Assembly: GCF_964355755.1 (NCBI RefSeq)
Contig: NC_092673.1
Coordinates: 6,634,001-6,698,000 of the forward strand
Direction of reading: 5' to 3'
Source of the DNA: Antedon mediterranea
Lineage: Eukaryota; Animalia; Echinodermata
DNA: 64,000 nucleotides
Shown: positions 1-64,000 of the stretch, piece after piece
Layout: each line of letters starts with the position of its first letter
How positions within the stretch are numbered: the stretch's first letter is position 1
Translations under genes and position numbers: made by a program
The notes under the pieces: model-generated
Seen by the model: the letters and a program-made list of their open reading frames with translations, nothing else
What the model was told of the DNA's origin: nothing
Databases searched by the model: none

Positions 1-359
1 TAGAATATTTTGACCTTCATTTTTTGTGTTTCCAGGGACAATACATCTTTAATACAAATTTATGTATCATACATAACTATACGGTATCGTAAATACTGTA
101 CCATCAACGTCGTTGAATGATTGTTTAAAAGATGTTTAAATTGACAGGCACGTATCGAACCTCCCATATGGCATATATTGTTTGTTCGTCCAATTTATGT
201 TTCCCTTTATATTGTTCCTTTAACATTGCAATTTTTAAACATTTTTATGCATATATACATTTGTATTTATTTGTTTATTCCATTCCAACAGCGAATCATC
301 GTCGGGCTGGTTAAAATCTTAATATCAAACTACTTAAGATAAAAAATATACTTCTTTAA

Positions 360-900
360 AGATGTATTGTCCCTTAGACTAATTCCAAAAACATTTTTTA
401 CAAAATATTTCAAAAAAAAGTGGGTTATTTTGAACTATCATAATAGTTATTAACTTCCACCAAAACTTAGTCAAAAAAAATTATTCAACTGAAATACAGA
501 GGTTTTTTTGTTCAAAAAATAAATTTGACTTCCAGTCAAAGTTTTCGATCAAAACATATCTCATAATGCAACGCGCTTGTTTGGCTACTCTGTATGCAAA
601 ATCATAAAACTTCCTGGCGATCTGTGTGAAAACACCTTCTCAACCATGACGAGTTGTAAACAATCCTGATTAGCATCATGAATAATGCATACTCGTTGTT
701 TGAAATCTTTGTTTACTTTCGCTCGCGACGATTTTCCAGACGAAATGCAATCAAATAAATTTACCTGTTTTTACGTAAACTTGTTTTTTTTGGCTCAAAT
801 TTTCGACTTAGTGAATAACTTTAATATTACTTTGATATGGCCAATTTAAATTTAGAATATTTTGACCTTCATTTTTTGTGTTTTAAGGGACAATACATCT
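360..900. mobile_element. Non-autonomous DNA transposon with TTAA target duplication (Kolobok-like MITE)
   Basis: TTAA|AGATGTATTGTCCC...GGGACAATACATCT|TTAA. The right end of another copy occupies 1-48. Confidence 0.8.
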
Positions 901-1376
901 TTAAAATAGACGGAAATACAAGATGACTTCGAACATAGAAAAATGATTACGGGTTAACTAAGTGATGTAAAATAATAGAACGGAAAGAAGTGATGCCATT
1001 ATTAAAACAATATCGATATTGGTGTTATATTCTATTTTTCTCTTAATCACGTGTTTTATTTCCATATTCTTAAAGGGTGCAAAAGTAACCTTTAAAACTG
1101 AAGATAATATGGCCGAAAAATCATTTGATTAACTACAATAATATTCGACATTAACGTTGGTTATTTATAACTATGATTATGATGGTAACGTTACACAACT
1201 TATGCCTACGTGTTTATAACCGATACTGATAGTTTGGCCTATGGAAGTCAAATTGCCTTAATAATATTCAAACTGTATATATAGAAAGTATGTTAAAGGT
1301 AACATACTAATACATTTAGTTTCCTATAACTGCCGTTTCTACTAACCATTACATCACCATGAAGTTATGGAGGCCA

Positions 1377-1487
1377 ACGTGGAGAGGGCACGTGACGTGA
1401 AGAGGGCACGTGACGTGGAGAGGGCACGTGACGTGGAGAGGGCACGTGACGCGGAGAAAGCACGTGACGTGGAGACGACACGTGACA
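1377..1487. repeat. 18-bp minisatellite (GTGGAGAGGGCACGTGAC) x6
   Basis: CACGTGAC occurs at 1389, 1407, 1425, 1443, 1461 and 1479. Confidence 0.95.
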
Positions 1488-1682
1488 TAAACGAGTATTT
1501 TCAACATACACAAATTTCCATTTTGTTTACGAGTTTTGTCTCTTCAAAGAACCCCATTAAAGAAAGTTTAATTTATGTTGTAATCGAAAATAAATAAAAC
1601 CGGATCAAGTGTCTAAGTGTCTGTCAAACTTGAAAAATAAAATAAGTAAATCAGCTTAAGTTTTTCACTGACTTTTGTTAGA

Positions 1683-1990
1683 AGATATATTGTCCCCTTA
1701 AAAAATAATTCTGTATTATTTGGTTGAATAATAATAATAATAATAGTTATGTTTATTAAAATTATTTACCCGAAGAAACGAATTTAGAAGATTTCAATCA
1801 AATATTGGCAGCCAATAGGGTTTTGATTGAATTTAACCATTTATTTTGTCATTTTATAAGTGAAAACATTATTTTTTTTCCAGTATTTTTTCTACAGAAT
1901 CGATTAACTTTATTAAAACTACAAAATAAACTATTCAAAGTCTGATTTAACTAATCTTCATTTTTCATGTTTTTGGAGGACAATACATAT
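1683..1990. mobile_element. Kolobok-like MITE, second subfamily
   Basis: AGATATATTGTCCC...GGACAATACATAT|TTAA. Internal sequence is similar to the copy at 62473-62820. Confidence 0.7.
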
Positions 1991-2359
1991 TTAAGTCCAT
2001 TTTTAGAAAAACTTAAGCAAATATGCTAATGTATTTTTATTTAGTACAATCATTGTACTGACCTCTTTGTTTTCAAGTTTTTATAGCCGAGGAGAATGTA
2101 GGCGTCGCACATCCAAATCATGGAGTTTTTTTCACAGTGTAGAAGCAACTAATTTTACAACTCAGCCTACCTAGAAAATAGAAAATAAACATATAAATAA
2201 ACCAGTATGAAAAACAAATTTGACATTGACTTACACAATTATTTTGAGAAATAAACAAGGTAGTTGTTTACTTTCGAAAAGGTAATTAATACTATACATT
2301 AATGAACACATCATCATATGATGTTATTATTAGCATGTGGGAAATACCTATGTTACCGG

Positions 2360-2415
2360 TATAGTCTATAAAGTGTGCAGCAATTTCATATTCATTTTAA
2401 AAAAACACGGTGAGT
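2360..2415 (+). promoter_or_regulatory. Putative TATA box and short non-coding first exon of FYVE-like paralog 1
   Basis: CTATAAAG near 2366, followed by a consensus donor ACG|GTGAGT at 2409/2410; an acceptor TAG ends at 2633, before the ATG exon. Confidence 0.35.
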
Positions 2416-2687
2416 TACATTGGTTGTATTGTGGCTTAATAGTTCTCTGAATCTGGTAGCTACTGTATAAACGCCATCATATAGGCTATCAAATACAGGT
2501 TATAATTACACTGGTGATGCCTAACATGTTTTAATATTGTTTTTATTGCGGTACAGTATTTTCTATTAAGATTGTAGCTGCATGTTGCAATGTATACTTA
2601 ATAATAATAATACTATTGTTATTAGGCCTATAGACTTGATCCGTGGAGGCGTCTGGCGTTCTTTGACTTACACACGGAACTTTCTTG

Positions 2688-4600
2688 ATGAAGAAGGAAG
2701 GATCGGATGTTTGGGTATGTAATTATTGCAGTGTAATAAAATGTACATACACGGATAACCTATAGCGTTTGTACGAAAACATACTCCTGTCACATGGTAC
2801 GTCAAAATGTCGACATACTTTCAGTTAATATTTCAACTCATGTGGCAGAATTAGGCTTTCGTACATTGGTCAAACTGACGAATACAAGTCTTATAGTTAA
2901 TATAATGATTAATGAAGGTCAGAATTGAGACATAAATACCGTTTGATTCTAATGCTCTGCCTACACTATCAAACTAGTTTGACAAAACAAGTGTGATGTG
3001 CCCAAATATGGTAGTGATATGCTTAAATATGGTAGTGATCATCACATCACATTTTGTTGTCACATAAAGTTTGATAGTGTAGACAGGGATTTAGAAATCT
3101 ACCGTTGTTATTATTAATGTGGGAAATGTATTATATTTCATAATTTAGGAAGTAAATCCATTTGAAACGATGGCGTCTCCTCATTTACAACCTAATCATC
3201 ATCACAACTTAGACAAGTTATTACAAATCATGGAAGCACAGCCAAAAGCAAAAAGTAAGTTTATTAAATATTACCAATGTATTTAGATTCATGGCATCTG
3301 ATTGGGGAATTGTACTTCTAATGCCAAAACACTAATAAATTGGACGTTTTCCACAAGATCTAGGTCTAATTAATCCTCGCCTTTCATGTGTAAAATGGAA
3401 AATCTGAAAAGGTCACTCTTAGACCTAAATATCGTACTGAAACAAAATGCCAATTTAGTAGTCGTCTTTGATCGTGGGAGACGATTTTATAAGTCTAATA
3501 AATGATGCAAATATCTACAAAAAAAAACACTACACATTCAATTCAAAGGAAAAAAAACATAAACAAACTACAAAATATTGGCTGGATTGGTTAATTAACA
3601 TGGCTAACTTTTTCAATTATCTAGAAAACAAAGGATGTGGTCGCTTTGGATTCATCGAAAAGCGACAGCTTCGCTGTCACACTAATACCTGTAAGAGAAG
3701 ACTGTGTTTACGTTCCAGCAATCATTGCCGGCTTTGCGAAAACCACTTCTGCAACAAGCACTCTATGCATGTATCTCAAGAAACAATTATATGTAAGTAG
3801 GCTTAGACTGTTATATATACGCCAAGAAGAAGTAAGCATACGTACGCCTTAGTGTTGTTTTCAGTTATTGAGACTTTCACGTTCTGTATAAATTTAAAGG
3901 GTTAACTCCGGGTTTAAACTTTGTTATATTTTACAACCACATTGTTAAACCACACTTATTTTCCGAAAGCAGAACGAACTTTTTTAAATAGCATAGGCCT
4001 TACAATACGAAAAAGTCATGAGCACTACTTTTTTAATGCCCTTGTTCACAAGCTTGTTCTGCACATTACGTCATTATATTAATTAATCAAGCATAACGGA
4101 GAACAACTAGCGCCATCATTATATTTATATTTGGCCTCTGTATTGTGTACTAATGTTAATAGATGTTTTAATTTCTGTTTATTAATTAATTCTTTTATCA
4201 TATTGTTGATGTTCTCTACTTAGCACTGAAAGTGTCATTCAGTGTCAGTATATACGTTTGGTTAGTATAGTTAGTTTGGTTATTTATTGTATAGGCCTAC
4301 ATTACTTAATTATTATTGTTCTTTTACTTAGTTCCCCTGCAAAATTACCTAGGCAAGATGGAGTTAAAAAACAAGAACATTAAGGTGTGTCTAGCTTGTA
4401 ACATCCGAGTGAAAAATGAGTGGCAGACATACCAAAGAGAAAGACGAAATGAATTTAAAATACAGGCACAACCAGACAATGAAATAGAAGAAAGAGGCGC
4501 ACTGAGACGCTGTTTTTCTCGTCTTTACCGATGTTGTAATTCTACGACGGATAATGAAAATAAAACTACGGATAACAATCCGTATTCTATAAATGCCTAA
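2688..4600 (+). CDS. Degenerate FYVE-type zinc-finger protein with C-terminal Cys cluster, paralog 1 (spliced, ~189 aa)
   Basis: Hand-assembled exons 2688-2714, 3149-3254, 3625-3792 and 4332-4600, all GT-AG, phases 0/1/1, 570 nt in total. Translation: MKKEGSDVW-EVNPFETMASPH...LDKLLQIMEAQPK...CHTNTC...SSNHCRLCENHFCNKHS...KVCLAC...RRCFSRLYRCCNS...*. Zn-ligand spacing matches the FYVE fold (HCRxCxxxFCxx[CH]S...[RK]VCxxC). The last three exons align with paralog 2. The first exon and start codon are less certain; an internal Met at 3170 is conserved in both copies. Confidence 0.8.
2953..3090. mobile_element. Short MITE (TIR GCTCTGTCTACACTATCAAAC) with internal AAATATGGTAGTGAT repeats
   Basis: Inverted termini. 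Related copies lie at about 27640-27770 (inverted), 46211-46343 and partially 38930-39000. Confidence 0.65.
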
Positions 4601-4670
4601 TTGTTTCATGTAGGGACGGCGCGGATTTCAACACTGACAGTGTCCATGCGAAATTGCATTAAATGGAAAT

Positions 4671-4995
4671 GAAGAATAGGACTTTCAAAGTAGTGTTAGT
4701 GTGCTTCCTAAAGAGCATATTGGTTAGAAACCGAAAATACAAAAAAAAAAACAAACAGTATTTCAATTATATTTATAACAAAAAACTACAACAAATTTAT
4801 GAAAAATTAATACCAATCGTGTTCTAAGCACTTTCGTGGAGGGAAGGTAAAGCAGATTGCATTTTTACGAAATGAATTTGAATTGAAGAATTTGGCTCTC
4901 AAAGTAGTATAGTGTGCTTCCTAAAGAGAATATTGGTTAGACACAGAAAAGATAAATAAACAGTAGGCCTATCTCAATGATATTTATAACAAAAT
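4671..4995. repeat. Local ~120-bp diverged duplication downstream of FYVE-like paralog 1
   Basis: The block GAAGAAT..CAAAGTAGT..AGTGTGCTTCCTAAAGAG.ATATTGGTTAGA...ATATTTATAACAAAA occurs at about 4671-4785 and 4886-4995. Confidence 0.75.
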
Positions 4996-7578
4996 TTAAA
5001 ACCTCAATGCGATTACACAAATGTTTTGTTTAAATTATGATATAAAATAAGTTATTTAAATCTAGGCCAATCAATAATGAAGTGATTATTGATAATAATA
5101 ATAATAATAATTATTATTATTATTGATTCATTAATAAATAGAAAGGGTTTAGACGGTTTTGCTTGATTATTACATAGAGCTACTATTTTTGTATTGGATA
5201 TTACGATTGAGGCTGTTGTAGTTAGTGTTAAAGAAGTTCGCTTGTAAAATAACTTATTTTAGTATACTATAGGAGATCATGCTGATAAATAACTTATATT
5301 ATTATCTGCAACATTTTGTACCCAAATTTACAATTTTATAATATTCTAATTGTATTTTTAAATAAAATGAGAATCTTGAATTGGCTATCAATTTTTCATA
5401 TAGGCCTAACCCGATTAAATTATGTGTTGTGAATTTTGGAGAGTTTCTTTACTTTCTTTACATTTCTTTTTCAATTCGGTACTCCTTTACGTAGATATTT
5501 ATAGGTACCTTAGATTATTGTTTGTGACTTGAATTTCTCTATAACCCATTTTTCAGTAGGCCTAAGTCTGCTGACTTTCTACATATTTTTTTTCCGGGAA
5601 GTGTTTATTTGTAAGTTGATTTCATGTGACGTTTGTACGACATGTTTTTGATCGGTACAATATTGCCTATGTTTAAAGAAAGTTTAATTAGGCCTGTAAT
5701 GTATTATTAATTTACAGGTTGTAGCAATGAACATGAATAAACACAAAAATGCTAATGTTTTTACATATAGATGACGTATCTCACAAGTTGAGGGCGCTAT
5801 GGCAGGTAAAATAAAAACCTGGTAAAAATAGCCACTGCGTCACCTCTTTTCCAAATACGCCCAAAATCTTTCGTATTTTGCCAACATTTGTATTTCGTTC
5901 GGATGCTCACCATTTTTTGACAATTACCCGTAAAACAATAAGATAAAATGGCCGGTCAATCACTAGGGGACACACTCCTATAATTAAGGAGACACCACCT
6001 GTGTTTGGTCGGTCCCACACGAAGGTGTCCCCGTAATAGTGGTTCTACTCATTAATCAAAAAAAAAAAAAAAATTTACCACTGTATTATTAGTTTTCAGC
6101 AGAAACTTAATTTGAATGAAATGAATGAATTTAACTGAGACAATTAGTGTGTTCGTATGCACTACTTAGTCTCTCACAACAGTCAATTTTGTAAGGTTCT
6201 TCAACATGGCTGTACCAAATTGAAATGTGTTTCAAAAGGGATTATAGAGACACAATGAATGTGGTAGACAACAAGATCCGTGCAATTATTAAATATAGGC
6301 TTACATTCTACATTACAGAATTACAGTACTGTATTTAAATGCACGCATGATACCTTGATTTTTTGTTTCCTATTGTCAAAAGGTAAGAATGGTACTATTC
6401 TGGTGTCACTATAAGTTTAATACGTTTCTCGTGATAATATGACGTACTAACTAGCTAAACGTTTCACGCTTCATTGATCAATCAATAGTATTAAAACATT
6501 GTATACAATAAACAAAGGTAGCTATGAAGTGAGAATTCGACGTTTCGATATTTTATTATTTTCAAGAATCATTTATCATTTACCATAACATTTATTTACA
6601 TTTACATTATTTACATTATTTACAAAAGTGTCATCCAATAAACAACAACTGCTGTATAAACCCTCTATCCTATCCCCATCCCCAAATTTAAATCGATACA
6701 TTACAGTATATCATTACTTTACACAAATGAATACAAAACAAAATATAGTAAAAGTTTTTTAAATAAAATCAACTGATGATAAACACAGCTAATTTCGAAA
6801 ACTCACTAACCCCCCTCCCCCACCCCTTTTCAATTTACCGTACTGAATGTAGCAATGTAGATAACATAGTTATTGAGTCATAGTTTTGTTATTTTAGCAT
6901 TCAATATTAATATTTATTTTCTACAATATCTACCGTACTGGATTTCTGGTAGTACAGGCCTAATCCCTTGTTCTATTATCGTTTACCTGGGAATTCCTGT
7001 AGACCGCGGTTCTGGAATTAGCAGGAAGTTTCTTAGTCACTTGATTTGAAAGTTTAAAAAGTTCAATCACAAACGGATTTATAGGGGATTTTTTGTAGGT
7101 AATACCATACATTCAACATTTTTTAGCATCTTACAGTAGCTTAATCATGATGAAATAAGCTAGGAAGACGCCCACATTGGGTAGGCAATGAACTCAATTT
7201 AGGGAAACATCATTTACATATCTGATACCATGTGATTGTCATACACCTTATGATATATCTTGTATTATATATTTTAGCCATTGAGTTTGCATTTTTTGTG
7301 GGTCCATGCGTAAAAAAATGAAATAAACTAGTAATTTGTATCCTACTATAATTCAAACTAATTGAAATGGATAAACAGATCAGGTTGTACTATAGGTCTA
7401 TTAAACGCCAGCAAAAACCATGCTCTACAATGGTTGGTTTCCACTAGAGACGCAACGCAAGGACGTGAGGCAACGTAAGTGAGTTGACCAATTACAAGCG
7501 ATGGATTATTTGAACTGTCGCTTGTCATTGGTCAATATGCTTGCGTTGCGTTGACGTACGTGCGTTATGTCCTAGTAA

Positions 7579-7757
7579 AGCGTGGTTCCCACTAGCGACG
7601 CAACGCAAGGACGTAACGCAACGCAAATGAATTGACCAATCACAAGCGATGGCTTATTCGCTTGTGACTGCTAACTGTCTATAACTTCGCTTGTCATTGG
7701 TTAAAACGCTTGCGTTGCGTTTACGTCCTTGCGTTACGTTCTAGTGGGAACCAAGCT
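7579..7757. mobile_element. PIF/Harbinger-like MITE (TIR AGC[G/T]TGGTTCCCACTAG, TWA flanks)
   Basis: Palindromic ~180-bp element nearly identical to 39400-39578. A related degenerate copy abuts it at about 7432-7575. Confidence 0.8.
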
Positions 7758-9378
7758 TTACTAACAACGACTCTCCGTAAACGTAGCCCTATGAGACCAC
7801 CAACAAAAGGTAATTAACCAATCATTTCAGACCGATAAAAATATAAAACAGCCTCTGGGCTAACTGTATATTGATACCGCCAACGTTAACGTACAAGCCT
7901 AAACCGACAATCAATAAAATATAATGATCATATCAAATCAGAAACAAGTCAATCGTAAAATGGAATAAATTAATTTGTTTTTGTAATAAATAGCTAAACT
8001 ATTTTCGCCTTAATAGAATACCACATAATGTAGGCCCTATAGTTATAAAGACGAGGAAAGAATATGAAATTTCTGTATGACATTTGTTACAACAACGCAA
8101 TACTGTACTAAACACTAACATTTAGTCAACAGGTATATAATAGCATCTTCTGTGGTGAGCTTGTATACTTGATATACATGTCCTGGTTTTCTTGTATACA
8201 GACTCATGGCAAGCCTTACGTAACATTATATATTATATAACGAGAACAACAAGTCGAAGGAGTAGAAAGAAAACAAAAATCTTTCATGATAAATGGGTTT
8301 CACGGGTAAGTATAGGCATCAAAAGTAGGTGCTCTGTTTACCTTTAGGGCCTATTACTTGAATTGGCCTTCGTTAATTCCCATGTTGTGTTGTTTATGAA
8401 TATTACGTATTTCCTATGGGAAAGCGATGATTCTTATGTCGTTTATTTACTTTTGTTTTAATTGACGTGTCTATAATGTGTTTTACAATAACAAGGCCAT
8501 ATACATGGCTGCAGTCGCGTGCACAAATTTGAGATAGTGTTTACCGACCGACCGACCGACCAATCGAGCTATAGAGTCGTGTTACAAAAATAGAGACGCC
8601 CTCAGCCACTCCTACAATCCCCACACCTTTTATAAAATACCACAACTCATAAATAGAAATATTAAAATACCAAAAGAATAAGTCAATTATAATGAGTTCT
8701 ATTATAATCCAATAACCATGGGTGGCATGCGGATTTATTTATTTTGGTATAAAAACACACTATAAAAATATTAAATATGTGAAAGAAACAAATAAAAAGA
8801 TCAGATACCAGTTATAGGTCTACTAAATTGTGGACAAACTTATTATTCGCCTACATAATATCACTGTAATTATATTGCCTAAAATTTAAAAAAATACAAA
8901 TGAATATGTAATTGGTTTGAAAATTAAATCTATTACTATTTATCAATTATTTACAAGTCTCAAGGTACTCCCAAACGCACCGAGGAAGGGTTAGTACAAG
9001 CTCCGTCGCAACCTCTCAATCTTTCTGGCTGTTTTACTTCATTGTTTTGATATAGCTATTGTCTTATTTTAGTTTTATCTACAATGTGATCCAGCCACTA
9101 ATACACACATCACTACCATTTTGTTTTCAGTAATTTTCCTTTTGACTTATAGGATAATATAATACCAGACATAACAATATTTAAAAAGAAAAACAACCTT
9201 CGGATTGTACTTGTCGGCCACGCTAGAGTTCTCATGTAATATTGTTATGGACGATTAATTTAATTCCTGTATGCTATTATTAGTCTTACGGAAAGTCCCT
9301 AGAAAAAGAGAGACGGTAGGTATCAAACCAGGATCACATGAAATCCTCATAATTATTGTTTTCCTACAGACAGGAGAC

Positions 9379-12300
9379 ATGGTAAGTTAAATATTACTTG
9401 TTTTACATATTTTGATTAATATTTTATCAGTATTGTTATTTGGTATTGAGTTTTAATTTTATTCTTGAGATATATTTACTGACTGAAGTCTCTATAGTTA
9501 GGTTATAGGGACCATCGTTGCTGGTTTGTAGGGACCATCGTTGCTGGTTTGTAGGGACCATCGTTGCTGGTTTATCTCAATAAGAATTTATATTCAACAA
9601 GAAATATTTCTTACAAAAAACGCGGCTCGACATTTTGACGTCACACTTTAATTATTATTCTTTTTTATCGGAAATAGGCCTAATGAATAATAGTAATAAT
9701 ACATTTATCATAAACAAAACTATAGTAATGTACATATTCCAGGGATGGGGAATTACTCTCTAAGGTCGTAGTGACCCGACCCACATACTAAATTAAATTA
9801 AAAGTTAATATAATTCAAACAAATTATACATTGCCTGTTAATCCGTATTTTGTATCAATATCATTAAGAAAGAATTATTAAAGCCACGAAGTAAACAAAT
9901 TGCAATTATTCTCGATAATAATAATTACAGTTTTTAGTAATATATTTTGTAGTATATCAACATTGTAAAATTCAATAAAATAACTGCCTAAAGGCGCGGC
10001 GCGAAAAACATTATTGTCAATAATTAATAAATAATAATTAGCTTGAGTTCGAATAAAAAAACTCCCAAGTTACCACTCAATAATAAATGTATACAACATG
10101 ATTCTTTTTGGGTAAATTATAATCGATTGGTTAAACATAAATCAAAAACAATACGCATGACATCAATATTAAATGGTAGAGTATCATCCGTTAGTCATCA
10201 AATTGCTCTTTTGGCGTTCCATATCCATAATCGGGAATTCCCCTTTTCTTTCTTATTTCCTATATGACCTCGCTAAAACAGTAGGCTACTATTACTTGCA
10301 TATTTAGGTCTGAGATGTAGGCTGCACCGATGTCTATCATGACTCCTTTGTTGCGGTAGGACTACATATTTTGTTATGAATTAATATGAACGTATATTGT
10401 AATAATGAATACATTTCAGAATTTAGAAATAAATCCGTTTGAAACGCCGATGGCTCTCTCTCATCCAGAGCCTAATCGCTATCAACTTTTAGACAAGTTG
10501 TTGCAGATAATGGAAGAACAACCAAAAAGTAAGAGCATGTTTATAACCATTAAGTAAGCTTTACTGAATCTTTATTGTATTTTCTAAAACATTTTTTTAT
10601 TGACATTCGTGATTAGGTCTACTAACACCAATCGTGTTCTTAAATGTGCACTAATAAGATAAAATAAGATAAGATAAATCTTTATTGCCATGAACACAAC
10701 AAGGCGAACATGAAATTGGTTTCTTCCCTTCGTTTGTCGCAACTAAAAAGTTTCTTAAAAATTGTGTGGCGTTTTATAAAGCCAAGGAACTGATGAAATC
10801 ATGTTTTATAGTTGTAACTTTTTGTTGGTCTTTTTTCTGGGTCCAGTGAGACAAGATCCGCTTCAAACGGGGCCTTATAATAATGTTTCTTCATTCGTAT
10901 ATTTTGTATACTTATGTCAATTGTCAAAATAATGAAATCAGATGGGTCTATTTATAGCTTAAAGTGAATTAAAACCACAGCATCATGTCGGTGATATCTA
11001 ATAAAGGGAAACCTGCACTCTCCATAAGAGAGTCACTTATTTTGAAAATGACGGACCTATGAAAAGGGTAAAGTGTAAAAATATGCCTTATTGGACGTCT
11101 TCGTTACAATAGACCTTTATATATGGACTTCAGGGGTGACCTACTGTATTACAACCAGAGTGTTAATGTGCAAATTACTATTCTATATAATTGACAAATT
11201 TCCCCATTGGGTGGACATTTTCTAACTGTTCTCCGGGCTTAGTAAAGGCTTTACATAAACATAAACTTTTGTATGCCTATAAATAATGTCTTTAACAACC
11301 TAGTTATATAATTTGTTTTTCTTGCCTAGAATCCAAAGGACGTTTTGCAGGCCTGCGTAGTAGAAATGTAACAACACGACTGGGTCATTGTTTCACAAAC
11401 ACCTGCACAAAAACGTTTATGTTCAATTGCAGTAACCATTGTCGTCTTTGCGAAAACACCTTCTGTGACAAGTGTTCTATGCTCGTATCTCCGGAAACAA
11501 TAATAGGTAATTAAATGTATTTATACAAACATTTATAAAAACAAAATACAAATATATTTTTTGAAATTACGGTACCTATGTTTGTTGCCATTTTGTCGAT
11601 CGCAGGGTGAGGAAAACCTTCTGCTTACAAAAATATAAAGCGCCTTTTCGATATTTTCGAACATTTTTTTTTTCTGATTTCTCAGAAACTGCTTATTTTT
11701 ATGATTTGTTTTGTTTGTACCTACTGAGGTAAATAGCAGAAAGAAAATCCTTGAGTATACCTCCACATTAATAGAGGTATTCAGGGGACATTACCAAAAA
11801 ACGAAATTGTTCGCTTAATATGGGTTTTCGCGGGGAAAAAACAAATGAACCAAAATGAACACTAATTTATCTGGACTCAAGAAATTGGGAAGAGTTAAAA
11901 CTTTGGCAGCCAAGGCATTATTAATGAATGTAAATTTTGGCACAATCCCTTTCTCTTAGGGTTCCCCTGAGTAGGGGCTGGCCGTATAGTATTAAAACAT
12001 AATAATATTGCCCTTAAATATTGTCCCCTTAAGAGAGGTGTCCCAAACGAGGTATATCCTTTATTAAAACATGGTTTTTTGTTAGGCTTTATGTTGGCTA
12101 TTTCTTTGAACAACAGCGCCTCCATTTACTATTATAAACAAATGATTTTTTTATGGACAGCTTCCATGATGATTGGCTACTCCCTGCAGCGCATATGAAC
12201 AAAAATGAAGTGCCTATTTTGGACAGATTTCTGCTAGAGTTTGTGAGCCATTTTTCTTACGGGTAGAGATTGTTTTCTGGTTTGGATAAGGGGTGGGCTA

Positions 12301-15300
12301 TTTGTTTGTTACGGAAACTGAATAAACCACGACAAATAAGTTATTTCTCCATACATAAACATTATTATTCTTCCTCTACAGTTCCTCTACACAAATACCA
12401 AGGCCATAAACAATTAAGGAATACTACCATCAAAGTATGTCAGGCTTGTAATGAACGAGTGCAAACAGAGTGGCAGATGTATAGCATAGATCTACGGGAT
12501 GGAATTCTAAGTAGAATACAGGTAGGCCTAAAACAGCTTTAATAAGCACATATGATACATAGGATATACCACTAATGGACCACGTGTTTCCTGCAATCAG
12601 TCAGACAGACACTATAAGCCTCCACAAATATAATGTTGTCATGAGTTTTACTTTTTGTTTAGTCATTGGTTTTCGTTCATGTGGTCCATAGATTACTGTG
12701 TTATTATAGTGGCACTGTTAGCTAAGTCCTTAATTGTTAACGGCGAGGAAGCATGTCCATACTTCGGTTTGGGTTCTGGCATGAACTTACACATTCTCAT
12801 TTTGCCTCGAAAGTTTCGGGTTATTTTTTTTTGCGCTTTACACATTCAAATCTATTAGTCATTATTGATTTAAATGAATGAGCTTTTAAAAGATTTGAAA
12901 AGATCGACGTCGCGAAGGTCTCCAAGCAATCAATTACCGTAGCGCAATTCTGGGTTGTATGTGACTTGGTATGCCTCATTCTTAACCGGTATGCCTCTTT
13001 CTTGGTTGTCCGGTATGCCTCATTCTTGGTTGTGCGGTATGCCTCATTCTTACTCGGTATGCCTCATTCTTGGTTGCCTGGTATGCCTCATTCTTGGTTG
13101 TCCGGTATGCCTCATTCTTGGTTGTCTGGTATGCCTCATTCTTGGTTGTCCGGTATGCCTCATTCTTACCCGGCGGTATGCCTCATTCTTGGTTGCCCGG
13201 TATATGCCTCATTTTTTCCCGGTATGCCTCATTCATGGTTGCACTGTATGCTTCATTTTGCCCGGTATGCCTCATTCTTGGTTGCCCGGTATGCCTCATT
13301 CTTGATTGCCCTGTATGCTTCATTCTTGCCCGGTATGCCTCATTCTTGGTTGCCCTGTATGCTTCATTCTTGCCCAGTATGCCTCATTCTTGGTTGCCCT
13401 GTATGCTTCATTCTTGCCCAGTATGCCTCATTCTTTCCCGGTATGCCTCATTCTTGGTTGCCCGGTATGTTTCATTCTTTCCCGGTATGCCTCATACTTG
13501 GTTGCCCTGTATGCTTCATTCTTGCCCAGTATGCCTCATTCTTTCCCGGTATGCCTCATTCTTGGTTGCCCGGTATGTCTCATTCTTGGTTGCCCTGTAT
13601 GCTTCATTCTTTCCCGGTATGCCTCATACTTGGTTGTCCTGTATGCTTCATTCTTGCCCAGTATGCCTCATTCTTTCCCGGTATGCCTCATTCTTGGTTG
13701 CCCTGTATGCTTCATTCTTGGCCAGTATGGCCTCATTCTTTCCCGGTATGCCTCATTCTTGGTTGCCCGGTATGTCTCATTCTTGGTTGCCCTGTATGCT
13801 TCATTTCTTTCCCGGTATGTCTCATTCTTGGTTGCCCTGTATGCTTCATTTCTTTCCCGGTATGCCTCATACTTGGTTGCCCTGTATGCCTCATTTTTGG
13901 TTGCCCTGTATGTTTCATTCTTGGTTGACCTGTATGCTTCATTCTTTCCCGGTATGCCTCATACTTGGTTGCCCTGTATGCCTCATTCTTGGTTGCCCTG
14001 TATGTTTCATTCTTGCCCGGTATGCCTCATTCTTGGTTGCCCTGTATGCTTCATTCTTGGTTACCCGGTATGCCTCATTCACGGTTGGCCTGTATGCTTC
14101 ATTCTTGCCCTGTATGCTTCATTCTTGCCCTGTATGCTTCATTCTTGCCCTGTATGCTCCATTCTTGGTTACCCGGTATGCCTCATTCACGGTTGGCCTG
14201 TATGCTTCATTCTTGCCCGATATGTCTTATTCTTGCCCGGTATGCGTTTTTTTTGTGTTTCACGGTTCCATACAAAAAAGTTATTGATTCCCGAGATTAC
14301 TCATAATTTCATTGGGACACAACAAAAGTGGTAAATGAAGCGGTTATATAACTCATTCTCCAATCCAAAGAAGAAGCGTGAACATTTGCTTACTTACCCC
14401 ATCGAGTAAATTGTACTGATCGTCTAAATCTTGAGTCAGGTAAAGCATGGATCTATCCGTGACAGCAGCATTATTTTACCGGCATGAAGAAGAGAATTGA
14501 TATTGCCTAAAAATTGGAAAACAATATGTATCCTTGTTATACTGTATTTCGTTCATTCGTAACATAGTTTAGTCAGTCTCTTCATTCTGTCATATATGTC
14601 ATCACTTCTAATATTTCTAAATAGACATTAGGCCTATATATTAATTTAAAAACAGATCAAACAAATTATGTCTTTTTTAAACCCAGAAACTTGACGACCT
14701 GAAAAAACACGCGGAGTGGAATATCGACACATACAATACTGCAATCAGAGAAGCAAGGTAATAAATACAATTTAAAAAAAACACAGAATTGGTACAATAC
14801 AGAGAATCACATTCATTCAAATTCATTTTAGACATGTATTATCCATAGAATACAATGATATTGCATGTGGTATGTAAGAAACGAAGAAGTTCTTTTGACT
14901 TCCTTCATTGATCAACCAACGCTGACTAAAGCTTGTTTTCATGTCGACGTTATTTCTTTATAACACACCTAGGCACATGCTTGTCATTTGATTGGACAAT
15001 TGTGGGTCAGACCTACATGATATTAAATTTCTTTTATGTAGAGAGTGCCGTGTCGTTATTTCAAAGCAATTTCATAAAAATTAGCTTGATCGTCTGGATT
15101 ATTTTTATTAATTAGAACTTCACAGAAGCGTGGAATTAATTCAGTGAAAGATGAAACGTTATATTTCCACGAGACAAAGCCGAGTAAAACAATACTCATT
15201 ATAAGCACTTATATGGTATTAAATTTTGATTTGTCTCCTTGTCATTGGTTAACTTCGTTTGACGTGTCATGTTCCTCATTTTAACGATTTAGTTAAACAA

Positions 15301-16383
15301 TATTAAAATGGCTGTGTAACGCGTAGGTCTGAATATTGCCATTCTTCTTTGCTCTCGCGGCCAAAATTCAATGAATGTTTTTGTTTTTGCTTTTACAGAG
15401 AAGGTACGAGGCACCATAAGCATAAACGGTTACATCAAATGCGCGACCAAATTGATTCAATTCTTGACGAGTATGATAAAACTTTGTAAGTATGTGTAAA
15501 CATTGAAAATCGGTTCCGATAAGGACGGATGGTGACGATAATGTAGACGATTATGGTGACGATAATGGTAATGTTGACGATAATGGTGACGGTGATGATA
15601 ATGGAGATGATAATGGTGACGGCAAATGGTGATGGCGACGATAATGGTGACGGTGCCGATAATGGTTACGGTGACGATAATGGTAACGGTGACGATAATG
15701 TTGACGGTGAAGGTAATGGTGACAGTGACGATAAGGATGAAGGTCACGAAAATAGTGATAGATGACGATTATGGTTACAGTAAAGGTAACGGTGACGATA
15801 ATTGTGACGGTGACGATAATTATGACGGTGACGGTGACGACAATGGTGACGGTGACGATAATTATGACGGTGACGGTGACGACAATGGTGACGGTGCCCC
15901 ATAATGTGACGATAATTGTGACGGTGACGATAATTGTGACGGTGACGATAATGGTGACGGTGACCATAACGGTAGTGATAATATTCATGAAGATCGTGTT
16001 GATAATTGTGTTGATAATAGCGATGGCGATGACATTACCATATGGCAACTGTAGCCATATATACGTGTTTTTAGTCGCAACTGTAGCCATATACATGGCT
16101 ACAGTTGCGACTAAAAACACGATTTGATTACAGATACACGCTGGTTCGTCAACATACAAACAAAATGCATCTACAATACAATGGGGATTTCGACCAATAT
16201 AGAACAGATTTAGATCGACTAAAACGCAATATATATGATGATTTAAGTTTACAAGAGAGAAGTTGTATAAACGTAAGAAGTTGTTTTTCCCGTCTTTGCC
16301 GTTGTTGTTGCTGTTGCTGCTTCAGTAAATCTACAGACTACGATTATATGGACAATAACTATAACTGCAGTACATTGTTATAA
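9379..16383 (+). CDS. Degenerate FYVE-type zinc-finger protein with helical segment and poly-Cys tail, paralog 2 (spliced, ~278 aa)
   Basis: Exons 9379-9381 (ATG|GTAAGT), 10420-10528, 11330-11506, 12382-12521, 14687-14757, 15399-15485 and 16134-16383. Phases 0/1/1/0/2/2 are all consistent; 837 nt with no stops. Contains LDKLLQIMEEQPK, CFTNTC, CSNHCRLCENTFCDKCS and KVCQAC, then KLDDLKKHAEWNIDTY...RLHQMRDQIDSILDEYDKTL..., ending SCFSRLCRCCCCCCFSK...LL*. The N-terminus is uncertain; a possible extra in-frame exon lies at 8202-8305. Confidence 0.82.
9506..9573. repeat. 23-bp direct repeat x3 (TAGGGACCATCGTTGCTGGTTTG)
   Basis: Three near-perfect tandem copies in the first coding intron of FYVE-like paralog 2. 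Confidence 0.9.
12965..14245. repeat. Intronic minisatellite, mixed ~23-bp and ~18-19-bp units (GGTATGCCTCATTCTTGGTTGCCC)
   Basis: Continuous tandem array between exons 12521 and 14687; generates spurious ORFs in several frames. Confidence 0.95.
15527..16035. repeat. Degenerate (GGTGACGATAAT)n / GAY-triplet simple repeat
   Basis: Low-complexity array in the last intron of FYVE-like paralog 2. Confidence 0.9.
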
Positions 16384-17301
16384 ATTCCAACAGGACAGAT
16401 CCACAATCCACAGTGTCCAAGTACAATTTGAATATTGTATTATGATTTCCGATAATCATTATTGTAATCCGTTCTCCGCTCAAGAAAGATGTGTATCACA
16501 GTGACGCCTATTCATGGAAGGTTAGTTTAAGGGTTTGGTTACAGCCTATGATACTAATAAGCGATATATGTAAAACACATTATGTAGTTTGGTGGCATTC
16601 GGCGGTCGTCGTAAATCGAAAGCTCACTATTATTGAAATAAATAACTTTTGGAAGCTGTAGAAACGGTTGCCATGGTTTACAATATATTACTCTTCTTAG
16701 TATGTTAGTTTAGTATTATTTAGAAAACATCGTACTTAAAGAACTTTCCTATGTCGTGAACATTTTTACCCAACACCGCTTAACCTGAAGACCTACAAAT
16801 GTATTCTGCCAGGCCTAACTTTACAAAATAACTAAGAGACTCAATCAATGAATCATGCTAATAGGTACCAAAATAATAATAACCGGGACCACTTAAAATA
16901 TAAAATACAAAATATAAATCGCCATAATTTTTTTTATATATTATACGGATTTATCTATATTCACTCTTTCCTGATTTAACAGGGCCTATGGTACAATGAA
17001 ACGAAATACAGTAGCCACTTAACCCTATAGGTCTACTTAACTCCAATATTTAAGTATTCGCGTTTGTATATTATATTGTACAAATTATTGTATCATCTTG
17101 ACATCTTTGTTAAATAAAGAATTTATTTTAGAAAATATACGTTACTGCCTACATTTGTGAAATATTGGAAAATATGTGGACCATGCATGGTATAAACTAT
17201 CCAAGTTACAATATCCGAATGGGGTATGAACTATGAGCATCGTGGAATACGCAAACATTTGCTGAAACGACATATTGAGGGCGCTATGCTTTGCCAATTA
17301 T

Positions 17302-17871
17302 CAGAGCCATATTATATAGAAAGTTTCGACATTGAATGGATTATAAGCCATGTTTGTGTTCAAGTATTCCTATGTAGCGTATGGAGTTGAGTCTTTTGTT
17401 TTGAAAATGTATAACGTTCAAAAGGCTTTAATTATCGAATTTAATATTAAAACAATCAATTTGATTAAAGGTTTTTGTTAAAATAATAAAAAAATTATAA
17501 AGTTACTGCGAACATGATTTTAAACAACAAAAATAGCAATTTCGGAACGGCTCTGGCTGTGCGCTCCATGCGCGTTTAGTTTGTACAGCGATTCTCTATA
17601 GTAATGCATTGTTTTTACATTTTGTTGTTTAAAATCATGTTCGCAGTAACTTTATGATTTCGTTATTATCTTAACAAAAACAAATGGATTGTTTTGATAT
17701 TAAACTCGATATTTAAAGCCTTGTGAATGTTATACATTTTTTAAGCAAATAACTCGACTCCATACGCTATATAAGCATAGTTGGACATAAAGATGGCCGG
17801 TGTGCACACCACGTGACTTTCTAAAATCTGTGAACGCAAATGTCGAAACTCTCTCAGTTTATATGGCTCTG
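17302..17871. mobile_element. Foldback-type non-autonomous DNA transposon with 8-bp TSD (hAT- or P-like)
   Basis: Termini CAGAGCCATA...TATGGCTCTG. Perfect direct repeat CCAATTAT at 17294-17301 and 17872-17879. The arms are imperfect inverted repeats of roughly 230 bp. Confidence 0.85.
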
Positions 17872-18559
17872 CCAATTATACGTTAACTTGAGGGCGCTAT
17901 GAGATTCACGTACAATATTACCTCCAATATTCTGACAAGTGAATCATGTCAGAATACTGTACGTGAATCTCAGCAGAGAGAGGGTGCTCTTATCGCTTTG
18001 TACCAAATTGATGTGCGCATGTCACAAAAACACTACGAAATGTGCCCTCGTACATTATAAAGTTCGATTAATTGATTTTGTAACGAAAAATCTCATGTCT
18101 ACGTCTTATTAACAATAATATGCAATAATTTTAAATTCATGATGTATGCTTTGCTGACTAAATAAATTAATAAAGTTTTGTGTTAATATACTGAAGGCTG
18201 AAAATATTAAATAATAAAGGAAAATTATCACATAAGAAATGATGAACGACACTTTTCATAATTTTTTTATTTTTTCTTTGCCGCAAGTACCTCTGTACGC
18301 TTTTTCACCGTTAAGTATGCAATTATATTTTTAACAAGGCCATATACATAGCTGCAGTCGCGTACGTGCTCAAGTTAGTGTTTACCGACCGACCGACCAA
18401 CCGACATAGTGAGCTGTAGATGATAATTATAAGAAAACGTGGAAAAATTTATTAATGGAGAGCAGACTATTTTGACACAATTTGCTCTAGTTAATCAATG
18501 TCGCAACGTCTTTGATTTTGGCAAAGTGATAGCGCCCTCTCCTTGCAAATATTCACGTA

Positions 18560-18740
18560 ACGTTATTTTTCACGCTGCTGCTCTAGCCCGCTACGTCCCA
18601 TTAGGACTACTCAATCAGAAGCTAAAGCAAGCAGCAGTTATAGTTCTAAGGACGACAGTTTTGCGAAAATGGAAACTCTACTATAATTGATTGATTCCAG
18701 CTGCTACAGTAGACCCCAAAAAACGTCTAGGAAAAGAGTC
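18560..18740. repeat. Interspersed repeat (unclassified), second copy at ~28750-28890
   Basis: Shared GCTGCTGCTCTAGCC.GCTACGTCCCAT...CTACTCA...CCAGCTGC...CCCAAAAAACGTCT.GGAAAAGA. Confidence 0.7.
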
Positions 18741-21700
18741 TATTAGGACATAGGACATTATCGAAACAGTCCATTAAAGTTTGTGTTTGTAATAGGATAC
18801 TTCACACTTGAAATATCTAGGGTGATGAAGTGACCCACAGACTTGACCTTAGCAATAAACTTAACTAAAGTGACAGAAATTAAGTATTCACTTCTGTAAA
18901 AAAAAAAAATTTATTCACATATAAAAAGAGAAAAGAAAACCAAAAACCATTGTCTGACAGACAATTTAAGTATTTTTTAAGTACATTTTTTGAGGTAAAA
19001 TAACTATTATGTGACAATAAAATGATGACACATTCAAAAACATTTGAAATAAAAAATATTTTTCAATAAGCGAGCAGCGTTTTTTGTAAGAAATATTTCT
19101 TGTTATATCATGTATTTCGGCAAAGCCTAGCGCCCTCACTTTGTTCACGTACTTTGATGAAATATCTGAAAGTCGGCTAAATATTATTATTATTATTATT
19201 CTTTATTAAAAACAAAACAATTGGCAGCAAATCTGCTGAATTGCATGGTAAGGGACAATATACATTCAAAAGACAAGTAAAGTATAGTCATTATTAAACA
19301 AAATTATCGCAATAACAAAATATAGGAAATCAATTATGACTGAAGGAGTCTAATCAAACATTAGAAACAAATCTCCCTAATTTTGTTTTAATTCGATGAT
19401 TTTGCTTAAGTCTGTTTCAAAATAACATAAGCAATTGTATTTAGGCCGCCGACACGAATTTTGTTATAAAATGTTGGATGACGAGTTACTAAGTTAAGTA
19501 AAGTTCTAATATACAACTAATGAATGTTTAGTAATAGTAGTGCGATGATGATACAAAATTGCATATGACGTAATAGATAATAGTCTATTTTCACGAGGCG
19601 AAGTACGAGTGAAAATAGAAATTCTTATTTCACCGAATGTAATTATTTGTATCATCGCATGAATAGGCCTACAAAACATTAATTATATTTTGTTTACACA
19701 CATACCTTATGTCAAAACGAAACATATTCCTAGGCCTAGAATTAAATTTATACATATTGCTCTCCAAAAAATCTTATTAAGGGAACGCGCGCCATTTTTG
19801 ATCGCGCGCAACGCGACTCTACAGCTCACTATGTCGGTCGGTTGGTCGGTAAGTCGGTAAACACCAACTTGAGCACGTGACTGCAGCCATGTATATGGCC
19901 TTTGTTGTGTAATGTTATTGTTTTACCAAAAAGGGCAAGCAAAACAAAAGGGTGGTTCTATTAGACTTAACGTGTGGACGTTCACAGTAGAAAGGTTTAT
20001 GGAATATTTAATCATAATATATCTCTCAACATTCATTGTTTGTATAATATTTTGAGATAAAAACTGTTAAAGAACTGTTTTTATAAGTATCATTCCTAAT
20101 TTTACAGTATCTTGTGGCATTAGCATTGTCGATGCATTTAACCGTACATACTATAATGTATTACTTACAGCCTTCATGGGTGTAACTTCGGTCTTACAAT
20201 TAAAAAGCGGGGGAGGAAGGATACGCATACAATTCTTTTCAAATTGAAAAGTAACAAAACAGCATGAGCCACATGTGTAGCGTGCTCAATACCATGTGTA
20301 ATACCGATTTTCGATGCGTTTCGACGTGCGGAATGCATTTCACACGTTCAAGATTAGATGTATTCATTAAAAGTTGATAAACGCGGCACATTAAAACTTT
20401 AACAAATACTTTCTAACTAAGTAACAGTCAAATCCACGCATTTATAAAAAAAAAAGGATCAAACAGTATTCTTGAGATTGAATGTTATTGTTGATACGAT
20501 ACAAAAATTAAGAGTCTGGTTGTGATTGATGTAGCGTAAACAAGACCGTATACGTGGCTGCAGTCGCGTCCGCAAATTTAAGTTAGTGTTTACCAACCAA
20601 CCGACAAACCGTTTGCACGCGACCACGGAGAAATAACTTATTTCTCCATGACGCGACTAAAAACAGTTGAGCAGACTCTGAATACGATCGAGCAGACTGC
20701 GTATTCGAGAAAGAATGATGGGATGTACTGTATGAAGATGGATTTTGATTGCAATTACGCCACAACCCAAGCAATCTATTGCACTTGCCTACAAAAGGAT
20801 CAACATGAAAAGAAAAAGTAAGAGAACTTTCAATAAAAACCCCACTATAATTCGAAGCACCCGATTAATAGATTGTCATTTAAATGAAAAAAATTAAAGT
20901 AAACTTATCTTTTCATAATACCCCATAAAGAGGCCCGTGGGCATAAGACGAATCATTTGAAACGACAAATGTTTCTATTGTGCCCGCCTATCTATAAGAT
21001 GCATTCGTGGCGACTGCTTTAACACCATGAGTGGTAAAAATAAAAGGAATTTTATCAGATTGTTTTTAGGATGAACGTTTCTTTAAACGAGTTCCTGGTT
21101 TTAGAAACACATGAACTAAAATAAAACACAAAATGTATACGTGATTAAGCTGTCATTTGCATTAATTTCAAGTTTCGGAGAACTGTGTACCGGTAGTAAT
21201 TAACTAGTAAAACCGTGATTTCCAGGTAGTTCTGCGTATGGCTATTTAAAGAGTTTCCAGTAGAAATGCATAGCGGCAGGAAAGAGTTAATTATTTTACT
21301 CTTCCATGGGAGCAGTTAATAAACACTAAGTAATATGCATTAATCTACAGTACTTTTATTTAACCTCGAAGATTATAATAAAGTTAAATGTGTTCTATTT
21401 TATCTTTCAGTGATAAAAGTTTACTGTATAAATAACCGAATTGTAAACAAACAATTGGCCACACCAATATTTCCGATATAGATTATCATATCTTATACAA
21501 TTATTTCCTCAACAATACTACAATGCTTTGTGGTTTTGTTTGGAAAAAAACAACGGGCCTTATCGAACACAAAAGCTGTAATTATCGAGTTAAGAATGAC
21601 ACATAATGAACGAACAGTAGGCCTAAAGAGTAGAAGAGAGTTGGAAAAACAGAAAATGGTTTAGTCAATAATATTCGGGATGGAAAGGAATCACCACTTT

Positions 21701-22064
21701 CCTGGGATTAGGAAGTTATGTCATAACATTGCTGAATATCCACTCTGACAGAAGTAGTAAGAGTCACAGGAATTGAACAATCGAGCTTGTAATAATAATA
21801 ATTATTATCTTGTGATCTTGTTCTCATTTATTTTTTTCTTGTATATTGTTATTGTAATTAATTGTTTAAAAAAAATGAATAAATGAGCCTTTTATCTACA
21901 GAATTAAAATCCACTGATTAAAACATCGTGAATAAACTATCACTAAATAAAATAATGATCCATTCACGGGGAACTAGGATAAGGGGTTTTAATGTAAACG
22001 TTGACTATAGATGGGGTATAGCATATCACAGGTTTCAACACGATATTAATATGAATATTTAGTT

Positions 22065-22296
22065 GTGAGGTCTGGTGTGTTATGATGCTCGCTCGGCTAC
22101 AAATTCCCTTCCCTGGGTTCAAGCCCTGTCATCAGTCAACTCCACTACCTTGTAAAAAGAGATTTGTTTATGAGAGAATCTGGTATATACGTTTGTCTTG
22201 TGAACAGGGTTACCCCCTTGAAGAAAGATATCAAATTTATTTGCTTATGATTATCATTGCGCTATATAAGAACAGACTATTATTATTATTATTATT
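22065..22296 (+). mobile_element. Degenerate tRNA-derived SINE with L2-like 3' tail
   Basis: A-box-like TGGTGTGTTATG and B-box GGGTTCAAGCCC; ends GCGCTATATAAGAAC..(TAT)n. Confidence 0.5.
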
Positions 22297-24009
22297 GGCA
22301 CTTTTCCTAAATTAATAAGACCACAAATTGACCATTGTTAATCTATTCGATGTTTCTCCATTAAAGTTTCTCTAATGAAGTTCTTCCAAAGGCCGCATAC
22401 TAGTAGTTGACTATAAGTCGTTATGGGCCATATATTTCAACTTAATATTGGTAAAAAGATAATTTTTTTTGGCACACATGGCGTTTCATACGTATAACAG
22501 ATTGAAAAACGACTAATATTTTCCAAAAAAACAAATTGAAACGTCGATTTGGGTGGACCATTATACCTCTATGGGTGGACTAACTTGGGGCAAGTCTATG
22601 GGCCATTGTAAATAAACTACTGTTTACTAAATAGGGAAACGCACTGTTGCGTTACAAGAGTCAATTGCATTCAATAAATGTTTTAATATGATCATTTATT
22701 CTATTTCCCATTTTATTTCGGAAGAATTAAATTTTCCATTAATTTATATCCATACAAAAGCAAAACAGAAATAACAATTTTAGTCTATATTGATACCGTC
22801 ACCGATGATTGATTATGACTAACAAAGCAAAAACAAGGTGCGTTTCAGATAAAGATATAAGACAATATATTTATGTTCTCGAGTCAGACTATTGTTATGA
22901 GGTGAGTTTACAGTAATATAAACATAACAATGCTATAATCATCATTATTTGTATAATATTCAATTCTTTAAAGAAAACAATGATCAAATAGATGAAAACG
23001 TTTATTTTTTTATGTATATGTATAAAATACGGCGAATATTTTATAATTATGAATAGGGGTTTCTAAAATAATAAATAAGTTCGCTGGCAGCTAATTCAGG
23101 GAAAAACCCTAAAGTGGTATCGTATGGGTAGTTAAATTTATTTGCAATAAGTGTAAACATTTTCTCACCAGGATATAGATCGGTCAAGGAGGTAACATAA
23201 GTTACTTCCTGTTTTCAAAGATGATATGAAAAGAACTGTAAGTATATTTATAGGCCTAATGGAAAATGGGTTTAGGGAAATAATTAACCATTATGAAGGA
23301 GTGATCGCCTTCACTAATAATAGAGGCATATTACTGAGGTAGCATATCGCCCGTTTCATTGTAGTCTCTACGTCTGTTTGTTTGGGCTTTGTTTGTGTGG
23401 GGTGAGGAAGGTGCCCGGAAAGTTGTGAAAATAGTTGGCTGAACACATGGATGAATTATATAATTCCTCCTGGTTGAAGACTATTCTTTTTAAAGCTCAT
23501 GTACAAGCATACATTTTAAATATAATATCTGGTTAATTATACATAAATCAAATATTTGTAATAGAAATCAAGACGAAAAAACATGAATTTTCCTTAAAAA
23601 TACAAAATTTGGCCTTTTCAGTAGTCAGGTAGTTTAACCTAATGTAATAACATGTCTTGTGACTCCCTAGAAGGAAGATGGTGGATATACGGTGGATATA
23701 CGGTGGATATTTTTTTCTATAGCATGAAAATAAAACTATATGAAGTTGAATTAAAATACTAGAAATGTAAATTTAAAGTTATATTACCTATATTTACATA
23801 GTTTTTTTTAAATGCCTTATTTTCAGCAAGCTGGTGTAGTAGCACAAATAAAATCTCAAAAAGTGTGAAACATAGGGGATAATTATAGATCGATAATTAT
23901 TGGGATGTATGATCAATAGGAATTTTTGGGCCGCACCTGTGGTCTATGCATAGAAAAGATTACCAATTACCTGTAAGTTATCCTACCTTCCTCTATCAAC
24001 AAGTAAAGA

Positions 24010-24290
24010 ACTGAGTAGTACAGTACGTACATGAGGACGTGAAGAAGTTTGAACAAAATAGAAAGGAACATCGAAATGAACTGAGAGGAGAAAATATCGT
24101 CAAAACTCAAGCACATTGAAGAAACAGACGAGGAGTACACCTTGCCCTATCTGTCAGAATAAACGCAAATCACGAATTGAACTAATAATTAATACAGCCA
24201 CTCAAATATTTAAAATATGTCAAATCTCCCTGCAAAATATCAGACATCATACTCTATAAATAAGGGATAGCGAGGAGAGAGAAGGAGAGG
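24010..24290 (+). mobile_element. Decayed RTE-type LINE 3' end
   Basis: Interrupted frames give HEDVKKFEQNRKEHRNELR...EYT/CPICQ..KSRIEL..YSH, similar to the C-terminal CxxC..SRIGLxSH zinc finger of RTE-clade ORFs. Confidence 0.55.
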
Positions 24291-27200
24291 ATTACAAGAC
24301 TTTAGGCCTATAAATGGAGTAAACTTCAAAATAATTAATGGTCAAATGACCCGAGGATCGATCAAGTGACGAACATTCCAAAAATAATCCGCGGTACCTC
24401 CTCAGGATGCGGATTTGGTGGTACTACTGACCCGCGTCATATCAACACCCAATCAGATTCGTCGTTAAGACAATCTATTGCGGTATTGGTTACGAAAGTG
24501 GTGATTCAGTTTTTATGGGACTGAACTCATTCAAGCGCATAGAAACATAGCATTGTTCATAATCCATACAATTGTTAAAAGGTACAGTCGTGTTTTATCT
24601 TGTATATTGCAATTGCTATAGTTTTGATTTTTAATATTTCTATCTATTATTTCTATCTATTATTTCTACCAACGTCGTACAGGGTCATTATCGACCCTCT
24701 GCAAAGTACACGATTCTCCTCGTAGAAGTAGTAGGCCTAGTCATCAAACAACAGGTATGTAATATTGTCATATTAACTTACTCTTGTTTTAGAGAGTTTA
24801 CTGCACAAATTAATCCTTAAGTTCAGTACCATATTATTTATTTTTAACTGTGTGGCATTTCCGGGTTATTTGAGAATTTTTTAGTGATCAAGGGTAGTGA
24901 AATACAGTGAAGCTAGGCCCAGTGTAGAGTCTACAATGAATATCTATTTTAAATCGAGTATCACATTTTTTTAAACCATCATCATGTAATTTTTAGCTAT
25001 TAAATAGATATATCGTCATGTATATTATTTTTCAACCAATATGTCTTTTTGATACAGGCCTATACCTATAGCTATACAGTAGGCCTGCTAGTACAATAGA
25101 TCTTAATCTATCTTAATTAATATTAATGCAAACGCAACTAAGTTTATTTATTTATTATTGTAATTTTTTAAATTTATTTTTTTATTTTCTTATCAACCAT
25201 TATAGGAATACTTCAATTTGAAAAAAGAAACCTTTTCAATTAATAATTAATGTAACACTTTCAGGTAAAATCTTTGGTAATCAAGGTCCTGTATAAATAA
25301 GCTAACATTTAAAAATGTGTGGCACGAATGCGATTATTGTTATTAAATGTTATCAATTTAATATCTTAAATCTTAATAATCCTATTGTAATCCGCGTTTA
25401 ATCCGACCATATAGAATAACAATTGGATTATGATAACGATAAACCTTATTGAACAAACCTTTTGTTCAGCGGCACACGTTTACAAAGCAATTTAAAAACA
25501 AAATGAAAAGTATCAAAATAACATTTAAATTTTAAATAAATAAGAAGCGAATCATACAAGTCAAAAAAGATAAAATCATACATTTACAAACGTATAAACA
25601 GGAAATATCGCCATGAACGAAAGGACATTATACATTCTCACACAAACGCCGATTTGTGTACCGTGAAATTGACCTGTTAACTTCTTCGCTTCGGGTTATT
25701 ATATCTGTGTTGCCCGTTACCTTGACATGGAGAAGATTCGAGTCTCGGTGGTCCCTTTACAGGTACTTTTTTGTGTTTTTTATTTATTAAATTGCCTTGT
25801 CTATTCGCACTGATGCAGATCACTTCCGTGTCTACAACTACAGTGTAGTCTATAGAGGTTTATGCACCCCATTCTCTGAATTGTATATAACTCTAGTACC
25901 TCCACATGGCATTATCCAGTATCACACAGGCCAAATAGCTAGGTAATATAGTGTAACATCTGACCCCTGTATCATGGGAATAATATATTCTGACAGACTG
26001 TACCACAACATTTTTCTATTAATCGGCTTTGCTATCTGATGGCACAAACATGGTTAATTCATGTTAAAAAGTAAATATTTGTTATCATTTTATTATATAA
26101 GAATGGATAGATTTATACACTTTTTAAAAGGAGGAAACCATTCCTAGTCTGGTTATTTAATCAGTTTGATGAGGTAGTAAATCAAAACAATTATCAAACA
26201 CAAATTTACGACTTCCTTCTTTAAAATCATTATTTAAAAAAGTATGACAAAACATAAAAATAGGTCAAAATACGGCTCATTATTAAAAACATACATTGGT
26301 AAAATTAGGTGATATATTTTTTTTCTTCATTTTTTCCTCCTTTGGTAGTGATATAATAGACATTTTAAGAGTTAAAGTTAGTAAAATTGATCATTTTAAT
26401 TATCAATTACCAATATTTAATTTCCTGTTCTATTCACAGAATATTATATAATATTCAAAACCAATAGGAAGTGAGATAAAAATTTACTACAACTGTACTG
26501 TATATTTAAAAATATACAATGGCCTATCAAACATAGTCGTTCATCCTTGGCCGTGTTGATTATTTTACGGGACATATTAAAAGAAATTGTTTTCCTATAC
26601 CGGAAAAGGAAATTTAAGTATTTATATTTATACTGTATTTTATCAGAAATACCAACAAACTTGGTTACTTCATAGTACTTTATTTCACTACAAAAAAATT
26701 GTTTTGTATGGCAGGGGGGGGGGGGTCTGGGGGACTAGACACACCGTGGACCTAAATTTAGGTCCATGGACACACTCATCAAGTGAAAGTACAAGACGTA
26801 CCTGACACAGGGCTCTGTGTGGTTACATAATGGACAGGAAGTTGGATTAATTGTTTATACGTTTAGAATTGTCCATTGTTTAGTGTTCTTTTTGTTGGTT
26901 ATATTTAGCTCTAACAATGGTATAAAGCTTGTAATGTCTTACTCGTATTAAACTATATGTGTATGTAGGCCTATGTATCTATATAAATAATAAAATCGAA
27001 GAAAATAATACCAAAAATGTGGTAACAGTTTCTGAACCTCAAAGTCAAATACTTTCAGTCTGCAATAAATAAAATTCTTTCGTTTGGAGGCTATGGTAAT
27101 GGTAATCGAGTTTTTTATTTATGCAAATTCCCCCCCCCCCCCCAAAAAAAAAAAACAACACAAGAAAAAGCCTCTTTTGTAGAAGGATTTGCCACATTGG

Positions 27201-30160
27201 TCGGGCAAAACAAAAAACAAACTTCCCGCTGTACTCTTTCTCTAAATGCTATTTGTGTGTGACTCGATACAATTGGTAGGTCTACTGAAGATTTCCAATT
27301 TCGTACTAAAATATATTGACACAAACTTCCACATTAATTTAGTTTCACTTTGTACTTTGTTTACATTCTTTCTACTACAAGTTTGTATTATATAATTGCA
27401 AAAGTGCATTGTTAGTTTTTGATAGCATTTGAAAAAAATGAACAGATTAAACAATGAAAAGAACACATCTAATCAGTGAATTGGGAAAATATTTTCATAG
27501 AAAAAAGAGGATTTCTCGATTAAGCTTGGCTTAGCAACTTGTTTCGAAAACTATTAGCCGCGGCCAAAAAATAAGCCGCCAAACATTTTTAAATGTATTA
27601 AATTAATACGCAGATTACAACAAACATGATTTAGCCTAAAACTCTGTCTACACTTATCAAAACAGTTTGATGCCCATATATGGACATGATGATGTCATAT
27701 CACTACCATATTTGGGCATGTCACTACCATATTTGGGCAATTCACACTTTTTTTTGTCAAACATAAGCCTGGATAATGTATCATTTTTGTATATTTTGTA
27801 ATACCCAGGTACCATAATGCGTAATATATTTAGTTAATGATTATATAAGGGAGACTTAACATATTGTAATCACGTGTTGCAATAATCACATGCCACAGGT
27901 TACGACGAGAAAAATAAGAATGCTGTAGAGATCAAAGGTGAAAGTGAGGCCGGAGGTTATTGTTTATTGAAATAAAACAAAACGAAAGAAAATTCCCGAA
28001 TCAAGATTTAACGATGGTTGCACGCGCCAGGGGTTTCCCCAATCGGTGTCAAATGGGAGGGGACGGCTGCTCGGCCCTCCTACTGGCGACACCAACTGAC
28101 TATGTAAACAAAAAATATCTTCGCTTCTTGTCTCATGAAGTTTGATTGACGTTTAATTAATGAATGGTCAGACGGAACGCAAGAACGAAGACACGCAACG
28201 CAAGCGAGTTGACCAATGACAAGCGACAGTTCGATCCATCAATTGTGATTGGTCAAATCACTTAGTTGCGTTACGTACGTCTCTGTGTTGCATTAAGCAT
28301 TCAATATCAGGTTTAAATTAATATTTCATTCTATTTTTGAGTTATTACCATTTCGATAAGGTAAAATCTCGTAAACGAGTTTCGTCAAAACACGATTCCC
28401 CCATGTCCAACATATTTTTCCTTTTCTGCTTTCCTGTATTTATCATTTTCTGCGTGGTCTGTGACACTTTGCAGGAATTTAAACCCGGAAATTGACGGAT
28501 ATTATTAAAAGTATTGCCTAAAATAAACTCAAGGATTTTAAAGTCAAGTTATTTAATTCTCTCTACACACTACTGTACGTCGAAATAATTCCATTTCGAA
28601 ATGCATCCAACAAGTATCCCAGGGCATACACATGTACAGTAACTAATTATTATCCACGCAGATTGATTGGTCAAATTACCTGTGCAATGTATTGTATCGT
28701 ACCGTACTTTAGTTTGTGCGTTAAACGCATGACCCGATTTGTATGGTACGTTTTCGCGCTGCTGCTCTAGCCAGCTACGTCCCATGAGTACTACTCATTC
28801 ATAAGCAAGCAGCAGTTTGCGACTTTGTAAACTCGACTATAATTTATAGATCCCAGCTGCTGGACCCAAAAAACGTCTCGGAAAAGACAAGAAAGAATTT
28901 TCGTGAAAAGTCACGTTGTTGCATGCCAACAGGTTGAGGTCACACACACACAGCACATTCAAGTTCTAAATTGACCATTTTTAAATGGGCATGTGAATCA
29001 TAATTAAAGACTATCTTTGATTTGTATGTATTTTTGCGATTAAAGGACATCTTTTTTAATAATTAATCATAAATATATCTGAAGAAAGAACAATGATTAA
29101 TTATAAAATCTTGAGCAACGTTTTTTGTAAGAAATATTTTTTTCACTTAACGCAAAGACGATGATACAACAGCTTCCCATCAGCAGTTCAAATGAGCCAT
29201 CGCGTTGTGATTGGGCTAAAATGTGCCTAGTTGCGGCGCGCTAAAGCTTGTTCCAACTTGGACGCAACGCAAGGACGATGCACGCTACAAAGTAATTTGA
29301 TCAATCACGACGCGATAGGTCATCCGAATTGATTGTAATTGGTCACCTTACTTCTTGCGTCCGGCCGGGTGAGAAAACAAGATGTAGGTTCATAATGTGC
29401 ACTTGTTCAATCAAGGGATAGTTTAAACCCTCCTCATTTAGTGAACCCATGTCAGCCTCAATCATTAAACACAAACTAAATCGCATAAACAGTTGCAGAA
29501 TTTGTCAGAAAATGATAACAAAACAATACGGAAGTAAATAAGGGAAGACAGTCGTTGACTCAATGAGACTGAACCAGTTTCAATTGTCACCTCCGCTTAG
29601 TGGTTTTACATAACGCGACACGAGTTATTTGACCGAAGTTTTTATTTTTCTTGTATGACTTATAACCCATAATACATATTCCATATATTTTTTTTGCAAA
29701 TCATTCTTTACCAAAGTACGAACGACTTACCATTCATACATGAATTAACGCACTGATAAATGAACTAGACTAAAATTCTATGACGTATTTCCACCTGGCG
29801 GTGAACCACGCACATTTTTATGTGCATGTGTATTTTTCTTCAAACGAAAATGTACGGCGGTACACGTAAAGCATGTTCATGACTTGCGCACTATTGAGTA
29901 GACTACCCTACTTGCTTGCCCCAATTCTGTATTATTGTTTTTTTTTATGTTAGCCCACCCGTTGTCATTTCAATTTTTTTGTCTGGAAAAGGTATTTTGT
30001 GAGCTCATTATCATAGATATGAAACGCCATATATGCAAAAATATTTATCTTTTTACTTATATTAATTCGAATGCGGTCTAGAACCTAGACAATTAATTGT
30101 TCGTTCAACGAGTATGACAGACACAATGTTAAATATGTGATTTTTTTTGCAGGATATATA

Positions 30161-31276
30161 ATGGATCTATTTGAAAATACAACTTCTTTCTACTACTACG
30201 ACGACGAGAACGTGACATCAACAACGATTGAGCCATCTGTGGTTACGTGGGCTCCATGGGAACGTGTAATTCAGGTTCTCGTTCTAGGAATATTTGTCGT
30301 CACTGGTACATTTGGAAATACTCTTGTTATACTGTCTGTTATACTTTCTCGTAGATTACGTACAGGAACGAACGTTTTCGTCGTAAATCTAGCCGTTACG
30401 GACTTAGCAACTGTTCTTAATTTACCATGGAATATGTTGGCGTTTTTGAGTGAGGACGAGGGATGGCCGCTCGCACCGGGTGTATGTAGCTTTGCGTCCG
30501 CAATGGCTATTATCTGTATTGTTAGCAGTTTGTATACGCTGGCCTTGATTGCGATCACGAGGTTTGTTGTGATTACGCGTTCGGCGCGGGATTATCGGAA
30601 TATATGTTTATTCCGCACATCTAGTTTGATTGGTCTCCTCGTGTTCGTCTGGAGCATATCAATATTTACTGCGTTGATTCCACGGATGTTTGGAGTAGGC
30701 CAACTTGGATACGACACACGCTACAGCACATGCTCATGGGATTCGTCACATCCCAAGTCTGCCGTTTATAGTTTTATCATTTCTGCTATACTTTATCCCG
30801 TTCCGTTTGTCATCATCATATATTGTTACATACGAGTGTTTACACACATTCGGAAACACGTAAAAACAATGAAATCGGACCTAACTGCATCCGGGCCGCT
30901 CGAACATTCGTCCTCAACCAACGAACCAACGTTAAGGACCATCAACAGAAGTAGACAAGCGTCCACCCTTCATCAATCCACCAGGAAACGGTTAAGTAGG
31001 ACTCAAGTTGAGGTCACCAAGAACTTATTTTACGTCGTAGTTCTGTATGTTGTTTGCGCAACTCCGTATAACGTTTGTCTTCTGTTGCCAGGCGACGGTG
31101 CGATCAAAGCAACCCCGTATGCCGCGCTTTTCTTACTGTGTAATAGTTGTGTAAATCCGCTTGTATACGCCACCAAACATCCGTTTTTCAAAACTGTGTT
31201 CAAAAGCATTTTAACGTGTAAATGTTCAAAAATTCCAGATAAAGCGCACTTTTTACGATCAATAAGAAGATGGTAA
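30161..31276 (+). CDS. Class A (rhodopsin-like) 7TM GPCR, melatonin-receptor/GPR84/moody-like, single coding exon, 371 aa
   Basis: Seven hydrophobic segments with GN (TM1), LAVTD (TM2), TM3 Cys and IAITRF (DRY variant), TM4 Trp, ECL2 Cys, TM5 P/Y, CATPY (TM6) and NSCVNPLVY (TM7). An acceptor ttttttttgcag ends at 30152, just before ATG 30161, so the ORF-track start at 30137 is intronic. Subfamily assignment is inference. Confidence 0.93.
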   Translation: MDLFENTTSFYYYDDENVTSTTIEPSVVTWAPWERVIQVLVLGIFVVTGTFGNTLVILSVILSRRLRTGTNVFVVNLAVTDLATVLNLPWNMLAFLSEDEGWPLAPGVCSFASAMAIICIVSSLYTLALIAITRFVVITRSARDYRNICLFRTSSLIGLLVFVWSISIFTALIPRMFGVGQLGYDTRYSTCSWDSSHPKSAVYSFIISAILYPVPFVIIIYCYIRVFTHIRKHVKTMKSDLTASGPLEHSSSTNEPTLRTINRSRQASTLHQSTRKRLSRTQVEVTKNLFYVVVLYVVCATPYNVCLLLPGDGAIKATPYAALFLLCNSCVNPLVYATKHPFFKTVFKSILTCKCSKIPDKAHFLRSIRRW

Positions 31277-32044
31277 AATACAAATACAGAAAACTGTATT
31301 TAACGATTTTAAATGGTGTTTTTAATAGGCGTGTACCATAATTATTTAATATTCTCGGAACTTTATGTTGACATCTAAATTACCACCGCACACATACAAA
31401 ATACAAGAAAGGAATTATAAGTGGCGAATCCAGAGACTGACCAGGGTTACTTTCCAACCCACTCTGAAACCGCCACTACGGTACGGTACTAATATTAGTA
31501 TAATACATACTTTTTAAAAGGGAAAAAATGAAATTAACTATACCAGTTAACCATACCTTGAGGAAATGCGAGTTCATTCGAAATTGGGTAAATTACGATC
31601 ATAAAATTCAGGTTTTTTAAAATATTTTTTGTAGTTAAGTATACGTGATATTTTAACTTTATAAAATACAATTTTAAAGTGTTTCTTTATATAAGGTTTG
31701 ACATTTCAGTGAAGAATGTATAAAATAATCATAATATTTGCTGTCATAACAGCAAATATTATGATCATATTATTCTCAGCCTGGATGCCAAACCACTTTG
31801 TAAACTTAAAAAATTGACACATTGAATCTCATATTTATGCTATTTTTTTTTGGGCAAATATCTCCCATTTAACGTACGCTTACGTTCTTGCGTTGCATTC
31901 GTTGGAACCAAACTTTATTCTGCAATCTTAACTTAGGAAAGTATTACCATTTATGATATGTATATTGTATAGAGTGTTCAGGTCTATATAACACCTAAAT
32001 CTGATTGGACGATTGTGGGAAACATGGCGTGAGTACACCATTAG

Positions 32045-33950
32045 TACTATAGTACTATATTTAAAAAGGGCAAAAGAGATCAACCAGCAAATTATAGAGG
32101 CGTATCCTTAATATCCACTTTAGGCAAGGTGTTTTTATACATTATAAGCAATAGATTAAGCAAATGGACAGAAGAAAATGAAATATTACATCAAAAACAG
32201 GGAGGGTTTAGAAAAGATTGTCGTACTATTGATAACATATTTATTTTAGACACAATTGTTAACAAATATCTCTCAAAAAAACGAGGAACTGTGTACATGG
32301 CGTTTATAGATTTAAAACGCGCTTTCGATTCTATTAGACACGATTTCCTTATAAGTAAACTAAGAAAATCTGGTATAAAAGGTAAAATAATCAAAGTTAT
32401 AAAAACAATGTATAGTAAATTAAAAGGGCATGTAAAGGTTGGCAACAAAATTGGAGAATCCTTTAAATGTGAAGTAGGAATACAACAAGGGTCACCTTTA
32501 TCTTCATTATTATTTAATATTTTTATTAATGATATAACTGAGTTATTACATACTGCTGAAAATCGAAACAAAATAAAAATTGATAACATAAATATTAATC
32601 GCCTACTGTATGCAGATGATCTAGTTTTAATCAGTGATACAGTGTACTCATTACAAGATCTTTTAAATAAACTAGCATATTATTGTAATAGGTGGGGATT
32701 GGTAGTTAACATTGACAAAAGTAAAATAATAGTATTTAAAAAAAATGGAAAACTTAAGAACTACGAAAAGTGGAATTATCTTGGTAAAGAAATTGAATTA
32801 GTAAAATCTCTTAAATATCTTGGAGTCACTTTCGATTGTTCAGGAAATTGGGAAAAGGCCAGAAAACAAAATAATACACAGGCTAATAAAGCACTTTTCT
32901 CACTCAAAAATATAATATATCAGAAATATGGACATCTACCAGTGAATATTTGGAACTACTTATTTGATGTTAAAATAAACCCAATTATACTGTATGGTAG
33001 TGAAATATGGGGAAAACTAAACAACAACAAAATTGATGATATTCAAAATAATTTCTGCAGATATGTTTTAGGGGTCGGGAAATCAGCCACAAATGTTTCA
33101 ATTAGAGGAGAATGTGGACGATTCTCTTTATCAATCGAAAGTGTACTCAATGTTATCCGTTATTGGGTAAGACTAGTAAATATGAACGAGGACAAATATG
33201 CGAAGAAATGTTATAAATCTCAACTTCATAAAGCGCAAAATAATAGTAATTGTTGGGTAAGCGATGTAAAACACATGTTATGCTCTATTGGTCATGGAAA
33301 CATATGGTTTTCACAAAATAATATCCTTGATAAATTTTATATAGTTAATAAAATAAAAGAAAGGCTAACCGATATAGAACGCCAATCCTTTCTTGAAAGA
33401 ATAAATATTTCTTCAAAATTAAGATACTATAAAATATTCAAAAACAATTTCGGAGTAGATGGATACTTACTACAGACCCTTGATACTAGATATAAGCGAG
33501 CTTTAAGTCAACTAAGACTGGGCACACTTCAACTAGAGGTAGAAAGGGGAATATGGAAAAGAATAGAGCGCAGCAATAGGTTATGTAAAATATGTATTGT
33601 AATATAAATGAAGTTGAAGATGAATATCATTTTGTTACAGTTTGCTCTCGTTACAAGGAAATCAGAAAAAAATGTATACCTTCTTTATTTTTTGAAAATC
33701 CAAATACTTTTAAATTCTGTCGTTTAATGTCATCACAGGATCCAATAATTATTGATAATCTATCTAAATATATTTATCATGCTTATAAGTTAAGATATAT
33801 GTTTTGCTTAAAGAACGAAATTAATTAATTCATTTATCTTGTGACCATAAATTGCTTTATTTTTCAATGTAATTATTATTTTGTTAATTACTAGGGGCCA
33901 GAGGCCTAAAGTAAATAAAGTCAGGCGATAAGCCTGAATGAATGAATAGT
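32045..33950 (+). mobile_element. 5'-truncated non-LTR retrotransposon (LINE; RTEX/CR1-L2-like ORF2 RT plus CCHC C-terminus)
   Basis: Starts mid-ORF2 (IFKKG..PANYRGVSLIS). RT motifs QGGFR, FIDLKRAFD, GIQQGSPLS, LLYADD, KYLGV. C-terminal CKIC...VEDEYHF..C is split by one frameshift near 33600. Short 3' UTR with AATAAA and a (TGAA)n tail near 33935-33948. Confidence 0.92.
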
Positions 33951-34861
33951 TTTTTTAATTGTATATAATATATAACTACGCTGTTACGAATTGTGATAAC
34001 ATAGTACAATTTCCGATATGGATTAATCATTCTTCCTCTGAGTGTTAAATGAATGACTTAAATTAAAGACCAGACAAGCATCATGTCATTTCCATGAATT
34101 ACAATTGCTCTGACAAGATAGAAAGGAAATTACGACATGGATTTCCTAATAAGGCAACAAGCAACAAGTGTGTGCGTACTATGTCACCGACCGGAATCCA
34201 TGTGAGATCCCGGATTCAAAGAACTCGTAAATATAAAGATTATATTCTATTTTTGTCTTGTCCTAAAACAAACAATTTTTTTTGCTTTACCTCGACAGCC
34301 CTGTTCAACATTTTTGTTTCCGATTGTCGAAAGGTTGAAAATAAAAAATAAATAAATACATTTTTTAACGAAGGAAAACTAGATCGCGTTGAAAGAATGC
34401 TCAAAAACTACAACCGAGCGGCACGTGATGCGTAAATAACCAATCAAATGGCGGGAATATACATTTAAGTGTCACGTTCAAACATGTTCAAATGAACAAT
34501 AATAATTATTGTAATTGTAATCAGGGGAGGGGATGGGAGGTGATGATGTTATTACAATCCAGGGTCATTTATACGTAATGGAGTGACAATATTATATCTA
34601 GGGAAATTTTACTGTAGAAAAATAAGATAAATATTTACATTAATTTTATACAACTTTGTAATAATTTATTACAGTATTAGAAATAAACGTTTAAATAATC
34701 AATAATAACCAATTAATCGTTACATGTTTATTGAACGCTTTCATCTTGGATGGTTTCACTATCGTGTTAGGGAAAGTAATAGGAAAACCCAGAAACAATA
34801 CAACTACTGTATTAACATGTCGTAAACAAGAAAGGTTTCAAAGTAGTTTAAAAAGTAGTTT

Positions 34862-35660
34862 AACAAGGCCAACAGCCATTAAGTCGCGTGCTACAATGCA
34901 TAGTGATACCGGACCGACAGACAGACTGACAGACAGACCGACAGACAGACAGACAGAGAGACCGACCGACCGACATAGTGAACTATACTGACCGAAAATA
35001 CTGAACATGTTTAAAAATGTTGAAATGTTTAAAAACATTTATTTTTTTTTAATTTACACGTGCGTAGCCTGTCACTTTCGACGTGCTCGTATAACGTAAT
35101 TTCGAGTTGAAAAGTACGGTAAGTCAAGAAAACAGAAATCGGGCAAAAAGAGTGCGCAATAACATTTAACGCGCAGTGCGCGCGCAAAAATATGCGCACT
35201 CATGGCAATTTTGTAAACGCTTAAAATTGCCTGAAATGTACTCTTATTTCATCGAAAATAAATTTTGAAAATGTTAAGCGCGCGTACGCATGCGTTACAT
35301 GCGCTACACACGTAATTGTATTGCCATATGATGATTTATGCCCTGAAATTTATGAGTACCAAATTTTATTTAATTGTGATTCATGGTTGTGAAGATATGA
35401 TTACAAACGTGATTTCGTTAAATCGTGCGTAGACCGCGTAATTTTTTATTGCGCACCGTGAAAACATAACCACATTGATTCCTGGCCATAAGGAATATAC
35501 TGTGAAAAATTGACCTAGCTAGATTAAACTGATATCAAGATAAGGTCAGAAAGCGATAAAACGCATAGTGATACCGGACCGACAGACAGACCGACAGACC
35601 GACAGACAGACCGACCGACCGACATAGTGAACTATAGAGTCGCTTCCACGCGACTAAAAA
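34862..35660 (-). mobile_element. Helentron-associated non-autonomous element (HINE/DINE-1-like), long copy
   Basis: On the minus strand it begins TTTTTAGTCGCGT with a terminal hairpin, carries (GTCG/GTCT)n microsatellites and ends GCACGCGAC...GGCCTTGTT. The core-plus-microsatellite block occurs twice (about 34895-34987 and 35564-35636). Confidence 0.75.
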
Positions 35661-36163
35661 GTAGGACGAATGAACAATTCCAAACTAAGGTGAAAATTAA
35701 AGACTACTTATTAAAGTCTATATTAGAACGGAAAATTTGTACGAAAAAATATGTTTTTTAGACCAATGTCTTTGCAATTTCCGAATGCTGCGTCTGATAA
35801 TTCTCGTTATATTAAATACTAACCGTGGCAATGCACTGACTAGCGTCGTGAGATAAGTTTAAGCGAATGGAATAGATAATAATAAATAAGCCAGGTCAAA
35901 TTGTCAATGTCGTTCTTAAAAAAAAGTTATAAACCTGGAGCTATACCCTTTAAGGAACATAAACGTTATGCAAAAATCTTGCACGATAAAAAAAGAGAGG
36001 AAAAGACAGGCCTATGAATGAATATGGTTGAGGAAAGGTGCAAAGATGTCTTTGTTTCTGTTGTGCGCCATTTGCGGAAAACTCTTATCAAACGGTCACT
36101 TTCCCGTGAAACAAATGAGTGACAAATATTTGGTAATACGGCCGGCGGGCAAGTCCCCTATTA

Positions 36164-36379
36164 AAGCGTGGTTCCCATTAGAACGCCACGTAACGCAGCG
36201 ACGTATCGACGCAAAGTGATGTATTGGGTAATCGCAAGTGGGAACCGACGACGCAACAGTGCTGTAAAAATCGCAGATTTGATTTAACGCAGGCGGGGGC
36301 AAACACAATGATTGGAAGGGCATTTTCTTACGTTGCGTAGATTGCTTTACGTTGCGTCGCTCAAGTGGGAACCAAGCTT
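36164..36379. mobile_element. Harbinger-like MITE, sister family (same TIR, different core)
   Basis: AGCGTGGTTCCCA...TGGGAACCAAGCT termini. The core GCAGGCGGGG(G)CAAACACAAT is shared with 39090-39290. Confidence 0.72.
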
Positions 36380-39089
36380 AAGGGTACACTTTGTTGAGTT
36401 TGGGCTCTACTGTAGGCCTATGTTTCAATTTACACCGTATCTTGCACGACGATACGAAGTTTGGAATATAAATAAATACAAAGAAAATATACACAGGCTA
36501 CCACATCCTACTTTCGTTCTTAGAAAAAAAAATCATGTTTTAAATAACGAATAGGGGACACAGGGGACACATTGTTGTACGGTCGTTGACCTGTTTTATG
36601 TTGACGTCAGTTGCAATGGCGATGGGACTGAAGATGGAATTATCGTACAATGAGAGTGACAGTTTTATTAGGCGATACCCAGAGTTACAATCAAATATTG
36701 TGTAATGGTATAACAAGTCATTTAAAAGTATGAATAATATTGCAATTCGTTCGTTCGTCTTAAGCGGTTGCCGACTGACAAATCGGTTACTGTCCATCCA
36801 AATTAGGAGTGTAAACAATCAGTAATTATAAACATAGTTCATTTATTCTATGTACACATTTGTTTTTTCTTTAGTTTCACAGTTTAAAGGGGTAGCACCA
36901 TTTAAATGTCTATATAGATGTATTAAAAAATATAAACTATTGCAAACAAATTGATAAAAATACCACTTATATTTTTCGTCAGCGGTGAATCAGAACAAGT
37001 CTAGTGAAATAGGCCCATCGATGTTGAAATCTTTTAACAAAAAAATAGAAATTGTAAAAGACGGAGCTCTCCCTTTAAATTGAGTAAAAAAGTAGGTGGA
37101 AGTGGAACCTCTCATGTCCGAAGAAATACATTTGAGCAAAACATACAATAAATCAACAACAAATTAAAAGAAAAATCAAACATTGCAGTCAATTTTAAGA
37201 AATGTTAACATTCGATTCCTGTTCTGTAAATGCAAAATCAATGCATTGTATAGTTTTTTTCTCTATTGTATGATTTTAACTATTCACACAACTGATAGAC
37301 TAGTTTTTACGACGGATAGAATCGCTGATTTTCTTCTGTTTTCGGAGCATGACTGGCAAAAAATTGAAGAACAATAGCGCGAAACATATAATTTCATACG
37401 TATTTCTTTATTGTCATTCACATATTGATTATGTCATTATTCACGACAAATGACATATGGTCATTTGACTTTTATTATAATTTGATATGGGCATCGCACT
37501 AACCACACATGTGTGCCAGTTCACACGTAGGCTTAAATTGTTCCTCGATGGTAACACATAAACTTTGAGAAAAAAAATAATTTCGTCATATAAATTCCAT
37601 AATGTAGTTATTGGAATTCCACCCACACATGATCCAATGACTGAAGTTCAGGTAATGGTAATGAACTTACACCGGGACACATTATAGAAAATGTCATGAA
37701 AACAAGTTTATACTTTTAAAGGCCTATGCAAAATTTATTAAGACAACAAGCAATCAGATAAACTAATAAAATCTAGTGACAATAATTCTGTATGTTTAAT
37801 TACCATTACAGCTCGTCTGTGTAAATTGGCCTTTATATATGGTTGAAAAGGGGACAATATATATATATAAAAGTTGGAGATTACTCTACTCATTTCTAAT
37901 TTAGGATTAGGCTGGAAATAACTGTTATGGGGGCGAACCGTTTATCAAAATAAGCGTCTTCGCACAAGAGTAACAACCATTATATAAAAGAGTCTATCAA
38001 AAAAACAGTATTACATTAAATCAAAACGTATGAGTGAAAATAAATTTGTGACTAGATTATTCCGTTTGTTAAAAAAGGGATCTTACTTAGGCCTATACTT
38101 ACAAGTTTTGTTGGTATTTGTAATTATAATATTAAAGCATTGTATAATTATACAATATAATTAGTTAAAGATGTATTTCCCCCATGAAAAATGTAAGATT
38201 AATGAAATCAAACTTTGAATAGGTCATTTCGCAGTTTCATTAAAGTTATTCACTTCGGTTTAACAAAACCAATAAAAACAATTTCACTTATAAATTAAAA
38301 AAAACTCGATTCCTTTGTTTTAAATTACAGTTTTCAGGTAAATAATTTTATAAACTGTGACATTAAAATTGCATATTAAACAAACGACGGGAGGAAAATA
38401 TTTTCATTAATACGAAACACAACAGGGCACTAATAAAATATAGTACAATAAATGACACTGACAAGGAACAAGTTAAATGCTTGTTAAAATGTAATATAAT
38501 TGTTGTTACTCGTTTGTTAATTCAAATAAAATCGAGTTTCAAAGACATTGAAAACCATCGCAAAGTTGGTATGCCTGGGAAAATTCAGAGTACGGGGCGC
38601 CGTTCGGGACAGAGTAGATCCAGATGTAAAATTTATATTATGAAATTCCAACAGAGGTGATGCAGAACGACGGTTTTGGACTTTTTCTTCTTCAAAGAAA
38701 TAAAATTCATTAAAATTTACTCTTATTTATACAAATTATTTTTAAAGTACTATATAAATCGAAACATAAGAAAATACTATTTTTATTACAATAGTTTTCC
38801 AGTAAAGGGATCTGTAAATTTAATATCTTGAAACTTTTAACAAGAAGTTCTGAAGAACCACTTAAAAATAGTGGGTCTGGGATATCAAAATATTAGGGTA
38901 ATGTTAGGCTCTGGCCTTAAAAAATGTGTCACGTGGACACGATGACGTCATTATTATCACTACCATATTTGGGTATATCACTCTTTATGTATAAATTTGA
39001 ATACAAGAGCTACCCTTCAAATTGACTAATAATTATAGGAACCGCTTCTCGGATTGCCAGTAAAATGCAGTGGAGAAGGAAACTAATAA

Positions 39090-39290
39090 AGCGTGGTTCC
39101 CACTAGAACGCAACGCAGCGATGCAAAGTGCTTTATTGCGTAATCACAAGTGGGAACCGACGACGCAATAGTGCTGCTGCAAACATCGCAGGTTTGATTT
39201 CACGCAGGCGGGGGCAAACACAATTATTAGAAGTGCATTTGCTTACGTTTTGTAGATTGCTTTACGTTGCGTTCTAGTGGGAACCAAGCT
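39090..39290. mobile_element. Harbinger-like MITE, sister family
   Basis: Same termini and core as 36164-36379. More degenerate relatives lie near 28170-28300, 29243-29375, 31870-31912 and 51218-51305. Confidence 0.72.
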
Positions 39291-39399
39291 GGTACTATTA
39301 TTATGCAGCATGAGAGCGAGAGAGTACAAGCGAGTCCATGTGACCGACTCACGGGAAATTAAACTCTCCCAGCCAATATCGTTGGCATTTCATAGTTTA

Positions 39400-39578
39400 A
39401 GCGTGGTTCCCACTAGCGACGCAACACAAGGACGTAACGCAACGCAAGTGAATTGACCAATCACAAGCGATGGCTTATTCGCTTGTGATTGCTAACTGTC
39501 TATAACTTCGCCTGTCATTGGTTAAAACGCTTGCGTTGCGTTTACGTCCTTGCGTTACGTTCTAGTGGGAACCAAGCT
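39400..39578. mobile_element. PIF/Harbinger-like MITE, same family as 7579-7757
   Basis: Near-identical sequence and TIRs; flanked by TTA and TAA. Confidence 0.8.
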
Positions 39579-40054
39579 TAAAGGGCTTCTCCTTTAACAA
39601 CATTTAATTCGTACTATATGAAGCCTGAAACCTGCCCGACCAAAGTGTCTCATTTGGTTGCTCCTAGCCGGCAGACAAGAGGAAGTTTACACACGTCACG
39701 TATTAAAACAATAATTAGGAGTTTCTATAACATCACTTGTTAATATGAAACATATTAAATATCTTATTAAAAACAATGTTAAAGAAAACAAAATTACAAA
39801 TTAGTTTAGAATTATATTAATAAATAATATTATTTGTTAAAATGAAACATCTTATAATTTGAAATGTTACTGTTTAAGTACTTATTTACTGAAAAACACA
39901 CACAGATTTGAATACGTATATGGCATGGCATTTCTAATCGAGATGCCATGAAAACATTAAAAAATATCCAACAAACACCGTCCACACACAATTGAAATTA
40001 TGATTGTCTAAAGTTTATGAAAAAAAAACCATATTGTAAACAATATTGTTATAA

Positions 40055-40595
40055 TGGCATAAACGATCATGGGGCATAAACGATCATGGGGCATAAAAGA
40101 TCATGGAGCATAAAAGAAAATATGGCATAAAAGAAAATATAGCATACAAGAACATAGGGCATACAAGAACATAGGGCATAAAAGAACATAGAGTATACAA
40201 GAACATAGGGCATACAAGAACATAGGGCATACAAGAACATAGGGCATACAAGAACATAGGGCATAAAAGAACATAGAGTATACAAGAAAATAGGGTATAC
40301 AAGAACATAGGGCATATAAGAACATAGGGCATAAAAGAACATAAGGGCATATAAGATCATAGGGCATAGAAGAACATAGGGCATAAAAGAACATAGGGCA
40401 TATAAGAACATAAGGGCATATAAGAACATAAGGGCATATAAGAACACAAGGGCATAGAAGAACACAAGGGCATAGAAGAACACAAGGGCATATAAGAACA
40501 CAAGGGCATAGAAGAACATAGGGCATATAAGAACATAGGGCATACAAGAACATAGGGCATATAAGAACATAGGGCATATAAGAACACAAGGGCAT
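40055..40595. repeat. ~18-20-bp minisatellite (AAGAACATAGGGCATA[C/T])
   Basis: Tandem array; source of the periodic minus-strand ORFs. Confidence 0.95.
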
Positions 40596-41396
40596 GATGA
40601 CGAATTAAACGTATGACAAAACCGTTCATCAAATATTGTAAATAAGAGAAAGACTGCTAACGTTAGAAAACAAGAAACACGCGGAAAAGCCAAAAACGTT
40701 TATCAATGAGTTATATGGACAAATGTAAACACATCAGTAATAAGAATTGAGAATAGGAAATAAGAGATACTTATTGTGATCTTTCAACGATTGTTGCTCA
40801 TCATCATAAACTCACCAATACATACCGTAACAGTATGTCTGCATTATCTATGGAGGTATGAATAGAAAGTATGTCAATAGTAATGCATGTTTCTTGTGAG
40901 CCGACCTAAACAAATGTCTCAAGCCTAAAAGTGTATTTTAATAAGGCACATAATCAAGGCTCATTTAATATTGTAATTATCCTAAAAATACTTTTTAAAG
41001 GCAGATTGAAACATATTGGGAGAGTGAGAAGATTTTAGTTTCTGATGACGTCTATACATGCACCAACAATGGATGTTGCGAAAAAGATAGTACAGACAGT
41101 ACTGTGTATTAAGAATTATAACATGAAATAGTAAGAAACTGTACAGTGCAGGTTGTAAACCCCTATATAGGGACCAACAAAGAATCCCTATAACAGTGGG
41201 ATCTGTAGTATTAAAAAACTAGTATCTGCTTAAGTATCCCCTTACTAGGGGCGTCCGTAGTGCAACACAATATGCTCTTGCTACAGTAGAACCCCTATTT
41301 AGGGACCAACAAGGAGTCCCCATAATAGGAGTGTCCGTAGTGTTAAAACGTATATTTCCTTGTTCATTTCACAAGTATCCTCTTAAGTATTGCATT

Positions 41397-42805
41397 AATA
41401 GGGGTGTCCATAGTGTTACACAATAGGGTGTCCATAGTGTTACACAATAGGGTGTCCAGAGTGTTACACAATAGGGTGTCCAGAGTGTTACACAATAGGG
41501 TGTCCATAGTGTTAAACAATAAGGTGTCCATAGTGTTAAACAATAGGGTGTCCATAGTGTTAAACAATAGGGTGTCCATAGTGTTAAACAATAGGGTGTC
41601 CATAGTGTTAAACAATAGGGTGTCCAGAGTGTTACACAATAGGGTGTCCAGAGTGTTACACAATAGGGTGTCCAGAGTGTTACACAATAGGGTGTCCATA
41701 GTGTTACACAATAGGGTGTCCAGAGTGTTACACAATAGGGTGTCCATAGTGTTACACAATAGGGTGTCCATAGTGTTAAACAATAGGGTGTCCATAGTGT
41801 TAAACAATAGGGTGTCCAGAGTGTTACACAATAGGGTGTCCATAGTGTTACACAATAAGGTGTCCAGAGTGTTACAAAATAGGGTGTCCATAGTGTTAAA
41901 CAATGGGGTGTCCATAGTGTTAAACAATAGGGTGTCCATAGTGTTAAACAATAGGGTGTCCAGAGTGTTAAACAATAGAGTGTCCATAGTGTTACACAAT
42001 AGGGTGTCCATAGTGTTAAACAATGGGGTGTCCATAGTGTTAAACAATGGGGTGTCCATAGTGTTAAACAATAGGGTGTCCATAGTGTTAAACAATAGGG
42101 TGTCCAGAGTGTTACACAATAAGGTGTCCAGAGTGTTACACAATAGGGTGTCCATAGTGTTACACAATAGGGTGTCCAGAGTGTTACACAATAGGGTGTC
42201 CATAGTGTTAAACAATAGGGTGTCCATAGTGTTACACAATAGGGTGTCCAGAGTGTTACACAATAGGGTGTCAATAGTGTTACACAATAGGGTGTCCAGA
42301 GTGTTACACAATAGGGGTGTCCAAAGTGTTACACAATAGGGGTGTCCATATTGTTACACAATAGGGGTGTCCAGAGTGTTACACAATAAGGTGTCCAGAG
42401 TGTTACACAATAAGGTGTCCAGAGTGTTACACAATAGGGTGTCCAAAGTGTTACACAATAGGGTGTCCAAAGTGTTACACAATAGGGGTGTCCATATTGT
42501 TACACAATAAGGTGTCCAGAGTGTTACACAATAGGGTGTCCAGAGTGTTACACAATAGGGTGTCCATAGCGTTACACAATAGGGGTGTCCATAGCGTTAC
42601 ACAATAGGGGTGTCCATAGCGTTACACAATAGGGGTGTCCATAGCGTTACACAATAGGGGTGTCCGTAGTGTTAAACAATAGGGGTGTCCAGAGTGTTAC
42701 ACAATAAGGTGTCCATAGTGTTACACAATAAGGTGTCCATAGTGTTACACAATAGGGGCGTCCGTAGTGTTACACAATAGGCGTGTCCGTAGTGTTACAC
42801 AATAA
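41397..42805. repeat. 24/25-bp minisatellite (CCATAGTGTTACACAATAGGGTGT), ~1.4 kb
   Basis: Homogeneous tandem array with CAT/CAG and ACA/AAA variants, about 270 bp downstream of the QSOX stop codon. Confidence 0.97.
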
Positions 42806-43069
42806 ATTTCCTCATATTTATTTTACAAGAAAGTGTCCCTGTAAGTGACCCCTGAATTTAGCTTAAATTCACTTCATCTTTTTTAAAAAGTTAATACATT
42901 AAATCATATGAAAATTATTAAGTAAATTTACTGAAAGAAATTGGTAAAATATAAATATAAACATTTATAAATAGTTTGGTTGGAATGTGGATAAATAGCA
43001 TAAACATTCTAAAAGATTACTCTAATAAATTTCAAAGTTTCTATTAAAAATATATATACTTATACTTAT

Positions 43070-46000
43070 TTATACTTTCTGTTTCATAGTTTTCCTCTTT
43101 TTTTTCCGACAAATTGCAAGATATATAAATACACAAATAATTATACAGACGCTATACAATAGGACACACATGCTAACATCCATATTTGTTACATTGTAAA
43201 AATTGCTAGACTTATATTTTAGCCTATCGTTAGCAAGCCGCACCTCTAGCTGCTTTTCTAGTTCTCTTTTCATAACCTCTTGTTTCAATTTTATATCACC
43301 TAAGTCTAAAAACCTTTCCGGTGGATCCTTCTCTATAAACTTGGGAATTTTTCCTTGAGGAATCAACCGGTCAAAGACAATATTCCGGATGCTGTAATAT
43401 TCCTTCAGGAATCTAAGGACAGCCTTTTTATCCCATTCATCCTCATGGCCTTTTCCTAGACGGCAGGTTTGACAGAGATCCGTTGATGGGAACTGGATCT
43501 TGGGATGAGCTGGATCTTCCGACATGTCTCCTTTCAGTCGCAGGTTGACACTATTGTGGATTTTCCAGAGGTATAGGATGGCAGTGTCGTATGAAGTGAC
43601 TGTTGAAGACATCAGTTTTGATTCTTTAGCAAAGTTTTTAACACATTCTTTGCAGGTGAAGAATTCTTGTATGTAGCCTTTCATAGCTTGCAAGACTTCT
43701 TGTGAATTGCCAGTTGGATCTAATAATAATAAAAGGAATAATACATTGAATAAACTAAAATATTCTATAGAAAGAAAAAACAAACAGGGGCCTACTACAA
43801 GCCTGTCGGCTCGAAAACCCAAACTATCATCAGAGATCAGCAGAAGAAGTGATGCATAACTAGCCTAGCTCACCTAAAACCTCTTACATACATGTTATAT
43901 CTTTAGCCTATGAAGAATAACAGAATAGCACATTCACAACATTAATTTGTGAAAATGCAGTAATTATTAAGTCTGTTTACTGAATAAAAATAAATTCTTG
44001 CAAGGACAAATTTTTCTTCCATTTAAATTTATGTTGACACCACAGTTTTTTGTAGCAATGATTATATTATATTATTCAAGTTCAAGTTCAAGTTCAAAAA
44101 ACATTTATTTATTCAACAATGGCATTATACAGTATAATATAATTATAGGTGTGTACATAAATGAAAACATAGTAATAAGCCATCATTTTGGGTCTTCTCT
44201 AGAAGACTGGGTGATCTCTTCAGTCACAGACTGGTCTCACAGTGGCTGTGATGTACTAGTACACCGGGGTAATGCCCTACTCATCTTGAAAGATGTACTA
44301 GGTTCTTTAAAGTGCACATGAGGTAGATGTGTACACTGGACCTACAATTTATAGTTCCTTATCAGAGAAGACTCGTTCTTCCACCAGAACCATGGAGCGA
44401 GTGAGCCTTGAACCTTTGATGATGTTATGGTTACGTAATTACAGTTCCACTGTCTTAACCGCTCGACCAGTCACTCGCTAGATACATTAAAAAGTAAAGA
44501 AGATTCAAATATGTCCTCACTTTGCTTATTAATCTTTGCAGCACTGACGGTGAGTGTATGAAACAGAGTCCATAAGCTACAAGGGTAGCCTCTGTATCTA
44601 GGTGAGCTGCCTAGACATCCTTCCCACTTCACTACATGCGGTAAAACAGCTTTAGAATCCTTGAGAAAAAAAAAGTGAACCGATTGTAATATTAGCAACT
44701 ATTTGAAGAAACGTGCTTGATACAAGTTTTTCTGAAGTTAGAAATTGCAAGGAATTAGAAAAAAAAAAGGGTTTTTGTAAATGAATTGGAAAATTGGATG
44801 TTTACACTGGACCTCCAACTTTAAGTCCTTATCTGAGCAGACGATGTTCCGTCAACATAAATGGATTTATGCACCAGGACAGGAAACGCTGGATGACGGT
44901 ATTTCACACTAAGCCCTGGCTACTTTTGGACTGCGTATGCCCCAATCTCCCGTCCACAATTTTCTTGGGACAATAAACTATATTATTTGTTCTCGCCTCA
45001 AAATGAAAAAAAAAACCCTATTATTCTCAAATATCTAATTTGATTTTGGATTTTGTAACATTATATAATTACTTAATGTTTTGTTTACAAAAATGAACAT
45101 AAAACTGATTTGTGGAGGGTCAACAGCACAATAATGGGATGGTTATTTGCTGATCGCTCCAAAGAACACAGACGCTCTGTTCACCACCTTCCTCTCGTTC
45201 TGATGTGATTGAAGAGAGTCTCAAACTTGTGCCAAAAGTGTGGTGTAGTGCGAGTGGCTTGGCCACTTAACTCGACAGAAATCATGAGAATGCATATTAT
45301 GCAAATTTTTCTATTCTAAAGAATACTCACTTTTTCTGGATCATAGTTTTCATTCACAAAGTCCAACCACTCGTCAGATGTGATCGACGGACGTTTTTGA
45401 TCCATTAACCAAAAGTCAAGGCTCTCTAAAAACGAGCTTATTTGACTTCTGCCAGGAAAATACTAAACAAAAGAAGAAAAATATGTTTGTATTGTAAAAC
45501 AATGTAGGTCTCAGTAGGTATTTACACATCTGAGAAAAGCTGAAAAAATGAAATGAAATGTTAAAAAAATATTGTAATGACCATTATTGTACAGGGACAA
45601 AAAGACTACACACTTTTAAATTTCAGTAACAAGTAAAGTTAACAACATACAGTATTATACAAATAATGAATGTTTATGAGTGTAATGGTACAAATAATGG
45701 CATTAGGTGAATGATGAAATGGATATATCACCAAGGCGAAGCCAAGTTGATATTAAACCTTTCATCATTCACCAAATTTTCCAAAAATAAATTATTAATA
45801 TTATATAAAATTGTCTGACAAAATAAAAGTGTGTTTGAAAAGCCTTTAATAAAGTTATAAATCACTGCAAATGACAGAGTATAGTTCCAATGGCCTCAGA
45901 GTATGAAATTGTGAATATTCTGATTGCATTATCAATGAAATTTACCAAAACATTACGTCCAAATTCAGCCTAAGGGGGTGGGATGATAGCACACACAAAT

Positions 46001-49000
46001 AGGAAGGACTATAGTCATTCATATAGGATATTATAAACTGTAGCCTTACTTTACTGAGAACTGCCACAAAGTTGCGGAGAGCCACCAGGGCGGTTCCTTC
46101 AATAGTTTCTTTTAGAGGCACCTCTTGCCTTAGGGCATATGTCAACGCTGATTCAAGATCTTGCATGTGTACTGGAGGTCTGAAATAGAATGAGAACAAG
46201 CAATGTATAAGGCTCAGTCTACGCTTTCAAAATAGTTTGACAAGTGTAATGTGCCCAAATATGGTAGTGATATGACATCATCATGTCCATGGGCACATGA
46301 CATTTTTTTGTCACATAAAGTTTGATAGTGTAGACAGAGCTTTATGCAAGCCAAGTCCTATAGTATTTAAGAAAATAGTACAGCTATCCTACTACGTACA
46401 TACTCAGGATCCTAGTCTATAGAACAGGCTACTGAGAGTCAGCTATAGTGTAAATACCTGTACTACTATGTTATAGTACAGTAGAACCCTGCTTTCTTTT
46501 CTAGAAAGCAGATTGCAAATGATATAAGCCAGGACAGAAAAAGGACAACAGCCGTAAGAAGGAATATTCTAAAACTCACCTAAAGCATGCATCTTTTTCT
46601 TGCTAATAATATTGGATGACTTTATAGAAACCCCAAGTGCATCTTTTTACGCAAATCTACATCATGCGTCCTTTACATCGACTTTTGTGGATGCGCGATC
46701 TTGTTTTAAGAACTGCACATCAATTTTTTTTTTTCCGCGAGTGAAATATATTTCTAAGAAAATGTTTGTTTTGACAATTGAAAACAGTTTTATAAAAGTA
46801 TATAAAAATGTCTTTTACACGCTTGGTTTAATTCTCGTTTTCACAAATTTCAAAAAGTTTTATTTGTATAATATTGTATTTCAATATAAAGTACTTTACT
46901 CAAAATGGTTTATGACAATTTTAACACAATTTAGCAAACACTATGAACACATGTTTAAAACCAATTTAAGGCTTATATTATAGCGTGCATTAAAAAATTC
47001 CAGCTAAAATGGCCATCGATGTAAAGGTGGAAGAAGGGTTTTTCTCTTAAATATTAAATAATAATAATGTATATTAACTTACAGTGTGTTACTTTTCCTA
47101 ATAAGTTCTTGGCGTTCAGCTTCTACCTCCTGTTTCTTCTTTTTAACAGCGTCCCAAGCAAACTTAGTCTCTACGCCAACATCTATTTTTTTATCAGCAA
47201 CTACTGAGAGATAAATGATTATGTTTATTAAATTAGTAATAATAAAACTTGCATAAACTACAGGGGACTTTGTTTAATAAGGGTGACTCAAAACAGCTGA
47301 GGCTGACATGCTTGAGGCGCTCAACATTGAAAAAACAGGAACTTATGTTTGCCTCTCTCCACCTAAGTATACAAATACAAGTGTACTGGATTATGTTTTC
47401 ACACATGTTCGTTGTGAGGTGGTTTCCCGAATCTGTGTATGACCAACTAGCGTTATTGTCACCGGCTAGTCATCCATTCATAGAAGTACTGATGTAGTAG
47501 CCTACCTGTACGGAGACCATAGAATGTGACCCGAGGCATGACTAACTACGACTTTAGATGATAGAAAGTTGAGAAAAAATGTTACGAGTAGTTGTAAGAC
47601 ATGAAGATGTTTATGAAATTATGTCAATAATGTTTACACACTAGGCATACAAATAGTAATGTTTGTTAGTAAAAATAATTTTGAGTTAATCAGAATAAGA
47701 TATAAGGAAGAAAAGCAAAGAGACTATGGAGCGGCTATTCCTGAATATACAATACTAAGTATCGTAGATTTAAATTATAAATTTTAGGCGATCTTGTCAA
47801 AGGTCAAGCGCCTATAGCCTGCCACGTTTCGATATTCAATATTGAACTTGATGTTTAATCCAAAAATAGTCGGGGTAATAATGTGAAGCGCTATATAAGA
47901 ATCATATTTTGCACATGAAAGCAAAATAAGACATAAGTCATAAATTAAAAAAATTCCAATTCATGTCTGATTTCATTTCACTATTATAATACAGAACAGT
48001 AAATCAGCAATTGCAGAATGGATATGCTATTAGGAGGCCTATATTGTGCTTATAAACTATCATATGAGGTTTAGGGAGTGGAGTAGAAATGACGCAATTT
48101 AAATAAACCATGGATTTAATCTACAACAACAATGGCTTTGAACTAGCAAGACGTGCATAGTACCGGCTCTCTGATTTTTATGGATGAAATCGATGCTAAG
48201 CTTCAATCAATCATTGTGAAACTTAAAGATACACCGTCTATTCATGTCAAGACCAATCTCATCAGTGAATTCACTTTTGATGAATTATTACAAGCCAGAA
48301 AAGTCATATTTGAGGCTGCCAAGTGTAAGCGAGGAAAGTGCCAGTGGATAGTCTAAAGTATATGGCCGCATTTGTCTATTAGCTAAGCATTTTACTAATG
48401 GTTAAAAGCAAAAGTAAATACTTTATTCATTTTTATGGCAAATCCCATTTTCAATGTACAGATATCTCAAGTTGGTGAAATTCCAGGAGATTTATGAAAA
48501 CCATACCAAAACAAGAGAGGGGGCTATAACAATTGGAAAATAAAACAAACCATAACACCAACTACTCAAATTTGATAGAGGGCTCAAAATAAAAAAGATT
48601 GTGTATTGGCAATTACCAAATTTGGAAGGTAAATCAGTATTTAATAATAAACAATGTATAATATAACAAAATGAATTTCCAAGTGGTATTTGCATTGTAA
48701 ACCAATGCAAGTGGTAAATATGAATTTTTGGGTTGGGCTAGAATTGACTAGTAAAAATTAGTAAATCCTGTATACCTTGATCATCTTTCTGCTGCCTTTC
48801 CATTCCTGGCATACCCTCCATTCCTAAAAAATTCCCTAAATCTTTGTTCGCTTCCGTGTTGCCATCATAATTCTGTATTTTTTCTTCTTCTTTATTTGTA
48901 GTATCTTCACCACCCGTTTCTGCTTTGTGTACAACCTCCTGTTTCTCTTTATCTTTTGGTAATTCTGGGTTATCTGACAAGCCTATCAAGCCTAGCAATA

Positions 49001-60060: not shown

Positions 60061-61948
60061 GATAGTCACAAACACTGCCTTTAAAGTCAAAATTAAAATG
60101 TAACACTGTCTTATACAAGGCTATAATAGTTATAATAATAATAATAGTAATTTAATTGTTATTATATAAAATAATTTCGATCAACAACTCACACATAATT
60201 ATTTATTAAATTCTGAATAATATTGTTATTTATTAATAATTGCATTGTATAGGGGCACGTTTTATTGTTTATACATAATTTCTGCCGTTTTTTATATAAC
60301 TGCATCTCCATTCCTACATAAAATGTCTGTCAGCCATTACATAGGCCGTGCATGTTGTTAAGTGATTATTATAAGAAAACATGATTTAGTATCAAAATGG
60401 TAATCATTAACATCACCAGAGCAACATCTACTCATTCTTCAGTCATCAAGATTCATCAATTTTTGTCGCAAACCCATTATCCCAATTTCCAAATAATGAG
60501 GCTAAGAGCGGAATTCTTTGATATATGCAGTGGCTCATATATTATTATTTTCATAATGCTTGAATTCATCATTCAATCTCTACTTCTTCATGTTTTTATT
60601 TTATAATCATCTTCTTCAGTCGACATTTTATTGGGTTTAATACGGAGTAGCCTGATTATGAATAAACGTCAGAATATGGGCATTGTATAAAGATAATAAA
60701 AATGTGTGAGGAGTTAGCATTCGACGTATATTTTGTTGTATTAACCATGTCATTAAACACAACAACCTTTCGGAAACGTAGACAAGTTTAAGTTGTTTAT
60801 TACAACATTAGAACATTGTGTCTTTAAACCTCAATATATTCTTAAAAGCAACAAGTTCACACTAAACAAACTTGTGTCGCATGCTCAAGTTATTGTTTAC
60901 CGGCTAACCGACCAACCGACCGACCAACCGACTGACCGACCAACCAACCGACTGACATAGTGAGTTGTTGTAGAGTCGCGTTGCAAGCGACTAAAAACGA
61001 GTTAGAATTTTAAAGTCATAATATACTTCCTTCCTTCTATTACTATGGCTTACGGTAGGTAATGTATTTATCGGATTGGACTAGGACATATTAGGTATGT
61101 ATAACATATGGAAACATAACCATTCTAATTACGCACTATTGTAGGTGTATGACTAAAATATTGTTACTAAAAGGGCAGCGAAATGAAATAATAAATAAAT
61201 TTCCAGATTAAACATAATGTAGACCTAAAAAGTACACGGGTGGTGAAAATAAGGAGTGCGCCCTCTTTATGTAATTACTCTCAAAACTTTTTTTATGGAC
61301 AGAATCTCATTAGACCAGGGAAGAGTTCCCTGATTAGACTTTGCAGGTAGTATCAAAACTAACAAAGATAATAATTATTTTTGCCACACTAAGTGAATAG
61401 TACCGCTTGATAATAATTAGAGCTTGCCACATGTATGTGTTGTGCATTTGTAAGTCTACATGAAAACAACGTGCCATCCGAGGGACGAGGCATCTTTACC
61501 CCACAAAAAAGGACAAAGAAAGCAACTGGACTGGTCTCTCCCCTTTCCCATTTCATCATACTAGGCCTACTATAATTTACCGGTAGTATAATGACTAAAG
61601 CGCACAATGACGTCATACCTGCATTCGACTTGAAAATAGCAACACTTTTTTTCAGAAGTTGGTACCAAATATTATAATCATGAAAAAGTATGTATACAAA
61701 ATACCCGCTGCGGCGGCATTTAATAAAAATGATTGAATGAGCGTCAAATCTAGAGTGTAGATTAAAACTTTACCCGTTTAGTAGTTTTAAATGCCATCGT
61801 GAAGTAAGTAATTACCTCAGCACAATGATCACGTTGTCAGCTCTCAGACCAATAACTCGTTAGCTAATTAGAGTCAATCATAATTCCAATTTGACCCTTC
61901 CTCGTTGCCGCCAAAGAAATGAAGCATACAATATATTTTGGGAAACAT

Positions 61949-62985
61949 TCAGGCGGCAAATGGGTTAGTTGTAGTATGGCACGCGCCATCTTTGTCGTCT
62001 GATGCTTTATGCTGACGCGCATACGTGCCAACGTTTTCCATCATCGTCTCGCTAGACCTTAAAAAAAAACCAGTTCCAATAGGAAATTCACGGTAATAAA
62101 TCACGGATTTTTCAGAATTAAAACTTAATAAGTAATAAGAGGGCAAACTTGTTCAAAGATTTACGTAATAAAAAAAAGAGCTCTGACGAAACTGAGCGCA
62201 ATTGGGTATATAATAATAAACTGTTATTAATTATACACAATGCCTTCAATGCTTATTTACATTTTAAGCGCAAGTTAATGTTTTCAAAACGTTTTAATAT
62301 TTCGAAATTTACTCCAATAATTGGCAGATTAGATTTATTTAAATGAGTAATGAAAACATAGGTAAAAAATCAGTTAAATTTGTTATGATTTATCTAGGCC
62401 TATACTTCATTTATTGTATACTACTATAGCCTACCGTACTAATTTATTTACACATTTTTTACATGTATTTCAAGATGTATTGTCCCCCTGAAAATTTTTT
62501 TAATTATATTTTTTTGTTGAATATGCCATTTTAATGTCACATAATAATTATCCACTTTGACCAAAAATTGGATTTCGAAAAAAAAATGTATTTACCTGAA
62601 AAAACTGTAATTTAAAGCAAAAAATGGTCAAATTGGCTGCCAGTCAATGGTTTTTGGTGAAATTTAACCATTTATTTTGTCATTTTCTTAGTGAAAACAT
62701 TTTTTTTTCCTATTTTTTTTTCTATGGAAGTGATTAACTTTATTAAAACTACAAAATAACATATTCAAAGTCTGATTTAATTAATCTTCATATTTCATGT
62801 TTTTTGGGGACAATACATCTTTAAACAAAATTCTACCTCATCAACATAAAGATAACGTATACCACGTACGAAAACAGAGACATCAGAATGTCGAGACCAG
62901 AAATCTTCGGGTAGATGTTTTCGAAAAACATGAAGTTTGGTGGTTTTCCGTATTGTGTGAAATTATTAATGATTGTATTGTTCAT
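61949..62985 (-). CDS. Candidate two-exon single-pass membrane microprotein (~85 aa)
   Basis: ATG at 62985 lies just downstream of a tttttttag acceptor near 63006. Exon 62985-62837 (MNNTIINNFTQ...ILMSLFSYVVYVIFMLM AG|GTAGAA) joins in phase 2 to exon 62057-61949 (ttttttttaag|G...SSETMMENV...TTTNPFAA*). No homology recognised. Confidence 0.42.
62473..62820. mobile_element. Kolobok-like MITE, second subfamily
   Basis: AGATGTATTGTCCC...GGGACAATACATCT|TTAA. Shares internal blocks with 1683-1990. A further degenerate left end lies at 38169. Confidence 0.72.
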
Positions 62986-64000
62986 TTATGTTTCAATTTG
63001 AATCTCTAAAAAAATGATTTTTTTTGTTTGATTTTCCTTTCCAACAATCAAATCAAAATTATAACGTTTTTATAATTACTTGCTGCTATGCAGCGGTCTT
63101 CCGGAAGGTCTAGAATGAAAATCTTAAAAACATAAGTGGATTACTTCTAACAAAAATAGTGTTTTTTAAAAGACATTTCAAGATTGTTGAAGGATTTTTA
63201 GTAAGTAAGATTTTGTAATCTATTTCTCTAAACAAAACAGGACCAGACGTAAAACAGGTGCAATATTTATACCTGATATGTTTTTATCTGGTATAAATAT
63301 GTTTTTAAATTAAAAAAAATAATAATTCTCACAAACTGTTACCGATAAGGCTCGGCCTAATCATGGTTTCCGATACAAATCGCCAAATGATATTTCAGAG
63401 ACTCAGAAAATAGTGGTTTTTAGTTTTAATATTCCATTTAATTATAGTAAGGAAAACCTGAAAACATCCCATATTATAGATTTTACCATAATTTACTGGT
63501 TAATCCAAAAGTTCATTTCCACATTAATCGTAGTTTATATCTTTTCGTAAATCCCTAATCCCATTTGGCCTAATCGTAGTTTATCTTTACTTAAATCCCT
63601 AATCCCATTTCAAATGTTCATCCTAATGTTGATACCTATTTAATCCCATACACTATTCCACACTCGTCAAAGCACTTTTATTGATTTCTTATAGAAGAAA
63701 TATCTAATATCGTAATCCCATAACCTAATCTTTATCATAATCCTTTTTTTCGGATTACTTCTATATTTTATTTTTAATCCACGCACAGCTTTTCCAATCA
63801 TCATTATTTTCTAATTGTTAACCTTACAGTTGGAAGTGGCAAACCTTTTAGGGTTTTATACAAAACATTTCTTTATGCGACAGTAATACATACGTTTTAT
63901 TATACCCTTCGGCGGCCCTCGTTTACATGCATCGCTTGCCTCGAATAGAGTCATTCCTGCGACGCAATTTTTACGACTTCATCATTTTTGTTTGATATTT

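Follow-up and report, generated by a model that had tools for sequence, protein, structure and literature searches.

The question raised by this locus is what kind of protein is encoded by two neighbouring genes of the crinoid Antedon mediterranea, and from where these genes came. The window, that is, the whole stretch of 64,000 nucleotides that we analysed, contains two spliced paralogs whose products combine a FYVE-type zinc finger with a cysteine-rich C-terminus. An earlier note on this DNA had proposed them as an undescribed protein family, and all the motifs that it listed were found at the places given, on the + strand. In the following sections, we describe the gene models, then their descent, and then the parts of the proteins that bear on their function.

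Gene models and coding constraint

The models of both paralogs were assembled via GT-AG junctions on the + strand (Table 1), and in both genes the frames are open and the splice sites intact. The products are identical, letter for letter, to two Antedon mediterranea entries that NCBI names 'uncharacterized protein': XP_071949090.1 for paralog 1 (P0002, 189 aa) and XP_071949091.1 for paralog 2 (P0001, 278 aa). A search of the 64-kb window found no third paralog.

Direct junction evidence, which the earlier note had suggested collecting, was obtained for 10528/11330 of paralog 2 only, and the remaining junctions of both genes are models. This junction is spliced in one public contig of run X1, the RNA status of which is guessed; the X2/X3 DNA contigs continue through the paralog introns. 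In a second X1 contig, the match begins exactly at the acceptor 4332 of paralog 1, with 350 letters lying upstream of the match. At paralog 2, an X1 contig reaches upstream to 10311. Paralog 2 also has an in-frame ATG at 10405, which could serve a form starting within the modelled intron.

The likeness between the paralogs is not due to chance, because 94 of the 176 aligned codons specify the same residue and dN/dS is low: 0.15 (dN 0.35; dS 2.35, near saturation), or 0.21 on a 134-codon core. Both paralogs are intact and under purifying selection, with dN/dS at about 0.15-0.2, far from the value of 1 that would have spoken against the earlier proposal.

Table 1. Positions in the window of the exons and motifs of the two paralogs
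Feature	Position	Strand	Remark
Paralog 1, first coding exon	2688..2714	+	9 codons; gene model and match to XP_071949090.1
Paralog 1, exon with NPF, LDKLL helix and start of basic linker	3149..3254	+	ends in phase 1
Paralog 1, NPF motif	3155-3163	+	
Paralog 1, LDKLL helix	3209-3223	+	matches rabenosyn-5 pre-FYVE helix
Paralog 1, FYVE exon (basic linker, zinc ligands 1-6)	3625..3792	+	168 nt, phase 1/1
Paralog 1, last exon	4332..4600	+	zinc ligands 7-8, then straight into Cys tail block
Paralog 1, zinc ligands 7-8	4382-4399	+	
Paralog 1, Cys tail block	4505-4537	+	
Paralog 2, start codon	9379..9381	+	closes a short exon; gene model
Paralog 2, exon with NPF and LDKLL helix	10420..10528	+	ends in phase 1
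Paralog 2, NPF motif	10432-10440	+	
Paralog 2, LDKLL helix	10489-10503	+	
Paralog 2, FYVE exon (basic linker, zinc ligands 1-6)	11330..11506	+	177 nt, phase 1/1
Paralog 2, exon with zinc ligands 7-8	12382..12521	+	140 nt, phase 1/0; long helix begins
Paralog 2, 71-nt exon	14687..14757	+	phase 0/2; length and phases as in rabenosyn-5
Paralog 2, 87-nt exon (hairpin helix 2)	15399..15485	+	phase 2/2; length and phases as in rabenosyn-5
Paralog 2, terminal exon	16134..16383	+	helix, amphipathic Arg/Cys block, six-Cys run; no rabenosyn-5 match
Paralog 2, amphipathic Arg/Cys block	16276-16308	+	

Descent from rabenosyn-5

Both genes almost certainly descend from rabenosyn-5 (RBSN/ZFYVE20; Vac1/Pep7 in yeast). 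Five consecutive intron positions, together with their phases, are common to paralog 2 and metazoan rabenosyn-5 genes, and two of them are also present in paralog 1. The rabenosyn-5 FYVE exon is 162 nt long with phase 1/1 in 13 of the 14 loci examined. Among 71 loci retrieved by a short rabenosyn-type FYVE motif, 41 have a GT donor 28 nt past the sixth zinc ligand in phase 1. In both paralogs, the corresponding donor lies at 31 nt, again in phase 1; the extra codon behind this spacing is missing from P0003, a third Antedon gene, and from P0005 of Anneissia. Beyond the finger, a 71-nt exon of phase 0/2 occurs in 8 of the 10 rabenosyn loci covering the region, and an 87-nt candidate of phase 2/2, which in most loci is one among several AG-GT candidates, in 9 of 9; paralog 2 has both. 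The comparison loci include near-duplicates (L034/L048 and L032/L051), none of them is known as echinoderm, and 8 of 10 long ORFs taken from them pass Pfam Rbsn plus FYVE.

Profile comparisons also extend beyond the finger. Aligning A3 with A4 by hhalign gave a probability of 97.2 (E 3e-11, 128 columns, residues 57-188), and the rabenosyn profile matched residues 106-195 of paralog 2 with 19.3 bits and one gap. The part behind the finger alone scored 9.5 bits; none of 2000 plain shuffles reached this value, and of 2000 shuffles that kept the heptads, 4 did. For the pre-FYVE block, sets of 1000 shuffles contained 1, 1 and 2 that scored as well as the three Antedon copies, and 194 that scored as well as the Anneissia copy. 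Outside the finger the likeness is modest in score, being highest for paralog 2 and P0003; the rabenosyn profile gives about 1 bit per block for paralog 1, P0004 and P0005. In the Atlas structure search, rabenosyn-5 ranks first for paralog 2 (TM 0.40) and second for paralog 1, yet with the best TM (0.51). Sequence searches gave no named homolog: a plain phmmer search of 1.84 billion proteins had no rabenosyn-5 among its hits at E<=0.001, and in word-based protein searches 1 of 3 candidates, 0 of 819 longer proteins and 2 of 1899 matched, every match being one of the window's own proteins.

The features in common with rabenosyn-5 are the pre-FYVE helix, a FYVE domain whose core reads HCRLC and which carries an insert ahead of the final Cys pair, the post-FYVE helical hairpin (paralog 2), the NPF motif, and the exon chain 1/1 - 1/0 - 71 nt 0/2 - 87 nt 2/2. 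In contrast to rabenosyn-5, the crinoid proteins are 189-278 aa long, are without the C2H2 finger, WxxD, RR(K)HHCR, the Rbsn Rab-binding domain and the C-terminal NPF repeats, and add a basic linker as well as a Cys-rich terminal exon of foreign origin. Pfam finds no C2H2 finger in paralogs 1 or 2, and the Rbsn Rab4/Rab5-binding domain (PF11464) is absent at E<=10 from both proteins. Before the finger, paralog 2 has no Cys ahead of residue 58 and paralog 1 has a single one, at residue 50. In rabenosyn loci, an NPF lies upstream of the C2H2 finger in 5 of 34. In place of the conserved helix that precedes LDKLL in rabenosyn-5, the crinoid proteins have other sequence; we take this segment of rabenosyn-5 to be the one that carries the Vps45 site.

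The known family consists of three Antedon genes, of which P0003 lies outside the window (best tblastn 52-64% identity), and one Anneissia gene (P0004/P0005), in which NPY replaces NPF and the eighth zinc ligand is lost. In P0003 and the Anneissia gene, the models end with the exon of 71 nt, and read-through of the donor of this exon in paralog 2 gives Arg-stop at the same point, the stop lying at 14758-14761. The Cys tail is present in two of the four gene models, those of paralogs 1 and 2, and does not define the family as the earlier note had supposed. Paralog 1 has nothing that corresponds to the exons of 71 nt and 87 nt and appears to have undergone an internal deletion behind 4465. We infer that rabenosyn-5 was partially duplicated in crinoids, that a new terminal exon was then captured, that tandem duplication yielded the neighbouring pair, and that the deletion in paralog 1 finally joined its post-FYVE exon to the tail. 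Neither a paper on crinoid FYVE proteins nor a paper or named gene for this pair was found in the literature searched, subscription journals and supplements lying outside it.

Finger, basic linker and cysteine tail

Both paralogs retain eight zinc ligands in FYVE spacing, as the earlier note had claimed: eight Cys in paralog 2, and seven Cys plus a His at the sixth position in paralog 1, where the Vps27 FYVE hit of a PDB sequence search also has a His. The first pair, described there as Cx4C, has this spacing in the three Antedon copies only, since the Anneissia copy has Cx2C. The loss of the PI3P-binding motifs was borne out, WxxD and R(R/K)HHCR being gone from both paralogs with HCR alone retained (HHCR in P0003). 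On these residues, the finger very probably does not bind PI3P. Against Pfam FYVE (PF01363), the two proteins score 26.7 and 19.6 bits, below the gathering cut-off of 27.8; FYVE_2 (PF02318), the profile of Rabphilin/Slp Rab effectors, reaches 13.8 bits against a cut-off of 27.2 with a single exon and is not listed for the whole proteins.

In the crinoid proteins, the former place of WxxD is occupied by a basic linker that contains an invariant Phe. The net charge of the last 20 residues before the finger is +6, +7, +8 and +5 in the four crinoid genes, against a mean of +0.2 and a maximum of +3 in rabenosyn; 22 rabenosyn linkers were compared, and a WxxD/E-type motif is present in 19. We lean slightly towards the view that this linker binds anionic membranes. 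The LDKLL helix is the most conserved stretch between paralogs 1 and 2. The NPF motif is followed by Glu in all three Antedon copies, and an acidic-flanked NPF is an EHD ligand according to the part of PMC3498075 used here; binding of EHD/Eps15-type proteins by this motif is conceivable, at a little under an even chance. The earlier note mentioned neither this N-terminal NPF nor the basic linker, nor the hairpin of helices in paralog 2.

The six consecutive Cys reported for paralog 2 were found at 16303-16320 (residues 253-258), where they are encoded by a TGY repeat; the tail block of paralog 1 has three Cys only. When the last exon of paralog 2 was compared with paralog 1 by blastn, the tail block was the sole aligned stretch (33 nt, 85%). 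The block is amphipathic in both paralogs, coming 2nd among 176 and 7th among 265 protein segments when these are ranked by hydrophobic moment, and its Cys are placed on an Arg/Phe/Leu helix of the kind on which S-acylation is usually set. The resemblance to an S-acylation site holds as a prediction, and the tail Cys are probably S-acylated. The anchors of CSP/DNAJC5, SNAP-25 and CYSTM also have clustered Cys beside basic and hydrophobic residues, a likeness to the crinoid tail in composition only. The tail exons match no Pfam family. The last exon is foreign relative to the next rabenosyn block, since 598 of 1000 and 140 of 1000 shuffles were equally good, i.e., there is no similarity.

Fold models were weak, with a pLDDT of 45.7 from a single sequence and a mean of 55.6 from five sequences. 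The best Foldseek rows were FYVE domains, but none at E<=0.001. PDB sequence searches returned weak FYVE and apolipoprotein rows only, and the hits of VIA-align were bundles of three helices of a generic kind. The best of these, the Habc domain of syntaxin-6 (Z 9.9; 103 residues aligned at rmsd 4.6), stayed under the threshold that the tool sets for helical bundles and is uninformative. A likeness of the paralog 2 hairpin to Snf7/ESCRT-III was rejected: there was no Snf7 Pfam hit, and the exon match leads to rabenosyn-5.

Proposed function and alternative readings

We propose that the pair are truncated, diverged rabenosyn-5 copies that act as membrane adaptors, a reading from sequence that we hold to be about evenly balanced between right and wrong. 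The pre-FYVE helix, the FYVE fold and, in paralog 2, the hairpin are retained from rabenosyn-5, and with the PI3P-contacting and Rab-binding parts lost, the adaptors would be independent of PI3P and Rab. The basic linker and the predicted S-acylated tail would hold them at the membrane, and the N-terminal NPF would recruit EH-domain proteins.

The combination of a FYVE-like finger with a palmitoylation anchor, on which the earlier note had based its candidate undescribed family, has a precedent in RFFL/CARP2. RFFL/CARP2 and RNF34/CARP1 have a FYVE-like finger without WxxD and, in the portions of the reports used here, palmitoylated Cys needed for membrane targeting (PMC12211564, 10.1101/575241, 10.1101/2022.04.05.487156). 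They resemble the crinoid proteins in this, palmitoylation being a prediction for the crinoid pair; however, they are RING E3 ligases with N-terminal Cys5/6, whereas in the crinoid pair the RING is absent and the cysteines cluster at the C-terminus. Pfam gave no FYVE_CARP1-2 or RING hit at E<=10 in either crinoid protein, and the two systems have the same targeting logic but separate origins. A short, PI3P-blind rabenosyn-like protein is likewise on record: in the part of PMC11168701 used here, Plasmodium PfRbsn5L (PF3D7_1310300; 247 aa) has neither a C2H2 finger nor NPF repeats, its FYVE does not localise to PI3P membranes, and it is the parasite's working rabenosyn, acting with VPS45 and Rab5b. 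The likeness to the crinoid pair is drawn from this description; PfRbsn5L differs in keeping a Rab5-binding-like region, and a Cys tail is unmentioned in that part of the source.

An unlikely alternative is that the pair are decoys or modulators, the retained helices binding what full-length rabenosyn-5 binds, be it Vps45, SNAREs or a rabenosyn molecule, and holding it at a different membrane. What is retained is indeed the conserved N-terminal core of rabenosyn-5, with LDKLL best conserved between the paralogs, but the helix presumed to carry the Vps45 site is replaced, the Rbsn Rab-binding domain was not found by Pfam in either protein, and paralog 1 has lost the hairpin. In favour, PfRbsn5L still works with VPS45 and Rab5b despite its PI3P-blind FYVE (PMC11168701, in part); against, overexpressed C-terminally truncated human rabenosyn-5 left cathepsin D processing unaffected, as stated in the part of PMC2185588 used here.

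Somewhat less likely still, the basic linker could be a nuclear-import signal, the Cys cluster could bind metal, or both, and the proteins would not be membrane adaptors. In favour of this, Lys and Arg abound in the linker of each of the four genes, and nuclear pools of PfRbsn5L and of the protrudin FYVE are reported in the same part of PMC11168701. Against this stand the invariant Phe inside the linker, the three Cys of paralog 1 and the amphipathic setting of the tail.

It is improbable that the genes are partial duplicates in slow decay, their function slight or absent, and that the run of six Cys arose by trinucleotide slippage. The TGY repeat fits this, and the losses differ by copy (the internal deletion in paralog 1, the early stop in P0003 and Anneissia, and the zinc ligand of Anneissia), but dN/dS is 0.15-0.21 with dS above 1.6, frames and splice sites are preserved, one contig is spliced, and members occur in two crinoid genera. 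An independent new family with a finger unrelated to any named gene, the earlier framing, agrees with the lack of a named homolog in sequence searches and with the FYVE scores below the gathering cut-off, but it is already largely refuted by the five matching intron positions, the two exons beyond the finger that agree exactly in length, and the profile similarity that flanks the finger on both sides.

For the membrane adaptor reading, a further and more doubtful step is that these proteins form a new crinoid lipid-anchored family, in which a PI3P/Rab address would have given way to a polybasic patch and to S-acylation of a tail that a captured exon supplied. They might then bring EH machinery to a membrane unvisited by rabenosyn-5, and the tail-less copies, or 71-nt-exon read-through isoforms, might be soluble counterparts.

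The finding has a narrow reach, being limited so far to two crinoid genera, and its targeting logic has a precedent. Intron positions assigned a parent gene to four 'uncharacterized' proteins where sequence searches failed. The result also draws attention to the hairpin of helices behind the FYVE finger of rabenosyn-5, to which Pfam assigned no family here, as a part that may be retained by itself. If the mechanism is true, these genes would represent an endosomal effector that switched its membrane address from recognition of PI3P and Rab to charge and lipidation.

Gene models and family members

The two paralogous genes of the window are listed in the table together with its other features. 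Their translations are identical to XP_071949090.1 (paralog 1, P0002) and XP_071949091.1 (paralog 2, P0001) of Antedon mediterranea, both labelled uncharacterized, and all the motifs read in them by the earlier note were found. The paralogs are 53% identical (94/176 codons), and the dN/dS check proposed in that note gave a ratio of 0.15 (dN 0.35, dS 2.35), which is rough because dS is near saturation.

Features of the window, in nucleotide positions
Feature	Positions	Strand	Description
Paralog 1 gene	2688-4600	+	Four exons, GT-AG joined, 189 aa
Paralog 2 gene	9379-16383	+	Seven coding exons, GT-AG joined, 278 aa
Rhodopsin-family GPCR, intronless	30089-31276	+	7tm_1, 145 bits
Reverse transcriptase ORF, 520 aa	32045-33607	+	RVT_1, 134 bits; LINE-like by our own reading
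Multi-exon gene	43070-58258	-	Thioredoxin and Erv1/Alr domains at opposite ends; would fit a QSOX sulfhydryl oxidase
Integrase SAM-like domain and overlapping ORF	59402-60151	-	Weak (E 3e-4); resembles part of a DIRS-type tyrosine-recombinase retrotransposon

The predicted splicing was recovered in part in sequencing run X1, which is RNA by guess: one contig joins the 10528-11330 junction of paralog 2, and the match of a second starts exactly at the paralog 1 acceptor 4332, whereas DNA contigs read through the introns; direct evidence covers these sites only. The paralog 2 contig reaches upstream to 10311, within the modelled first intron, and therefore paralog 2 may have an alternative 5' form. 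At position 10457, all three runs compared with the window have C for T, a Leu-to-Pro change at residue 14 of paralog 2. Minisatellite arrays (12969-14235 and 15529-15974; units of 24 bp and 18 bp) lie in its introns 4 and 6. Read depth is very high over two short repeats, at 2947-3096 (with inverted ends) and about 7440-7760, which are probably MITE-like elements.

When 1.84 billion representative proteins were searched with phmmer (E<=0.001), 4 matched, namely both proteins of the window, another Antedon paralog outside it (P0003, XP_071949176.1, 165 aa), and P0004/P0005 of Anneissia japonica (LOC117106891). Since word-based protein searches gained no further members, the family is limited so far to two crinoid genera.

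Very probable descent from rabenosyn-5

Judging from the sequences, the crinoid genes very probably descend from rabenosyn-5, and the strongest evidence for this is their gene structure. To test this origin, we used 71 metagenome loci fetched with a short FYVE motif; some of them are near-duplicates. Both Pfam FYVE and Rbsn were passed by 8 of the 10 long ORFs scanned, and many ORFs carry an upstream C2H2-type motif and C-terminal NPFs.

In 41/71 loci, a phase-1 donor lies 28 nt past the sixth zinc ligand, a comparison that covers, among FYVE genes, rabenosyn-type loci only. In both paralogs the phase-1 donor lies 31 nt past this ligand, the difference being one extra codon that is missing in P0003 and P0005. 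Of the 14 loci examined, 13 have a FYVE exon of 162 nt, phase 1/1; in the paralogs it measures 168 and 177 nt, again in phase 1/1. In paralog 2, as in rabenosyn loci, the following exon stops at the aligned residue in phase 0. Paralog 2 then has a 71-nt phase 0/2 exon and an 87-nt phase 2/2 exon; of the loci covering these regions, 8/10 have the 71-nt exon and 9/9 a candidate for the 87-nt exon, one of several candidates in most loci. A generic FYVE origin would fail to explain this 71/87 pair, because the pair sits outside the finger.

Sequence profiles and structures were also compared. A rabenosyn profile built from 17 comparison ORFs aligned residues 106-195 of P0001 with one gap (19.3 bits) and also the pre-finger LDKLL/LEKLL helix, and over residues 57-188 a profile-profile comparison reached a probability of 97.2 (E 3e-11). 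The post-finger region alone scored 9.5 bits, which was equalled by 0/2000 plain and 4/2000 heptad-preserving shuffles; the pre-finger block score was matched by 1-2/1000 shuffles for the Antedon copies and 194/1000 for the Anneissia copy. In the Atlas structure search, rabenosyn-5 was top rank for P0001 (TM 0.40) and gave the best TM for P0002 (0.51). In the fold model, which is of low confidence, one region resembles a FYVE domain and helices form a long hairpin; searches for similar structures brought no decisive match, Foldseek giving none at E<=0.001 and VIA-align generic three-helix bundles. The earlier interpretation, a PI3P-blind finger with a palmitoylation-type Cys tail in a candidate undescribed family, is supported in part; the undescribed family very probably gives way to descent from rabenosyn-5, to which exon chain and profiles point.

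Lost and replaced parts

According to PMC2185588, human rabenosyn-5 combines a C2H2 finger with a FYVE domain that binds PI3P and five C-terminal NPFs. No C2H2 finger or Rbsn domain was found in either window protein. As had been noticed earlier, WxxD is absent and the basic motif is changed, only HCR being left (HHCR in P0003). In place of WxxD, the 20 residues preceding the finger have, across the four crinoid genes, net charges of +6, +7, +8 and +5, with an invariant Phe in the basic stretch; 22 rabenosyn linkers have a mean of +0.2 and a maximum of +3, and 19/22 have a WxxD/E-type motif. Some rabenosyn-5-like ORFs (L005, L013, L020, L028 and L064) have lost the basic residues before HHCR and kept the Trp motif, and PI3P-site erosion may have occurred more than once in such proteins.

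An N-terminal NPF-Glu is present in 3/3 Antedon copies, and NPY in Anneissia. Because NPF precedes the C2H2 finger in 5/34 rabenosyn loci (close to the N-terminus in L016, L028, L031, L038 and L040), it may be inherited.

The basic linker is common to the whole family, but the Cys tail is not: P0003 and the Anneissia models, as annotated, stop where the 71-nt exon of paralog 2 ends (donor read-through gives Arg-stop), through real truncation or incomplete annotation. The terminal exon of paralog 2 did not match the next rabenosyn block. Its only part aligned between the paralogs in DNA is the Arg/Cys block (33 nt, 85%), which is among the most amphipathic windows in each protein. In paralog 1 this block follows directly on the point that corresponds to the fourth donor of paralog 2, a hint of an internal deletion. 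Downstream of the paralog 1 stop, 4658-4783 and 4872-4994 form an internal duplication (79% over 126 nt), and 4663-4713 bears a weak resemblance (tblastn E 0.53) to the coding stretch of exon 4.

Predicted membrane role and alternatives

We give roughly even odds to the whole predicted mechanism, in which the proteins would be PI3P- and Rab-independent membrane adaptors. Their hold on anionic membranes would come from the basic linker and from an amphipathic tail carrying S-acylation, and EH-domain proteins would be drawn in through the N-terminal NPF; according to PMC3498075, NPF motifs with an acidic flank are the EHD ligands. A decoy for partners of rabenosyn is unlikely, a nuclear or metal-binding role slightly more so, and duplicates in decay are improbable; a new, unrelated family is very hard to credit.

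Partial texts of PMC12211564, 10.1101/575241 and 10.1101/2022.04.05.487156 describe RFFL/CARP2 as having a FYVE-like finger without WxxD and a vesicle localisation that depends on palmitoylated Cys. One of them still ascribes PI3P binding to this finger, and therefore motif loss is no proof of blindness. The 247-aa rabenosyn-like Plasmodium PfRbsn5L has a FYVE domain not at PI3P membranes (PMC11168701, in part); PMC4177245, in its accessible part, provides background on the topic only. The crinoid proteins would resemble RFFL in targeting if the prediction holds and are very probably descendants of rabenosyn-5; functional membership tests placed them with neither. No papers on these crinoid genes were found in a literature mostly outside subscription journals and without supplements. 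Taken together, the four genes make up a small family in crinoids, very probably truncated derivatives of rabenosyn-5, whose membrane address is predicted to have changed.
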